Source: a virus | Strand: one strand, 5' to 3' | IMG/VR virus record: IMGVR_UViG_3300013132_000040 | Coordinates: 1-64,000 of that record | Length of the DNA: 64,000 nucleotides | Shown here: piece after piece, positions 1-64,000 of the stretch | Layout of the letters: every line of letters begins with the position of its first letter | How positions within the stretch are numbered: position 1 is the stretch's first letter | Made by a program: the position numbers and the translations under genes | The notes under the pieces: model-generated | Database searches by the model: none | What the model was told of the DNA's origin: nothing | Seen by the model: only the letters and a program-made list of their open reading frames with translations

Positions 1-2
1 CT

Positions 3-3000
3 GTAACAAATTACTCTCAGAGTTTCACTACTTATAGAACAGATTGGGACTTTTTATTTGAATACCTAAAATCAGCCAGATTAACCATAGAGGATATGAC
101 AATCGATAAACTCAACGGTTATATGGATGAGAGGATTAAATTCCTTAAATCAAATAAAACAATTAATACAAGTGACGCCGAGCAAGGCGCACGCAATCAA
201 ATTCGTCAAATATGGTTTCAAGCAATGTTTGGCGGGTTTGCTCAGACACCATTTTATAGGAAATATCTAGAAAATTATCAATATAAAAATGGGGCCTTTG
301 TATTAAAAGAGTGGGAAGTTCCTATGGAGGAACTTAATTTTGATAAAAAATCAATTTATATTCAAGGGATTTCAGTTTCTCTTTCTAACAACTTTGCTAA
401 GCATCAAGTCCAAATGCATGATGAACCGACTTATCAACATATAGGTGGCGGCGATAGTAGGCTTGATATAAGTATGGTTGTTTTTGGTGAAGATAATTTA
501 ATACGAATAAGAAGGATGTTTGAAAGAATCGGCGGTTTAGCTCGTCTCGAACATGCTCATGGCGTTTTGGGTTTTCTTGGTATAAAAAATGAGCTTACAG
601 CTTTAGCTGGTATTAAGTATGTAATACCACTAACGTATGAGGTGGACACTATACCCGGATTCCCTCGTGTTTACAATGTTCGTTTATCTTTTATAGATTT
701 TGATGTTTTTCAGCAAAAACGTGAAAGATTATCTTCTGAACAGCAAAATGAGCTTGTTGATCTTTTTGGCAAAAGGAATCCTTTTTTGAGAGTTAAACAG
801 GCGTGGGGAAGATTTAATTGTTACCCCGATTTCCCGCTGTCAATTAAAGATAAAGATACTGGTAAAGTAATAGGTACAATTGATCCGGATTTTTACTTTA
901 GGGCATTTACAACCTATGATGACGATTTAACTTACTGGGGTAGTTTGCCAGACGAAGAAGATGCAACACGATTTAAACTTTCCCCCGATGGTCAGGTAAC
1001 TCAACCTGATGAAAATGATCCTAACTCTAAGGAAAACTTGGATGAAAGTATTTCGCCATTTGGGTTTGATATTAAGAGTGAATATTATTCAAATAAAGAC
1101 AAAAAAGTCGGTAAGTATCCAATGAGGATTACCACCCATATTGGTGTCACTAATGATGCGCAAGATGAGACTGCGGTTGTTGAAATAAGCAACGGCGCTT
1201 CAATTAGAGTTGGTACCCAAAAAGCTGGGGATCCCGAGCCTTTGTTTAGTACGGACGACGGATTAAGGGGCAAGTGGATAGAGGATAATGCTGTAAGTTC
1301 GACTATGACTTCCGAGATTGCTGGCTTAACACCTGGGGCTAAATACCAAAATTGTTATGCCTACAATTCACTTGATCCAAGTGGTCAATTTGAGCTTATT
1401 ATGAACGATGCTAAGTATAGGGATATAAACGGCAGAATGATTAAAGCATTTCCTACCTATATGCTTTGGTTGATAGATGAGGGTGGTCGTTTTGGTGGAG
1501 TAAAGCTTTTTGATAATTTTTACGGTCTTCAATCTGTTGTCGATTTCTCTATCAATAGGTCCGAAGATGTACTCGGCGACACGTTGGTTCTCAGGTTGTC
1601 AAATCTTTATTCAAAACTTTCTACACCTTTTAAGGGATTTGTTAAAAGGCAGGATGGTACTGAAAATCTTGTTTTAGATGACGAAAACGGTAACGCAATA
1701 GAAAGCATTGCTGATATTCCGGAACATTTGATACAAATATATGAAAACATACAGAGTGGAACGCGAGATGATTACGTTGTTGAACTTGAAAGCATAAGGT
1801 TAAAACCTGGTGTTCGCGTACATTTAAGGATGGGTTACGGCGCTAATCCAAATTCATTGGATACCGTATTTAATGGCGTAATAACCCAAGTTCAGGCTGG
1901 GGATATAGTCGAAATTATAGCGCAATCAGATGCTATTGAGTTAAGTCAATATATTAATACGACAAATAAAAAAGGTCATTCAGGAAAAATTGATGGTTCA
2001 ATTGGTACTGGTCTTTATTTGTCTGAGCCAAGAGACCTTATGGTGCGTTTGTTGTCTATGGGTTCGTCTAGGTTTAAGGAGGCGTTTGCGCACGCTACTA
2101 GGGGTCAAGTTTTTTCTGAAAGTAGATTTGGTATTAGACATTTTGGGTCTATACTTTACGAACCACTCAATGATCTTGAGAGACAAAGGCACGCGTTGAG
2201 AGCTCGCGCAGTACAAAATCGCTTGCAGGCTGTTGCTAGTACTTCTTCGATAACAGAAGTAATAACGCCTGGTCTTGGAAACGTTTCAGCTTCTGACGTG
2301 AAAGATATTGCAGATAATAAATCAGATAACTACGCCGATTTAATTGGCGGTGGATTTAGTGGATTTATCGGCAGTGCCGGCATACGTATGCCGTTGATAG
2401 GTTTGATGCAGAGCATGTGGACCAATTTCTTTACTAAAAGAGATTTTGAAATCTTTAAACGTAACATTTATCCGGGCAATGGGACTGGTGTAGCGCAATA
2501 CCTGGGGGGAGATGTGCTCGATGCTGGCCCGATTATGCTTGAGGCAGCTGGTGTTAAAGGGCCTGATTTGTATAATTATATTAGCAATAATCCCGAAAAT
2601 AACATTTTTGCAAATTCACAAAACGGAAACAGTAAAAGCAAAAAAGACACAATAGGACTCTGGTCTGATACGCTTTTGAATCAGTCGTTAGGTGCTAAAA
2701 GAAGGAATTCTTCATCAAGCATTAATAGCTTGGGTCCACTTGGTCCTATGGGCGCTCAAAGTCCCACCAATAATACCGCACCAAATCCTGATGCAGCCGT
2801 TAATAAAACACCTAGGCAAGATGATGGGGATATTGATTTTCCATCTGGTGTAGAATTTTTGATGAACCTTAATCCAGCTAACCCAATGGGTGGTACTCGA
2901 CTTGAGGCTGGTCTTAATCTGGTGAATGGGGTATTCCGCAATAAGGGTCGTATGGCTGACAATCCCATTTTAAGGGCTATGGGATTAGTGCAGGGTGGGG

Positions 3001-6000
3001 AATCTGACGATGATCTTTCCGGTTTTGACGAAGTATCCTTTAGGGCACAAACGTATATGAAAACAGTTTGGGATCTTTTTAGACTTTGTGCCGCTTTACT
3101 CCCCAACTACATTGTTGCTGTTAGGCCGTTTGAGGATAGGTCAACTGTTTTTTATGGTAAGCCGCATTGGCTGTACACTTCAGGTGTCATACCTCTTTCA
3201 ACTGGCGTTCCCAAAAATGATGATAAGCTGAAATATGAAGGGCCAGACGAGGCTTTCCAGAAACTTTTGCGCGAAGCGACAAATAGGGCTAACCCGCTCG
3301 CTGATTATGAAAATCAAATGACATTTTTAAATGATATCAATACGGCAAACCCATTTACCACTAAATCAGGTTTGGACGTCAATGCTGCTCAGTATTCTTC
3401 CCCCAATGCCGTTTCAAAACTTCCCGATACTCAGCTTGGTGCTAAGATCCCCCATAAGAGTGGCAAAGTTAAGTTGGGTAAGCATATTAGCGAAAGTTAC
3501 ATTAAAGTTCCAAGATCTAACGAAGAATTAATACCGATAGTAAAAAAGAAGTTAAGTCAAGAGTATGCTAGTATCGTGGTTGTTGAGCCAACTGGCGAAT
3601 TTAATCCTGATCCAAACTTTGATTATAATAAAAATGAAAAGAACAAACAAAGAAGAGCAGAAATAGAGAAAATTCTTGCTATATTCGACAATAATACTGG
3701 TAACTTAACGACTGGGCGCGTGAGCGATCAGGAAAGATTAAATACTATAAATCGTTATTTGCAGGACCCAAACTATATTAGTGACGAAGAAAAGTACAAA
3801 GACGGTCCAATTAGTAAATATCACGACGAAATCCCCGATCTTCCTGAACAGTATAAATTTAGGAATTGGAAAGATTTTAGAGATTTCAATTTCGCCTTAA
3901 GCTCAGCCGATGAAGAACAATGGTATATTAGAATGCGATGGCCCTACCTGGACTGGCAAACCGTACTTGGTAAAACTTGGGATAATGCAGAAGGCATAGA
4001 GTCTGATTACGATCAGTATGAATCGTATCGAGGCAAAAAAATAGCAGTTGCTAATCCGGCCACGAATATGGTTGTTATTTGTGCGATAGTACAAGACGGG
4101 CCTAATGAAATTGAATATAAGGCCGAAGTTTCACCTGATACATATTTTGTTTTAGGTTTAGATAAATCACCAGAAGCTGAGTGTTATTTTGGTTTTGTAG
4201 ATCAACAAACTAGACTTGGCCCAATGAGTGGTAAGTATGCTTCCGGAATAGATAATTTTGTTTCTGAGACCCCAATACCTACCCCAATTGTTACTCCCCC
4301 TTGGGAGAATGAGCCAGGAAGAGGACCAAGGGATTATCAGGCTTATGTTCAGCCGTTCTACGGTACCGAAAGATTAGTGGAGCAACTATTTCCTCAGGAT
4401 GCCCCTTTTGAATCTGGAAGCGATAGATTCGCTTCGTATCAAAAGCTGTATGAAAGTAATTATTTTATAAATTCATTTCTTTATGGCTGGATGCAGGGTC
4501 ATGCAGACGGCAGGAATGAGTACAAGACTAAAGGACCGCGTCAATCCGGATATTACGGTGCGGGCTCTATGGATAGTGGTCCTAGCGATACAGGTGGCGA
4601 TACAAAACCCGAAGATGCTAAATACGTAGAAAACTATATTTCTGCAATAACTAACCAAATAAAAACAAATCCTACGATAAATGATACACAGTATAAAGTT
4701 GGAATGTATGACATAGTTGGGGAGATAGCTAGAAGGATATACGATGGTAGATACAATGAGAGGCGCGCAAGAGTTGTTTTAAACCAAGAATTTAGAAGTG
4801 ACTATTCGGGATACAAGGATGCAGATGCAATTACTTCGGCGGCAATTCAAACAAAAGAAAGTTTTGACAGAATTAGAAAAACATCTTTCTCTAAAGAATT
4901 TGAACATTTCTCTGAAGATGACGCTGAACAGATTTGGGACGAATTTAGGGCTAGGTGGCATATTAGAAATGATGGTCAATTTAAGGAAGTAAAACAAGCC
5001 GCAGAAGAATTTGTCCTAAAGTACTTAGGCGCTCTTCCCGCAATGACAGATGAACAGCTTGCCGCAACTGTCAAGGATCCATTTTGGATTGATGGTGGTT
5101 CTTCTGATATGAATCTTGACGTCGAAAAAAATCCTATAGACAAAATTCTTTACAGTACTAATATGACTAAGATTGTAAACAATTTCAAAATGCTACTTTG
5201 GAGGCTCCCATTTGCAAGGGCCTGGTTGGTAATTACCAGTACCCGAAACACTGGTAGCACAGCCTATACGGCGGCCGGTGCTGCTGTTACTGCATTTAAT
5301 ACCGCTACGTCGGGTAACGTTTTGACATCAGCAGCACAGGGGTTCGGAGCCGAACAGGTGTTGAAAGCGTTAGGGCCAGCTGATGAATTTGATTTTGGGC
5401 AAAGTGAAGTTACAAGGCTTTGGCGCTGGTACCTTGGTGTCAATAAGGATGGAGAGACTGCTGACAAGGCCAACTTTAGCCCAGATGGCGTTAAATACCT
5501 GACGGAAGCCGCGGCATTAAAGGATGATTTTGTAGCCTTAACTTCCCCATTGGAAGTGCAAAATGGTACTTACTCCGACATTTTTAAGCATAGCAAGATA
5601 GTGAAAGATTTTGTAAGTGCATTAGGTCGCTACAACAGGGTTGGCGCCAAGAGTAAAACCGATATCGAAAGAACAGTAGACAAAATTAAAGATTCATGGG
5701 ATCAAACAATTGGTAGATTCTTTGGCTTAGTCGGAGATGCCCTTACTGGTGTTGTGGGTATGTTTAGGATGTCTTTAATGGAAATGGGCTACGGCATGGG
5801 CATGCTTGGCGCCATGCAGCAGCAGGCTAATATATTAAATCGCGCCTTTAATGATTCCATTTACTACGCAATTGGTGAACCCGGTTCTGCTATATGGTTG
5901 GCTGACAATCCTTTTACAAGGGAGTATGGTGAGCCTGTAATAGAAATTCGGGAGCCATTCCAAAGGTTTCACTATTTAAATTCTTTCCAAGACATCATTG

Positions 6001-7847
6001 ACAATGGTATACAAGAAAAATTAGACAACGTACCTACAGTGATAACTGCCAGTTCCGATGGGAAGTATCCGGTTACTGTCTATTTTGACAAAGGTGCTTC
6101 CCCAGAAAAGCAGTTTGAAATAGGCGTAGAAACTGGACTCTTTTGGGACAACGCAAGGGGTAGTGGGTTTTTTGGATTCCTACACCCATTACTTCATCCA
6201 ATCGAAACTCTAAGGGGAATGTCTAAGAGCGCAACTGGTTCTTCTGATGAGATTCTTTCCAGGAGGGTTGGCCTTTCGTACTTAAAGGAAGGCCTAAAAG
6301 ACATTTATGGTGGGGAACTTGTTATTATTGGAAGGGCAGATATAAGACCACATGATTTGGTTTACCTAGCAGATACTTACGAAAGAATGTACGGAATTTT
6401 TGAAGTGGAGGCGGTTACTCATCACTTGACCAGTGATACAGGTTTTGTCACTTCAATTACTCCCAATGCGGTTGTAACAATCAACGATCCAGCTAGATGG
6501 ACTTTTCAGTCGTGGGTTTGGGGGATGTTTGGTGTTCAAGATACCCGTAATCATGTTCGACACCTCATGTCAGTGACTGCAGATAAAAGTTCTGAAGCAT
6601 ATAATTCTACACTTGCATTTATGCGCGAAAATAACGAAATCGACATGACTGCTTTGGCTGAATCTATACAAGATTCAATTCGTGGTAGTGTTCAATTTAC
6701 GGGCGGTAATAGTGCACTATTAAGGGATATATCCACTCACGCGGCCACAGGCTACATGCGGCCTGCAAGTGATAAGTTCAGGCCACAAATGAATCAATCT
6801 GAACAAACAATGGCTCAAGTTTCAAGAATATTTAATAACCCGGCAACTTCAGCACTTAGTTCTATACCAATTATAGGGTCAGGCCTAGTTGATATTGCGT
6901 GGAGTGGATGGGAGTGGGTTCGTGATAACCTGCTGGATCAACACGGTTGCTATATTCAATATTTAACTAAAAATGGACAACCAATGGACGCAGGATTGAG
7001 TTTTAACCAGGGGGTGGCTGTTGGGCACCATCATACCGTCAACATACTTCCAGGTATACTTAATGTCGAAACAAAAATTACGCAAAATGGAAATAGAAGA
7101 ATTACCGCAAATGATTTAATGGCAGAATTGGGTTGGCAAGAAATTGAAATATCAAGTGTGCAAAGGCAGGTGAGCTGGTGGAATAATTACTGGAACGCCA
7201 AAGTTCTAGAGCTGGCTGGCCGTGGTCCAGATCCCGTTGCCATTTCGCCCCCGAATGCATATCTTGCAATGGTTTTGACCGTTGGTGTAGAAGATGATCA
7301 AAAAGCAGAAGGTGTTATTGATGGCGATACTATAAAAGTTCAAAAGCTCGACGCAAACGGTAAAGCTTCGGGTGAAATAATTACTGTTCGTTTAGCCGGG
7401 GTTAATGCCGCGGAATTAGAGTTTAAGATAGACCTGCAAAGAAATGATCTTTCGGATAAAGGCTATTTAGCGCGTCAGTATCTTGAAAAGCGATTGGTAT
7501 TTGATCCAATTTCAAATGGGTTTCAGCCTATTGTTGCGATTAGGGAGTCCGTGGGTTCCGGCGATAGTCCAAGAAGTTCTACCGACCAATACGGAAGAAC
7601 ACTTGGCGTCGTTTTCCATAATGTTAGTGGCACAGTTTCCAATTCTGAAGATCGAGCAAAAAAGCTTTTGGAGCATGCTACTGCATGGCCGTTGATATCT
7701 TGGGATACCTTTACTGCGGAAGGTTTACCCTATACTGCCAATTGGGAGATGATCGTTACGGGGTTTGCTTATACGGATATGGGTGGAGTTCGCAAAAACG
7801 ATCCGGATAGAGGATACAGTTCCGGTAGGTATACTGGAGGTAATTAA
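3..7847 (+). CDS. Giant baseplate hub-like virion protein (5' truncated) with an internal RlpA-like double-psi beta-barrel and a C-terminal thermonuclease (SNase) domain
   Basis: The frame is open from position 3, so it starts upstream of the window. Hub-type segments: PGVRVHLRMGYG..VFNGVITQV..IIAQSD (~1800-1940) and GELVIIG..IRPHDLVYL..GIFEVEAVTH (~6310-6430). DPBB-like: IRMRW..GKKIAVANP..VVICAIVQDGP..EVSP..LGL (~3920-4160). SNase: VIDGDTIKV..VRLAGVNAAE..DQYGRTLG (~7310-7620). It directly precedes the spike/gp25/J genes. Confidence 0.7.
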   Translation, partial: VTNYSQSFTTYRTDWDFLFEYLKSARLTIEDMTIDKLNGYMDERIKFLKSNKTINTSDAEQGARNQIRQIWFQAMFGGFAQTPFYRKYLENYQYKNGAFVLKEWEVPMEELNFDKKSIYIQGISVSLSNNFAKHQVQMHDEPTYQHIGGGDSRLDISMVVFGEDNLIRIRRMFERIGGLARLEHAHGVLGFLGIKNELTALAGIKYVIPLTYEVDTIPGFPRVYNVRLSFIDFDVFQQKRERLSSEQQNELVDLFGKRNPFLRVKQAWGRFNCYPDFPLSIKDKDTGKVIGTIDPDFYFRAFTTYDDDLTYWGSLPDEEDATRFKLSPDGQVTQPDENDPNSKENLDESISPFGFDIKSEYYSNKDKKVGKYPMRITTHIGVTNDAQDETAVVEISNGASIRVGTQKAGDPEPLFSTDDGLRGKWIEDNAVSSTMTSEIAGLTPGAKYQNCYAYNSLDPSGQFELIMNDAKYRDINGRMIKAFPTYMLWLIDEGGRFGGVKLFDNFYGLQSVVDFSINRSEDVLGDTLVLRLSNLYSKLSTPFKGFVKRQDGTENLVLDDENGNAIESIADIPEHLIQIYENIQSGTRDDYVVELESIRLKPGVRVHLRMGYGANPNSLDTVFNGVITQVQAGDIVEIIAQSDAIELSQYINTTNKKGHSGKIDGSIGTGLYLSEPRDLMVRLLSMGSSRFKEAFAHATRGQVFSESRFGIRHFGSILYEPLNDLERQRHALRARAVQNRLQAVASTSSITEVITPGLGNVSASDVKDIADNKSDNYADLIGGGFSGFIGSAGIRMPLIGLMQSMWTNFFTKRDFEIFKRNIYPGNGTGVAQYLGGDVLDAGPIMLEAAGVKGPDLYNYISNNPENNIFANSQNGNSKSKKDTIGLWSDTLLNQSLGAKRRNSSSSINSLGPLGPMGAQSPTNNTAPNPDAAVNKTPRQDDGDIDFPSGVEFLMNLNPANPMGGTRLEAGLNLVNGVFRNKGRMADNPILRAMGLVQGGESDDDLSGFDEVSFRAQTYMKTVWDLFRLCAALLPNYIVAVRPFEDRSTVFYGKPHWLYTSGVIPLSTGVPKNDDKLKYEGPDEAFQKLLREATNRANPLADYENQMTFLNDINTANPFTTKSGLDVNAAQYSSPNAVSKLPDTQLGAKIPHKSGKVKLGKHISESYIKVPRSNEELIPIVKKKLSQEYASIVVVEPTGEFNPDPNFDYNKNEKNKQRRAEIEKILAIFDNNTGNLTTGRVSDQERLNTINRYLQDPNYISDEEKYKDGPISKYHDEIPDLPEQYKFRNWKDFRDFNFALSSADEEQWYIRMRWPYLDWQTVLGKTWDNAEGIESDYDQYESYRGKKIAVANPATNMVVICAIVQDGPNEIEYKAEVSPDTYFVLGLDKSPEAECYFGFVDQQTRLGPMSGKYASGIDNFVSETPIPTPIVTPPWENEPGRGPRDYQAYVQPFYGTERLVEQLFPQDAPFESGSDRFASYQKLYESNYFINSFLYGWMQGHADGRNEYKTKGPRQSGYYGAGSMDSGPSDTGGDTKPEDAKYVENYISAITNQIKTNPTINDTQYKVGMYDIVGEIARRIYDGRYNERRARVVLNQEFRSDYSGYKDADAITSAAIQTKESFDRIRKTSFSKEFEHFSEDDAEQIWDEFRARWHIRNDGQFKEVKQAAEEFVLKYLGALPAMTDEQLAATVKDPFWIDGGSSDMNLDVEKNPIDKILYSTNMTKIVNNFKMLLWRLPFARAWLVITSTRNTGSTAYTAAGAAVTAFNTATSGNVLTSAAQGFGAEQVLKALGPADEFDFGQSEVTRLWRWYLGVNKDGETADKANFSPDGVKYLTEAAALKDDFVALTSPLEVQNGTYSDIFKHSKIVKDFVSALGRYNRVGAKSKTDIERTVDKIKDSWDQTIGRFFGLVGDALTGVVGMFRMSLMEMGYGMGMLGAMQQQANILNRAFNDSIYYAIGEPGSAIWLADNPFTREYGEPVIEIREPFQRFHYLNSFQDIIDNGIQEKLDNVPTVITASSDGKYPVTVYFDKGASPEKQFEIGVETGLFWDNARGSGFFGFLHPLLHPIETLRGMSKSATGSSDEILSRRVGLSYLKEGLKDIYGGELVIIGRADIRPHDLVYLADTYERMYGIFEVEAVTHHLTSDTGFVTSITPNAVVTINDPARWTFQSWVWGMFGVQDTRNHVRHLMSVTADKSSEAYNSTLAFMRENNEIDMTALAESIQDSIRGSVQFTGGNSALLRDISTHAATGYMRPASDKFRPQMNQSEQTMAQVSRIFNNPATSALSSIPIIGSGLVDIAWSGWEWVRDNLLDQHGCYIQYLTKNGQPMDAGLSFNQGVAVGHHHTVNILPGILNVETKITQNGNRRITANDLMAELGWQEIEISSVQRQVSWWNNYWNAKVLELAGRGPDPVAISPPNAYLAMVLTVGVEDDQKAEGVIDGDTIKVQKLDANGKASGEIITVRLAGVNAAELEFKIDLQRNDLSDKGYLARQYLEKRLVFDPISNGFQPIVAIRESVGSGDSPRSSTDQYGRTLGVVFHNVSGTVSNSEDRAKKLLEHATAWPLISWDTFTAEGLPYTANWEMIVTGFAYTDMGGVRKNDPDRGYSSGRYTGGN

Positions 7848-8809
7848 TGTCTCATTTTGAGTTAAAAATTTCTGATATGCAAAGTGATAGTTCTATATTT
7901 AAGTCTTTGATATCGTCAATGCCTAATTACTCGCCGACTGGTCAAAAAATTGCGCTGAAAACAAGTGACTCACAGTTGCCAGCAAATGAAAGAAAAAAAT
8001 CTTTAACCACTTTTAATGTGTCAGATATATTACAAGGCACTGCAATGTTTAAGCCTTCTGGTTTGGTTTATAATTCTTTTAATGAAGTTTTATCTAAAAG
8101 CCTTGGCCAGGCAAGAAACGCCGCGGTAAATGGAAAACCTATAGGTTTTAGTAAAGCCCAAGTTGGTTTGATGGGTTACGACACTTCGTCTGTTCAGAGT
8201 TTTGATATTGCACTTGGTGCCTCGCAACTTGCCTCTTCGGCCTCTTCAGCGGGTACTGGTGGTGCATCCGCTGGTGGCGCTTTGCCCACTCAAGAGGGTA
8301 ATCCTCCCGCGGGTATACCTAGGGGACCATTCAAGCCCAGTATAAAGCGTTACAATAATCGCGAATGGATTCAAAATACTGGCGTTCAAGAAATACTTTT
8401 GACTGGACAGCAAATAATCGAATTGTTGTTAGCGGCAGGTTGCGATTTAAATGGCGCAGTGTTTATGTGGGCACTATGCAAAAGAGAAAGTAGTTTTCAT
8501 TGCAATCGTGCAGGGGTGAATGACAATGGAAGCACGGATGCTGGTTTGTGGCAAATTAACAATGGAATGAAAAAGGGTACTAATGGAGAACTTTACCAGG
8601 AATTTGATGGGTGGAGAGGCAATAGTATAGAGCAAATGTGCGATCCATGGGTTAATGTGTCTTTTGCTATGAGAATGTCTGGTAATGGCACTAGGTTCGT
8701 GCCATGGCAAACTACCGGTAACTACTCTACGCCAGACGATAGTCATTTACGTGGCGTTAATATAGAAGAGGCAAGAAACTTTTTCCTTGAAAATGGTTAT
8801 AGAGTATAA
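7847..8809 (+). CDS. Virion-associated lysozyme-like/lytic transglycosylase with a shared N-terminal domain (paralog A)
   Basis: C-terminal RESS..A.GVNDNGSTDAGLWQIN..DPWVN..A..M..PW lysozyme-fold motif; G/S/A linker; N-terminus aligns with the next two ORFs. Confidence 0.8.
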   Translation: MSHFELKISDMQSDSSIFKSLISSMPNYSPTGQKIALKTSDSQLPANERKKSLTTFNVSDILQGTAMFKPSGLVYNSFNEVLSKSLGQARNAAVNGKPIGFSKAQVGLMGYDTSSVQSFDIALGASQLASSASSAGTGGASAGGALPTQEGNPPAGIPRGPFKPSIKRYNNREWIQNTGVQEILLTGQQIIELLLAAGCDLNGAVFMWALCKRESSFHCNRAGVNDNGSTDAGLWQINNGMKKGTNGELYQEFDGWRGNSIEQMCDPWVNVSFAMRMSGNGTRFVPWQTTGNYSTPDDSHLRGVNIEEARNFFLENGYRV

Positions 8810-9732
8810 TGGCTTATTTTGATTTTACTATAAATAATTTCAAAAATAATGAAACTGTAGCTAAAGCCTTTATCGAGTCTGCAAAAAATTACGATCCAAC
8901 TGGTATTTTAAAGCCGTTACGGACATCGGCATCTTTAGAGCCCGGTAAAAAAAGTTTGACAACATGGAATGTTGCAGACATATTGCAGAATAATCTGACT
9001 TTTAAGCCGCAAGGTTTAGCTTATACCCAATTTAATGAGCAATCTTCTGTTGCGGCACAAAAAGCCTATAGCCTGCAAATAAATCAAAAAACTGTTGTTT
9101 CAAATGGAACTCGCTATCTTGCCTCTTATGATGTAAACGCTTCTTCTAAATACGTTGTAGATTTGGCTATTGGAGGCACATTTGCTTCACTTGGTACCCA
9201 AAATTCTTCACTAACATCCTCTGGTCGACCAGCACCTCCTTCAAGCGGTTTTATTTTAACCGGGGATTATAGGTTTCCCACGCATAAGACTCATTACGCG
9301 AATCCAGACGGTACACCAAAGGAGGATAGTGGTACAAAGGCGATGGATATTGGCCACTTTGATGGTGCACCAGTTTTTTCTCCTTGGGATGGCAGGGTTG
9401 CTTATATAGGTTATCCGGAGGGTGGGTTGGTTAAATCTGGTGCGACTAAAGATGTTTCTGGCGGGAACGCTATAGTTATAGTCGGCGATAATGGCTGGTC
9501 TATATACATGTGTCATTTTAATAATCCACCACTTGTTGATGTTGGGAGTCGCGTTTCTAAGGGTCAGAATATTGCACATGTAGGCGCGACAGGTCGTGCT
9601 AGTGGCCCCCATGTGCATGTGGCTGTTGCTAACTCCACTAATTTTGACGCCGTTTGGAAAGATCCTATTGATTATTTGTGGGATTTTATGAAAAGCCTCG
9701 AAACGCAAGCAAATGAAAAAAATGTTAATTAA
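8809..9732 (+). CDS. M23-family peptidase with a shared N-terminal domain (paralog B)
   Basis: AMDIG..GAPVFSPWDGRV..GGNAIVI..YMCHF..VGSRVSKGQNIAHVGATGRASGPHVH. Confidence 0.85.
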   Translation: MAYFDFTINNFKNNETVAKAFIESAKNYDPTGILKPLRTSASLEPGKKSLTTWNVADILQNNLTFKPQGLAYTQFNEQSSVAAQKAYSLQINQKTVVSNGTRYLASYDVNASSKYVVDLAIGGTFASLGTQNSSLTSSGRPAPPSSGFILTGDYRFPTHKTHYANPDGTPKEDSGTKAMDIGHFDGAPVFSPWDGRVAYIGYPEGGLVKSGATKDVSGGNAIVIVGDNGWSIYMCHFNNPPLVDVGSRVSKGQNIAHVGATGRASGPHVHVAVANSTNFDAVWKDPIDYLWDFMKSLETQANEKNVN

Positions 9733-9742
9733 GGGTTTATAA

Positions 9743-10642
9743 ATGGCTCATTTTAATATGTCTATTAAAGATTTCTTAAATAGCGGATCAATTGCATCTA
9801 AGGTAGTTGAGAATCAAAAAAATTATACGCCAACAGGTAAGCAGCAAGCGCTAGTTACTTCCGAGTCTAAAGACACAACACCCAAGAAAGGCCTAACAAC
9901 GGCTAGTGTTTCAGACATCCTTCAAAATCAACTGCTTTTTAAAGACCAGGCTTTTGTAAGTTCGCAATTTAATGAAGTTTTATCAAAAGAAATGTCTACA
10001 CTTTTAAGTTTGTCGATTGATGGCCAGAAGGCGAATCTGTCTAGGGGTACTGCCAGCTTGGTCGCCTATGATGTATCGCTTAAAAGTAGGCCAGGTCAAA
10101 TTCTTTTAGAAAATATGACAGGCTTTTCAAGCGGTTCCCCATCTGTTGCGTCGAGACCGACACCGAGTGGCTTTGTCTTTCCTTTGCAATCGACTAAAAC
10201 AACGATTAGGCGCGGATTAGATGGGGCAAAGTGGTCTTCCGAAAACCAGGCAAACACCCATCATAGCTACAACGCTGCCGACATATTCGCTGAACCGGGG
10301 ACTATAGTCGTCGCTGCTATGGGTGGTAAAGTAATATCAGTTAATAATTCTGGCGGAACATTCGGTTCAAGTGTTAGGATAGAGGGTCAGGATGGTTATT
10401 GGTATTACTATACACATATGGGCTCAGGTACTATTTCAGTGACATTAAATCAACAAGTAGCGTCAGGCGCCGTGCTGGGTAGGGTGGGTGTTTCGTCTGA
10501 GGCGCAAAATACTACACCGCATTTGCATTTTGATATAAGTCCACAAGAAAATGGTTTTTCTAGAGGGTATGGTTTTGCAAACGGCCCACTTATTAATCCA
10601 CAACCATGGCTCATTGAGGCTTTTCAACTTTTACCGGAGTGA
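9743..10642 (+). CDS. M23-family peptidase with a shared N-terminal domain (paralog C)
   Basis: HHSYNAADIFAEPGTIVVAAMGGKV..YYYTHM..LGRVG..TPHLHF..INPQPWL. Confidence 0.85.
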   Translation: MAHFNMSIKDFLNSGSIASKVVENQKNYTPTGKQQALVTSESKDTTPKKGLTTASVSDILQNQLLFKDQAFVSSQFNEVLSKEMSTLLSLSIDGQKANLSRGTASLVAYDVSLKSRPGQILLENMTGFSSGSPSVASRPTPSGFVFPLQSTKTTIRRGLDGAKWSSENQANTHHSYNAADIFAEPGTIVVAAMGGKVISVNNSGGTFGSSVRIEGQDGYWYYYTHMGSGTISVTLNQQVASGAVLGRVGVSSEAQNTTPHLHFDISPQENGFSRGYGFANGPLINPQPWLIEAFQLLPE

Positions 10643-11022
10643 CTATGCAACTATCAAACAATCCAAAGTTTAATTCGTATATAGAATCAAAAATACAGAC
10701 CTCTGATGAAACCCGTAATATTGATAGGTTTGGTGTGATACTTTCTTATAACCCAATAACTAATACGGCTACTGTTTTAATGTCATCTCCGAATACAGAA
10801 ACAGCGGGTGACATACTGGAGAATGTGCCATGCCCTGTTTTTATGGGTATTCAGATGGCTGCCCCAGAACCTGGTCGCCCATGTTGGGTTTGCTTTAAGG
10901 GCAACAGGGGAGAAAAATATCCTATGATAAGCCATTATTTCAATCACAACTACGAAAAATATGATTACCAAAGGCATACGGTAGCTTCAAGTGGCATTCC
11001 GTACTATATGTTGAGTATGTAA
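10639..11022 (+). CDS. Baseplate spike OB-fold-like protein (gp5/gpV N-terminal-like)
   Basis: GVILSYNPITNTATV..LENVP..PEPGRPCWVCF..YPMI pattern and position between hub and gp25. Confidence 0.55.
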   Translation: MTMQLSNNPKFNSYIESKIQTSDETRNIDRFGVILSYNPITNTATVLMSSPNTETAGDILENVPCPVFMGIQMAAPEPGRPCWVCFKGNRGEKYPMISHYFNHNYEKYDYQRHTVASSGIPYYMLSM

Positions 11023-11023
11023 A

Positions 11024-11374
11024 ATGGAATTCCAAAGACCAACAGAACTTCTTCTTCAAAAAAATCGTTTTACGAGTACAGAAGTCGGTTTAACTCATCA
11101 AACTACCCCTTCTTATATCAGACTTTGTGATAATGGGGACATAGAAATTATGGCATCTGAAGGTGTCGGTATAGTGTTGCATGCGGCGAATAGGAGCGTT
11201 ACTATCATAGCTGATAGCATAAAGTTTATGACGAAGGACGATGGTTTAAAGTGGAATGATAAGCACTTTAATTCTAATTCTTCAGAATGGACTGAACCCG
11301 CCCTCCTTAAAAAGGAAGTGGGCGAAATGTTAGGCGTTTTTGATGGTGTCGACGATTATATTGGTGAACTCTAA
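11024..11374 (+). CDS. Small baseplate protein, spike beta-strand repeat-like
   Basis: SYIRLCDNGDIEI..GVGIVL..RSVTIIADSIKF, short beta strands like a gpV C-terminus; context. Confidence 0.45.
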   Translation: MEFQRPTELLLQKNRFTSTEVGLTHQTTPSYIRLCDNGDIEIMASEGVGIVLHAANRSVTIIADSIKFMTKDDGLKWNDKHFNSNSSEWTEPALLKKEVGEMLGVFDGVDDYIGEL

Positions 11375-11754
11375 TGGATTTATACTTTTCGGAATCTGGA
11401 GACCTAAAGCTGACACCGACAAAAGATATTGCTTTAACCGATTCCGATTGGCGAGATAACGCACAGAAAGCTTATATCATACTGCAAACTACACCTGGTG
11501 ATTTCACTCTGTACCCCAGGCTCGGTGCAGAACTTTCTAGACTTTATGGTTTACCACAATCTAAGGAAACTGGTGATCTTGGTATCAAAATTATAGAAGA
11601 GGCATTAACCAGGTCTAATACTTTTAATTCCTCAAGTTTAAGTATAAAAGCAATTCCAACTGGCCCTCAAACTATACGTTTTGATATATATGTGGTTAGT
11701 GGCGTTAAGAAAAATATGATGATTTCTATACAGCAAGATTTGGGGCTGATATAA
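11374..11754 (+). CDS. gp25/gpW-like baseplate wedge (sheath initiator)
   Basis: DL..SGDL..DIAL..LQTTPGDFTLYPRLGAELSRLYG; 126 aa, directly upstream of baseplate J. Confidence 0.75.
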   Translation: MDLYFSESGDLKLTPTKDIALTDSDWRDNAQKAYIILQTTPGDFTLYPRLGAELSRLYGLPQSKETGDLGIKIIEEALTRSNTFNSSSLSIKAIPTGPQTIRFDIYVVSGVKKNMMISIQQDLGLI

Positions 11755-11755
11755 A

Positions 11756-12898
11756 ATGACTGTTTACTTTAAAAAAACTCATGACCAAATAATGAGAGAG
11801 GCACTTGCTAAGATAGAGCGCAATACTCCCATAAACGCAACTAACCCTGGGTCCGTAGCTAGAGCAATGACAGAGGCGATAACAACTGAACTCGGCGCTT
11901 ATTACGATGTTTTAGATTTTAACATAACTCAATCATTAGTTTCAAGTGCAACTGGTTCAGCCCTCGATCGTTTGGCTTCCCTATATAACATTAGTAGGAA
12001 AACGGTAGGTAGAGTTGCTAGGGCTGAGCAGAGGGTCGGAAGTTTTTATTTTTACCTTGATTCAACCTACGAATCGCCAGTCGTGATCCCCGCCGGTACG
12101 CGCGTTTTCACGGATAACGTCGGCTATGTTGGTAGGCAGCTTGTTTTTACCACTAATAACGAAGTTATAATACCTCCAGGTTCTTTAAGGGGCTATGTTT
12201 CAATAACTCCTGAATTTGCGGATGGAGTCTTTAGCGCACCTGTCGATACGTTAACTGCGCATAATTTCCTGGCTCCGAGTAATGTTGTCGTACGCTGCAC
12301 AAACGCTAAGGAAATTACAGCTTCCGAAGGGTATGAAAGAGATTCGGATTTTAGGGTAAGGGTTTTAAAGGGTATAAGGGTTGCCTCTTCGGGTACAATG
12401 GAAGCGGTACGTTTTGCCGCGCTTAATGTAAGTGGCGTTCGTGACGTAAGAGTTAGGCAAGCACCTTATGGGTTGGGTTCTTTTGAGCTTTTAATAGTGC
12501 CTGAACAGGCAGATTTGATTTCTTCTATCATAGTAGAAGTAAAGACTGCTGTAGATAGGGTTAGGCCACTTGGTGTAACAATGTTTATGAGAACGCCAGT
12601 TTTGCGACCCTTGCAGCTTCAGGTGTCTGTCTTGAGCAATTCTACCTCATCTCCGGAGTATGGAAATCTGACGGATCGTGTATCAACTGCGGTTGAGCGC
12701 TATTTGAACACGCTAATGCCTGGTGATACTATAGTCTACAATAAGTTAATACAGGCAATGATGGATTCGTCTGGTATAATTAAAGATATTCAAGTTTTAC
12801 GTTATGCGCCTAATGGCGTAGATTCAATTAAAAGAAATTATACCCCTAAGGATTATGAGCAAATAATTCCGGGTAATATTCAAGTTTCGTTAGCCTAA
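11756..12898 (+). CDS. Baseplate J-like protein
   Basis: PGSVARAM..ATGSALDRLA..R..VIPAGTRV..G..RDSDFRVR..GTMEAVRFAALNVSGV..VRPLGV. Confidence 0.9.
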   Translation: MTVYFKKTHDQIMREALAKIERNTPINATNPGSVARAMTEAITTELGAYYDVLDFNITQSLVSSATGSALDRLASLYNISRKTVGRVARAEQRVGSFYFYLDSTYESPVVIPAGTRVFTDNVGYVGRQLVFTTNNEVIIPPGSLRGYVSITPEFADGVFSAPVDTLTAHNFLAPSNVVVRCTNAKEITASEGYERDSDFRVRVLKGIRVASSGTMEAVRFAALNVSGVRDVRVRQAPYGLGSFELLIVPEQADLISSIIVEVKTAVDRVRPLGVTMFMRTPVLRPLQLQVSVLSNSTSSPEYGNLTDRVSTAVERYLNTLMPGDTIVYNKLIQAMMDSSGIIKDIQVLRYAPNGVDSIKRNYTPKDYEQIIPGNIQVSLA

Positions 12899-12912
12899 GG
12901 AAGGTTAAATAA

Positions 12913-14094
12913 GTGAGAGTTTGTGCAGGCCCGGATTGTGCGGAAGAGTTCGATCCTATAGTCCATAATCAGAAGTATTGTGGTCCGGTTTGTAAGAGAG
13001 CCGCAGAAAATGCGGCCAAAAGGAAAGCGTTTACAGAAGACGTTGCTCAAGCAGTGGTAAAAAGTGTAGCCCCTGCGTATATGGGAATAGAGAATGAAGA
13101 AGGGCGAATAGACTTTTTGCAAAAAGAAGTTATTAGACTTTCTCGTTTGGCTGATAAGCGCAAATCTGTAAAAGATGAGATTGTTGATGTCACCTATCAG
13201 GCAGCATTTGACGCTTTTGCTGATTTCGAACTGCCACCAGTTAAAAAGCCTGTTTTTGGCAAGTCGGGCGTTGGTGAAGAAGAAGTTGCCGTAGCTGTAT
13301 GCGCAGATTGGCAGCTGGGTAAAGTGACTCCAACCTATAATTCTGACATATGCAGAGATAGAATAGATATTTTTGGTGACAAAATTATCCGTATAACCGA
13401 AATGCAAAGGGCCGATCACCCCGTTAAAAAAATACATCTCTGGCTTTTAGGTGATATTGTAGAAGGTGAAGAAATATTTGCGGGCCAAAGCCACTTGCTA
13501 GATTCTAGTCTCTATAAACAAGTAGGGGTAAATGGCCCAGAAATAATATCTGAACTAATACTTAAACTACTGACAAGTTTTGAGAACGTACATGTAGTTG
13601 GTGTTATAGGTAACCATGGCGCAATTGGTGGGCGTAGCAGGAGGGACTATAATGGCGAAACCAACATGGATAGACTACTTTATAAAATTGTAGAGTATAT
13701 TTTCAAAGATGAACCAAGAGTCACTTTTGATATACCAGATGGTGATGGCGAAAGAAACTTTTATGCTGTCGATAACATAGGTCTTTATTCTACCTTGCTA
13801 ATACACGGAGACCAGTTTCCGCCTCCTTCCACTACGCATGCATATTATAAGAAAGTGATGGGCTGGAAAGATGGTGCAATACCAGAGACTTTTCAGGATG
13901 TATACATGGGGCATTATCATCAGAATGCAAAAATGACTTTAGGTCAAACTATTCTTAGGGTTTCTGGCTCTCCAGAGAGTTACAATACATATGCGCAGGA
14001 AGTTTTGGCGGCAATGGGAAGGCCATCTCAGCCACTATTATTCGTCCACCCAGTCAACGGTGTCACTGGAGAGTATACTGTTTGGCTAGATTAA
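12913..14094 (+). CDS. Calcineurin-like metallophosphoesterase with an N-terminal Cys finger
   Basis: Motifs DWQLG, GDIVEG, GNHG, HGD, GHYH; N-terminal CAGPDC..YCGPVC; GTG start after AAGG. Confidence 0.85.
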   Translation: MRVCAGPDCAEEFDPIVHNQKYCGPVCKRAAENAAKRKAFTEDVAQAVVKSVAPAYMGIENEEGRIDFLQKEVIRLSRLADKRKSVKDEIVDVTYQAAFDAFADFELPPVKKPVFGKSGVGEEEVAVAVCADWQLGKVTPTYNSDICRDRIDIFGDKIIRITEMQRADHPVKKIHLWLLGDIVEGEEIFAGQSHLLDSSLYKQVGVNGPEIISELILKLLTSFENVHVVGVIGNHGAIGGRSRRDYNGETNMDRLLYKIVEYIFKDEPRVTFDIPDGDGERNFYAVDNIGLYSTLLIHGDQFPPPSTTHAYYKKVMGWKDGAIPETFQDVYMGHYHQNAKMTLGQTILRVSGSPESYNTYAQEVLAAMGRPSQPLLFVHPVNGVTGEYTVWLD

Positions 14095-14106
14095 TTTAAG
14101 GCCTAA

Positions 14107-17100
14107 ATGAAGACTTATTATTTAAGGTTAAAGGATGTAGATTTTTCGTTTACCGGTGGACGCTGGGTTAGTGGCGTTATCGACTTGTACGATAACGAAA
14201 GCACAATGTCTATGGCTACGCCTTCTTACGTGAACTACAGTACCGTCACTAGTTCGTATGGAACCAACCTTTTGGGCGATGATACATGGACTGGTTTCAA
14301 TATAGTAGACGACTCTGCAAGCCCTAATATAGTAACTGAATCTGGATACATTAAAGATGGCCGGTTTGTTGATACAAGCGGGAAAATTAATGTTACTACT
14401 TGGGAAGTTGTTTATAACAATTTTTCCTTTAGTGAAGTAAGTGCTTCAATTTCTTTTTATTATACGGATCTTTCGACCTTAAACTTTCCCGAAGAGTGGC
14501 CAAAAGTCGGCCCGTTAAAAAATAATAAAGGCATATATATACCCAACTGCCCAAGGTATGCTCGTTTTATAGTTGATTTTGAGTCAGAAAAAGATTTAAC
14601 TGGTATTAGTTTTGATCTTTATGTTAAGGTAAGAATTGAAAAACCGGTAATATCCCCGCTGTATGGTAGGACAAGAGGGATTCTTAGGAAGTTTCCCGAA
14701 TGGATGGAGTTAAGGAAGGATAGCGAAGATTCTTCTACACCAAGCCTAGCCACTCCAACCACTGTTGCGGGTTCTTTTATTAATGCGATAGCGGGGGAAT
14801 GGCTTGAAGACCTCGTAGAGACTGTTGGTTATGTACAGCTTCAGTCATTTATAGAAACTGCCGATACTGGACAGGTTGCTTGGGTATACGTCGCTGATGG
14901 CGTACCAACGCTATTCGCAAGGGCTATCGGGGATGGCACGATATTGTCGCGTGCCGCTGATGTCGTTGAATTTACTAAAGCGGCAGATGATAGCGATATA
15001 TTTTACTGGGATGAAGATAAGAGAATTATCTACACCAGAAAACTTTATCAATATTTCCAAATTGACGATACCAAATACGAGCAAAACGCAAGTCAAGTTT
15101 GGAACTGGTTTGACGAACACGGCTTATCTCTTGACCTTGAGCGCCACACGTCGGAAAGCAATGATTCATATAAAAAGAGAATTATTGATGTCTACAGGAA
15201 TAAGCCGGGCGTTGGGATTGAGGCATTTAAACTAGCTTTGAGGCGTGAGCTCAATTTATGGCTCTATGAAGGTGCAACACCTGATTCAAATTACCTCGGT
15301 GCCACTCCTGAGGTCCTAGAAGTTAAAGACCTTTTTAATGACGAATCTTTTGTCTTTCCAAACGGAATGCCAAAAGATAAGTTTATTAAACTTGTTGATG
15401 ATCTAGCAGTTAAGTACCCAACAACTTGGGGTTACTTTAGGTGGGACCAAGCCTACTGGGATATAGATGGCGATGATTCCTTGGGATATGGGCTTTTGCC
15501 CTATCAATATGATCCGGGTCATTTATCTAACGAGAGTACTCAGTCTGGTGTTGGCGATGACCTGGACCTCTACTTGTACAAGCCCAAAGTTAATACTGGT
15601 GTAAAAGAGTTTGATTTGTCAGTGGTTGCCAAGGGTTACACATTGACCTATGTTAATGATTATGCTCCAATTAACTTTTTGATCGATGTTTATGGACGTG
15701 CAGAAAAAAGCGTATATTCTACAGATAAAACAGAATTTCCTATGAATTTTGTTGCAACCATGTCTGACGGGAAACAATATAGGGCAAATTTAGATGTAAA
15801 TATTGATAAAGCAATATCGAACGAAGATCCTGGTTTTCTTGGGGCTTCTGCAACGGTTCCATTGGTTGAAATCGATAAGCTTTTCCCCCAAATAAATTGG
15901 TACGATGATGAACTCCAGAGATATTCCAATTCTTATGCGTCTAGCATGCAAACGAAGTTGGCCGATATAACAGGCACTTACGTATTTCAAATGCCTAGGA
16001 ACTCTATTTTCAATTCAAGCAATCCCAAACTTCAGATCGGACAATCAATATCTCTTTATTCGGGTTCTTCCTATATATTTGGGACAATAAAAAATATATC
16101 ACAGTCTTCCAGTTTTTATCCCGACGAAATAGACCTTTTTGATTACCTTACGGTTGAGGATATAACGTACAGTGGAGATATAACTTCCTCAAACTGGACT
16201 ATACCCTGGTATATTTATCTCCTTAACACAGATGCCACTCCAACTTTTATGTTGTCCAATATGAAAGTTGGTTTTGGCAAGTATGAATTAATACCTAATA
16301 CAATAGTGCAAAGTCACAACTCGGTAAAAATGTTCTTTGAAAACCCAAATTCATATTACGTTGTATTTGGCCTTTCTGCTGGATCGTTAAATACTGCAAC
16401 TCCATCTGTGACTAAGGACATGGACATAGTCTTGCATCGTCTGAGTGCACAAATAATGGGTACTGTATATCATGTAGATTCTGATCCGGACGATTCAACT
16501 TATTCCGGCATAAGTAGTTCACAATCAATTAATTTAACAACTCTCACGGTTGGCGCAAGTTTGACTTTCGCTATTTCTAGTCATGTTAAGTTTGCGGTTG
16601 GCAACAAAATTAAGGTTACTCACTCATCCAACTCTAGCAATTATTTTACTGCTACTATAACCCAGAAACTATCTGGTCCAAGTAGGTTAACCGTAACCGT
16701 GTTAAGCAAATCTGGTTCGGGTACCAGTATTGATTCTTGGTCAATTACTCCAATTTGGGATGAGGTAATAAGCGAGGCTAAAAGTATTGCCGCATTGTCG
16801 TCTTATGATGAGTATATTATTGTTCATTTGTCTTCTGTTTCGGGAGATTGGATGGAAACTGATGGTTGGGAAATTTGGAGTAATGGGTATTTTGGTTTTG
16901 ACAATTATCCTAGTGAAAATCTGACAGCATACTTAAGTGACGATTTATATAAAGCTACACCATCTCATTATCTAGAGGCACAAAGTGCTACTCCGGGTAC
17001 GTATTTAAATAGTGATCTTAAATCTTTCCCTTCTGTAGTGGTTGGTTTGGAAGATTATTCAATTATAGAAAATTACCCCTGGGAATCTGAAGCTCAGTCC

Positions 17101-19542
17101 TATTACGTAACAGTTAATTCTGGATCAAGTCCATCTAGTCAAGCTAGTTGGGAAACAATCGTGCCAGAGGTTTTGTGGGATCCCTATGTTTCTGCCACTC
17201 CAACAAAAGAAATTTTTGTGGAATTACTGACAGCCAACGAAGATGGAGATTTTGGCGCATATAGTCGAGATGTTCTTGGGAATAATATTTTTATTCCAAA
17301 GGAAAATATATACGTTAATGGCAGTAATTCTTGGATTAACAAAAATACATATGATGCTACACCAAACCTAACTGAGCAACGCTACGTTATTGTATTAGAC
17401 CCCTCTACGGAGACTATAGAGGTTACCGTAAGTGACGATGGTTTAGTAAATTATCCTGCGCAAAGGCTTGAGTATGTTGGTTTCGAAAAAACAATTTCTT
17501 CTATTGAATCTGGTTTTGTAGATGAAAACGGTCCCTGGAGGAACGGCGTTAAACCACGTCCTGGTCAAAATAATTATGGCTTTACAGTTTTGGAATTAGA
17601 TAGAGATGATTTCGCCATCCCAAATAATTCTGATAGCATTGTCACTTGGATAGGTGTTAAGTCAAGTAATGATAGGGTTATAGTCTGGCTTGACCAAAAC
17701 ACCGTTAAACCAGCAGTTGAAGATGATTTAGTTTATACTCAAGAATATCAACCTAATAGTATTATTGAGACAAAAGACTTGTCCAATTTGTATTCTTATG
17801 GTCCGATCATCGTTAGGGCTAAATTGAAGCAGGATGTTAATAGTGGATGGAACCCTCAAATTCATAGCGGGTGGTTCTATAACAGGAATGATGAATATTA
17901 CCTATATGTAGACCCAGTGACGGAAATTGCTTCGCCGGGTTCCGAGGGCGCCACTCTTAATAATTTTTATGCACAAAGGGTAGTCCGACAGGGTGCGCCC
18001 ACCATAGTCAAAGCATTATCTGCAACACCATTAGAAATGAGGCGTGTATCATTTTTTGATGATAGTATAAATTTGTCCTTGAAGAATACTCAATATGTTT
18101 CCGGTACCGGAACAAGCAATCTTTATCTCGCCTATGACGACGTTTATGACGCTACTGTTTCAGACTTTACTTCTGGTGCAACGATTTTGACGAACGGTAA
18201 GACAAGTACAAGCGAACTAAACATTGGGTTAACCACTGCTGTTGATCATGTCTATAAAGTCGAATATAAATTGAAAAATTCTTACTATGTAGATAACGAG
18301 TATGTGGATCACAGTGGTGAGCAAAGGTCTAAATTTGTCTTTGATGGAACACCATCTTCCGCTACACCATTTAGTTTGACGTATGAAAATTCTATTTTTG
18401 ACCCAGCTACACCAGTTGATATTGCCCTAAATCCGTTCGATACAACCATCGAAGAAGGTTTTGTATTCTTGAGTCTTAATGAATACGATGCAGCAACGCC
18501 ACAGATAAGGGTTAGTCCTGGAATCCTAATCGCCAATGGTGAAGATTACGCAATAGTTTCTATTTATTCTGTGGATACTTACGGAAATCCAAAACCTAAT
18601 CAAACTTATACTATTGAAACCGGTTTTGGAATATTTGAAGAGACCAATAGCAGCACTGCGACTATATTGACTAATCAGGATGGTTTTGCGTTTTTGACGC
18701 TTGTTTCGGAATCGGGTTCCTTAGTTGAATCGGCAACCGTAAATGTGTACGCCTCACCAACTGTAGGCGGTAATGCTATAGCCCAAATGCCATTTGGCAT
18801 TAATGCCCGAAAAGTTGAGGAACATAAACTTTATTCAACTGTTGATCCAGATGCAATACCCGCAGATGGTGTTAGTGCAACTTCTGTGTACGGAAAAGTA
18901 TTGGACCCCTCTGGAAATATCGTTCCTTATGCGTACGTTTCATACAGGAAGGGTAGATCATTAAGTGAAATATTCTCCAATACAGACGCCACACCAGATG
19001 TGGGTCCAGGTGCGACACCTGCAGCAACGCCAGTATGGCCAAATGTTGGTAGGGTAATTTCTGATGCTAGCGGCATATTCCGCATAGGACCATTTACGGC
19101 GTCTACGCCAGGAGAAGACGGTTATTGGTTTGTTATGACTGAGTCTTTTTCTTCTAGTCCATCTTCCCAATGGGGCACAGTTGGTGATGTTGTTTTTTGG
19201 CAAGAGTACCCACCAAGGTTTAACGCTGTTAACGGCGATAATCAGTCTATACCTGTGCCTTCTAATTTGGATGTTTCGCAAACTCTTTGGGTGGATGACG
19301 TTGGTGCCTTAAGGTTTGAACCCCTTATTCCTCCAGCCGCAACTGTAAATGCTTTTCCTGTAACTTTTGATGAAGAAACACCTACTGCTGATGCAACTCC
19401 TGTTACTAATATATGGAGTCCGCCATTGTGGTATGCGGTTAATCGTTATGATCAGTATCAGCGTGGAATATTAGGTGACGATTTTTATGTATTTAAAATT
19501 GAAAACTTGCCTAAAACCCATCCAGACTATAGGGATGTATAA
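14107..19542 (+). CDS. Large baseplate wedge/fibre protein with Big-1-type Ig-like domains and 18 Ala-Thr-Pro motifs
   Basis: Wedge-like WFDEHGLSLDLER..ESNDSYKKRI; Ig-like LIANGEDYA..DTYGNP..TNQDGFA and IPADGVSAT..DPSGN; beta-rich; structural context. Confidence 0.65.
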   Translation: MKTYYLRLKDVDFSFTGGRWVSGVIDLYDNESTMSMATPSYVNYSTVTSSYGTNLLGDDTWTGFNIVDDSASPNIVTESGYIKDGRFVDTSGKINVTTWEVVYNNFSFSEVSASISFYYTDLSTLNFPEEWPKVGPLKNNKGIYIPNCPRYARFIVDFESEKDLTGISFDLYVKVRIEKPVISPLYGRTRGILRKFPEWMELRKDSEDSSTPSLATPTTVAGSFINAIAGEWLEDLVETVGYVQLQSFIETADTGQVAWVYVADGVPTLFARAIGDGTILSRAADVVEFTKAADDSDIFYWDEDKRIIYTRKLYQYFQIDDTKYEQNASQVWNWFDEHGLSLDLERHTSESNDSYKKRIIDVYRNKPGVGIEAFKLALRRELNLWLYEGATPDSNYLGATPEVLEVKDLFNDESFVFPNGMPKDKFIKLVDDLAVKYPTTWGYFRWDQAYWDIDGDDSLGYGLLPYQYDPGHLSNESTQSGVGDDLDLYLYKPKVNTGVKEFDLSVVAKGYTLTYVNDYAPINFLIDVYGRAEKSVYSTDKTEFPMNFVATMSDGKQYRANLDVNIDKAISNEDPGFLGASATVPLVEIDKLFPQINWYDDELQRYSNSYASSMQTKLADITGTYVFQMPRNSIFNSSNPKLQIGQSISLYSGSSYIFGTIKNISQSSSFYPDEIDLFDYLTVEDITYSGDITSSNWTIPWYIYLLNTDATPTFMLSNMKVGFGKYELIPNTIVQSHNSVKMFFENPNSYYVVFGLSAGSLNTATPSVTKDMDIVLHRLSAQIMGTVYHVDSDPDDSTYSGISSSQSINLTTLTVGASLTFAISSHVKFAVGNKIKVTHSSNSSNYFTATITQKLSGPSRLTVTVLSKSGSGTSIDSWSITPIWDEVISEAKSIAALSSYDEYIIVHLSSVSGDWMETDGWEIWSNGYFGFDNYPSENLTAYLSDDLYKATPSHYLEAQSATPGTYLNSDLKSFPSVVVGLEDYSIIENYPWESEAQSYYVTVNSGSSPSSQASWETIVPEVLWDPYVSATPTKEIFVELLTANEDGDFGAYSRDVLGNNIFIPKENIYVNGSNSWINKNTYDATPNLTEQRYVIVLDPSTETIEVTVSDDGLVNYPAQRLEYVGFEKTISSIESGFVDENGPWRNGVKPRPGQNNYGFTVLELDRDDFAIPNNSDSIVTWIGVKSSNDRVIVWLDQNTVKPAVEDDLVYTQEYQPNSIIETKDLSNLYSYGPIIVRAKLKQDVNSGWNPQIHSGWFYNRNDEYYLYVDPVTEIASPGSEGATLNNFYAQRVVRQGAPTIVKALSATPLEMRRVSFFDDSINLSLKNTQYVSGTGTSNLYLAYDDVYDATVSDFTSGATILTNGKTSTSELNIGLTTAVDHVYKVEYKLKNSYYVDNEYVDHSGEQRSKFVFDGTPSSATPFSLTYENSIFDPATPVDIALNPFDTTIEEGFVFLSLNEYDAATPQIRVSPGILIANGEDYAIVSIYSVDTYGNPKPNQTYTIETGFGIFEETNSSTATILTNQDGFAFLTLVSESGSLVESATVNVYASPTVGGNAIAQMPFGINARKVEEHKLYSTVDPDAIPADGVSATSVYGKVLDPSGNIVPYAYVSYRKGRSLSEIFSNTDATPDVGPGATPAATPVWPNVGRVISDASGIFRIGPFTASTPGEDGYWFVMTESFSSSPSSQWGTVGDVVFWQEYPPRFNAVNGDNQSIPVPSNLDVSQTLWVDDVGALRFEPLIPPAATVNAFPVTFDEETPTADATPVTNIWSPPLWYAVNRYDQYQRGILGDDFYVFKIENLPKTHPDYRDV

Positions 19543-22500
19543 TGGAAAAGTTTGAAAATGTTACATCTACTGGTAACGAAAAGGCGATCAGGAGGGGTAA
19601 CAGTGTTCCCGAAGGCGATATTAACATCGCTTGGGTAAAATCGCCAACATTTTCTCCCCAAAATAGTATGGTGGTTTTGGACACGTCTAATTTAGTCCTG
19701 GAAAATTCTGGAGATCAAAGTTCTGTATCAAAATTTGCGTATGCAAATCATTTAGGAATTTTACAAGATGAATTTGGAAATGAATTATTTTTTGACGAAT
19801 ACCCAGCAGTAACCGATGAGTTTAGTGTAGAAGAAAATTATGATATTTCAGAAGATAATGAGTTTTCTGAAGGTTACATTTTTGCCTATAAACATGTAAG
19901 TCGCTATTTCCATGTCGACCAAGAAGATTTAGTCCAAGGTTCTGAGCCATTAACTTTACAAAAAGAAAAAATTATAGTAGAAGATGAAGACGGCAATGAA
20001 TATGTAGATTTAAATAATAAAAAAAGGTATAAAGTAAAGTTACTTAAATCAGATGAATACCTCGAAACGCAAGATAGGACAATTGGCGTTTATAGGATTT
20101 GGGTTTTTATTGATACTGACATAAACGAAAGTTTATATTTAAGATACAATAAGGCTGAACTTAGTAGTGATGGTAAATACATAAAGAACCAAAAAACTGA
20201 TTATAGAGAAATTTTAAATCCACAGCCATATTTTTCATATGTCCCTGAAGAAACCGATGTAACTGATCTTGGTAGTTTAAATAAAAAAATTTATTCAACA
20301 AAGTCTACGTCTCAAAAAGAACAAATTATTGGTATTCCAAGATCTAGTTCTGAAGGATATAAGGTTTATGTACCAAGGAAAGCGATACAGGACCCAAGGC
20401 TTTTCCAAACATTCAGATGGAGAATTAAAGCTGATTTCCAGGAAAGATACACTATAGATCCAGAGAATCAGCCGAAAGTTATTAGAGCTGGAGTTTTAAT
20501 TTCTAATAATTCAATTTATCCCAGAAGATTGTCGGATCTAGAAAACCAGGGCCCTGGTATTCAATACAATTATTTGCAACCCCCAACAAATTTTCCTTAT
20601 GTTTTTTATAATCTAGAAAAATCCGATTATAATCCATCGGGCGCAAAAATTGTAAATCCCCTTTCAGAAGATAGGGGTTATACAATAGTGGAAGATATTG
20701 ACCCCGCAGTACAAAGTCCTACAGATGGCAATGCCCTGTACAATAGTCCCTCGTTTACGTGGAAAGGGAATATTACGGCACCACTTAAGAGGGTGTCTGG
20801 TGAAGGGGCAAAAGAGTATGCTAGCTATTGGATTGTTAATTTTGATACTGTTACAGATGAAGAATTAAGAAAATTTGATATATTATTTTTAGATCCTACA
20901 CAATTCCCAGCAGATTTATCAAAGTATACTGGAAAGATTTACAGGTTTACGAGAGAATTTGGTGGTTTACTTTATATTCCCCTTGGCGGTTATGGGAGGA
21001 AGGTGGGCTTAGGGCCTACGACAACTCTGCCCATTCATCCGTACACTGGCGTATTTGCTAGTTCAACCTTTGCTTCTGGGGTCTCGAACGCCGATAAATC
21101 TTTTGGGCTTGGGGATACTATTGCGCCTAGAATAACTTCGGATGAATTGTTTAATGGCTTAAACCAATATGGTGGTTGGGATTTTGATTCTGACTCGTAT
21201 GCCTCTGTTTCTCCTTTTAAATTTCATCCCAGTGTATTGTACACTAAAGAAAGAAGTTATGTTCAGTTTATAAATTCCGCAGAAGACGCAGCAACGAATG
21301 ATGGACTTGAATATTGGAAGACTCTATTTGAAGTAAACGAACGTGCCGCAAGTTCTGTTCCTGGTCAAATCACTACGCCAGTAGTAAAAAAGTATCCCGT
21401 AACGCTCATTAAAAGGTTTGCTTCTGGCGGCTCAATTATTTACGATACCCAAAACATTATTGCCGAGTGCGCAAAACTTGAGGATTCTGTAAATATAGCG
21501 CCAAGAAGACTTCAGATTCCAAGCTATTTTCAGCAAATAAATTCAGGTAGATTTGAAGGTTCATACAAATTTGCATGGAACTCAATTCTCGCCACTATTA
21601 AAAGTAGGCCACTTGATTCTTCTGATCAGAGTAGTTATGTTTCTTCCTGGAGTTTTGAAACAGAATGGAAACCATCTTGGGTTATTAATGGTGGTGTTTT
21701 AAAGACTGCAGAAAAAACAAAGTACTCTTTTAATTATGAACCAGAAGATTTAAATTCTCCAAATACTTTTGCGTGGAGAAGAAAATTAGCATACGGCTTA
21801 AATTCGGCCAGTTATCCCATTTTTAAAACAATTAAAGAAATAGTAGATGAGCAAATCGTCAAAGAAATGGGGCAACAGTTTCTCCTGAATATATCGGGGT
21901 CTTCTAGAAAGTATTCTATCGAAGTAACAAATGCCAATGTCAAGGTTCCAGTTACATTAGTTGACGATATGTATCCGTATGCCTGGACCAATGAGTATTC
22001 TCCAACATTATTGATACCAGAAGGTTTTGGTCCGCATATTGTTAGGGAAGACCCAATAATGGCGCAATATTCTTCTGGTCAATATATCGATAAAAGTTAT
22101 CCTCCCAATAAGTTTGCGGTAAAAGTTAAAGCAAGTTACCGGGAAACAGCTCAGTCTACCAAAAGAGAAACTACTACGATTTTGGCAAGGTATAGGGGTA
22201 AGGAAATACTTCCAAATGGTTTTATTTACAGTCACGTCTTTTTGCCCAGAACTTGGACAGAACATGGTTCAAATCAACTTCTTTTTAATAGGTTTAATAA
22301 AGCTTGGGGTGCACCAAGGCCAAATTCGATACTTTCTAGGAATGAATTATTTTTAAGTCAAACTACAGCTTACCCTTTTGCTGGTATAGCCGGATCGTAT
22401 TCGCAGGGAAGTAGTGGGGAAGTTGTTCGTTTTATTCAATATAGTTTGAATAAACTTCACGAAATTATAGGACTCCACTTAAATCGCGGAGTTAATGGCC

Positions 22501-25500
22501 CTATTCCCGATGGAATGATAGCGCAAGATGGTTACGCAATGGCTTCATCTTGGGCGTTGAAGTATAGATTGCCGTCTGGGCAGTTAGATCAAAGTGGGGT
22601 TTTTGACGAAAGGACTGCAGAAGCGGTAAAAAGTCTAAAAGTCTTAGCTGGATCAAGGTATGCGGACGGTATAGCTGATTCCGACTTTTTTTCTATATTG
22701 GGAAGTCAGATTCAATTCTGGGGTCTGACTACAGATATAAATGAAAATACCAGGAATCCTGGATCTTTTGATACGTCAGAATATAATTACCTAAGATATA
22801 CAGCATACGCAAATAGGTATATGGATTTAAAAAATATATCCGACTCATCTACTCTTTACAACTATGTGGAAATGTCAGATTCTAGAAGGCCTGATATTGA
22901 TCGAATTTCAGATGTGTTTTTAATCCAATACCCAAAAGTTTATAATTTTGACCATATTTCAGTAACACCATATCTCCTGGGCCAAGGTTCGAATATTAAC
23001 ATAGATTTTGTTGATGTTAGAAAAACCCGTGTAGATACCACACGTTTTACCGGCGATATGCTCAATAAGGCGTGGCAGTATTTTGAGATTGAAGAAAGAA
23101 GTGGCGGTGGGTCTGGGTGGGTGCCGGATAGTCCTAGGATTTTATGGGGACAAAATCCAGAATACTGGGGCTCCAATAATGTCAAGCAAACTACTTGGGA
23201 CTACAGATATTGGAATGGCATTACTAAAACTCCAGTTAGTTACTCTGCATTACCGTTTGTTAGTGTAGAAAATGAAAAAGCATACATACGAATGCTCCAA
23301 AGAGCTTTGCAGGTTTACCCAGATGGTATTTTTGGTCCTGCTACTGCCGCAGCTGCAAGGCGATGGAAGGTAACAAGGGCATCCCAGTGGGGTATACCGG
23401 TCGATAGTAACTGGGGTTTAATTTCTGCCGTCACCACTATACAGAAACTTCTTGGACTTCCGCAGGATGGTTTTTATGGTCCAGAAACAGAACGTGCCGT
23501 AATGAATTGGCAGGCAAACTGGAATGGCGCAATGCCCGTAGACGGTTTTTGGGGTCCTATAACTCAAAAGTTTACTGACGAACTTTTTATTTTCTTAGGC
23601 GGGACACCAACAGTTGAAAGAATCCAAAGACATCTTCCTCAACCATATTTTGTATGGCCAGAAAATCTCCTGAGATCATACGATCCCGCCCAGGCCTTAA
23701 TTCCCAGGGCTAATATAACTGCACCAGTTGGTACTAGGACTGATGTTTCTTTGCCTCAAAATACTAGAAGTATTGGAAACACCATTATTGTAGGGGTATC
23801 TTCTACTCAAAGAGCTGGTATCGAGTACGGAAATCAACTTCAGCTTGGCATATCTGATATTACTGGATATGGAAGGGATTATGTTGGTTTCAGAACCCTT
23901 TCTGGGGAAGCTGCAGTTATAGATTATGAGGGTGTTGTAACTAAGGCATTTACGTTTTATGGAGATATTGGTCCTATACAGCTAAACCATAATTACGGGG
24001 AAACCGGTGCGCCGGGTCGATTGACGGATGTGGAGTGGGGAATCGATCCTATATCTGAGGTTTCTACAACAATTTTTCCTGGATTTGATCCTTCTTCTGT
24101 TGGTTTGTTTAGGATTGAAAGTAGTAACCCAAATGTAGAAGCTTTTATAACCCGAAACGGCAAAGTGTATCTTAGGACTAGTGAAGTCATAAATAATAAT
24201 ACATCAAATTACACAGAGGGCAGATGGTTACCCGGTCCGCCAGATCAGCCGCTCAACGGTAAAGTTTTTGCTATATCCAGTAGGAATCCGGATTCTGTAT
24301 CCGAAATAGATACTCAAAAAAATCCAGTTTACGCCATGGACGAAAACGGTAGAATTTTTCCTGGGGTTGAAACAGGTTTTATTAGTAAAGCCGATGGCAT
24401 AAAGCTTCTTTGTACGTTAGATGGGAAACCGATTGGAATACCCGTCATGCCTTCGGGTATAGGGGCCGAAGAATACCAAAGACATTACGTAGATATAGAA
24501 TTAGAATCCTATGCTACTTCCCCATTCGTAAATATAGGTTTTTACGATAAAAATCAAAAAGAATTTATTATAAATAAGGATGGTTCATCTAAGTTAAGTT
24601 ATATAGAATATGTCAAAAGGGGTCCCCAAAATATATATATTGGCGTTGTTTCATCTGCTGAAGTTGTAGAAAAGAAAAACTTGCCTCAAGTTGTAGATGG
24701 ATTGAATGAGCTCCCATTTAAGTATGTAATGCCTGTTTACGGTTTGGTTTCAAAGACAAAAACCAAAATAGGTATTGAACCTATTAACTCTAACCTTGGC
24801 GCCACTGACATCTGGGGTGTGCCTATAAGGGTTGGGTCTTTTAACAGGAATATTAATTTACCGAGTTACTCTTCATCCCCGATTGTGGGTTGGCTATCCA
24901 AATACCAGGGTAGAACAGTACATGCCTTTTACTCGGTCCCTGAAGCTAATTTAAACTCATGGTCATCCATTTTTGGGCGTCCATACATTGACGTGAAGGG
25001 TGAGCATCCAAATCTCCTCCAAGAAGATGTACTTCAGGTGCGTCAGTTTCCGATTCTCTCTGTAACCGAACCAACTCAAAAGCCATCGCTATCCGATCCG
25101 GAAAGACCGGTATTAAAGGTTTGGACTCGTCAGTCAATTGACGATGAATGGACTGAACTAAAACGGTCTGATGTTATAGACTATAACCTCTCAAATGGAT
25201 TGGTCTACTTACGTACCCCTTTGCCCCAAAAGGATTCAAATCTCATTAAAGTAGATTACACGACCGTAAGTCGCGTCTACACTGCTAAGTCAGCAAATGG
25301 GCAAAAAGTTAATTTAAACCCGTATTTAAAAATACGTGAAGACATGATTGGTGTACCGGTGTATGTTTACTTGGTTCCTGAGTATGTAAAAAATGAAGAT
25401 ATGGAAATTATTGACGAATCAACAAATTCTTCTACCGTAAAGATTACAACAGATAATTCGGAAATCAACCCTTATGACCCATTTTATAACCCTCTCGCCG

Positions 25501-25829
25501 TACAGCTTGGTGTAATTTTTGTTTCCGCAACTGCGCGTGTTGACGACTTGGTTGTGCTCGACACCAGAAAAAGGGGCGGTGGTGCAGTTGATTCATTAAA
25601 AACCGCTGAGATATTTAACGAAAATACTTCAGCTTTGTCCTATTGGGATGTTGGTTTTGGTGCGGGGAATACATTCCAAACTGGAGGCTTTGTTGTAATT
25701 CGTCTCCCCAAGATGCTAAAAGTTGTTTTTCCTGATACTAAAGAGGTAGAGCAAATTATCAGGAGGAACATTTCCGCTGGTGTTGAGTTTGTTTTGGAAG
25801 ATCTAGAAGGGCGTCCGTGGGATGAATAG
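19542..25829 (+). CDS. Large baseplate-associated protein with internal peptidoglycan-binding repeats
   Basis: PG_binding_1-like GSSGEVVRFIQ..SGVFDERTAEAV, LQRALQVYPDGIFGPAT, IQKLLGLPQDGFYGPETERAVMNWQ, VDGFWGPIT; C-terminal LDTRKRGGG..YWD..VIRLP. Confidence 0.65.
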   Translation: MEKFENVTSTGNEKAIRRGNSVPEGDINIAWVKSPTFSPQNSMVVLDTSNLVLENSGDQSSVSKFAYANHLGILQDEFGNELFFDEYPAVTDEFSVEENYDISEDNEFSEGYIFAYKHVSRYFHVDQEDLVQGSEPLTLQKEKIIVEDEDGNEYVDLNNKKRYKVKLLKSDEYLETQDRTIGVYRIWVFIDTDINESLYLRYNKAELSSDGKYIKNQKTDYREILNPQPYFSYVPEETDVTDLGSLNKKIYSTKSTSQKEQIIGIPRSSSEGYKVYVPRKAIQDPRLFQTFRWRIKADFQERYTIDPENQPKVIRAGVLISNNSIYPRRLSDLENQGPGIQYNYLQPPTNFPYVFYNLEKSDYNPSGAKIVNPLSEDRGYTIVEDIDPAVQSPTDGNALYNSPSFTWKGNITAPLKRVSGEGAKEYASYWIVNFDTVTDEELRKFDILFLDPTQFPADLSKYTGKIYRFTREFGGLLYIPLGGYGRKVGLGPTTTLPIHPYTGVFASSTFASGVSNADKSFGLGDTIAPRITSDELFNGLNQYGGWDFDSDSYASVSPFKFHPSVLYTKERSYVQFINSAEDAATNDGLEYWKTLFEVNERAASSVPGQITTPVVKKYPVTLIKRFASGGSIIYDTQNIIAECAKLEDSVNIAPRRLQIPSYFQQINSGRFEGSYKFAWNSILATIKSRPLDSSDQSSYVSSWSFETEWKPSWVINGGVLKTAEKTKYSFNYEPEDLNSPNTFAWRRKLAYGLNSASYPIFKTIKEIVDEQIVKEMGQQFLLNISGSSRKYSIEVTNANVKVPVTLVDDMYPYAWTNEYSPTLLIPEGFGPHIVREDPIMAQYSSGQYIDKSYPPNKFAVKVKASYRETAQSTKRETTTILARYRGKEILPNGFIYSHVFLPRTWTEHGSNQLLFNRFNKAWGAPRPNSILSRNELFLSQTTAYPFAGIAGSYSQGSSGEVVRFIQYSLNKLHEIIGLHLNRGVNGPIPDGMIAQDGYAMASSWALKYRLPSGQLDQSGVFDERTAEAVKSLKVLAGSRYADGIADSDFFSILGSQIQFWGLTTDINENTRNPGSFDTSEYNYLRYTAYANRYMDLKNISDSSTLYNYVEMSDSRRPDIDRISDVFLIQYPKVYNFDHISVTPYLLGQGSNINIDFVDVRKTRVDTTRFTGDMLNKAWQYFEIEERSGGGSGWVPDSPRILWGQNPEYWGSNNVKQTTWDYRYWNGITKTPVSYSALPFVSVENEKAYIRMLQRALQVYPDGIFGPATAAAARRWKVTRASQWGIPVDSNWGLISAVTTIQKLLGLPQDGFYGPETERAVMNWQANWNGAMPVDGFWGPITQKFTDELFIFLGGTPTVERIQRHLPQPYFVWPENLLRSYDPAQALIPRANITAPVGTRTDVSLPQNTRSIGNTIIVGVSSTQRAGIEYGNQLQLGISDITGYGRDYVGFRTLSGEAAVIDYEGVVTKAFTFYGDIGPIQLNHNYGETGAPGRLTDVEWGIDPISEVSTTIFPGFDPSSVGLFRIESSNPNVEAFITRNGKVYLRTSEVINNNTSNYTEGRWLPGPPDQPLNGKVFAISSRNPDSVSEIDTQKNPVYAMDENGRIFPGVETGFISKADGIKLLCTLDGKPIGIPVMPSGIGAEEYQRHYVDIELESYATSPFVNIGFYDKNQKEFIINKDGSSKLSYIEYVKRGPQNIYIGVVSSAEVVEKKNLPQVVDGLNELPFKYVMPVYGLVSKTKTKIGIEPINSNLGATDIWGVPIRVGSFNRNINLPSYSSSPIVGWLSKYQGRTVHAFYSVPEANLNSWSSIFGRPYIDVKGEHPNLLQEDVLQVRQFPILSVTEPTQKPSLSDPERPVLKVWTRQSIDDEWTELKRSDVIDYNLSNGLVYLRTPLPQKDSNLIKVDYTTVSRVYTAKSANGQKVNLNPYLKIREDMIGVPVYVYLVPEYVKNEDMEIIDESTNSSTVKITTDNSEINPYDPFYNPLAVQLGVIFVSATARVDDLVVLDTRKRGGGAVDSLKTAEIFNENTSALSYWDVGFGAGNTFQTGGFVVIRLPKMLKVVFPDTKEVEQIIRRNISAGVEFVLEDLEGRPWDE

Positions 25830-28707
25830 ATTCCTTAATGATGGGATATCCATAGAGGGGGCCTCCCAGGTTGAGAAAGCGGCCTACCTGCTCAGAGGTG
25901 CAAACGTTGATAAAGCCTCTTTAAGTAATTTGGCCACAAAATTAAATAATACTTCGATGTTTACTAACGCTATTTTAGCTTCAATAAAAAAGGGATCAAT
26001 TGCTTCCGGTGTTGGTTTGGCAAACATATTTAGCGAAGTTTATTCTAGGTTAGAAAATCTTTTTGCCACGTCTAACGCCGTATCTCTTTTAATGAGTAAT
26101 ACGGCTGAGATTTTGTCGCAAGAAATCAAAAAGCTTGAAGAAGAATTATTCTCTTTAGAGAAAAACGTTAATAATTATGGATTCTTACTGGCGGATGGCA
26201 ACGCATATGATTCCGTTTTCTTTGAGTCATTTTCTGACCAATTATACCAAGATCTAATTGATCCGTCTAATATTAGATTGAGCGATAGATCTGGAGTGGA
26301 TTTTTCGGCCAATGAAATAGGTTTTATAGATAAGTCAGAAGGAATTTTAACATTACCAAAAAATTCGAATAGAGAGTATCCTCTAAAGGCTACTGTTTAC
26401 GCCAGTAATTGTGCCGCTTTTCTTTCAAACCCAATATCCACTACGTCTATAGCAAACACTGTTGACTACTTAAATAGCAATGGTTGGAGACCAGTAGTTG
26501 AGTCTCCGGTTATAATAGATAGTTCTTTGAATGCTTTCGGTAATCTTTATGGTGGTAACGCTAAGTATTCTGGTGCGCAGTTTATCTTAGAGTATTTAAT
26601 GGACGATGAGAGCCCGGCTGACACCATACTGATTGAGCCATTAAGTGATTACTCTTTTGATTTAGTTCAAGTCTTAGGGTTCTCAAGCGACACTGATCAG
26701 GTGGGGGAGCCTTTGATGGCTAAATCTGTAAAAATAGAAAAGACTTTTAATTTGTTCTTTCCAAAAAAATCTTTTAAAAAGTTTCATTTGTATATCAACC
26801 AAAAAGCATACACACGTGTTGCCAGTAATAGAAACATTGTTGAAGCAACAGCGGAACAAAGAGTAATGACTAAAGATGAATTATCAGCTAGCTTTTCGGA
26901 CACCGCCTACGAAATTGATACAAAGTATCCCGTAGTAGATTTGACCTCTTATTGGCAAAAAGTTTTACAAAACTTAGGCGGATCATTAAGTAGGGATGAT
27001 TTTGAAATCCTTAGTCAAGGTTTGCCTTCGTATTGGACTCATGAAAACGGTTTAGTGCAAAATCAAACGGGCGTTTTTGAAGATAATGATGGAGTTTTTT
27101 ATGGAAGAGATCAACAAGTTGACAAATCTGACGTTGATTATAGCTACCTTCAGGGCTTAATGGGCAGGTTTTTTGGCAATCAAGAAGGCTCTATAGGTTC
27201 ATTTTTTAAAACAATTATTTCTAATTATTATTATCAAAACTCCCCAACAACTGTAGCAGCTATTGGTTCAACAGAGCCAGAACTAAGATTTGCGCCTTAC
27301 CCTAGAATTGGTGAGAATGAAGCGGATCTGCAATCTTCAGTCATACAGGAGTCTGACGCTTACACCATCGGAGTGCCCGATGCTACAGGTTGGAATTCTC
27401 AGGTAAATTGGGATTTTTGGAACAATGGAGTTGTAAGGGACATCTTAAAGAAAGAAGACAGTCAGATTATTCCGCCTAGTTTAGTTTGGTCTGAAAAAGA
27501 CGGAAAATGGGTAACAAGGCAAAGTCTCAATATTAAAGCGGGAGACGTAGGTGAGTATAGGGGTTTGCCCCACTATGGTGACACGCAAAAGTTAGAACAA
27601 TACATGCAAGATGTTGGACAAGTACAACGTGTGGACGAACCATATGAGCCATCTGCCGGTGGTGGAACAAAATATACGGTACCTTCGGTAAGTTATAACG
27701 AAGTCCTTATGCGTAATAATAATTCTTATTCGTACAGATACACTATGGGACTAAAGTTTATCAAAGTGAAACTTTCAAACTATGCGCAGAGAGCGGTTTA
27801 CATAAGCAGCTTAATTGACACGATGGGTGACGTTTCGGAGGTAAAACTAAAATCTTCGGCTACAAATTTCATAGAAGAAAATACGTCTAATTCACTTACG
27901 TCGGTAGAATATTCTGTAACAACTAGTTTTGATTTTACAAACGAATCTTCATGGAAACCGATACTTCCAATAGAGAATTCCCTAGTTAGGGGGGAAAGGC
28001 TTTTCCCTGATTCAAGTGGCTTAGCCCAATTCCGTTTTAATGCTACTGGTGAAGGAATTTCTTTATATAAAAATGGTATTCAGTATTCTTACGCCGATGT
28101 TTCGTCTTTCTATGTAAAAAGGGATAATACTAACATTGTATATGGGTTAAAAATCCCACTTACCAAGTATACGTCAACTGATATTCTGACATGTGACTAC
28201 GTGCCAACAGAAAATAATTCTGTTATAAGTTTTGATAATTTTTCAAATCAAATAAATTCATATTTATCATATTATAACGAAGGTTTGCCAGGACAATCTT
28301 TTGAGGGATTAAATCAAACTCAGTATCAACTAGATTTTATTCCTTACATAGATTACAATCAGGTAGAAACTTCTAGCTATTCGTTATATTTTGGTTTAAG
28401 CCCTTATACTCCAATTAGTATTTTATTTGACGATGGAAGTTACGCAATAAACTTAACCAACTACAAAAACAAAGATAGGCCTATACTGGATAGTTCTGAT
28501 GAGCAATATTACTTTTTGCAATCTGGTAATGTAATTATATTCAATAAATCTGTTAATAAGAACTTTAGAGTATTTTACAATTTTTTGCCGAGCACATTTA
28601 GAGTAAGAGTAGTTTTACGTAGTAATTATTTTGAATCGGTTAGTCCAAAAGTTGACTTTTATCAGATTAAAGCCAAGACTAGAAAACCTGATTCCCAGAG
28701 GTATTAA
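25822..28707 (+). CDS. Virion structural protein (paralog family with 28709, 30571, 33037)
   Basis: N-terminal coiled coil; IDKSEGILTLP; TSVEYSV..WKPILP; C-terminal RVRVVLR..SPKVDFYQIK. Confidence 0.6.
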   Translation: MNRFLNDGISIEGASQVEKAAYLLRGANVDKASLSNLATKLNNTSMFTNAILASIKKGSIASGVGLANIFSEVYSRLENLFATSNAVSLLMSNTAEILSQEIKKLEEELFSLEKNVNNYGFLLADGNAYDSVFFESFSDQLYQDLIDPSNIRLSDRSGVDFSANEIGFIDKSEGILTLPKNSNREYPLKATVYASNCAAFLSNPISTTSIANTVDYLNSNGWRPVVESPVIIDSSLNAFGNLYGGNAKYSGAQFILEYLMDDESPADTILIEPLSDYSFDLVQVLGFSSDTDQVGEPLMAKSVKIEKTFNLFFPKKSFKKFHLYINQKAYTRVASNRNIVEATAEQRVMTKDELSASFSDTAYEIDTKYPVVDLTSYWQKVLQNLGGSLSRDDFEILSQGLPSYWTHENGLVQNQTGVFEDNDGVFYGRDQQVDKSDVDYSYLQGLMGRFFGNQEGSIGSFFKTIISNYYYQNSPTTVAAIGSTEPELRFAPYPRIGENEADLQSSVIQESDAYTIGVPDATGWNSQVNWDFWNNGVVRDILKKEDSQIIPPSLVWSEKDGKWVTRQSLNIKAGDVGEYRGLPHYGDTQKLEQYMQDVGQVQRVDEPYEPSAGGGTKYTVPSVSYNEVLMRNNNSYSYRYTMGLKFIKVKLSNYAQRAVYISSLIDTMGDVSEVKLKSSATNFIEENTSNSLTSVEYSVTTSFDFTNESSWKPILPIENSLVRGERLFPDSSGLAQFRFNATGEGISLYKNGIQYSYADVSSFYVKRDNTNIVYGLKIPLTKYTSTDILTCDYVPTENNSVISFDNFSNQINSYLSYYNEGLPGQSFEGLNQTQYQLDFIPYIDYNQVETSSYSLYFGLSPYTPISILFDDGSYAINLTNYKNKDRPILDSSDEQYYFLQSGNVIIFNKSVNKNFRVFYNFLPSTFRVRVVLRSNYFESVSPKVDFYQIKAKTRKPDSQRY

Positions 28708-28708
28708 G

Positions 28709-30571
28709 ATGACGCAGTTATATCCTTCCACAGAATATCAATCAAAAGCTGTAGCATTGATAATGGAGATGAAAAATTTAATTTTTGAATCTCAGTCTGA
28801 AGTTAATGCAGAAAAAATTAACGCTAAATTTCGAGATATTCAGACTAGATTTTCCGCTTTAATTGGGAAACCGATGACCCAATATGAACCCTTTGTGCAT
28901 GGTGAGCCAGCCAGGTCGTCGAAAGTAAATCGTTTTATTGAGAATTTACAAAAAGATTTAAATATCTTAGAAGAACAAATGACCTTGATTAAGGCAAGTG
29001 CTGTTCTGATTCATAATACAATGGTTGATCAAATTGATCAGGCAAAACACCAAAACGCCGCGGCTATTAATCAACTGAAAACATTACAACTTTACACGAG
29101 TGCACAGAACAGTGAAGTGACAATTTTTGGCGACTATTTTAAAAGTTCCAATCAAATTGATTATCAAGGCGTTGACGCAAAAAATAGAGCTTTAATTGAA
29201 GTTGAGGGTAGATTGACCCTTGCTAAGGATAATATATCTGAAAAAAATTCTTTAAGTTCTGCTTCTATGAAGATTTTGTCCACATCAAACGGTATTCCTG
29301 GTAGACTTATTGAAATTGAGGAAGTAACGCAAAGAACACCCACTAATCCGATAACACAGGAAAAACTTTATAGATTCAAGGCTCAAATAGACCCAAGGTC
29401 AAATATGCTTTTTATGGTAGATAACTCTCCTGCTACTTGGTTTGAGTACGAAAAGAATCTTGTTTCTGATGAAGATCGCCTTAAAGCAAATAATTTTAAC
29501 TTCACTTACACAAATGCCATAAACAACACCGCTAAGGGTGTGGCCGAGGTTAATTATCCTGTCGGCTTAAATGAAAGCATTGATTGGGCGGATGGTCCGG
29601 CAAATAATGTATTGAAACTTGATTTAGAATTTGACCTTAAAGCGGCAACCGCTGTTAATGAAATAACATATACACCGTTTGGCTTACTGGACAATTCAAG
29701 TCCACCGGTTTTAATTAAATTTGTTGAAACATCTTTGGATAAAAATAATTGGGAAACACTTTATCCAACTAATGTGTCTGTTGCCCAGGATTCAAATTTA
29801 TATACGGCACGTTTTGCCGAACAGATAACTTCTGGTTCCGCCAGGTGGGATGTTAGAAGCGATACAATTAGATATATTAGGTTTCACATAGAGCAGCACA
29901 ATTCATCGGACAGTAAGATTGGCCACGTCTACTACACTACGCCGAGAAGGATTGTCCGGACCGCAAAGTTGGACCAGGCTACCCCCGTAATCGAAGAGAA
30001 GGTAGTTGGCGGAGAAAGAGCTAAAGGCCCAACCCCCACAACTACTGCTCCAACTAAATTTTATGATCCATCATTTTCTATTATAGATTCACCAAATTTG
30101 AATAGTTCTTCAGGTCTTGTTAAAAGAGTAGAAATTTTTGACGGTAAGCGTTGGTCAATTGGTATACGCGATATCAGCGCCACTAAGTGCCAGTATGTTA
30201 GTACTAGCTCTATGGTCAGCAAACCATTCAAGATAGCGGGTACGATAGATAGGGTTTCTTTAGATTCGAGTCTTTATATACCGGAAAGTTTTCCTTCAAC
30301 GTCGCTTTGGGTAAGGTATTATGTAAGCGCAGATAACGGGGTAAGCTGGGTGCCTATTTCTAGAATTCAAGACGATTACCTTGGTATACCCGAAGTCTTA
30401 GCCTTCAACGATACTATACCCGTCCAGTTTCGGGAGCAAAATGTTGGTTACTATACTGTTGCAGGTAGAGTTAACTCTTTGAGGGTGAAGATTGAATTGT
30501 CTAGACCTTCGGATCAAAAAAATAAAACACCAGTAGTTTACTGGTATAAATTAAAAATTACGAGAAAATAA
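28709..30571 (+). CDS. Virion structural protein (paralog family)
   Basis: Start reassigned to the ATG at 28709, just after the upstream stop. EGRLTLA; MVSKPF..RYYVSADNGVSWVPI; LRVKIELSRP..TPVVYWYKLK. Confidence 0.6.
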   Translation: MTQLYPSTEYQSKAVALIMEMKNLIFESQSEVNAEKINAKFRDIQTRFSALIGKPMTQYEPFVHGEPARSSKVNRFIENLQKDLNILEEQMTLIKASAVLIHNTMVDQIDQAKHQNAAAINQLKTLQLYTSAQNSEVTIFGDYFKSSNQIDYQGVDAKNRALIEVEGRLTLAKDNISEKNSLSSASMKILSTSNGIPGRLIEIEEVTQRTPTNPITQEKLYRFKAQIDPRSNMLFMVDNSPATWFEYEKNLVSDEDRLKANNFNFTYTNAINNTAKGVAEVNYPVGLNESIDWADGPANNVLKLDLEFDLKAATAVNEITYTPFGLLDNSSPPVLIKFVETSLDKNNWETLYPTNVSVAQDSNLYTARFAEQITSGSARWDVRSDTIRYIRFHIEQHNSSDSKIGHVYYTTPRRIVRTAKLDQATPVIEEKVVGGERAKGPTPTTTAPTKFYDPSFSIIDSPNLNSSSGLVKRVEIFDGKRWSIGIRDISATKCQYVSTSSMVSKPFKIAGTIDRVSLDSSLYIPESFPSTSLWVRYYVSADNGVSWVPISRIQDDYLGIPEVLAFNDTIPVQFREQNVGYYTVAGRVNSLRVKIELSRPSDQKNKTPVVYWYKLKITRK

Positions 30572-32709
30572 TGAGTATTTCTTCTATACATTTTCAAAAA
30601 ATATTGAACTCTATTAGCCGATACTATTACAGTAGCGGTATTAGGCCAACAGAGCAACAGATAATGAGGGATATATCTAATTATTTTTCTGAAAACTCAC
30701 TTGGTTCTCCATTGCGTTTTGCTTCTGGCATCTTTTCTGAAGACCTAATTGCCGATCCCGGCAATATGAACGATGCAGTCTCGAAAGCCATTGCTAATCT
30801 CGATTTATTGTATGAATCGGTAGCACAGGAAGTAAGAGTCTCAATGGATCTCAGCACATACATGAATACCCAGCTTGAAAAATTGCGAATTAAAAGGAAA
30901 AAACTAACAGCACAAATTGAAGAATATTTGTTTGCGAATGAAAACTCAGATGGCTATTTTTATAGTTTTCTAGATACATTTCCGGATTTAGATTATGTTG
31001 ACTTAAATTTGACTAGTGCTTTTGTGGACATAAAGTCTGGGTCAGTAACCTTGCCGGTTAATGGTGATACCACTCAGGTTTTTCTTGGATCATCTGTTAA
31101 GTTTTTGAGTAGTGAATTTTATGTTAATGGAGATCAAATAACTTCTGGTATTTCTAGGTCACCATTCGGGGGGTGCCTGGACGGATTAAGTAACACTTAC
31201 TGGAGCGATGAAGTGGTCACGTCGACTCCATCAGAGGTTGTTTGTATTTTAGATTTGGAATTAAACGCCCCACTTATTTCTAGCGTGGAGTACACTCCAT
31301 ATGGTACATCTGAGTCTCAAGTTTTTGTTGAAGTTGGAGATTTTCAAAGAAATTTTCAATCTTTTGGTTCATCAATAAAAACAGGATTAGATAAAATGAC
31401 ATTTTCTTTAGAACAAGTTTCCGCTAGGCATGTTCGCATAACCATTAGGAAAACCACTTACGACTATATTGTTCAAGCTGACACGGGCGTTAAATATCAT
31501 TACATATTAGGCGCAAAAGATATAGTTTTTATTGGGAAAAATTATGTTAATGATCGAATTTTTGTTAGTAAACCAATATCGGTTTCAAGCGATTTATTAA
31601 AAGATAATGTTCTAGATGCCGTTGCCCTGAAGGTTGATGAAGACATTCCCGATTTTACGTCTATTGATTATTTTGTTGCGCTAGATAATGGAACAAATAA
31701 TACTTCTGTTTTTGATTTTGACTGGAAAAAAATATCACCCTACACAGATGAGGGAAATGCATCTAACACGGTGGTTAGTTTTAATGGTTCTAGTAATATT
31801 TCTAAATATATAAGAAAAAATCCAGATTCAAAAGATTTAAGAATTATACCGGAGGATCGAAATAACCCTGACACTAGGATTCGGAATCCGTTTTTAAAAG
31901 ATGCAGTTGAACTTTATAGGCTTTGTGATTTTGGCCTTGAAAGACCATTGATACCATCATTAAGGCTGCAGGATGGGGTCAAGTGCCTTAAGGTTCTTTA
32001 TACAAACTTTGATCAAGATTCGTTATCTTTAGATTTTTGGGCAGATTATATAAATGGGTCAAAAACTGCCGAAATTATATACCCAAGAATAGATACCGCT
32101 AATGGCTTTTTTTGGGGTGGGGATATCGGAGAGAACAGTAAGAGTGTGTACATGGAAACAAAACTAGAATGCCCTAGTGCAAAAAGTGCGGGTGTGCAAA
32201 AATTTGTTAAGGTAGATTTAAATTCGCAGTTGTGGGCTATCCGGATTTACCTAAATGGGACTCAAATCGGCGACCTTCCTGTTGGCGTGAACGAATTAAA
32301 TATACCGTGGAATTTTGTTGAGGGAGAAAATACAATATCCATAACAGCTACTATACCCCGTGGTGGCGTGGTAGCCCGGCCTAACGAGGGCTCAATTCTT
32401 TTAATGCAAGATAATGATTTGTCGGATTTTGGCTCTGTTAGGTTGGCAAATTGGAATTATGTGGATATTTTCGAGCTACTAAATAACTCAAACACAAATC
32501 AAAATTCATTTGCGATTTATAATGACGCGGACAAGGTCCAGCTAGTTACTAGAAAAAAACCATCTGATAATTATTTTTTGAGTTACTCTACCGCTACGAG
32601 TAGCGTAAATCAAAAAGTGAGGATTAGGGCTGATTTTAAAAGGCCCGATAATAAAACATCAATTGCTCCAGTCCTCAACTCCTATAGACTAAGGTTTAGG
32701 TACGCATAA
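30571..32709 (+). CDS. Virion structural protein (paralog family)
   Basis: AFVDIKSGSVTLP; FVSKPI..TSIDYFVA..WKKISP; VRIRADFKRP..APVLNSYRLR. Confidence 0.6.
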   Translation: MSISSIHFQKILNSISRYYYSSGIRPTEQQIMRDISNYFSENSLGSPLRFASGIFSEDLIADPGNMNDAVSKAIANLDLLYESVAQEVRVSMDLSTYMNTQLEKLRIKRKKLTAQIEEYLFANENSDGYFYSFLDTFPDLDYVDLNLTSAFVDIKSGSVTLPVNGDTTQVFLGSSVKFLSSEFYVNGDQITSGISRSPFGGCLDGLSNTYWSDEVVTSTPSEVVCILDLELNAPLISSVEYTPYGTSESQVFVEVGDFQRNFQSFGSSIKTGLDKMTFSLEQVSARHVRITIRKTTYDYIVQADTGVKYHYILGAKDIVFIGKNYVNDRIFVSKPISVSSDLLKDNVLDAVALKVDEDIPDFTSIDYFVALDNGTNNTSVFDFDWKKISPYTDEGNASNTVVSFNGSSNISKYIRKNPDSKDLRIIPEDRNNPDTRIRNPFLKDAVELYRLCDFGLERPLIPSLRLQDGVKCLKVLYTNFDQDSLSLDFWADYINGSKTAEIIYPRIDTANGFFWGGDIGENSKSVYMETKLECPSAKSAGVQKFVKVDLNSQLWAIRIYLNGTQIGDLPVGVNELNIPWNFVEGENTISITATIPRGGVVARPNEGSILLMQDNDLSDFGSVRLANWNYVDIFELLNNSNTNQNSFAIYNDADKVQLVTRKKPSDNYFLSYSTATSSVNQKVRIRADFKRPDNKTSIAPVLNSYRLRFRYA

Positions 32710-33044
32710 TGAGTTTATTCTATGATTTGGTAGACAGAAAAAAGTGGATTTATCAACCAAATTTTTCGAGGTCTAGACAAAGATACAGGGGAAATAGAGA
32801 TAGCGCTAAAATTAACTTAGAAATTTCTCAGTTTGTTTTCGATGTTCATAACATTGACAAAAAAATAAAAGATTTACTACAAACCACCATGCGCTTTAAT
32901 GCCTACGTTGTTCGTGGGGCAACCATTGAGGGTGCGCAATACTCTGGGACACAGGACAATCAGATGATTGGATTACTTGAAATGTCGTCTGAAATTGAGG
33001 ATTTAAAAAATAGGATTCAGGAAATGGAGCGTAAGTATGTCTGA
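32709..33044 (+). CDS. Small coiled-coil virion protein
   Basis: RYRGNRDSAKIN resembles HRGPATSDNYN in the next ORF; translationally coupled. Confidence 0.5.
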   Translation: MSLFYDLVDRKKWIYQPNFSRSRQRYRGNRDSAKINLEISQFVFDVHNIDKKIKDLLQTTMRFNAYVVRGATIEGAQYSGTQDNQMIGLLEMSSEIEDLKNRIQEMERKYV

Positions 33045-34320
33045 CTCATTGTACTCCAAGATGGAGCATGCGCAACACAGGGGGCCCGCAACTAGCGATA
33101 ATTATAATCAGCGCGTTGAAAGGGCGTATAGGGATCTCGTAATGCTGCTAAATAAAGTCGGTCTTGCAGATGAAGACGCAAGGCTTAGATTTGTTGCATT
33201 AGCAAAGAATCATTTTTCTTTAATGAAAACATTAGAAGAATTAAAAAGCCGTATTGTAGCACTAGAAGATGTTACTGAGCTTGAGTCTGGTGAAGAAATA
33301 TCAAAATATAAACTTTTAACATTTTTTAATTCGTCATTAGATGAGTCATCACTTTTTGATAATACATCATTTGAAATAAACCAATCTAATAGGTGTTCAA
33401 TTGATTCGCGACATGGTGTAATGACTCTTCCTAAAATTTTTTCTAGTTCAATTTCAAAACTTGGCTATAAAGACCAGTACAACAACTTTATATTGCCCCA
33501 ATCTTTTGAGTCCCTCGCTTCGGGTGTTGCGGGGTCGGCTGATTCTGGTTCGGCCCTTATAAGCTCGTCAGATGTTTATAATAGCGTAAAAGACGAACCC
33601 GGAAAAGTTTGGGAGCGTAACGTTATAGTTAACACCGCTAACGTAAATGGCGCCAAGGTTAACTTATATTCCAAAGTTCCAGAAGATCTATCAGTTACAA
33701 CCAAGGCTAATGCAATTGTGGTGCACCCTTACCCAATGATGGGTTGCGATTTGCTTGGTGTTTATACATCACAAAGGCAGGTAATTAACCTAAACGAAAA
33801 CGACCAATATGTGCCTGTGAATTATCAAGACTTTTACGAATCTAACGCCGACTCTGTGGGGTGGATAGCTCCTGGGGCTTGGTCGGGTGACACCATCACC
33901 GCTTGTGGGCCAAAAATATTCTACTTTGACCCTAAAGAAGTAAATGCAATAAAAATTAGTTTAAGGCAAAATGATTATTATTTTGATAATAATAAGTATA
34001 TATATAGTTATGGTTTGTCATTTTTAGACTTAAGGTATGATAAGTTTTTAACTACCGGAAAAATTATGTTGCGTTTTGATGCACCTACGGGTAAAACAAT
34101 TAGCTCCATAGACAGTGTGCAGCCCAATATATATAATGTTTCAGAAGCAGAACTTCCATACGTTTTTTCTTATAGGGTTATTTGGGAAACTGCAGTTCCA
34201 GGTACGTACACATTAACTCCAGTTCCATTTTCTAGTCACGTATGGATAGAGGTCTCATTGAATGAGACAATCCGTTACGGAACTCCATCTCTTTCTGGTC
34301 TGAAAGTAGAGTACAGTTAA
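33037..34320 (+). CDS. Virion structural protein (short member of the paralog family)
   Basis: N-terminal coiled coil; IDSRHGVMTLP; YSYGL..YDK; VWIEVSL..TPSLSGLKVEY. Confidence 0.55.
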   Translation: MSDSLYSKMEHAQHRGPATSDNYNQRVERAYRDLVMLLNKVGLADEDARLRFVALAKNHFSLMKTLEELKSRIVALEDVTELESGEEISKYKLLTFFNSSLDESSLFDNTSFEINQSNRCSIDSRHGVMTLPKIFSSSISKLGYKDQYNNFILPQSFESLASGVAGSADSGSALISSSDVYNSVKDEPGKVWERNVIVNTANVNGAKVNLYSKVPEDLSVTTKANAIVVHPYPMMGCDLLGVYTSQRQVINLNENDQYVPVNYQDFYESNADSVGWIAPGAWSGDTITACGPKIFYFDPKEVNAIKISLRQNDYYFDNNKYIYSYGLSFLDLRYDKFLTTGKIMLRFDAPTGKTISSIDSVQPNIYNVSEAELPYVFSYRVIWETAVPGTYTLTPVPFSSHVWIEVSLNETIRYGTPSLSGLKVEYS

Positions 34321-34341
34321 TAACTTGTTACTATAACCATA

Positions 34342-34402
34342 GAGGATATGGGCCAGGGTAGTGCAGTTCCTTCCTTAGGGCCTTATAGTTACCCATATCC
34401 TC
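34342..34402 (+). promoter_or_regulatory. Structured intergenic element closed by a perfect 11-bp stem, upstream of the 34437 gene
   Basis: GAGGATATGGG (34342-52) is the exact reverse complement of CCCATATCCTC (34392-402); an AGGAG RBS follows at ~34423. Confidence 0.55.
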
Positions 34403-34436
34403 ATTATTATTTCTACATCTACAGGAGACAGCAAAT

Positions 34437-35051
34437 ATGGCAATATTCTACGTAGGCCCCAGAAGAGTCCTAAAAGGCCGCAATACGAACAATATGGTCA
34501 ACCCATATAAGGGGACTGCTGGTACATATTCTTACTATCCACTTTTCAGTACCGATCATGTACTTGATGGTGCGCCAAACACTAACTATGTACCAGGTTC
34601 TGGTGCGCATCCTCATGGACTGAAACTGAGTAGGGTATTTACCGGTTTAGAGGATAATATCCAGCCACTGAAGTCGGCGGGGGCGGGGCAGAGAATTGAC
34701 GGGATGAGATTCCGTCCATTTGAAAACCGCTCTACCACAGGTGCTGTAGTTTTTGACTCTTCCTTTGGCCACCAAATTAGGGACACTGAGTACTCGTTCA
34801 ATCGTAGGTACGAGCACACGTACAAGTTCCAGAGGATGTCAAATCCTGGTCACGGAATTCGCTACACAGACGCCGCAGGTACAGCTGATTCCTTTGGTGC
34901 TTTTGGTCCATTGGTTCGCAAAGGTGTTGGAGATCCCGCTTTTGCTTCGGACTTCGGCCAAACAGTGCCCGCCGGCTACGACAATGAATACGGAAGAAAC
35001 CGCGTAAATGAATGGCGTGGTGTTCCTGCTGGAAAAGCTTTGGACGTGTGA
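34437..35051 (+). CDS. Hypothetical G/Y/F-rich protein, possibly virion-associated
   Basis: Strong RBS; internal repeats FDSSFGH / FASDFGQ; no recognised family. Confidence 0.6.
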   Translation: MAIFYVGPRRVLKGRNTNNMVNPYKGTAGTYSYYPLFSTDHVLDGAPNTNYVPGSGAHPHGLKLSRVFTGLEDNIQPLKSAGAGQRIDGMRFRPFENRSTTGAVVFDSSFGHQIRDTEYSFNRRYEHTYKFQRMSNPGHGIRYTDAAGTADSFGAFGPLVRKGVGDPAFASDFGQTVPAGYDNEYGRNRVNEWRGVPAGKALDV

Positions 35052-35057
35052 TATAAT
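35049..35057 (+). promoter_or_regulatory. Extended -10 promoter (TGaTATAAT), likely leaderless start at ATG 35064
   Basis: Consensus TGnTATAAT with 6 nt before the ATG; no SD. Confidence 0.6.
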
Positions 35058-35063
35058 ATTCAC

Positions 35064-35336
35064 ATGGCAAGAGAAACATTACCAGCAGAAATAGCTTGGA
35101 TTGGTTTAGTAACCTATGTTTCTGTAGTGGACAGTTATCTGCTAGCTACAGATAAAGAGCCAATGACCAGTGCGTGGAGAAAAGCTTTGCAGCATCCTTT
35201 AAACCGCTGGTTAGTTATATTAGCTTGGGTTTTTACCACTAAGCATTTATTTTTTGGTAACGTCTTGCCAAAGATAGATCCATTTCGAGCTTTGGTTAGT
35301 ATAGCTCGTTTTACGAATAGAATCCTAGGAGGATAA
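35064..35336 (+). CDS. Small membrane protein
   Basis: Two hydrophobic segments; directly upstream of the holin. Confidence 0.6.
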   Translation: MARETLPAEIAWIGLVTYVSVVDSYLLATDKEPMTSAWRKALQHPLNRWLVILAWVFTTKHLFFGNVLPKIDPFRALVSIARFTNRILGG

Positions 35337-35651
35337 ATGACGGTAGATGTTGGTCTACTAGAAATTGCAGTATCAATCGTACTTCCACTTGTGGTTGGCA
35401 TTGTTGTTAAGCAGGTTGCACATCCAGCTGTTAAATCTATTACTTTGGCCTTTTTGTCTGCCGTAACGGCGATTGCCGCAACGGGACTTGGTTCTAATGG
35501 CGAGATTGGCACAAGCACAGTGGCTCAGGCAGTGCTAAGCTTTATTATCGCAGTTGGAGCTTATTACGGTCTTTGGAAGCCTACAGGTGTTGCTGAGACA
35601 GTAAATGCTGCAACAGGTAATTTTGGGATTACACTCAAAAAGGAATCCTGA
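35337..35651 (+). CDS. Holin, actinobacteriophage type
   Basis: Three TM segments; VLPLVVGIV..K..LAFLSAV..FIIAVGAYYGLWKPTGV; AGGAGG RBS. Confidence 0.75.
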   Translation: MTVDVGLLEIAVSIVLPLVVGIVVKQVAHPAVKSITLAFLSAVTAIAATGLGSNGEIGTSTVAQAVLSFIIAVGAYYGLWKPTGVAETVNAATGNFGITLKKES

Positions 35652-35654
35652 TAT

Positions 35655-35684
35655 TTGAGTTTAATGCAGAATTTATGTTAAAAT
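35655..35684 (+). promoter_or_regulatory. Sigma70-type promoter
   Basis: TTGAGT-18 nt-TAAAAT with a TGn extension. Confidence 0.5.
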
Positions 35685-35718
35685 AAACTCTGTGTTGGTG
35701 TTTTGATTCACATAATAG

Positions 35719-35756
35719 TTACGGTCCTATCGACTGCGGTAGGGCCGTAATTTATT
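35719..35756 (+). terminator. Intrinsic terminator-like hairpin
   Basis: TTACGGTCCTATCG/CGGTAGGGCCGTAA, a 14-bp stem with G-U pairs, followed by TTTATT. Confidence 0.65.
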
Positions 35757-35806
35757 CTAAGAGTAATTTTTGATAAGTTATAATACGTTTTGATGGAGTT
35801 ATAAGA

Positions 35807-36496
35807 GTGTCATTGCAACTTGATCCCCAAAATCAAGAAATCACTAAAGAAATAGCTATTAAATACTTGAATCTTTATGTGGGGGAATCAGACTGGGGCC
35901 GACATATAGATGCCTTATGGTTTAGGCTTTTAAAGAGGCATGGCGAAGAAGCGGCCAAAACCTTATTAAAAAAGACGATCGCTTGCGCAACACTCCTCCC
36001 TGTATATGACAGGACAAAAATACCAGACAACCCAGAGAATCTTCTTTTTTGGTGTCCGTCGTATCAGCAATTCAATGACGAGGATTGGACCAGCAAGTTC
36101 TTGGCGGTTATTCAAAGGGACGAAGAAATAGAGTCGTGGAGACTTGATTGTCAAAGGCTGGGGGTTGTGTATCCTATTGTTTACGCTCCTTGGCCAAGGC
36201 AAGCTTTTAATTGGTTATTTAAAGCAGCTGAAGAATCAGGTCATGTCAACGATAGTAATAAAAACTTAATTGAAAAAAGATTTGAAAGATTAGTTCTCAC
36301 TTACGGTGGACTAGTCATATGTCATATTTTTCAAAAAGAGGAATATAAAATTAAGAAGAAAGTCCTTAATTGGAGAACTGGTTATTTTTTTGAGAGATTA
36401 ATTTTCGAAATATATTCAATTGATCAGGTTTTGAAGATTAAGAAACAAGAATTATTAAAAACAAATAAGACGCTAGTTAAACAGATACAAAATTAG
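35807..36496 (+). CDS. Hypothetical protein
   Basis: 229 aa ORF; GGAG RBS; TATAAT at 35779-84 upstream. Confidence 0.65.
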   Translation: MSLQLDPQNQEITKEIAIKYLNLYVGESDWGRHIDALWFRLLKRHGEEAAKTLLKKTIACATLLPVYDRTKIPDNPENLLFWCPSYQQFNDEDWTSKFLAVIQRDEEIESWRLDCQRLGVVYPIVYAPWPRQAFNWLFKAAEESGHVNDSNKNLIEKRFERLVLTYGGLVICHIFQKEEYKIKKKVLNWRTGYFFERLIFEIYSIDQVLKIKKQELLKTNKTLVKQIQN

Positions 36497-36508
36497 GAGA
36501 ACCGCATT

Positions 36509-39500
36509 ATGTCTGTCAATCCACCGTACCTTTCTTTCAAGTTGCCAGAGGAGTTTATAAAAGACTACAAAAAGAAGACCGTTCCATGGGGTTTTCCAAT
36601 TGGTTCTGGTAACTCGTTGGGTGAGTTAACTTTCTTAACTAAATACAGCAGAAGAAAGGCCGATGGGGGTAAAGAGCGCTGGTGGGAAACTTGCGAGCGT
36701 GTTATAGAGGGTATGTTTTCTATACAAAAGGATTGGTGCAAGTCCAATAGGCTTCCCTGGAATGAGAGGAAGGCTCAAGCTACCGCCCAAGATGCGTACG
36801 ATCGTTTGTTTAATGGTAAGTGGACGCCACCAGGTAGGGGTTTGTGGATGATGGGGACCGAGTTTGTAAACGGTCAAAAGAACTCCGCAGCATTGCAAAA
36901 CTGCAGTTTTTTATCGACAGAAAGCATTTCTTCAAGAAGCGTACATGAGGCTGTATGGCCTTTTGTTAGGCTTATGGAAATGTCAATGCTTGGTGTCGGT
37001 GTGGGTTTTGATACGAAGGGCGCAGGAAAGCTTGAGATACATCAGCCCCTTAAAGAAGTAAAAACCTTTATTATACCGGATTCGCGAGAGGGGTGGTATG
37101 AGTCGGTATCTTTGCTTTTGGAGTCTTATTTCTTCGCGAACAGGCATAGTGTAGAGTTTGATTACGGCAAGATACGCCCTTCTGGTCAGCCGATCAAGGG
37201 TTTTGGCGGCGTTGCCGCCGGTCCCGGCCCCCTTATGGATCTGCATAAGTCGCTAAAAGAGCAGTTTGAAGGTAGGTTTGGTGAAAGAATTTCTTCTACT
37301 GATATTGTCGATATACAGAATAAGATCGGCAAATGCGTAGTTGCCGGAAATGTTAGGCGCTCAGCTGAAATTGCGTTAGGTGATTTAAACGACCAAGATT
37401 TTCTTGACCTAAAAAACTGGGAAGTAAACCCTGAACGTATGGGCGCAAATGGTTGGGGTCATACCAGTAATAATTCAATTGTTGCCAGCGTTGGTGATAA
37501 CTTTGATAATATTGCAGGCCGAATTGCGGACAACGGGGAGCCGGGAATTATCTGGCTCGATCTTTGCCGCGAGTACGGGAGGCTCGTTGATACCCCAAAC
37601 AATAAGGACTGGAGGGCAGCGGGCACAAACCCTTGCGTAACATCAGATACGTGGGTCTTGACTTCTGATGGCCCTAGGATGGTAGAAGATCTTATTGGTT
37701 ATTCGCCGGATATCATAGTGGATGGGAAGGCCTATAGCCCAGTTTCTGATGGGTTTTTCAGTACTGGAATTAGGGACGTTTTCGAAATTGTAACCAACAA
37801 AGGTTACCGGGTTAAGGTTACCGAAGAGCACCCAATTATGACCCCAAATGGGTGGGTGGAAGCAAAAGACCTTAAGTTAGGTGATTCTATCGTCCTACAT
37901 AACCATGGTAACTTCTCTTGGGATGGTGCCGGAGATAATGGAGACGGTTATCTGCTTGGTCTACTCATTGGGGACGGAACCTACATGGGCTACAGGGATA
38001 GGGCTACCCTATGTACATGGGGGGATGACGGTGTCGAGTCAGTTCGTGACTACGCTTATAAAGCCCTTTCTAGGTATGACGCCCGATCAGACTGGGGTGG
38101 GTGGTCAGGGCCATTTGGTAATGGGTGGTACCGCATGTCCAATGTCGCCTTGACGCAATTGGCTTCGAGGTTTGGGGTGACAGCGGACTCCAAAACCGTC
38201 ACTAGGCAGATTGAAGAGGCTTCATCCTCATTTTACGAAGGCTTTCTTTCGGGACTCTTCGATGCTGACGGCCACGTAGAGGGGAGTAAGGAGAAAGGTG
38301 TGACTATAAGACTTTCTTCTGTAGATTACGATATGATCCTGTCTGTCCAAAGAATGCTTTCTCGCCTTGGGATTATGTCTTCCGTTCATTGGACTGATCG
38401 TAAAACGGATTTTGGGAAGACAGATGGTTTTTGGAGGTTAATTATTTCATCCGAAAGTTCTGAAAGGTTCATGGGTCGTGTTGGATTCGTTGACTCTGAT
38501 AAGTCACAAAAGTGGCATAATCTCTCCGAAGGGGTGAATCATTACAATAAACCGTTCCAGGCCGATGTTGTCGAAATAAACCACCTGGGTCAATACGAGA
38601 CTTTTGATATCACGGTAGAACATATCCACGCTTTCGACGCCAATGGAATTTATGTATCAAACTGTTCCGAGCAGACTCTTGAATCCGGTGAATGCTGTAC
38701 TCTTGTGGAAAACTTTATTTCCAGGCACGATTCACTTGAGGATTTCCAAAAGACCCTTAAAGTTTCTTATTTATACGCCAAATCAGTAACCCTACTCCCA
38801 ACGCATTGGCCCGAAACAAATGCCATTATGCAAAGAAACAGAAGAATAGGATGCTCTGTATCAGGACTCGCTCATTTTGCTGAGATGAATGGGTGGACAG
38901 ATTTACGCAGATGGTTGGATAATGGTTACGACTACATTCAGGCTTTAGACACCAAGTATTCTGAGTGGTTGGGTTGTAGGCTATCTATTAAGACGACTTC
39001 GGTAAAACCATCTGGAACAGTTTCGCTGCTTTTTGGTGTTACGCCAGGCGTTCATTGGCCAACGGCCGATGTATATATTCGTAGGATGCGATTAGCCGCA
39101 AACGATCCGCTCTTGGATGCGCTACGTTTAGCTGGTTACCATACAGAGCCCGACGTCATGGATCCAACTCACAGCGTTGTTGTAGAACTACCAACTGTTG
39201 GTCCCGATGTTCGAACTGAGCGTGAAGTTTCCATGTGGGAAAAGACTGCATTAGCAATTCTCGCCCAAAGGTACTGGGCTGATAACCAGGTTTCTGTCAC
39301 GGTGACTTTTAAAGAAGATGAAAAATCTCAGATTGGAGCTTTACTGCGCTCAATAGACGGACAATTAAAGTCAGTGTCAATGCTCCCATTGCTCGAAGTC
39401 GGGGGCGCTTACAAACAAATGCCTTACGAGAGAATTGACCTTGAGGAATGGGAAAATCAGGTAGAAAAAGTGAAGCGTATTGATTGGGCAGATTATTACA

Positions 39501-39562
39501 AGGGAAATTCTTTTGACGCAGAAGGCGAAAAGTTTTGCTCAAACGATACCTGTGAGATATAA
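36509..39562 (+). CDS. nrdJ: Class II (B12-dependent, RTPR-type) ribonucleotide reductase, intein-interrupted
   Basis: WTPPGRGLW, ALQNC, LGVGVGFD, VAGNVRRSA, GEPG, GTNP|intein|CSEQTL..CCTL, TTSVKPSGTVS, DNQVSVT, C-terminal FCSNDTCEI. Confidence 0.95.
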   Translation: MSVNPPYLSFKLPEEFIKDYKKKTVPWGFPIGSGNSLGELTFLTKYSRRKADGGKERWWETCERVIEGMFSIQKDWCKSNRLPWNERKAQATAQDAYDRLFNGKWTPPGRGLWMMGTEFVNGQKNSAALQNCSFLSTESISSRSVHEAVWPFVRLMEMSMLGVGVGFDTKGAGKLEIHQPLKEVKTFIIPDSREGWYESVSLLLESYFFANRHSVEFDYGKIRPSGQPIKGFGGVAAGPGPLMDLHKSLKEQFEGRFGERISSTDIVDIQNKIGKCVVAGNVRRSAEIALGDLNDQDFLDLKNWEVNPERMGANGWGHTSNNSIVASVGDNFDNIAGRIADNGEPGIIWLDLCREYGRLVDTPNNKDWRAAGTNPCVTSDTWVLTSDGPRMVEDLIGYSPDIIVDGKAYSPVSDGFFSTGIRDVFEIVTNKGYRVKVTEEHPIMTPNGWVEAKDLKLGDSIVLHNHGNFSWDGAGDNGDGYLLGLLIGDGTYMGYRDRATLCTWGDDGVESVRDYAYKALSRYDARSDWGGWSGPFGNGWYRMSNVALTQLASRFGVTADSKTVTRQIEEASSSFYEGFLSGLFDADGHVEGSKEKGVTIRLSSVDYDMILSVQRMLSRLGIMSSVHWTDRKTDFGKTDGFWRLIISSESSERFMGRVGFVDSDKSQKWHNLSEGVNHYNKPFQADVVEINHLGQYETFDITVEHIHAFDANGIYVSNCSEQTLESGECCTLVENFISRHDSLEDFQKTLKVSYLYAKSVTLLPTHWPETNAIMQRNRRIGCSVSGLAHFAEMNGWTDLRRWLDNGYDYIQALDTKYSEWLGCRLSIKTTSVKPSGTVSLLFGVTPGVHWPTADVYIRRMRLAANDPLLDALRLAGYHTEPDVMDPTHSVVVELPTVGPDVRTEREVSMWEKTALAILAQRYWADNQVSVTVTFKEDEKSQIGALLRSIDGQLKSVSMLPLLEVGGAYKQMPYERIDLEEWENQVEKVKRIDWADYYKGNSFDAEGEKFCSNDTCEI
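37634..38662 (+). mobile_element. Intein (343 aa) with a LAGLIDADG homing endonuclease, at the RNR radical cysteine
   Basis: Begins CVTSDTWV; block B VKVTEEHP; GYLLGLLIGDG and FLSGLFDADG; ends TFDITV..AFDANGIYVSN before Cys+1. Excision restores GTNPCSEQ. Confidence 0.92.
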
Positions 39563-39563
39563 T
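39535..39563 (+). promoter_or_regulatory. Sigma70-type promoter overlapping the nrdJ end
   Basis: TTGCTC-17 nt-TATAAT, 9 nt before ATG 39573. Confidence 0.5.
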
Positions 39564-39572
39564 AGATATTTA

Positions 39573-39920
39573 ATGGCAGAGTCAGAAGAGTTCGATTCAA
39601 AATTCCAAGAAATTATAAGTCAAGAGAGTTTTGAAGAACCAAACTTACAAAAAATTGCATTACATGAAATATCGGATACGTTATCTAGTGTGACGTTCCT
39701 ATGTGCCCAGTTGTCTCACCTTATGAGCGAGGTGATTACAAGCATGGATGTTGAGTTAACGCCGGCTTTTATGGATTTACTGATGAATGTTAAGGCAACT
39801 TCCGATAAGTTTAATGACGATATACAGATAGACATAGTGTTTAATGACGACCTTGAAGATGAAGATGACGATGAAGATATTGAAGGCGAAGACGAAGAGG
39901 AATTTGACGAAGAAGACTGA
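39573..39920 (+). CDS. Small highly acidic protein
   Basis: Start reassigned to ATG 39573; C-terminal run DDLEDEDDDEDIEGEDEEEFDEED. Confidence 0.6.
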   Translation: MAESEEFDSKFQEIISQESFEEPNLQKIALHEISDTLSSVTFLCAQLSHLMSEVITSMDVELTPAFMDLLMNVKATSDKFNDDIQIDIVFNDDLEDEDDDEDIEGEDEEEFDEED

Positions 39921-40614
39921 TATTTTACCCGTGCTTTCAAACGGCTATGTTCGGTTGGTTGACACGATGGGCTCAGACCTATCTGTTGTGAACGCGGCTC
40001 GGGCGTCATACCAAAAGGAAAGCGGTGAACTTGACGATAAAGATATTCGTCTAATAAAATTCCTTGCGCGAGAAGGACATTGGTCTCCGTTTCGTCATGC
40101 TTTTATGACATTTGAGTTTAAAACGCCATTAATGGTTGCTAGGCAACACTGGAAATACGTTGTTGGTTCTGATCATACTATGGATTCCTGGAATGAATCC
40201 AGTAGGAGATATGTAACTAGCGATCCTGACTTTTACATACCATCCGGTGATCAGTGGAGATTGGCTCCCGAAAACCTTAAGCAGGGCTCTGGCGACTTTT
40301 TAGATGGTCAAACTGGATCTGTTTTATCGGCGAAGTTGATGGAAACAATAGAGCAATGCGTTTCAAATTATGAAATGGCCATGAACGAGATTGGTGTGGC
40401 ACCGGAGCAGGCAAGACTTTTCCTTCCTGCTTACAGTATGAATGTATTATATAGGTGGTCCTGTAGTTTGCAGTCGGTTGGGTTGTTCCTAAAGCAGCGC
40501 TTACATGATACAGCTCAGTATGAAATAAGCGAATATGCGAAAGCGGTTTTGCAGCTCATAGAACCATCTTTTCCGTATTCTATAAAAGCAATAATGGAGA
40601 ATCTAGATGGTTGA
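39904..40614 (+). CDS. thyX: Flavin-dependent thymidylate synthase
   Basis: GYVRLVDTMGSDLSVVNAARASY, EGHWSPFRH, WNESSRRY, PEQARLFLP, AQYEI; probable TTG start at 39904 after GAGG. Confidence 0.93.
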   Translation: MTKKTDILPVLSNGYVRLVDTMGSDLSVVNAARASYQKESGELDDKDIRLIKFLAREGHWSPFRHAFMTFEFKTPLMVARQHWKYVVGSDHTMDSWNESSRRYVTSDPDFYIPSGDQWRLAPENLKQGSGDFLDGQTGSVLSAKLMETIEQCVSNYEMAMNEIGVAPEQARLFLPAYSMNVLYRWSCSLQSVGLFLKQRLHDTAQYEISEYAKAVLQLIEPSFPYSIKAIMENLDG

Positions 40615-40777
40615 TGTACTTGGTTATTTTTTTGCTGCCTTTTTTGCTGTCTGGGGAGTTATCGTAATAGTTAACACCAAAGAAGTAGCTGACACGGTAA
40701 TGTTGAGGGTAATATCGTTATTTGTTGCAATATGCATGTTTGCCATGTCTGGAGCGGTATTAAATGCCATTATTTAG
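40607..40777 (+). CDS. 56 aa two-TM membrane protein (not in ORF track)
   Basis: MVDVLGYFFAAFFAVWGVIVIV..LRVISLFVAICMFAM..; GGAG RBS; fills the gap between thyX and the deaminase. Confidence 0.55.
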   Translation: MVDVLGYFFAAFFAVWGVIVIVNTKEVADTVMLRVISLFVAICMFAMSGAVLNAII

Positions 40778-41234
40778 TCGTAAAGACGTTCAGTTTATTA
40801 AACTTTGTGAAATTGGTTCATTTATTTTCTCTACTTGTGGTAAGAAAAAGTATATGGCAATTTTAACAGACGATGATTACCTCGTAGTCGGGTTTGGCTA
40901 CAACGGTGGTGCACCGGGTTCTGTCCACTGCGAAGACGGCGGATGCCCAAGGTTGGAACAAGGTTCGGAAAGCGGATCCGTATACGATAACTGTATAGCA
41001 GTCCACGCTGAACAAAATGCTTTTCTTCATTCGGATTATACTTCAAAACCAACAAAACTTTTTGTCAATGGCCCTCCATGCTTTACGTGTGCTAAAATTA
41101 TTGTTAATAGTTCTGTAAAAAAAGTTTTCTATATAAGAGACGAGTCTTACTCGCAATGGGCAGAGATATCAGGTTTTATGAATAGCCATGGTGTAGAGAC
41201 GCTAGGTTTTGCCAATGCCGGCCCAAAAAATTAA
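40764..41234 (+). CDS. dCMP deaminase
   Basis: STC..GYNG..HAEQNA..PPCFTCAK. Confidence 0.9.
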   Translation: MPLFSRKDVQFIKLCEIGSFIFSTCGKKKYMAILTDDDYLVVGFGYNGGAPGSVHCEDGGCPRLEQGSESGSVYDNCIAVHAEQNAFLHSDYTSKPTKLFVNGPPCFTCAKIIVNSSVKKVFYIRDESYSQWAEISGFMNSHGVETLGFANAGPKN

Positions 41235-41472
41235 TTATTTAGTGCTATATCCGCATGATGCGCAGGTATACGGATGTTCCAGTCGTGATATTGCTATGCA
41301 ATCTCCGCCACCAGAAGGTTTTACTATAGAAGATAAGCTTGTTTTTTTTGTATCAATGGAACCAGAAAATGGAAACTTAGTTTGGTATCAAATACCAAAA
41401 GAAGAAGTAGTGAACGCGGAGATCGTGTATCCAAAGTCGGCACAAAAAAAGAAAGAGAAAAATGCCAGCTAA
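41215..41472 (+). CDS. Hypothetical protein
   Basis: Coupled ORF in the operon; ATG start. Confidence 0.55.
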   Translation: MPAQKINYLVLYPHDAQVYGCSSRDIAMQSPPPEGFTIEDKLVFFVSMEPENGNLVWYQIPKEEVVNAEIVYPKSAQKKKEKNAS

Positions 41473-41683
41473 AGTAAAAATCAACTTAGAAAATGGTCAA
41501 TCATATGTGATTGCCGATATGAGCACTTGGGTTGACTTGTCTTATGCAATAAATTCAATGGCCGAACAGTGGCCAAAAGATGCTGAGGAATATTCATTGT
41601 GGATTAAATTTCTTGACCTCTTTGAATCCCAGTATTTAGGAAATCTTTTTGAAGAACCTTACGAAGATGATGGTTGGAGTTAG
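41462..41683 (+). CDS. Hypothetical protein
   Basis: Coupled ORF with an acidic end. Confidence 0.55.
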   Translation: MPAKVKINLENGQSYVIADMSTWVDLSYAINSMAEQWPKDAEEYSLWIKFLDLFESQYLGNLFEEPYEDDGWS

Positions 41684-41691
41684 GTTTTTTT

Positions 41692-42519
41692 ATGATTGAT
41701 TTGTGTATTGTTTCTTATAATACAAAAGACAAATTAAAAAGATTGATTGATACTTTAGCGTCTGATTATAAAGCAGACATGTTTAATCTTTATGTCCTTG
41801 ACAATAACTCTACGGATGGTTCGCAAGATTATTTGACAAGCGTTGTGAAGCCTTTGAATTGGCCGGGTGAAATTATATTAAGTTCTTTTAATTACGGCTA
41901 TTCTTTCGCGTGTAACCTTCTAGCTTCGCGCGGCAAAGCAAACTTAATAGGACTACTTAATGCTGACGTTTGGTTAAGGACGCAGGATATAAATACTATT
42001 GAGAGCAGGATTTACGAATTAGACGCAGATATATATGGACCAAAACAAAGAAATGAAATGGGGTATATAACGCATGCGGGAATATTTGGCAGCAATACCC
42101 ACCCACAACACCGGGGTTGGAAGGCGCCAGATCCAGAAGATAGGCTTTTTAGAGACACCTTAGACGCAGTTACAGTATCTGGATCCGCCTATTTCGTTAA
42201 GAGGACTGCATGGGAAAATCTGACTTACGATCCCGAGTATATTAACCTTTTGGGTCATTTAGTTGGTACGAACAAAATACCTTTGTGGTCTATTCTTTCT
42301 GATGGCGCATTTCTGCCGACACCTCACTACTATGAGGAAACTTGGTGCTCCTATTACGCAAGACATAGGGGTTATAGTGTTGTTTATGATGGCTATGTTT
42401 CTATAGGGCATAGCTGGCATGCGTCATCGGAGATTGGTGGGGAGCAAGATTCTAAGTTTAGTATTAGTCAGTCAATATTTAGGGAGTCCTGCGACTACAT
42501 GGGGATTCCAAGGGATTAA
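41692..42519 (+). CDS. GT2-like glycosyltransferase 1
   Basis: IVSYNT..DNNSTDGS..NYGYS.ACN..LLNAD..VSGSA..YEET. Confidence 0.85.
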   Translation: MIDLCIVSYNTKDKLKRLIDTLASDYKADMFNLYVLDNNSTDGSQDYLTSVVKPLNWPGEIILSSFNYGYSFACNLLASRGKANLIGLLNADVWLRTQDINTIESRIYELDADIYGPKQRNEMGYITHAGIFGSNTHPQHRGWKAPDPEDRLFRDTLDAVTVSGSAYFVKRTAWENLTYDPEYINLLGHLVGTNKIPLWSILSDGAFLPTPHYYEETWCSYYARHRGYSVVYDGYVSIGHSWHASSEIGGEQDSKFSISQSIFRESCDYMGIPRD

Positions 42520-42529
42520 GGTATTTATT

Positions 42530-43222
42530 ATGTTAATAGCCAATATGGTAGGCAAAAACGAGGCTGATAGATTTCTTGATGATGTGTTAAGGCATTTATC
42601 GGGTATTGTGGATCTTATAGTTTTCACCGATGATTGTTCAGAGGATGAAACGAAACAGATAGCATCTGGTTATGCAGAAACTTTTAGCACAGAAGAAAAT
42701 CTTTTTACTAAAGACGAAGGGCGCTTACGGACTATAGCTTGGTCAAATCTTTCGAAGTTTGCTAAACCTGGCGATTGGATTTTGGCTATTGACTGTGATG
42801 AAAAACTTTGGTCTACTGTTGAGAATTTTGACATGGTGTCTTTGCTTAACCAAAATAGATATGATGTAATTAATATTAAATTTTTCCATATGTGGAATGA
42901 AACGCAATATCGCGTAGATAAATTATGGGCACCGAATGATAGCTCTAGATTGTTTAGGTTTTACGATGGGGGTGTCTTTAATGATCGTAAGTTGGCGTGT
43001 GGTTCTGAACCGACTTATGTCAATTCTCTGATTCGTTCCGGAAGTTACTTGCGTGATAGCTCGCTCATTATGCAGCATCTTGGCTATGTTCGTGATGAAG
43101 ATAAAAAAATGAAATTTGATAGATACATGCAATTAGATGGTGGCGATTTTCACCAAAAGAGCCATATAGAGTCTATTGTCGACCCCGAACCGGTTTTGCT
43201 CGATTGGCGTATATATGCCTAA
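42530..43222 (+). CDS. GT2-like glycosyltransferase 2
   Basis: KNEA..TDDCSEDET..WILAIDCDE..RLF..HLGY. Confidence 0.85.
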   Translation: MLIANMVGKNEADRFLDDVLRHLSGIVDLIVFTDDCSEDETKQIASGYAETFSTEENLFTKDEGRLRTIAWSNLSKFAKPGDWILAIDCDEKLWSTVENFDMVSLLNQNRYDVINIKFFHMWNETQYRVDKLWAPNDSSRLFRFYDGGVFNDRKLACGSEPTYVNSLIRSGSYLRDSSLIMQHLGYVRDEDKKMKFDRYMQLDGGDFHQKSHIESIVDPEPVLLDWRIYA

Positions 43223-43892
43223 GGTTAGTGTTATATTGACCGTTTACAATAAGCCGCAGTGGTTGCGCCAATGTATCGATTCCGTATTGGCTCAGACATT
43301 TGATGATTGGGAATTAATTGTATTGGAAGATAATTCTCCAAATCAAGAAGTCAAAAATATCCTAGAACAATACAGTTCTAATGAAAAAATTAAAATATAT
43401 TATTCAGATGTAACAGAAGAAGATCGATACAAAACCGCAAGATACGCAACGCTCATAAATCATGGGGTAAGGAACATGTCATCTGGAGAATATATCAGTT
43501 ATTTAACAGATGATGATTTTTATTATCCCAATAGGCTTGAGAAGATGGCGAAAATGCTTGATATTACTGGTGTTCCAATCGTTTACGGAAATCAGCAGGT
43601 AGTGGATGCAGACGGTAATCCTAGCGGCATTAGAGAAACACAAGGTATTTTGGATTCAGCTTGGAATATAGTGGATCATAACTCTGTAATGCATCGTAGG
43701 GATGTTTTTTTTGAGGCTGAAGGTTGGCCAGACTCGCCAGATATTTGGGGAGGTGCAGACGCCCACTTTTGGGAAAGGGTGACTAGTCTAGGCCATAAGT
43801 TCTACCCCATAGAAGGGGCTCCACTGGATGCCAAAAGGTACCATACCGGCAGCGTACAGTGGCTTGTGCATAACGGTCAGTTCTTCCCATGA
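43215..43892 (+). CDS. GT2 (SpsA-like) glycosyltransferase 3
   Basis: PKVSVILTVYN..CIDSVLAQTF.DWELIVLEDNS..GEYISYLTDDD. Confidence 0.9.
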   Translation: MPKVSVILTVYNKPQWLRQCIDSVLAQTFDDWELIVLEDNSPNQEVKNILEQYSSNEKIKIYYSDVTEEDRYKTARYATLINHGVRNMSSGEYISYLTDDDFYYPNRLEKMAKMLDITGVPIVYGNQQVVDADGNPSGIRETQGILDSAWNIVDHNSVMHRRDVFFEAEGWPDSPDIWGGADAHFWERVTSLGHKFYPIEGAPLDAKRYHTGSVQWLVHNGQFFP

Positions 43893-44572
43893 CAACTACG
43901 CAATTCCCGGTACTCGTAACTTGCCGTGACAGGGTTAGTGACTTAAAGAACCTTATTTGTTGGTTTGAAAAAGTCGGATTAGAAAGAGTATATCTATTAG
44001 ATAATCACTCAACATATGAGCCGCTTTTGGATTTTTATGAGGAAACTTGGTGTCAAGTTTTAAAATTAGGGGATAATTTCGGCCACATTGCTGCCTGGAA
44101 AGCCAATATAGTACAGACTATATGCGCAGACGAACATTTTATTGTCACGGACCCTGACGTAATCCCGGTAGAAGAGTGTCCTGATGATGCTGTTGATTAT
44201 TTTTTTGACATTTTGAATAAAGAAAATGACATTACTAAAGCGGGATTTGGTTTGAGGATAGATGATTTACCAGATTCGTTTAGGTTTAAGAATGAAGTTA
44301 TACAATATGAAACACGTTTTTGGGACAAAAAGCACCATCCCGACTATAATCGCTCACCAATAGACACTACGTTCGCCTTGTATAAGCCAAATTCTACTCC
44401 AGATATAAGCTTCTCCATTAGGACTTGCTACCCATATGTCGCTAGGCATATGCCATGGTATGTTGATAGCCACAATTTAACCGAGGAAGAAACCTACTAT
44501 AGGGAACATGCAATTGACTCAATAACTTCTTGGAATAAAGACCATTTGCCACATTGGTGGTCTCCTTCATGA
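43889..44572 (+). CDS. GT-A glycosyltransferase 4
   Basis: LLDNHSTY..NFGH..VTDPD..IDTTFALY..RHMPWY. Confidence 0.75.
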   Translation: MTTTQFPVLVTCRDRVSDLKNLICWFEKVGLERVYLLDNHSTYEPLLDFYEETWCQVLKLGDNFGHIAAWKANIVQTICADEHFIVTDPDVIPVEECPDDAVDYFFDILNKENDITKAGFGLRIDDLPDSFRFKNEVIQYETRFWDKKHHPDYNRSPIDTTFALYKPNSTPDISFSIRTCYPYVARHMPWYVDSHNLTEEETYYREHAIDSITSWNKDHLPHWWSPS

Positions 44573-45240
44573 GTATTTATTGCGTAATTCCAACAATATG
44601 GAAAAATGATATGATTTACAATTTAGTGAATCAGCTGAATCAGCAGAATGAATTTATCAATTTATTTGTACTTGATAATATTGCTCTTGGTTCAAAACAT
44701 GTTGGTAGATTTGGTTCCGATAAAATATTTGAGATACCAACTAGTGGTCTCGGAATTTATGAGCAATGGAATCTCGGGGTAAAAGAATGCCTTAAAAACG
44801 ATGATTGCGAAAGTATTGTTATATTGAATGATGATATTGTTTTAAAATGTGATAACTTTTTAAGTAAACTAGTTCATCCATTTGAGGATCCTTTAATTTG
44901 GGCCTCGTGTGCAAATTACGACGATCGCGAATCGGACACTGAGTTTACTGGAGTATACGGAACCTACAAGGATAGAGGATTTGCAGGCTTTGCTTTCGGG
45001 GTTAAGGCGTCTGCTTATTCTGAGGGTTTAGCATTTTTTGATGAACAGTATAACTGGTGGTTTGGCGATGATGACTTTGTTCATACTGTACATTCGGCAG
45101 GTAAAGAAACCGTAATGTCAATTGCGGCCAAAGTGGAGCACGTAAACGGCGGATCCCAATCGACCTCTCAATATACGCCAGAGTTTAATTATTTAGTCGA
45201 AAAAGACAAGGCTTTGTATCTAAGGAAATGGCATGGATAA
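44569..45240 (+). CDS. GT2-like glycosyltransferase 5
   Basis: VIPT..VLDN..WNLG..ILNDDI..GFAF..FDE..WWFGDDD..H. Confidence 0.8.
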   Translation: MSIYCVIPTIWKNDMIYNLVNQLNQQNEFINLFVLDNIALGSKHVGRFGSDKIFEIPTSGLGIYEQWNLGVKECLKNDDCESIVILNDDIVLKCDNFLSKLVHPFEDPLIWASCANYDDRESDTEFTGVYGTYKDRGFAGFAFGVKASAYSEGLAFFDEQYNWWFGDDDFVHTVHSAGKETVMSIAAKVEHVNGGSQSTSQYTPEFNYLVEKDKALYLRKWHG

Positions 45241-45907
45241 TCGAATAATATTGGGGGTTATAGGCAACGGTCGTTCAGAATTATTGGACGGAACTATTCA
45301 AACCCTTTTGTCGAATGTAAATTGCGATTTTTACAAAAAGATAATGATCAATGATACGGGGAATCAAGATTATCATAATTATTTAACAGAAAACTATGGA
45401 GATATATTTGAAATCATATCACATAGCAGCAATCAGGGCTTATCGGGTTCTATCATGTCGTTGTGGGATAGGTCTTCTGATTATGGTTTTGATTATATTT
45501 TTCATGTCGAAGAAGATTTCTTATTTAATTTTCAAATAGATATTTTCGAACTAGTGTCTGTCTTGAACGCTGATCCTAATTTGGCTCAGATAGCTTTAAA
45601 AAGACAACCTGTTAACGATTTTGAGTCTTCAATAGGTGGGTTCATGAACGCAGATCCATCTAGTTACCAAAAACATTGTTTGGGTAATCTAAAATGGTTG
45701 TCACATAGAAACTTTTTTACACTCAATCCAAGCCTCTATCCTAGGTGGGTTGTTGAGGTGGGCTGGCAAAACGGTTGGGGAGAAAAAGAGTTTGCAGACT
45801 TACTTTTTTCTAATGAACAAATTGTTTGTGGATTTTTAGGAGACGTTGAAGACGAACCATTGGTTTTTCATACTGGAACTTACAGGGCGGCTAATTGGAT
45901 GCTATAA
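45233..45907 (+). CDS. GT-A glycosyltransferase 6
   Basis: INDTG..NQGL..YIFHVEEDF..FTLNPSL..E..HTG. Confidence 0.75.
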   Translation: MDNRIILGVIGNGRSELLDGTIQTLLSNVNCDFYKKIMINDTGNQDYHNYLTENYGDIFEIISHSSNQGLSGSIMSLWDRSSDYGFDYIFHVEEDFLFNFQIDIFELVSVLNADPNLAQIALKRQPVNDFESSIGGFMNADPSSYQKHCLGNLKWLSHRNFFTLNPSLYPRWVVEVGWQNGWGEKEFADLLFSNEQIVCGFLGDVEDEPLVFHTGTYRAANWML

Positions 45908-45908
45908 T
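45900..45908 (+). promoter_or_regulatory. Extended -10 promoter (TGcTATAAT), possible leaderless start at ATG 45916
   Basis: TGnTATAAT with 7 nt before the ATG. Confidence 0.5.
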
Positions 45909-45915
45909 ATAAGTA

Positions 45916-46542
45916 ATGTTTCGTAGTTTGGATAATTTTATGATTAAAAAACTTGTTATAGTGGGCGCAGGGTCTCATGGGTACGGAATACAAACCATAG
46001 TTCATGCCATTAACGAGAATCGCTACGAATGGGATTTATTAGGGTACTTAGATGATGATTCAAGTAAGGCCGGCGTTATAGGGCCTGTCAACTCTGATAT
46101 AAAAAGCTGCTACTATATAATTGGTGTTAATAATCCTAACTTAAAAAAAGCACTCCATAAAAATATTAGTTTAAAAAAAGCAGCAACTTTGATCCACCCA
46201 TCGGCGTTAATAGGGCCAAATATGACATTTGGTTATGGTATTGCTGTTTTTGCTGGTGCAATTTTTACTGGAAAATCCACCGTAGGAAATCATTCCCACG
46301 TGAATGTTGGTTCAACTATTAGTCAAGGTTCTAATATTGGTGAATATTGCAGTATCGGCCCAGGTTGCAATATAGCCGGGCAAGTAATCATTGGCAGCGG
46401 CACACTTGTCGGCACGGGTGCTTCAATAGTTAATCTAATAAAAATAGGTCAAGATTCAAAAATTGGTGCAGGTGCTGTCGTTATAAATAGTTTCCCAGAA
46501 GAGAATAAAACAATCGTTGGTGTCCCGGCAAGGTGCTTGTAG
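45916..46542 (+). CDS. NeuD/PglD-family sugar acetyltransferase (left-handed beta helix)
   Basis: LVIVGAGSHG..GYLDDD..ATLIHPSA..hexapeptide repeats..IGAGAVV..VGVPAR. Confidence 0.9.
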   Translation: MFRSLDNFMIKKLVIVGAGSHGYGIQTIVHAINENRYEWDLLGYLDDDSSKAGVIGPVNSDIKSCYYIIGVNNPNLKKALHKNISLKKAATLIHPSALIGPNMTFGYGIAVFAGAIFTGKSTVGNHSHVNVGSTISQGSNIGEYCSIGPGCNIAGQVIIGSGTLVGTGASIVNLIKIGQDSKIGAGAVVINSFPEENKTIVGVPARCL

Positions 46543-46543
46543 A

Positions 46544-47293
46544 GTGGGTAAAGTTTTTGGCATTTGCATGGTGAAAAACGAGGAAGATGTAATTGGTCAT
46601 ACTATCAATTATTTTTTGACTCAGGAATTTGATGGGTTTATTATCGCAGATAATTTATCTACAGATAATACTAGAAACATTCTGAATGAACTCGCTTTTA
46701 AAAATAGTTCTATTATTGTCGTAAACGATAACGAGGTAGGTTATTATCAGTCAAGAAAAATGACCGGTATAGCCAACATGGCTGCAGAATTTGGGGCAGA
46801 GTGGATAGTCCCTTTTGACGCAGACGAACTTTGGTATAGCACTACCGGAGCTACTGTGGGTTCGACATTGCGCTTAATGCGCGAAGACGTTGCCGTAGCA
46901 AAGGTGTGGGATCATATACCTCAGGAATCTGATCCAAATAATCCCAACCCGTTTAAATCTATTGTGCACAGGGAAAGGGAGCCGGAACTATGGCCTTGCG
47001 TAGCTTATCGCTATGAGATTGGCTCAATTTTACTTCAGGGGAACCATGATGTTATAAGATCTGGTGAAAGAAATTTTTCGGATATAGAAATTAGGCATTT
47101 TCAATACAGGTCATTTGATCAGTTTAAGAGAAAATTAATAAATGGCAGAAAAGCATACGAAGCTACAAATTTGCCCGAAACAGAAGGCACCCATTGGAGG
47201 CGTATGGGTGGCCTAGATGATAACGGTCTTTGGTTTGAGTGGCAAAAGTTAATCAACCAAGATTTAGTTTACGATCCAGCACCAATGTTGTAA
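46544..47293 (+). CDS. GT2-like glycosyltransferase 7
   Basis: MVKNEEDVI..ADNLSTDNT..WIVPFDADE..GNH..RHFQYRS. Confidence 0.85.
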   Translation: MGKVFGICMVKNEEDVIGHTINYFLTQEFDGFIIADNLSTDNTRNILNELAFKNSSIIVVNDNEVGYYQSRKMTGIANMAAEFGAEWIVPFDADELWYSTTGATVGSTLRLMREDVAVAKVWDHIPQESDPNNPNPFKSIVHREREPELWPCVAYRYEIGSILLQGNHDVIRSGERNFSDIEIRHFQYRSFDQFKRKLINGRKAYEATNLPETEGTHWRRMGGLDDNGLWFEWQKLINQDLVYDPAPML

Positions 47294-47302
47294 GGGGTAA
47301 AA

Positions 47303-47935
47303 ATGAGGGATGACGAGTACTGGAGAAAAGAAGCGGTATTAAAAGACATGCTTTTTGAATCAAATATGCCGTTGAGCGAAATAGCCAATAGACTCTATAT
47401 AACTAGGCCAGAGTTAAACGCCCTATTAAAAAAAACTGGCCTTTCTTGGGTTAAGAGAAATAATAGGAAACTTTCCAGGGGACATTCTGCCTTGACTCAG
47501 ATGATGCAACGTATACTTCCAAATGAGGAGATTGTAAACGAGTTTCATATCGGCGAACGATTAAGGCTGGATATATATTGCCCTTCATACAACTTGGCGG
47601 CAGAGTATCATGGTCGTCAGCATTTTTTCTTTTCAAGCCATTTTCATGATGATTTAGCCTCCTTTCACGAGTCGGTTGAAAGGGACAGAAAGAAAGAGGA
47701 AGTTTGCAGAGAAAATGGTATAGCTTTAGTCGTATTTAGATTTTCCGACGAGCTTAGTGAAGAGGCCGTATTTAGGAGAATGCTCGAAGCAATTAAGGCT
47801 ACGCCTAAGGTGGAAACTGTAAGAGATAAAAAAATTTATAAGGGTCATCATTATTACGAAAAAGTTAAAAAGCAAAATAAAGATTACAGAAAAGCAAAGT
47901 ATAGAGAGCTAAAGAAAAAAAATGGATTTAAATGA
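47303..47935 (+). CDS. HTH plus Vsr/DUF559-like endonuclease domain protein
   Basis: N-terminal LSEIANRL HTH; LRLDIY..LAAEYHGRQH..RDRKK..C..NGIALV. Confidence 0.7.
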   Translation: MRDDEYWRKEAVLKDMLFESNMPLSEIANRLYITRPELNALLKKTGLSWVKRNNRKLSRGHSALTQMMQRILPNEEIVNEFHIGERLRLDIYCPSYNLAAEYHGRQHFFFSSHFHDDLASFHESVERDRKKEEVCRENGIALVVFRFSDELSEEAVFRRMLEAIKATPKVETVRDKKIYKGHHYYEKVKKQNKDYRKAKYRELKKKNGFK

Positions 47936-49379
47936 AGAACTTGCGTACCCATTAGAGTACCAAGTATTTGGCCTTTCAATGAAAGAGCCAGGAGCTATTA
48001 GCTACTTTGTCGAACACCTTCCCGACGAAGCGGTAGGCTTACTTAATGGTGACACTGGTCTTTACGAGTTGTATATTGCGTTTAAGGATTTTTATGTTAA
48101 GACCAATTTAGACCCTGTTGATCCTATCGCTTTCCGCGCCTGGCTAGAATCTGAATCGGACATATGGGATGCGCTTGGGGGTATTGCTGGCGTTAATCTT
48201 TTAATAGAGTCTATTTTAACTATTGATCTATCAAACGCGCAGTCAATAACAAAAATACTAAAGCACAGAGCAAATAAGCGCCGACAAAAAAATATCTTCC
48301 AAGATCTTCAATTCCTTTTAAATAAAAAAGGTCATAAAACCGATGAGGAAATTGAGAAGATCAATACCTTAACGGAACAGATTAGGGCACTTGAAGGTGA
48401 CCTAGACTACGACCCTCTAGATAGGGTAACAACCGCGAAAGATATAGCAATGCGCGCTTCAATGCTCATGGAAGTGCCAGACTTCTTACCTACTCCATTT
48501 AAGATGTATAATAAAGCTCTAGGTTACACTGAAGATGGTGGCTACTTTAGGGGCGCGGTTCACGCTATTGTTGCTATGTCTGGTTTTGGTAAATCAACTT
48601 TTGCGAAAACCCTAGTTAACTATTGGGTTGATCAGGGCTATACTGCTTTGTATATTAATTTCGAAGAAGCTCAGACCCATTGGGAGAGAGTTTTAATGAG
48701 TCAAATTTTAGATGAGAACGTTTATGCCAATGCAGATCATTGGAGCCAAGAGGAGAAAAACGAGAGAGTTTTAAGATTTTCGGAAAAAATGAACGAATGG
48801 GGAGACCGCTTTATGGTTCGTCACGATCCGGACAGTTCGTATTACGATGACCTAGAACTTTGGCTGAAAGATATTATGGGGCATAATGAGAATCCTCCGG
48901 ATATCGTGGTGATAGATACTCTCCAATCAATGTACACGAAAGGTGGCGGTGGTGCAAGGTGGCAGGAATTTGAACGCATGATGGTGAGGTTAGAGAGGTT
49001 AGCGAAAGTAATGAATGCAGTTTTTATAGTGACTAGCCAACAAAACAGCAACGCGATCAAAGAGAAGCGCGACGTTATAGAGCAGTCTGATGTTGGTGGT
49101 TCTTTAGCCATTATACAGAAATCTTCAGTGGTCACATTTATAACGCAGAAAAAGCTTATCAGCAACGATGAATCTGAGGATGATTATTTAATGCAGCTCC
49201 AAATACCCAAAAATAGAATTACGGGTTCCACATTTAACTATGATCCACCTCTAGTTAGGTATGATGATAATAGTAAATCTTATAAGGACTTTGAAATGAC
49301 TTTCCAGGATATGCCAGATTATAATATCTCAGAGGTTTTGGCAACCGACATTTTTGGACTGGGAGATATTCATGCCTGA
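47922..49379 (+). CDS. dnaB: DnaB-like (SF4) replicative helicase
   Basis: Walker A AMSGFGKST, INFEE, Walker B IVVIDTLQ, TSQQN, KNR. Confidence 0.85.
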   Translation: MDLNEELAYPLEYQVFGLSMKEPGAISYFVEHLPDEAVGLLNGDTGLYELYIAFKDFYVKTNLDPVDPIAFRAWLESESDIWDALGGIAGVNLLIESILTIDLSNAQSITKILKHRANKRRQKNIFQDLQFLLNKKGHKTDEEIEKINTLTEQIRALEGDLDYDPLDRVTTAKDIAMRASMLMEVPDFLPTPFKMYNKALGYTEDGGYFRGAVHAIVAMSGFGKSTFAKTLVNYWVDQGYTALYINFEEAQTHWERVLMSQILDENVYANADHWSQEEKNERVLRFSEKMNEWGDRFMVRHDPDSSYYDDLELWLKDIMGHNENPPDIVVIDTLQSMYTKGGGGARWQEFERMMVRLERLAKVMNAVFIVTSQQNSNAIKEKRDVIEQSDVGGSLAIIQKSSVVTFITQKKLISNDESEDDYLMQLQIPKNRITGSTFNYDPPLVRYDDNSKSYKDFEMTFQDMPDYNISEVLATDIFGLGDIHA

Positions 49380-50187
49380 ACAGAAGATCATAAATCTGAC
49401 AGCAGAATCCATAAAAGACTTTCAAACATGTGCACTACTTTATAGGTATAGGCATTTAGATGAAATGTACGAACAAATTCCATCTAGGGATTTAATGTCT
49501 TTGCGTTACGAAAACACAATAAAGAAACTAGCCGCTTTCTTTTTTTATAAAAAGCAAGGCGGTATTGTCCCTTCTGTTTCGGCTATTTTAAATAGGTGGG
49601 AGAAACTTTGGTTTCCGAAGGATGTTTCCGCATATGATATAGCTGTGGAAAAGCATGAATCATTGTGGGGAAATGTTTCTAGTATGAACACAAAAGCAGT
49701 CAACTGTATTATGCAATTTTACGAAGATTTCTCGGAAGACAATAATGATCCTATACTAATTAATGAGGATTTTTTAACAACTATTTCTAACTCGTCCAGA
49801 TTAACTGGTGCTTTTGATTTAGTCCTTAGAGATCCGAAGACTAAAAAAATTTCAGTCATAAAATGGTTAGCCGCCCCTAAGCGACCAAACATTAGTTCTT
49901 TGTCTGTAGATTTTTCTATTTTAAAATTTGCTTTTGAGTCAAAAAATCCGGATAAAAAAGATAGTGTCCGATACTACGCGTATGATATCGGTTCAGAAAA
50001 AAACGCCTTAATTGAAGTAGGCATTCAAGACGCCGATATTAATAGTCTTGTTTATTGGTCTAAGCAGGTTGAAAAAAGTAAGACATTTGTTCCGCGTCGA
50101 GGACTAACCAGCTACTGCAAAAAGTGCCCGTTTGATAATCCATGTAGAGAATTTTGTGTCACATCTGAAATGATAGTAGAACCATAA
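49372..50187 (+). CDS. RecB/AddB-like PD-(D/E)XK fold protein, catalytic motif degenerate
   Basis: ESIKDFQTC..LTGAFDLV..VIKW (lacks D/E-x-K)..CKKCPFDNPC. Confidence 0.65.
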   Translation: MPEQKIINLTAESIKDFQTCALLYRYRHLDEMYEQIPSRDLMSLRYENTIKKLAAFFFYKKQGGIVPSVSAILNRWEKLWFPKDVSAYDIAVEKHESLWGNVSSMNTKAVNCIMQFYEDFSEDNNDPILINEDFLTTISNSSRLTGAFDLVLRDPKTKKISVIKWLAAPKRPNISSLSVDFSILKFAFESKNPDKKDSVRYYAYDIGSEKNALIEVGIQDADINSLVYWSKQVEKSKTFVPRRGLTSYCKKCPFDNPCREFCVTSEMIVEP

Positions 50188-50189
50188 GT

Positions 50190-50861
50190 ATGAGCGAAAA
50201 GAAAAAGATACTCAATCAAATTATCGAATCTTCCAAGAATGTTGTAAGTGATAAGGACTTAGAAGATACAATTTTAGAGCCATTGATGGATGAAATCGAC
50301 TTGATTCGAGATCCGTCTATATCCTCATTTGTAAGATCTTTGCTTTTAAAGTCTTTTACATTTTGGAAAATCCCAGGAAGTTTTGCTAGCGTGTACCACC
50401 CACCCGATGAGGACAACGAATACGGAAACATACTACATACAAAAAGGGTTGTTAGAATCGCTTTGATTATGTGCAGTAACTTAAGCTTTTCTAACGTAGA
50501 AACAGATATAATAGTAGCGGCATGCATTCTACATGATTTAACAAAGGGTGTACAAAATTCTGAAGGGCAAATTGACTATGACGAATTCCACTCATATACG
50601 ATAGATAAGTTTTACAACTACGCTAAAAGACAAGACATGCTGGCTTCAGAAACGCAGTCCTCCGTACTTCACTTGGAAGATGAGATGGTCTTCAGAATAC
50701 TTAGGCTCATACATTGCCACGAGGGTCGATCGTCAAAGATTGCGGAAACAATACCAATAACCGAAGAAGAACTTATAGTCGCTAATGCAAATTCTATAGC
50801 GAGTCGTTTACACTGGGTTATTGATGGCGACGAAATCGTGATGGATAGATGGCTACTATAA
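50190..50861 (+). CDS. HD-domain protein
   Basis: YHP..GNILHTKRV..ACILHDLTK..HCHEG. Confidence 0.8.
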   Translation: MSEKKKILNQIIESSKNVVSDKDLEDTILEPLMDEIDLIRDPSISSFVRSLLLKSFTFWKIPGSFASVYHPPDEDNEYGNILHTKRVVRIALIMCSNLSFSNVETDIIVAACILHDLTKGVQNSEGQIDYDEFHSYTIDKFYNYAKRQDMLASETQSSVLHLEDEMVFRILRLIHCHEGRSSKIAETIPITEEELIVANANSIASRLHWVIDGDEIVMDRWLL

Positions 50862-51040
50862 AAAGCAAGGAATGGAATTCAAATATAGAATGCAAATGCG
50901 GTTCCAGTATCAGCGCTTATTCTTTAACTTATGCAGAAAATAGATCATTTTATTATTTTAAATGTAGCGGTTGTAATGTTAGTGGTAAGTGGCAGGATTT
51001 AGCTAGGGGATACTTTGAGTTTAAACGACGAACGTCTTGA
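50849..51040 (+). CDS. Small zinc-ribbon protein
   Basis: CKCG..CSGC. Confidence 0.45.
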   Translation: MATIKSKEWNSNIECKCGSSISAYSLTYAENRSFYYFKCSGCNVSGKWQDLARGYFEFKRRTS

Positions 51041-51191
51041 AAAAAGAAATTGGTTAATTAATAATTTTGATTTGATTTTTAATCAGGGCATCTATTATAG
51101 GACGCATAAAGAAATGTTTAAGCTAAAAAAACAAACATTATTCAACATTAAAGAACAAGAAGGTGTAGTGGTGATAGATGAGGCTCCCTGA
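51015..51191 (+). CDS. 58 aa hypothetical protein (not in ORF track)
   Basis: TTG start after GGGGA; fills the gap and overlaps the primase start. Confidence 0.45.
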   Translation: MSLNDERLEKRNWLINNFDLIFNQGIYYRTHKEMFKLKKQTLFNIKEQEGVVVIDEAP

Positions 51192-52380
51192 TTCTGGCGA
51201 TAAATATACAAACCAATGGAAGTATGTAGAAGTCGGAAGGCATGTGAGCGACCTTGGTAGGGTTATTAGGGATAAGAAAAATAATAAACCTATTTTTTAT
51301 GATATCTCAGAAATACCGCAATACGCGACCGCACACGAAAACCGTGGAATATACACTTCAGTGTTCCAATACAATAGTGCAGATATAGATGATTCTATTA
51401 GACTTGGTTCTTTGTACTTTGATTTGGATTCGTCAAATCTAAAACTATCTCACGAAGAAGTTAAAAGACTGTATCATTTTTTTTCCGACTTCATGCCGCC
51501 AGGTTCTATCCGTGTTTACTTTACTGGATTTAAAGGTTTCCACCTTGAGCTTGAAGCCCTATCTTTAGGTGTAACACCAAATAACTCATTGCATGATTTA
51601 TTTAGGTATATAGCAAACGACATTAAGCTTCGCTTGGATTTGGAGACGATTGATTTTGCGGTTTACGATCCTAGAAGAATGTGGAGGTTACCTAATTCCG
51701 TTCATCAGAAAACTGGTTTGTATAAAAATGATATCTCCCTTGATGAAAGCCTAATGTTTGGAGATATCGAAGAAATAAGAAAGTACTGTCGAGAGTCGCG
51801 GCCCGTTGAGATTCCCGAACAGGACTTTAACCTAAAAGCAAATGAGTGGTACAGAAATTATATATATAAAAGGGAAGAAGAAAAACAGAGTCAAAAATAT
51901 ACCCAAGAATATTTACTTGAAAGATTCAGGAAACAGGGTACTTCTGTTCTGCGAACGGTAGAGGAAAATAGGCTTTTTGACCCGCAAAGGCTTTTTGAAA
52001 ACTGTGGTTCCATTATGAGGATATGGGAAAAAGCCGAGAAAGAAAAGCACTTGGAACATGAGGAAAGATTATTTTTATGTTCGTTACTAACTTATTCTGA
52101 TGATGCATTGTTTTATTTGCATGAGATACTGAAAAATTGTGATGACTATAATTTTGAGAAATCCCAGGCACATATAGACGATTGGATTAAAAGGAGAGAG
52201 CTAGGCATCGGTGGTCGACCCTATACTTGCGATAGGGCAAATTCCGTTGGTGTGGGGTGTGGAAATTGTAACCTTGAAAAAAAGAAAAAATGGATTAAGG
52301 TTGGAGAATCATTCGTAGAAACGGATGAGGAGTCTTCTCCTTCGCCAATACGCTTTGCATATAGAAACAATATAGATTGA
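51178..52380 (+). CDS. Archaeo-eukaryotic primase with a fused PriL-CTD-like Cys domain
   Basis: AEP motifs LYFDLD, FTGFKGFH, YD.RRMWRLPNS.H.KTG; C-terminal C..HLEHEERLFL..PYTC..C..C..SPI. Confidence 0.85.
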   Translation: MRLPDSGDKYTNQWKYVEVGRHVSDLGRVIRDKKNNKPIFYDISEIPQYATAHENRGIYTSVFQYNSADIDDSIRLGSLYFDLDSSNLKLSHEEVKRLYHFFSDFMPPGSIRVYFTGFKGFHLELEALSLGVTPNNSLHDLFRYIANDIKLRLDLETIDFAVYDPRRMWRLPNSVHQKTGLYKNDISLDESLMFGDIEEIRKYCRESRPVEIPEQDFNLKANEWYRNYIYKREEEKQSQKYTQEYLLERFRKQGTSVLRTVEENRLFDPQRLFENCGSIMRIWEKAEKEKHLEHEERLFLCSLLTYSDDALFYLHEILKNCDDYNFEKSQAHIDDWIKRRELGIGGRPYTCDRANSVGVGCGNCNLEKKKKWIKVGESFVETDEESSPSPIRFAYRNNID

Positions 52381-52386
52381 GGTAAT

Positions 52387-52599
52387 ATGGCTAATCAAGA
52401 TGATTTTATACATGGTTTTTGCACTGATTGCAGGAGCCAGATGACTGACCAGTGGATGACGCGCAACCCGTTTGCACAGGGCGGTAAGACACCATCCTGT
52501 CCAGTTTGTGGCGGTGTTGTTGCGGTTATGGATTCTCGTAACGCAAAGAGACAAATAGATAAGTCGCAAAGAGATCGTGGCATTCCGGTGGTCGACTAA
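52387..52599 (+). CDS. Zinc-ribbon protein
   Basis: CTDC..CPVCGG; GAGG RBS. Confidence 0.6.
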   Translation: MANQDDFIHGFCTDCRSQMTDQWMTRNPFAQGGKTPSCPVCGGVVAVMDSRNAKRQIDKSQRDRGIPVVD

Positions 52600-52802
52600 T
52601 GCCTAGGTATGATTTTCAGTGTGGTCGATGCGACGATGTTCGGGAGGCAACTAGTACAGATCCTATCGATTGTGCCTACTGTGGCATCGGTATGAAAAGG
52701 AAATACAATTTTGCTGGTTCGATATTAAAAGGTTCAGGCTGGTATTCTGTAGATAGGCGCCGATCTGACGGTGGAACAATTGGTATAGAGGATCCTAATT
52801 AA
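52599..52802 (+). CDS. FmdB-family zinc-ribbon protein
   Basis: MPRYDFQC..C..C..CG..MKR..ILKGSGWYS.D. Confidence 0.8.
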   Translation: MPRYDFQCGRCDDVREATSTDPIDCAYCGIGMKRKYNFAGSILKGSGWYSVDRRRSDGGTIGIEDPN

Positions 52803-52811
52803 GGTTTTTAA

Positions 52812-55800
52812 GTGAAAAATTGGTGTAATTTACACGTACACACCACTTTCTCCATGCTTGATGGTCATGGCAAGGTGGATAGGTACGCCGAACGGGCCGC
52901 AGAACTAGGGATGACCGCTTTAGCGCAAACTGACCATGGTAATGTTCATGGGTGGTTGGATTTTTATGATGCGTGCAAGAAGGTTGACATCAAGCCCATC
53001 CTTGGGCTTGAGGCCTATCAAGCGCGTAAGACAAGGTTTGACAGGGATGAAGAGGAAAGAGCTGGTCCAGCCCAGAATGAATGGGACCAAAGGGGCCCAT
53101 ACCATTTAACGGTACTCGCTAAAAATGCAAGTGGGTATAGAAACTTAATTAAACTCTCTTCCAGAGCTTTTACTGAGGGCTTCTATGTTAAACCAAGGAT
53201 AGACCATAATCTCGTTTCCGAACATAGTGATGGTCTTATAGTGTTGTCTGGGTGCCTGAATGGCGAAGTTCAACAAGCGCTTTTGAGGAATGATTTCCCT
53301 AAGGCTTTGCAGCACGCTTCTGCTATGCAGGATATCGTTGGTAAGGAAAATTATTTTATTGAAATTCAGGATCACGGGCTTAGCGAACAAAAGCTGGTCA
53401 AACAGCAAACCCTAGAGATTGCAAAGAAGATTGGCGCAAAAGTTGTCGTTACTGGGGACTGTCACTATGTAAATAAATCAGACGCTCATTTTCATGACGT
53501 GATGCTTTGTTCCGGCACTAAGTCTCTGCTTGAGCAAGAAAATAGATTTAGGTTTAGTGGCGATGAGTTTTATCTAAAGTCATACAGCGAAATGGAATCG
53601 GCATTTGAATCTGAGTGGCTTGATAATACGCTACTTGTGGCCGAAATGGTTGATATACAATTGGAGTTTAATGAGTTTCATTTCCCGGAATTTCCTGATG
53701 TACCACAGGGTGTCGACGTTAATAAGCACTTAGAAATGCTTGTTTGGGAAGGTCTCAAAAAAAGGTATGGAGATCCAATACCCAGCGAAGTTATAGCAAG
53801 GGCGACTCACGAACTCGGGGTTGTAGAGCGCATGGGTTTCCCCCACTATTTCTTGGTTGTATCCGATATTGTTCGCTGGGCCAAGAGCAATAATATTAGG
53901 GTCGGCTGGGGCAGGGGCTCTGCTGCCGGGTCTATACTTTCGTATGCTTTGGAAATAACTAATTTAGACCCATTAAGGTTCGGTTTGCTTTTTGAGCGTT
54001 TCTTGGTTGAGGGAAGAAAGTCCATGCCTGATATCGACTTGGACTTCGATGATCGTCATAGGGATAGAGTTATAGATTATGTAAGATCAAGGTATGGTCA
54101 CGATCATGTTGCGCATATCTGCACGTTTGGTACCGTGGGCGCTAGAAGTGCGATAAGGGATACTGCACGTGTGCTCGGCTATGAATATAGGGTTGGTGAC
54201 GACATTGCAAAACTAGTGCCTCCAGATGTTTTGGGTGTCGCAAAAAATCTAGATGAAGCCTTAGAATCACCAGAAATGCGTAAAAAATACGAATCAGATC
54301 CCGACGCAAAAATTATCATTGATACAGCCAGGGGTATAGAGGGTATTCATAGACAGACTGGTATACACGCTGCTGGCGTTGTTATCTCTAAGAACCCCCT
54401 GACTGAATACATCCCCATTATGCAGAAAGGTGAAAGTTCGCCCGTAGTAACACAGTGGGATATGAATCGCGTGGAGCAAAACGGCTTGCTTAAAATCGAC
54501 TTCTTAGGTTTAAGGAATCTAGGTGTTGTCGATATGGCCGAAAGGATGATCAACGAACGTCATGGTGTATCTGTTGATTGCCATAATTTGCCCCTAGACG
54601 ATGAAGGTGTCTATAGATACTTGAGTGCCGGAAATTCTATGGGCATCTTCCAGGTTGAATCTCGCGGAATGCGCGATATGATGCTCTCAATGAGGCCAGA
54701 TCGCATTGAAGACATTATGGCTTTGATTTCCCTTTACCGCCCCGGCCCTTTGGGTTCGGGTATGGACCGTATTTATATCGATAGAAAACATGGCCGAAAA
54801 AACGCAGAAGTCCCGCATCCAAAATTGGAGGATGTTTTACAAAAATCACGTGGGGTCATGCTTTACCAAGAGGACGTCATTAACGTGGCAAGAGTTCTTG
54901 CCGGTTTCAGCGCATCTGAAGCGGACGATTTGCGTAAAGTAATCGGCAAAAAACAAATGGATAAAGTTCACTTACTGCGTCAACAGTTTGTTGAAGGGTG
55001 CAAAAAGCACAGTAACGTTAATGAAAATTTGGCTAATAAGATTTATTCAGATATTGAATACTTTGCGGGTTACGGCTTTAATAAGGCCCACGCCGCTTCC
55101 TACGCTGTTTTGTCTTACATTACCGCGTGGCTTAAGTGCTATTACCCCATAGAGTATATGACCGCTCTGCTGACATCTGTAGCGACAAATAAGGATAAAC
55201 TATCCCCATACCTAAATGAGTGTAGAAAAATGTCTCTTAAAGTTCTTCCGCCATCTATGAAGGATTCGGAGTCTGATTTCACCATTTCTGGTGATGAAGA
55301 GATTGTTTTTGGTTTTTCTGCCATTGATGGCATTGGCGAATCTAAGATACAAGAAATCTTAGCTAATCGTGAATCCGCAAACATTTGGGAATTCCTCAGG
55401 AAATGTGAGTCTGGAGTAATCAATAAAGCCACTCTAGAGCATTTAATCAGATCTGGTGCGTTTGACGAACTTTCACCTATGCACAAAAAAGTTGGTAGAT
55501 CAGAAAAATTAAACTTATTGGAGTCCGAAAAAGATGAGTTAGGTCTTTATGTGACTGATCATCCATTATTCGAGATATGGGATTTTATTTCACCTAAAAT
55601 TTCATGCGAAATGGATGTACTGCAAACCAGATCAGACGGTGAACTTGTGACGATCGGTGGCATAGTTTCAAAGAAACAATCTATAATGACAAAAGCCAAT
55701 AAGCAGATGTACAGATTACAAGTTGATGACGTAACTACGAGTGTGGAGGTTATAGTCTTCCCCAAATACGCTGCAAAAGTTTTAGACCATAAAATCGAGG

Positions 55801-56138
55801 CTGGTTCATTAGTCATTGTTAGTGGCAACCTTGCGTTCGAGGGTGATGAAGAGAATCAAATTGTAAAAATTTTGTTAACAGATATAGAAAAATTAGACAT
55901 ATCTATACTTCACGGTGGCAAACCCATACGTCTAAAGACCCAATATAAACCAAGTTATAGCCAAGTAAAAAAAATTCGTGATATAATAGGTAATGCATCC
56001 GGTGATTCTCCGGTTTATTTGGAGTTTCCAGACGAAACTTCTGTGGTTACCTTCAAGTTTAAGGGTACAACTTCAGAATCTGTCGGCGATGAGCTTCATA
56101 AACTAATGCAAATTTTTGAACTTGAAAGAAGAATATGA
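52812..56138 (+). CDS. dnaE: DNA polymerase III alpha subunit (C-family) with an apparently intact PHP domain
   Basis: LHVHT.FS.LDG, TDHG, GRGSAAGS, LLFERFL, MPDIDLDF, HAAGVVIS, LLKIDFLGL, YGFNKAHA, C-terminal OB fold. Confidence 0.97.
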   Translation: MKNWCNLHVHTTFSMLDGHGKVDRYAERAAELGMTALAQTDHGNVHGWLDFYDACKKVDIKPILGLEAYQARKTRFDRDEEERAGPAQNEWDQRGPYHLTVLAKNASGYRNLIKLSSRAFTEGFYVKPRIDHNLVSEHSDGLIVLSGCLNGEVQQALLRNDFPKALQHASAMQDIVGKENYFIEIQDHGLSEQKLVKQQTLEIAKKIGAKVVVTGDCHYVNKSDAHFHDVMLCSGTKSLLEQENRFRFSGDEFYLKSYSEMESAFESEWLDNTLLVAEMVDIQLEFNEFHFPEFPDVPQGVDVNKHLEMLVWEGLKKRYGDPIPSEVIARATHELGVVERMGFPHYFLVVSDIVRWAKSNNIRVGWGRGSAAGSILSYALEITNLDPLRFGLLFERFLVEGRKSMPDIDLDFDDRHRDRVIDYVRSRYGHDHVAHICTFGTVGARSAIRDTARVLGYEYRVGDDIAKLVPPDVLGVAKNLDEALESPEMRKKYESDPDAKIIIDTARGIEGIHRQTGIHAAGVVISKNPLTEYIPIMQKGESSPVVTQWDMNRVEQNGLLKIDFLGLRNLGVVDMAERMINERHGVSVDCHNLPLDDEGVYRYLSAGNSMGIFQVESRGMRDMMLSMRPDRIEDIMALISLYRPGPLGSGMDRIYIDRKHGRKNAEVPHPKLEDVLQKSRGVMLYQEDVINVARVLAGFSASEADDLRKVIGKKQMDKVHLLRQQFVEGCKKHSNVNENLANKIYSDIEYFAGYGFNKAHAASYAVLSYITAWLKCYYPIEYMTALLTSVATNKDKLSPYLNECRKMSLKVLPPSMKDSESDFTISGDEEIVFGFSAIDGIGESKIQEILANRESANIWEFLRKCESGVINKATLEHLIRSGAFDELSPMHKKVGRSEKLNLLESEKDELGLYVTDHPLFEIWDFISPKISCEMDVLQTRSDGELVTIGGIVSKKQSIMTKANKQMYRLQVDDVTTSVEVIVFPKYAAKVLDHKIEAGSLVIVSGNLAFEGDEENQIVKILLTDIEKLDISILHGGKPIRLKTQYKPSYSQVKKIRDIIGNASGDSPVYLEFPDETSVVTFKFKGTTSESVGDELHKLMQIFELERRI

Positions 56139-56545
56139 TGGAATATTTGGCGCCAAAAGGGACATATCGTGATCCGTTTACTAGATACTGCTGGAAAACA
56201 TGCGGATCTTGTGGCCGCTGCTCTAACAAGGGTTCTCGATCAAAATGCAACGGATGCAGCGGGAGGGTTGATGAGTATGGCCAAAAGGTCCCTCACATCG
56301 ACGACAGGTGTAGGTGCACAGAAGGGATTTTGCAGTTGGTGAATAAGGAAGGCAAGATGTACCAGATTAGATTAAAAAATAACCCTTTTGCTGGCAAGGT
56401 TACACATGAGAGGAAAACTCAGGATGAGCAGGATTATGAGGCATACCTACACTCAGAGAGGGAGCGGAGGGATGATCCAACGTGGGATCCTGTTATGTTT
56501 GATGACGGCACAAGCACTCAAGATTGGTCTAATTCAAGACGATGA
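56135..56545 (+). CDS. Cys-rich hypothetical protein
   Basis: CWKTCGSCGRC..CNGCSG..CRC. Confidence 0.6.
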   Translation: MMEYLAPKGTYRDPFTRYCWKTCGSCGRCSNKGSRSKCNGCSGRVDEYGQKVPHIDDRCRCTEGILQLVNKEGKMYQIRLKNNPFAGKVTHERKTQDEQDYEAYLHSERERRDDPTWDPVMFDDGTSTQDWSNSRR

Positions 56546-56727
56546 AAAAAGAAACTTACCAAAATAATAATGTCATTATTGAAGTCCGAAGGTTTGGCAA
56601 CGGCGTTGTAGATTACTGGATTCAGTGTGGCCAGGCTGGCTTGATGTTGAGTCAAGATGATTTAATTGATTTGAATGAAATAGTTACGGCAGCATGTCTA
56701 GAGATTCGGGTGCAAGATGAATATTGA
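56542..56727 (+). CDS. Hypothetical protein
   Basis: ATGA-coupled ORF. Confidence 0.5.
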   Translation: MKKETYQNNNVIIEVRRFGNGVVDYWIQCGQAGLMLSQDDLIDLNEIVTAACLEIRVQDEY

Positions 56728-56857
56728 AGACGATTTTATGGAGATAGGCGATACGGGCCTTATACCTATAGGTGAAGGGCTGTTTTGGGACAAAAAAGCT
56801 AATAAGATAGTCGACTTACACGAAAAGGAAGCTGATGAGCCAGAGGAAGATGCCTAA
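56717..56857 (+). CDS. 46 aa acidic hypothetical protein (not in ORF track)
   Basis: MNIEDDFMEIGDTGLIPIGEGLFWDKK..; overlaps both neighbours as the other coupled genes do. Confidence 0.45.
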   Translation: MNIEDDFMEIGDTGLIPIGEGLFWDKKANKIVDLHEKEADEPEEDA

Positions 56858-57188
56858 AGACCTAATTGTTGGTCCTTATAATTATCAGGTTAAAAATGAC
56901 AAATCTTCAATGGATTCGGCTAGAGTTAAATTTGATTCCTTAGAAGCTATTGGTTTCACTTCTACGCACGAACAGTGCATATACGTTGATCCCGAATTGC
57001 AAGAAGATATGCGAGCAGAAGTGCTGCTCCATGAAGTGCTTCACGCAATATGCGAAGCTACTGGAATGGGCGTGTACTTCGAGGAAAAGGACGAAGAGCA
57101 GTTTATAGCTACGGTTTCCCCATTGCTTCTTGACACCTTGAGACGAAATGAAGAATTTGCTGACTATCTACTAAACAGGGAGTATTGA
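56850..57188 (+). CDS. HExxH zinc metallopeptidase-like protein (ImmA/IrrE-like)
   Basis: IG....IYVD..EVLLHEVLHA..EE; probable ATG at 56850 after GAGG. Confidence 0.7.
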   Translation: MPKDLIVGPYNYQVKNDKSSMDSARVKFDSLEAIGFTSTHEQCIYVDPELQEDMRAEVLLHEVLHAICEATGMGVYFEEKDEEQFIATVSPLLLDTLRRNEEFADYLLNREY

Positions 57189-57973
57189 TGGCTATAAGGA
57201 CTTTAGATGAATTATCGGAATTTGAAAAACTTTCTTTGATTCCAGTTAGCTATTCAAGGCTCAATACCCTCGATATGTGTGAGGCTAAATATTTCTTCTC
57301 TTATATACTGAAAGAACCCCAAACGTTTGGGGCAGCAGCGACTTTGGGAAATGTTCTCCACAAAGTGCTAGAAGAAAAACTTAAAAGAAATCAGGTAATT
57401 AAAAAGTCAGATCTTGATTCATTTATCGAAGTTTACAATAGCCAGATACCAAACTATGACCCCAATTCAGAGATACCAGACACCATGTTAATCGATGGGG
57501 AGACTATGCTGGTAGAGTTTATCGATAGGCACGATGGTGAATCTTTTGATATTGAATATCAAGAAAAGGGTTTCACCATAGTGATAGGAAATGCCCTTGT
57601 AAGTGGTTACATCGACCGGATAGATATAGTGGGTGATACTGTTTATATTATTGACTACAAGTCCGGTAAGCGTGAGGAAGCGCAAAAGAATATTTCAAAG
57701 AATATTCAATTAGGTATATACGCCTTGGCCATGAAGAAGGCTTACCCCGATAAGAACATTCATGCATCGTTGTATTATCTACGTTCGGGTAAGCAAAAAG
57801 GCCACCTCTTTACAGATGGTGACCTTCTTGAAATCGAGTTATTGATTAGGGATCTTATTTATAAGTTAGTAAATAAAGGAAATTTTTCTTACACCCCGAA
57901 CAGTTTCATATGCTCATTCTGCGACTACGCGAAAAATGGCGTATGCTCTGTTGGCGCCAGAAGAGTGCACTAG
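57188..57973 (+). CDS. RecB-family PD-(D/E)XK exonuclease
   Basis: SYSRL..C..GNVLH..GYIDRID..IIDYKSG..QLGIYA..CSFCDY..C. Confidence 0.88.
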   Translation: MAIRTLDELSEFEKLSLIPVSYSRLNTLDMCEAKYFFSYILKEPQTFGAAATLGNVLHKVLEEKLKRNQVIKKSDLDSFIEVYNSQIPNYDPNSEIPDTMLIDGETMLVEFIDRHDGESFDIEYQEKGFTIVIGNALVSGYIDRIDIVGDTVYIIDYKSGKREEAQKNISKNIQLGIYALAMKKAYPDKNIHASLYYLRSGKQKGHLFTDGDLLEIELLIRDLIYKLVNKGNFSYTPNSFICSFCDYAKNGVCSVGARRVH

Positions 57974-58134
57974 AACAGTGTACTCTCTAGGTCGATATTT
58001 TCCATGATTGCAAGTGCATCAAAGTCTTCTCTGGCTAGATCGTAGGCTTCACCTGCGACAACACCGTAGTCCATGAGGTCACATGCAATATTGTCTTTTA
58101 CTACCTGGATGAGTTGTTCATTTAATGTATTCAT
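57970..58134 (-). CDS. 54 aa acidic protein on the opposite strand (not in ORF track)
   Basis: MNTLNEQLIQVVKDNIACDLMDYGVVAGEAYDLAREDFDALAIMENIDLESTLF; exactly fills the gap; has its own promoter. Confidence 0.55.
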   Translation of the reverse strand: MNTLNEQLIQVVKDNIACDLMDYGVVAGEAYDLAREDFDALAIMENIDLESTLF

Positions 58135-58141
58135 GTCGGAT

Positions 58142-58171
58142 ACTTTATCATTCCTTGTCTAGTCGTTTCAA
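58142..58171 (-). promoter_or_regulatory. Sigma70-type promoter for the 54 aa gene, likely leaderless
   Basis: TTGAAA-18 nt-TAAAGT with TGn; 7 nt before the ATG. Confidence 0.5.
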
Positions 58172-58177
58172 GTTTTA

Positions 58178-58206
58178 TTGACTTTTTTTACTTTTTCCTG
58201 TAAAAT
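58178..58206 (+). promoter_or_regulatory. Near-consensus sigma70 promoter
   Basis: TTGACT-17 nt-TAAAAT, then a GGAGG RBS before 58224. Confidence 0.75.
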
Positions 58207-58223
58207 TTTCTTATGGAGGTTTT

Positions 58224-59141
58224 ATGGGCAGTGAATGGTCACCGGTTGAAGATACGTTTCTCATCGAAAATGCGCATCGCATGTCGTATGAGGAGTTGTC
58301 ACTATATCTTAAAAAAACGCATAATGCAATTCGTGAGCGAAGTTTAATCTTAGACTGTACTTCTTCTGTGTCGCCGGCAAAGAATGTAAGTAAGGTTTGC
58401 GAATACGCGGAATGTAAACGAATATTCAAAGTGCGCTATTCGGATTACTCAAAAAGAAACCAAGTGTTCTGTTCAGAACAGTGTCTTGGACTTTATGAGG
58501 CTTTATTCTATCCGGCAAAAAAAGAAATTGAGTCTTTAATAGCAGAGGGTAAGACTTTCGATGAAATAGCATCTTATTTTAAGATGCCAGGCGGAGCTAT
58601 GTACGAGCTTTTTCTTACGTATTGTTTGCCGGGTAGGCCAAAAAGTATTGATAAAGTTTTCTTCTTTAAAGAGGATAAAAAGCAAAAAGAGAAAAGAACC
58701 ACGCTACTTAAGCAAACTGGTAGGTCACCTATGAATAAATTTAAGTCGGGCTACAAGCCTTATCTTGGGGTGTCCATAAGAAGTGGCTGGGAAAATAATG
58801 TTTTGCTTTGGCTAAACAAACAATCAATCAAGTGGGAATATGAACCAAAAGTTTTTTATTTTTCCGAAGTAAAAACAGGAACTAAGGGATACACTCCAGA
58901 TATTTGGCTTCCTAAGCAAAAAATATGGATAGAAGTCAAAGGTTATATGTCTTCTGTGGATAAAACAAAAATAAAAAGATTTAAGAAATATTATCCAGAA
59001 GAGTTTAAAAAACTGCAAGTAATAACAAAAAATGATAAAGTAGATAGTACAAAGTTTTTTAAAGAATTCGGCGTACCAGTCTACGCTTATTATGACGACA
59101 TAGATAAAAACTATAACACAATCGACCATTGGATGAGATAA
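58224..59141 (+). CDS. Multi-domain DNA-binding PD-(D/E)XK endonuclease (HTH + Cys finger + nuclease)
   Basis: WSPVED..SYEELS HTH; CEYAEC..FCSEQC; RSGWE..WEYEP..YTPDIWL..IEVKG. Confidence 0.75.
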   Translation: MGSEWSPVEDTFLIENAHRMSYEELSLYLKKTHNAIRERSLILDCTSSVSPAKNVSKVCEYAECKRIFKVRYSDYSKRNQVFCSEQCLGLYEALFYPAKKEIESLIAEGKTFDEIASYFKMPGGAMYELFLTYCLPGRPKSIDKVFFFKEDKKQKEKRTTLLKQTGRSPMNKFKSGYKPYLGVSIRSGWENNVLLWLNKQSIKWEYEPKVFYFSEVKTGTKGYTPDIWLPKQKIWIEVKGYMSSVDKTKIKRFKKYYPEEFKKLQVITKNDKVDSTKFFKEFGVPVYAYYDDIDKNYNTIDHWMR

Positions 59142-59145
59142 GTGC

Positions 59146-60006
59146 ATGCCTAAAGCTAAGACTAAACCTAAAAAAGATGTTTCTAATCAGTATTACAGCT
59201 TGTCGGAAGATGAGATTCAAGATTTAATAACGAACGCTAAAGCGGGCAACCCAAAAGCGCAAATAGAGCTGATTAAGATATTTGAGCCTTTTTTAAATAA
59301 GTACGTAGCTCTCCTTCATTACGGTAAGTACAAGCTTTCCGACTATGATGTTAGACAGTTTATTAATCTGTTTGTTCCCGATAAAACTGTGGGGTTTTAT
59401 CTAAGGAGAAATAAACTAAATCCAGTTGGTGTGGCAAAAGTGCAGGAAACAGTCCAGGGCATCAGGTATATGGTGGAACGGTATGGCGACGAAGAGGATA
59501 CTCGCCAAACTGTTCACTTAGCGTTCTTGCAGTGTCTCATGAACTATAAGAGAACGGAATCTAAGGCTGGGGGTTATGTTCCATTTAGTGGTTATATCTA
59601 TAGTTATTTTTACTTTATTTTGAGCAAGCATGTAAAAACATTCCTGATAGACCAGCTTGGAAGAAAGACGTTTCCTCTTATCGATAATGAGGACTTTGCT
59701 GAAACTGATTCTGACGAGAAACTGCAGGGGTTTAGTGCGCCTCCGGAACCTTCTGTGGAAGACCTTCTTGGTCCAGAGGTGATCGATGAGTTTTGGGTCG
59801 CTGGTGATTCTACTATCTTCCCCTTCGATAGGCTTTCTATGCAAGAGCGGCAGTTGGTGAAGTGGAGATTTGTGGATGGCTATAAGTCGAGTGAAATAGC
59901 CCAAAAGATTACTGAACATCCCAACACTGTTAGGGAGCACTTTAACAAAATCCGCTTAAAATTGATGGAACTTTTAATAGAAGAAGACTTCCAAATCCCG
60001 CAATAA
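59146..60006 (+). CDS. Phage sigma70-family RNA polymerase sigma factor
   Basis: AKAGNPKAQIELI..F.P; EDTRQ..LAF..PFSGYI; region 4 LSMQERQLV..RF.DGYKSSEIA..NTV. Confidence 0.85.
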   Translation: MPKAKTKPKKDVSNQYYSLSEDEIQDLITNAKAGNPKAQIELIKIFEPFLNKYVALLHYGKYKLSDYDVRQFINLFVPDKTVGFYLRRNKLNPVGVAKVQETVQGIRYMVERYGDEEDTRQTVHLAFLQCLMNYKRTESKAGGYVPFSGYIYSYFYFILSKHVKTFLIDQLGRKTFPLIDNEDFAETDSDEKLQGFSAPPEPSVEDLLGPEVIDEFWVAGDSTIFPFDRLSMQERQLVKWRFVDGYKSSEIAQKITEHPNTVREHFNKIRLKLMELLIEEDFQIPQ

Positions 60007-60024
60007 TGAAAAGAAGGAATTACT

Positions 60025-60186
60025 ATGGTAGTTGATATAAGTTACGCAAAAGATTTTTGTATCAATTGTGGTCATTATCACCACAAAAAAGAATTAAATA
60101 AACCATATGATTGTATGTTGGGGCATGATTGTAAGTGTAAAGAAAAAAACTTTATGCCCAGAAGATACAAGGGTTATTTCGGCTGA
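60025..60186 (+). CDS. 53 aa Cys/His-rich protein (not in ORF track)
   Basis: CINCGHYHH..C..C.C..F; AAGGA RBS. Confidence 0.5.
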   Translation: MVVDISYAKDFCINCGHYHHKKELNKPYDCMLGHDCKCKEKNFMPRRYKGYFG

Positions 60187-60196
60187 AAGGTTTTAA

Positions 60197-60751
60197 ATGC
60201 CTCTAGATTTTCCAGATTCACCAACAAATGGGCAACAGTACACTTCTGGCACTAGGACCTGGCAGTACGATAGCGCAAATACCGCTTGGGGGCTTGTCGC
60301 TTCTGGTATTGTTGGCCCTACTGGCCCTTCCTTGCCGGTTGGTACGCTCCTCATGTGGGCTGGTACAGCTTCTGGGGGTAGCGCACCTGCCTATACAAGC
60401 CTTCCGAGTGGTTTCCTTTTGTGCGACGGTTCTGCAATTTCTCGAAGTACTTATTCTGCGTTGTTTTCGGCAATAGGTACGAGATATGGTGTCGGTAATA
60501 ACTCGACAACCTTTAATATACCGACTTTGACAGCCCAAATACCGCATGGTCTAACTGCGGGAAGCAACGCAAACAATAATACCGATAAGAATACCACCGT
60601 GCAAAGTGCAGACCATACACATAATATTACCGTTTGGCAGCCAAATGATACAACTGGTTTTAGCGTAACTACAAAGGCAAGCGCAACCCAAAGTGCGGAT
60701 CACACCCATAGTTTTAAGATTACTTCAGTTTATTACCTTATTAAGTTTTAA
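60197..60751 (+). CDS. Short tail-fibre protein with a phage tail-collar domain
   Basis: LDFPDSPTNGQ; PVGTLLMWAG..PSGFLLCDGSAISRSTYSALFSAIGTRYG..TTFNIP; QSADHTH twice; YYLIKF. Confidence 0.85.
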   Translation: MPLDFPDSPTNGQQYTSGTRTWQYDSANTAWGLVASGIVGPTGPSLPVGTLLMWAGTASGGSAPAYTSLPSGFLLCDGSAISRSTYSALFSAIGTRYGVGNNSTTFNIPTLTAQIPHGLTAGSNANNNTDKNTTVQSADHTHNITVWQPNDTTGFSVTTKASATQSADHTHSFKITSVYYLIKF

Positions 60752-60762
60752 GTAGGAGAATA

Positions 60763-61446
60763 ATGAATCAGGAATTCAAACTATCCGATGAACCTCCCCA
60801 TAGGGGGGGGAAAGGTTATTTCGAAAAAGTTATTGGAGTCACAGATAACGTTGGTTATTTTGGCTTTGCTCCTGCAGTAAGCAGGTTGAACACGGACGAC
60901 GATAGGTGTGACCGCAATACTTCGTGGGGCCCAGTAAGTTTCCATAAGGTAGAAGATGGTGTATGTAACTGTGGATATCTCGATCAAGATGAGTCTACGG
61001 AAATATCCTGCCAGATAGGCTACGCTGATCCTTCCGGAATTGATTTTGCTGCACCAGTAATTTCTAGGGCACCTATTGGTTATGTATGCTACGCAGAGCA
61101 TCATGATCAAAGTATAGAAAACCTTTTTTGCAGGCAACACTGGAACTCTAATGCTAGAACTTTACAGGAACTTTTCAAACTCATGTACGAATGGAAAGAT
61201 TGTTACACTGAGTTAAATTCAGATTACCAGATAGCTATCGTAGCTAATGATTTATTAGAAGAATTAGAAGTCCCAGAGGATGTAGAGTCTTGGATTAGAA
61301 CTGAAGTACCAGATGGTCCTGTTGTTAAATTTCTCAACGGCGACCCCGATGCTAGGGCCAGGTCTTCAAATATACCCGATTTACCCGACTTTGTTAGCCA
61401 GTGGTTTTGGAAAGTTGTGAATTCAGGATTAAATTACGGTTGGTAA
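60763..61446 (+). CDS. Hypothetical protein
   Basis: AGGAG RBS; Cys/His-containing; follows the tail-collar gene. Confidence 0.65.
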   Translation: MNQEFKLSDEPPHRGGKGYFEKVIGVTDNVGYFGFAPAVSRLNTDDDRCDRNTSWGPVSFHKVEDGVCNCGYLDQDESTEISCQIGYADPSGIDFAAPVISRAPIGYVCYAEHHDQSIENLFCRQHWNSNARTLQELFKLMYEWKDCYTELNSDYQIAIVANDLLEELEVPEDVESWIRTEVPDGPVVKFLNGDPDARARSSNIPDLPDFVSQWFWKVVNSGLNYGW

Positions 61447-61469
61447 CCATATTACACAAAAGGATTAGT

Positions 61470-61592
61470 ATGACAGAAGATTTCGGACTTCCACCTGAGC
61501 CATCTTTAGAGGACTTACCAAATCCAAATGGTAATCCTAACATGATTGGTGAAGTTCTACCCGAAGATTGGACACCAGATGGCGACAGCTGA
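61470..61592 (+). CDS. 40 aa acidic Pro-rich peptide
   Basis: AAGGA RBS; MTEDFGLPPEPSLEDLP..; overlaps the endolysin start. Confidence 0.4.
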   Translation: MTEDFGLPPEPSLEDLPNPNGNPNMIGEVLPEDWTPDGDS

Positions 61593-62229
61593 AGATGCCC
61601 TAAATATTGCTAGGTCCCAAATCGGTGCTGGCCCAAAAGATTTCGTAGATTGGTACGGTTCCGGCGCTACTGTTTCGACACCGTGGTGCTGCATTTTCCA
61701 GTCGTGGGTACTTTCTTGGTGCGCAATTCCAACCCATTATGCTTGGGTGTCTGGTTTATTCGATAATTACCGTTCGGAAGGTAAAACATTCGCCCCTCGT
61801 GAAGCCCAGCCTGGTGATCTAGTCGCTTTTGACTACGACAACGGTGGACCCAGGGCATATGATCATATCGCCATGGTGGAAGCAGTTGTCCCGGAAGGTC
61901 TTGTTTGCATAAATGGCAATTGGCAGAATCGAGTGCAACGTGTGTTGCATCGTTGGGGCGCTAGCGGTTTTAGTGGCGGTATCGCCGAAATTGCTCGCCC
62001 CTCTTACTCAATAGTTCCCGTTCCAGATTTGGAGGATGATGAAATGAAGTCTGTACTTATGGTTGATCGCCGCAAGAGCCCAGCCCCAGTTTACCATTGC
62101 GTTGGTAATACAAAGGTTTGGCTATCGGACAGGGATCAGGTTGATGCACTTAAGTTTCTTGGTGCTCAGGTAATTGACCCGGCTCCACCAGCCTGGCTAG
62201 ACGCCCTCGCTACTCTTCCAAGGGGCTAG
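61579..62229 (+). CDS. CHAP-domain endolysin
   Basis: ARSQIG..WYG..PWCCIFQSWV..PGDLV.FD..DHIAMVE..INGN; short C-terminal putative binding domain. Confidence 0.85.
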   Translation: MATAEDALNIARSQIGAGPKDFVDWYGSGATVSTPWCCIFQSWVLSWCAIPTHYAWVSGLFDNYRSEGKTFAPREAQPGDLVAFDYDNGGPRAYDHIAMVEAVVPEGLVCINGNWQNRVQRVLHRWGASGFSGGIAEIARPSYSIVPVPDLEDDEMKSVLMVDRRKSPAPVYHCVGNTKVWLSDRDQVDALKFLGAQVIDPAPPAWLDALATLPRG

Positions 62230-62366
62230 TGTCTACATTGGGTCACCATAGCCCCCTAAATGCCCGTAGGATCGTCTGTGGGCGGTTTGGTTGGGGGCAA
62301 CCCAGCTTATAGCTAATTGCGAGTTTACAGGGCAAATAAGGCGCAGTAGTTAACTTAATATACGAG

Positions 62367-62398
62367 TAGGACCTCAAATTCTGGGGTCCTATTTTTTT
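62367..62398 (+). terminator. Intrinsic terminator
   Basis: TAGGACCTCA-AATTC-TGGGGTCCTA followed by T7. Confidence 0.85.
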
Positions 62399-62470
62399 AT
62401 TATTGTTTCTAATAAGAATGCAATATTACTAATATTTACAACACGGCGCCCACCAACTGAGGTTCTTCAT

Positions 62471-62974
62471 ATGATCCCACTTTTATTTGCAGAAGGTTCT
62501 TTTTTGCCGGAATGGCTTCAAACTCTGGCAACAGACCTGGGGGTCCTGTGGCCCATAGTTCTTTTTGTTGGAGCCGCTTACGGTTTGGTTAAGTGGATAA
62601 GCAAAAAGTTTAGGGATGAAGTAAGAGACTTGATAGTAGAAGAAGTAGAACCAATTAAGGCTGAATTCAAAAACAATGGTGGATCATCTGTTAAAGACGC
62701 AATAGATAGGCTTGATGCAAACTATGGTGGGCTAAAAAAAGATGTTGGTCATCTTAGGGATGATATTTCGCATCTCAAGGGTGATGTTGATCATATCAAA
62801 GTTGACTTAGATAATATGGCGGAAAAAGCAACTCAAGATCATAAGTTTCTTAATGAAAAAATCGCTAAGATTGAAATAAGAAACGATGAAATTTGGGACG
62901 AGATACAAAAAAGGCGCCCCGCATATGATGCATACGAGGCGCAATTAAGGAGAAGCGGCAAAGCAGATTTTTAA
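62471..62974 (+). CDS. Membrane-anchored coiled-coil protein (lysis-cassette type)
   Basis: One TM segment, NGGSSVKDAIDR, heptad repeats. Confidence 0.6.
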   Translation: MIPLLFAEGSFLPEWLQTLATDLGVLWPIVLFVGAAYGLVKWISKKFRDEVRDLIVEEVEPIKAEFKNNGGSSVKDAIDRLDANYGGLKKDVGHLRDDISHLKGDVDHIKVDLDNMAEKATQDHKFLNEKIAKIEIRNDEIWDEIQKRRPAYDAYEAQLRRSGKADF

Positions 62975-63297
62975 GCTCGTCCCTCATTTTGAGCATCTTT
63001 GATGATGCTGTATCGTTGGAATGTTTCACTTGACGTAATGGCGAAGCCAAATTCTGCCGCTTTTGTTATAGCTTCGCGCAATGAATCGATATTATCCATA
63101 GATTCACTCGTAAGTGGCAAAGCTAACCCCGAGTAGATATCAATATTTTCAAAGTTTCCAATGTTCGCTTTTCGATTGACGCCACAGATAAAGACGGGAA
63201 CAGTAGTTACAGATAGTGAAGAGAGCGTTTGTTCTATTGCTTCTTCAACAGCAGAGTTCTGTGTTTGATCTTTACCGTTTTTTGATATATTAGGCAT
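62971..63297 (-). CDS. Hypothetical protein
   Basis: 108 aa, convergent; RKANIGNFENIDI. Confidence 0.55.
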   Translation of the reverse strand: MPNISKNGKDQTQNSAVEEAIEQTLSSLSVTTVPVFICGVNRKANIGNFENIDIYSGLALPLTSESMDNIDSLREAITKAAEFGFAITSSETFQRYSIIKDAQNEGRA

Positions 63298-64000
63298 ATA
63301 CTTTGTTGATCTCTTTCTGGATGATTTTAATGGTTTCTTCGGATTGTTGTTCTAGAGACATTTTATCAGTGTCGATTACCGCATTCAACAGTTCGTCCGG
63401 TATAAGTTCAACTTGTTCTGATTCATGATTCAACTGAGAATCAGACATCCTGTAGCCATCACGCTTGTATAACCTGTCTAAGCGTACGTCCGTCGATGCA
63501 TCAAAACGTATTAATATACCATTGGGAAACGATTTTATTATTTCTGCTTCGTTTTTGTATCTAACGTCAGAAATAATACAGGCATACTTGTCGTAAGAAT
63601 CTTCTTCTTCTTGATTATTAAGTAGGGAAGAACATCTTTGGTAAGTTTTACGCCGCGTCCATTGAGCAAAACACGCTTCATTTTTAGACCTACAAATCTT
63701 ACCTGCTTTTTGCAGGAAATCTCTTGGTTTTATTTCGTCATCCATTGGTATAGGTAGGTCCGCTATTTCTTTTACGAGCTCAATAAACTCGTCATATGGT
63801 GGTGCACCATAGAGCGGACTACCCCCAAATACGTCAGACAGTACTTCGTGTAGCTGAAATAGTATTCTATCTTGTTGTTTTTCCCCTTTGGTAATTCGGC
63901 GTATGCTGGCCATTTCATAAAGCGGCATTGCAAAGAAACTGTGATCCCAAATGATCCTGTTATCTTTGTCATATTTCACTGTCCTGGACGGGACAACAAG
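63290..64000 (-). CDS. Deoxynucleoside monophosphate kinase-like protein (5' truncated)
   Basis: FAMPLYE..PRDFLQ.AG..IISDVRYKNEA..GILIR..HESE; the frame is open to the window end, so the P-loop lies outside. Confidence 0.7.
   Translation of the reverse strand, partial: LVVPSRTVKYDKDNRIIWDHSFFAMPLYEMASIRRITKGEKQQDRILFQLHEVLSDVFGGSPLYGAPPYDEFIELVKEIADLPIPMDDEIKPRDFLQKAGKICRSKNEACFAQWTRRKTYQRCSSLLNNQEEEDSYDKYACIISDVRYKNEAEIIKSFPNGILIRFDASTDVRLDRLYKRDGYRMSDSQLNHESEQVELIPDELLNAVIDTDKMSLEQQSEETIKIIQKEINKVYA

Follow-up and report, generated by a model that had tools for sequence, protein, structure and literature searches.

The hub-spike locus

The window analysed here is a stretch of 64,000 nucleotides, positions 1 to 64,000 of the IMG/VR record IMGVR_UViG_3300013132_000040. 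Judged by its homologies, it comes from a jumbo myophage that has not been cultured and is a relative of Bacillus phage 0305phi8-36. Close to the 5' end of the window three tandem genes, here called paralogues A, B, and C, are found between the genes of a giant baseplate hub and a small spike protein. Each encodes a conserved N-terminal part (the N-module), a linker, and a catalytic domain (the head). The features of the locus are:

3-7847, + strand: giant baseplate hub, 2583-2614 aa, truncated by the 5' end of the contig
7847-8809, + strand: paralogue A, 320 aa (ORF calls and translation)
7847-8191, + strand: N-module of paralogue A (aa 1-115)
8429-8713, + strand: SLT_3 lytic transglycosylase of paralogue A (aa 195-289; Pfam)
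8809-9732, + strand: paralogue B, 307 aa (ORF calls and translation)
8809-9144, + strand: N-module of paralogue B (aa 1-112), followed by the linker
9334-9633, + strand: Peptidase_M23 of paralogue B (aa 176-275; Pfam)
9743-10642, + strand: paralogue C, 299 aa (ORF calls and translation)
9743-10084, + strand: N-module of paralogue C (aa 1-114), followed by the linker
10271-10549, + strand: Peptidase_M23 of paralogue C (aa 177-269; Pfam)
10639-11022, + strand: P2 gpV-like spike (OB-fold type), 125-127 aa, from BLASTP to gp148
11024-11374, + strand: 116-aa baseplate protein, position kept in synteny
11374-11754, + strand: gp25/GPW-like sheath initiator, weak assignment, 126 aa (phrog_25235, 3e-7)
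11756-12898, + strand: Baseplate_J wedge protein (P2 gpJ/T4 gp6-like; PF04865, 1.6e-19; phrog_6, 2.8e-44)

The start codon of A overlaps the stop codon of the hub gene in a TAATG, with a GGAGG Shine-Dalgarno sequence upstream, and the start of B overlaps the stop codon of A in the same way. Judged from these overlaps, the hub and A, and A and B, are translationally coupled. The likely start of the spike gene is the ATG at 10645, which has a GGAG upstream.

The hubs of related phages are 2979-3145 aa long. The hub in the window aligns with gp147 of 0305phi8-36 in four colinear BLASTP blocks (E 2e-22 to 5e-7), it matches phrog_20474 at 1.3e-101, and its tblastn matches are the hubs of Bacillus and Moorella jumbo phages. 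SNase-like motifs are found at its C-terminus, and Pfam gave nothing for this protein, including no recognisable wall hydrolase. Residues 1870-2370 contain further conserved blocks, located outside the core shared with gp147. As gp147 has been placed in the T4 gp27/P2 gpD family by HHsearch (Hardies et al., 2007; PMC2147016), the upstream giant is assigned, by homology, to the same hub family. The spike resembles gp148 of 0305phi8-36, annotated as a 'P2 gpV-like protein' (BLASTP E 8e-6 over 98 residues); Pfam found no match in this 127-aa gene. The 126-aa gene matches PF10934 (Sheath_initiator) at E 0.028, under the cut-off, and lies directly before Baseplate_J.

A sequence-only reading of this DNA had described three tandem reading frames at these positions, with a common N-terminus of about 115 residues, a G/S/P linker, and a different hydrolase in each protein, all placed between hub and spike genes. 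Alignment and BLASTP agree on the tandem frames and their shared N-terminus, composition and Pfam agree on the linkers and the hydrolases (SLT_3, M23, and M23), and the placement is borne out by the colinearity of the upstream giant with gp147 and the similarity of the downstream gene to gp148.

The N-module family

The N-modules of A, B, and C are 39-44% identical in pairs (BLASTP E 1e-24 to 1e-27), and the alignment of their first approximately 115 residues has 32 invariant columns. M1 and F4 are conserved, and all the motifs that had been picked out earlier (NYxPTG, LxTS, KK[SG]LTT, V[SA]DILQ, FK, FNE, and YD) are among the invariant columns.

The earlier description of the module as unrecognised holds for every library family searched: residues 1-115 of A, B, and C have no Pfam match at E up to 1, and the N-module has no match in PHROGs or NCBIfam, or among PDB sequences. 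A tblastn search of the deposited phages in INPHARED also gave no match. Residues 1-115 matched neither the profiles of wall-binding families (LysM, SH3, PG_binding_1, SPOR, CW_7, and others) nor, in Pfam, described T6SS/eCIS cargo markers and adaptors. The ESM Atlas neighbours of the module all scored below 0.8, which is the noise level.

AlphaFold2 models the N-module alone poorly (pLDDT 64, pTM 0.29), and in the model of A helices and hairpins are predicted. The best Foldseek match in the PDB had an E of 2, and the best match of the VIA wide fold search a Z of 2.8. The models are too weak for the fold to be called new. All three linkers abound in G, S, P, and A, and 20-40 disordered residues separate N-module and head. 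In A the disordered linker runs from the N-module to about aa 150, and residues 133-148 have a pLDDT of about 44. A module that is poorly modelled alone and followed by a disordered linker fits a part that becomes ordered only within an assembly.

An exhaustive HMM search with the N-module, covering 1.84 billion representatives, found 72 clusters that carry it. The module nearly always starts within the first few residues, the proteins are mostly 260-340 aa, and in none of the 72 clusters is it located inside a hub or tape-measure protein. Scans of IMG/VR with alignments of three distant subfamilies gave no further loci, while scans of JGI metagenomes returned only two already known contigs and one 1.1-kb fragment. 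By these searches the N-module is a previously undescribed family.

Two candidate relationships were tried and rejected. The 'endopeptidase' of Plectonema phage JingP1, a protein in an internal-virion position, gave a tblastn match over residues 19-286 of C, but hhalign did not relate it to the N-module (probability 0.2), and the match thus came from the M23 domain. The presence of the module in the hubs was also considered; hhalign and hmmsearch against gp147 and four hubs found no N-module-like segment. The hubs have no internal repeats, nor any indel or repeat number that follows the copy number of the paralogues.

The catalytic heads

The C-terminal part of A is unrelated to those of B and C, while B and C are 26% identical to each other (BLASTP E 1e-3). 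A matches SLT_3 (PF18896) with 35 bits against a cut-off of 27, and SLT (PF01464) with 18.2 bits, under the cut-off of 21.3. The catalytic Glu-Ser pair is found as 'ES' at residues 214-215, inside the stretch matched by SLT_3. In a BFVD fold search full-length A matched viral SLT and entry lysozymes (E 2.7e-4), and this only through its SLT part. Peptidase_M23 (PF01551, cut-off 28.7 bits) is found in B with 60.4 bits and in C with 68.8 bits, and a six-frame search agrees. Both have the M23 HxH motif, HVH in B and HLH in C, aligned to HLH in gp147. The first zinc motif, expected to be HxxxD, reads by eye as TKAMD in B and HHSYNAAD in C. Since TKAMD stands in place of HxxxD, B may be catalytically impaired.

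The heads found among 71 N-module members are M23 (16), VanY (13), NlpC/P60 (11), and SLT_3 (9), and more rarely CHAP, M15_4, and Amidase_5 (three each), Amidase_2 and GDSL (two each), and glucosaminidase (one). Nine wall-hydrolase families or more are thus joined to the N-module.

Relatives and exchange of heads

The gene context could be read in four related phages including this one; the remaining approximately 60 clusters are mostly from Logan assemblies. In all four the order is hub, two or three paralogues, the gpV-like gene, two small genes, and Baseplate_J. It had been proposed that a profile built from the three N-termini should be searched for homologues with a conserved hub-spike position and variable C-termini. 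The 72 clusters do have variable C-termini, their many head families show the hydrolase domains behind the one N-module to be interchangeable, as had been claimed, and the hub-spike position is kept in each of the four readable contexts.

Three of these phages have three paralogues and one has two. The head sets are SLT/M23/M23 in two phages, SLT/Amidase_2/NlpC-P60 in one, and SLT/unknown in one. In a tree of the N-modules the sequences group according to gene position, forming clades A, B, and C with UFboot values of 99-100, and the heads differ within a clade. In several other lineages equal-sized longest contigs suggest that the genes occur as pairs, co-residence being deduced from contig size, and in these apparently two-copy lineages the co-resident N-modules cluster together and not by position.

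The family members P0006 and P0005, which carry an M23 and a P60 head, respectively, are 75-100% identical over residues 1-100 and unrelated past about residue 115. The near-identical N-terminal part followed by unrelated sequence indicates a recombination breakpoint at the linker, and as read from such comparisons the heads are swapped by recombination at this site.

The relative G002, whose genome is 90% complete, encodes a classical endolysin about 50 kb away from the locus. It consists of Amidase_2 and PG_binding_1-like repeats, has no N-module, and its gene adjoins one for a holin-like membrane protein. PG_binding_1-like repeats are found in this lineage in the endolysin and in a baseplate giant. 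The N-module enzymes are distinct from this lysis endolysin, which is encoded elsewhere.

Comparison with known systems

The tail lysozyme of T4, gp5, is held on the gp27 hub through a non-catalytic N-terminal part and linkers, and acts in entry and not in lysis. The proteins described here are alike in being wall hydrolases with a non-catalytic N-terminal part encoded at the hub-spike position. However, the anchor of gp5 is the spike protein's own OB-fold and carries a single enzyme, whereas here the spike, a small gpV-like protein, is encoded separately and there are several enzymes, which can replace one another. The searches linked gp5 to the present proteins neither by sequence nor by fold.

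A further comparison is offered by 0305phi8-36, where gp147 has been described as a 'hyperplastic' T4 gp27-type hub with fused wall hydrolases, including a transglycosylase domain at the N-terminus (Hardies et al., 2007; PMC2147016). Its C-terminus contains NlpC/P60 and M23 domains. The two phages share a homologous hub core, a gpV-like spike following it, and the enzyme classes transglycosylase, NlpC/P60, and M23. The difference is that the enzymes are hub domains in 0305phi8-36 and two or three separate N-module proteins here, and that gp147 has no N-module. That a cultured relative has the same enzyme classes fused to its hub makes a hub-anchoring role plausible for the proteins described here.

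Free-standing proteins after a homologous hub are also found elsewhere. Bacillus phage vB_BceM_WH1 encodes two such proteins directly after the hub, gp093 and gp092, of which one is annotated as an amidase. The layout is analogous, with at least one wall hydrolase, and the two share an N-terminal segment of 37 aa (73% identity), but this segment is not homologous to the N-module. The BtI1 element likewise encodes free-standing lysins downstream of a homologous hub, with ordinary wall-binding domains (PMC2147016). These differ from the N-module proteins in having the domain order of endolysins, with the catalytic domain N-terminal and the binding domain C-terminal.

The cargo of T6SS and eCIS machines carries N-terminal markers, such as the MIX-type and the packaging signals of PVC and Afp, in front of polymorphic C-terminal payloads. 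The logic of a conserved N-terminal marker, polymorphic payloads, and a contractile injection machine is the same here. The likeness is one of analogy only, since the N-module is homologous to no known adaptor; the payloads found here are wall hydrolases only, and their putative loading would be onto a phage tail.

Possible function of the N-module

The explanation we favour, with moderate confidence, is that the three proteins are hub-proximal, virion-associated entry hydrolases with a new N-terminal anchoring module and swappable heads. The baseplate-docking adaptor proposed in the sequence-only reading is in this way supported in part. Both the virion association and the anchoring are suggested by genomic position and homology. 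The enzymes would breach the cell wall at infection and not at lysis, and are separate polypeptides encoded in a coupled operon shared with hub and spike. The N-module would act as an assembly anchor fixing each enzyme to the hub-spike complex, and the flexible linker would let the head reach the wall. Since the linker separates anchor from head, recombination there swaps heads and alters the set of enzymes carried. A more general version, in which the N-module is a plug-and-play loading adaptor for the tail tip and any enzyme behind it is mounted on the hub-spike, is proposed more tentatively.

The N-module could instead be a packaging or ejection signal, with the enzymes lying in the tail tube or the hub cavity beside the tape measure and being expelled on contraction like eCIS/PVC cargo, not fixed outside the hub. 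The extreme N-terminal position with M1 and F4 conserved, the poor order of the module alone in AlphaFold2, and the location of the genes directly after those of the tail interior and the hub would all fit such a signal, and the nearest named language-model neighbours are substrates of secretion, although their scores of 0.75-0.76 are at the noise level. However, the N-terminal signals of eCIS cargo are disordered and shorter, and the N-module, with its length of about 115 aa and the helices and hairpins of its predicted structure, is both longer and better conserved than these. The long flexible linker fits a tether more than a cargo, and the cultured relative has enzymes of these classes as covalent parts of its hub; neither the signal nor the expulsion is considered likely. 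It is also unlikely that A, B, and C form an obligate heterotrimer, the specific model of the sequence-only reading, in which one N-module per enzyme would contribute to a pseudo-threefold unit on the hub axis. The three copies in three phages, with their position-specific orthologous clades, and the equal amounts suggested by translational coupling are what such a unit would give. On the other hand, one syntenic phage has only two copies, and the lineages with probable pairs have co-resident N-modules that do not cluster by position. With a copy number of two or three, a fixed A+B+C unit is not general.

Modular lysins usually consist of a catalytic domain and a wall-binding domain, and the N-module might be a new member of the latter type in soluble lysins, either accessory endolysins or released enzymes, and not an assembly anchor. 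The free-standing BtI1 lysins do have ordinary binding domains (PMC2147016). Against this, the N-module is unlike any known binding domain in Pfam and its predicted fold is not compact, the lineage already binds the wall with PG_binding_1-like repeats, the genes are locked in the hub-spike operon in four of four phages, and an endolysin is encoded separately, together with a holin-like gene, so that both forms of this explanation appear quite improbable. Unregulated wall hydrolases are dangerous to the producing cell, and an N-terminal module could also be a pro-peptide that keeps the enzymes inactive there until assembly or cleavage. The same N-module would then have to act as the inhibitor of nine or more catalytic folds, all unrelated to each other, across a disordered linker of 20-40 residues, which makes latency a very remote prospect.

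Implications

To our knowledge, tail-tip wall hydrolases have almost always been found as parts of larger proteins, namely the hub, the spike, or the tape measure. What is new here is a dedicated N-module common to two or three separate enzymes per phage and combined with at least nine hydrolase families. At minimum, annotators gain a new family by which hub-proximal lysins of uncultured jumbo phages can be recognised. If the N-module is an anchor, it would represent a modular way of arming a contractile tail, account for the replacement of entry enzymes to suit the walls of the hosts, and offer a small tag by which enzymes of choice could be attached to virions. If it is also a general plug-and-play adaptor, it would be the phage counterpart of the T6SS/eCIS effector markers and a handle for engineering payloads on tails, and one recombination at the linker would suffice for the lineage to re-arm its entry apparatus.

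Three Tandem Proteins with a Common N-Terminal Module

The three paralogous genes called A, B, and C follow one another in the window:

7847-8809, + strand: A, ORF of 320 aa, SLT_3 (Pfam, above the curated cut-off)
8809-9732, + strand: B, ORF of 307 aa, Peptidase_M23 (Pfam, above the curated cut-off)
9743-10642, + strand: C, ORF of 299 aa, Peptidase_M23 (Pfam, above the curated cut-off)

The sequence-only reading described three proteins with a common N-terminus and different hydrolases, and this is confirmed by alignment, BLASTP, and Pfam alike. The N-terminal ~115 residues (the N-module) share 32 invariant columns, and all the N-terminal motifs noted in that reading are recovered in the alignment. 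Pairwise, these parts are 39-44% identical (BLASTP, E 1e-24 to 1e-27); the parts beyond the N-module are unrelated except for a weak match between the two M23 domains (26%, E 1e-3). The linker joining the N-module to the enzyme is rich in G, S, P, and A in all three proteins, and that of A is disordered in an AlphaFold2 model (pLDDT about 44). Stop and start codons overlap as TAATG between the hub gene and A and between A and B, with Shine-Dalgarno sites ahead. The window covers the first 64 kb of its IMG/VR viral contig, which has 76 kb and is 36% complete according to CheckV; the source is thus a jumbo phage with a genome of roughly 200 kb.

Genomic Context

The giant protein encoded upstream of A is cut by the contig end in the window; its counterparts in relatives are 2979-3145 aa long. 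Among deposited sequences, the giant is closest to the hubs of Bacillus phages 0305phi8-36, WH1, Edson, and KLEB27-3 and of Moorella phage MTATph1, and it aligns with gp147 of 0305phi8-36 in four colinear blocks (BLASTP). gp147 has been placed in the T4 gp27/P2 gpD hub family (Hardies et al., PMC2147016). Downstream of C, a 127-aa gene is similar to gp148, the P2 gpV-like spike of the same phage. A, B, and C therefore do sit between hub and spike, as was claimed from the sequence. The spike gene is followed by a 116-aa gene, a weakly gp25-like gene, and then Baseplate_J.

The hub C-terminus (7310-7780) displays the Staphylococcal-nuclease-like motifs DGDT, VRLAGVNAAE, and DQYGR, without a Pfam match. 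Since Hardies et al. report an SNase domain on the BtI1 element's hub homologue, SNase-like domains are a recurrent feature of hubs in this lineage. Directly after Baseplate_J, and inside the baseplate module, lies a conserved metallophosphoesterase-like protein of 393 aa (12913-14094; phrog_284 'exonuclease', E 7e-41, and a weak Mre11 match). In the 1811-aa baseplate-region protein at 14107-19542, a Big_1/invasin D3-like Ig domain scores under the Pfam cut-offs at around residues 1462-1547. A 2095-aa giant baseplate or fibre protein (19542-25829) contains repeats (23286-23666) that are 43-45% identical to the C-terminal PG_binding_1-like repeats of the endolysin of G002, a 90%-complete relative, and also give PHROG endolysin matches; the phage particle may thus bind peptidoglycan directly. 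G002 further encodes three successive paralogues of 224, 388, and 290 aa directly after the tail sheath gene (L013 4181-6969). They match phrog_9206, labelled 'major head protein', but are more likely tube-family proteins, the label being misleading.

The N-Module Family

Searches of Pfam, PHROGs, NCBIfam, PDB sequences, and deposited phage genomes returned nothing for the N-module. A profile search over all 1.84 billion representatives found it in 72 clusters, nearly always starting within the first few residues of proteins mostly 260-340 aa long, and in none of these was it embedded in a hub or tape-measure protein. The enzymatic heads of 71 members comprise M23, VanY/M15, NlpC/P60, SLT, CHAP, Amidase_5, Amidase_2, GDSL esterase, and glucosaminidase. 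The gene order hub, paralogues, gpV-like gene, two small genes, and Baseplate_J is kept in three syntenic uncultured phages:

L005: heads SLT/M23/M23
L006: heads SLT/Amidase_2/NlpC-P60
L014: two copies only, SLT and a head without assignment

In other lineages, equally long longest contigs suggest two or three co-resident copies, for instance NlpC-P60, VanY, and GDSL presumably on one 34-kb contig. The idea of a fixed heterotrimer of A, B, and C is weakened by the existence of two-copy phages.

In a maximum-likelihood tree, the N-modules of the window, L005, and L006 cluster by gene position into strongly supported clades A, B, and C, yet heads vary within a clade. The family members P0006 (M23) and P0005 (NlpC/P60) are 75-100% identical up to residue 100 and unrelated beyond about residue 115; with C, P0006 shares 75-95% identity in the M23 part. 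N-module and head hence have separate histories and are joined at the linker. In more distant lineages, presumed co-resident N-modules group with one another, a pattern compatible with either co-evolution with a shared partner or repeated duplication.

Modelled alone, the N-module is poorly predicted (pLDDT 64, pTM 0.29); in the model of full-length A it reaches pLDDT 70-88, with helices mixed with short hairpins. For the N-module, neither Foldseek against the PDB nor an exhaustive VIA search yielded a fold match above noise, and a BFVD search matched the SLT head only, to entry lysozymes and SLT parts of virion proteins. The models fit, without proving, a part that is ordered only within an assembly.

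Probable Entry Lysins near the Hub

gp147 was described as carrying a transglycosylase at its N-terminus and NlpC/P60 and M23 at its C-terminus (Hardies et al., PMC2147016), the latter two being confirmed here with Pfam. While the hydrolases of 0305phi8-36 are domains on the hub, the lineage of the window has separate A, B, and C, and no hydrolase domain was seen with Pfam in its hubs. The reading with the best support takes A, B, and C for hub-proximal entry lysins. In that case they would be split-off counterparts of the hub-borne hydrolases, with the common N-module as their assembly anchor and the linker as tether and recombination joint at once. Such an anchoring mechanism is plausible; the enzymes may be fixed on the outside of the hub or travel in the lumen as cargo.

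The cultured relative WH1 has a similar layout, where two free-standing proteins behind the hub, gp093 and gp092 (L022 13439-16027), are 73% identical in the first 37 residues and 34% in the last 120, with differing middles. Their common segment is not homologous to the N-module, so the layout is analogous only; a common N-terminal anchor may have arisen there independently. MTATph1 adds a further free-standing lysin near the hub to those of this phage group: a 247-aa protein annotated 'endolysin' (L023 15312-16055), encoded among the small genes between hub and baseplate wedge gene.

A, B, and C are not the lysis enzymes, and a classical endolysin is separate in G002. It is found about 50 kb away, with Amidase_2 and two PG_binding_1-like repeats and without an N-module, and is followed by a 145-aa membrane protein with a single N-terminal hydrophobic helix (L021 2326-3981, at about 103.3-105.0 kb of G002). 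Just upstream of this lysis cassette, collagen-like proteins with GPT repeats and glycine-rich proteins are encoded.

A, B, and C would belong to the virion-associated wall hydrolases, which are of a known kind; what is new here is the N-module, a real domain family not described before, whose modular architecture is striking and whose structural context is clear.
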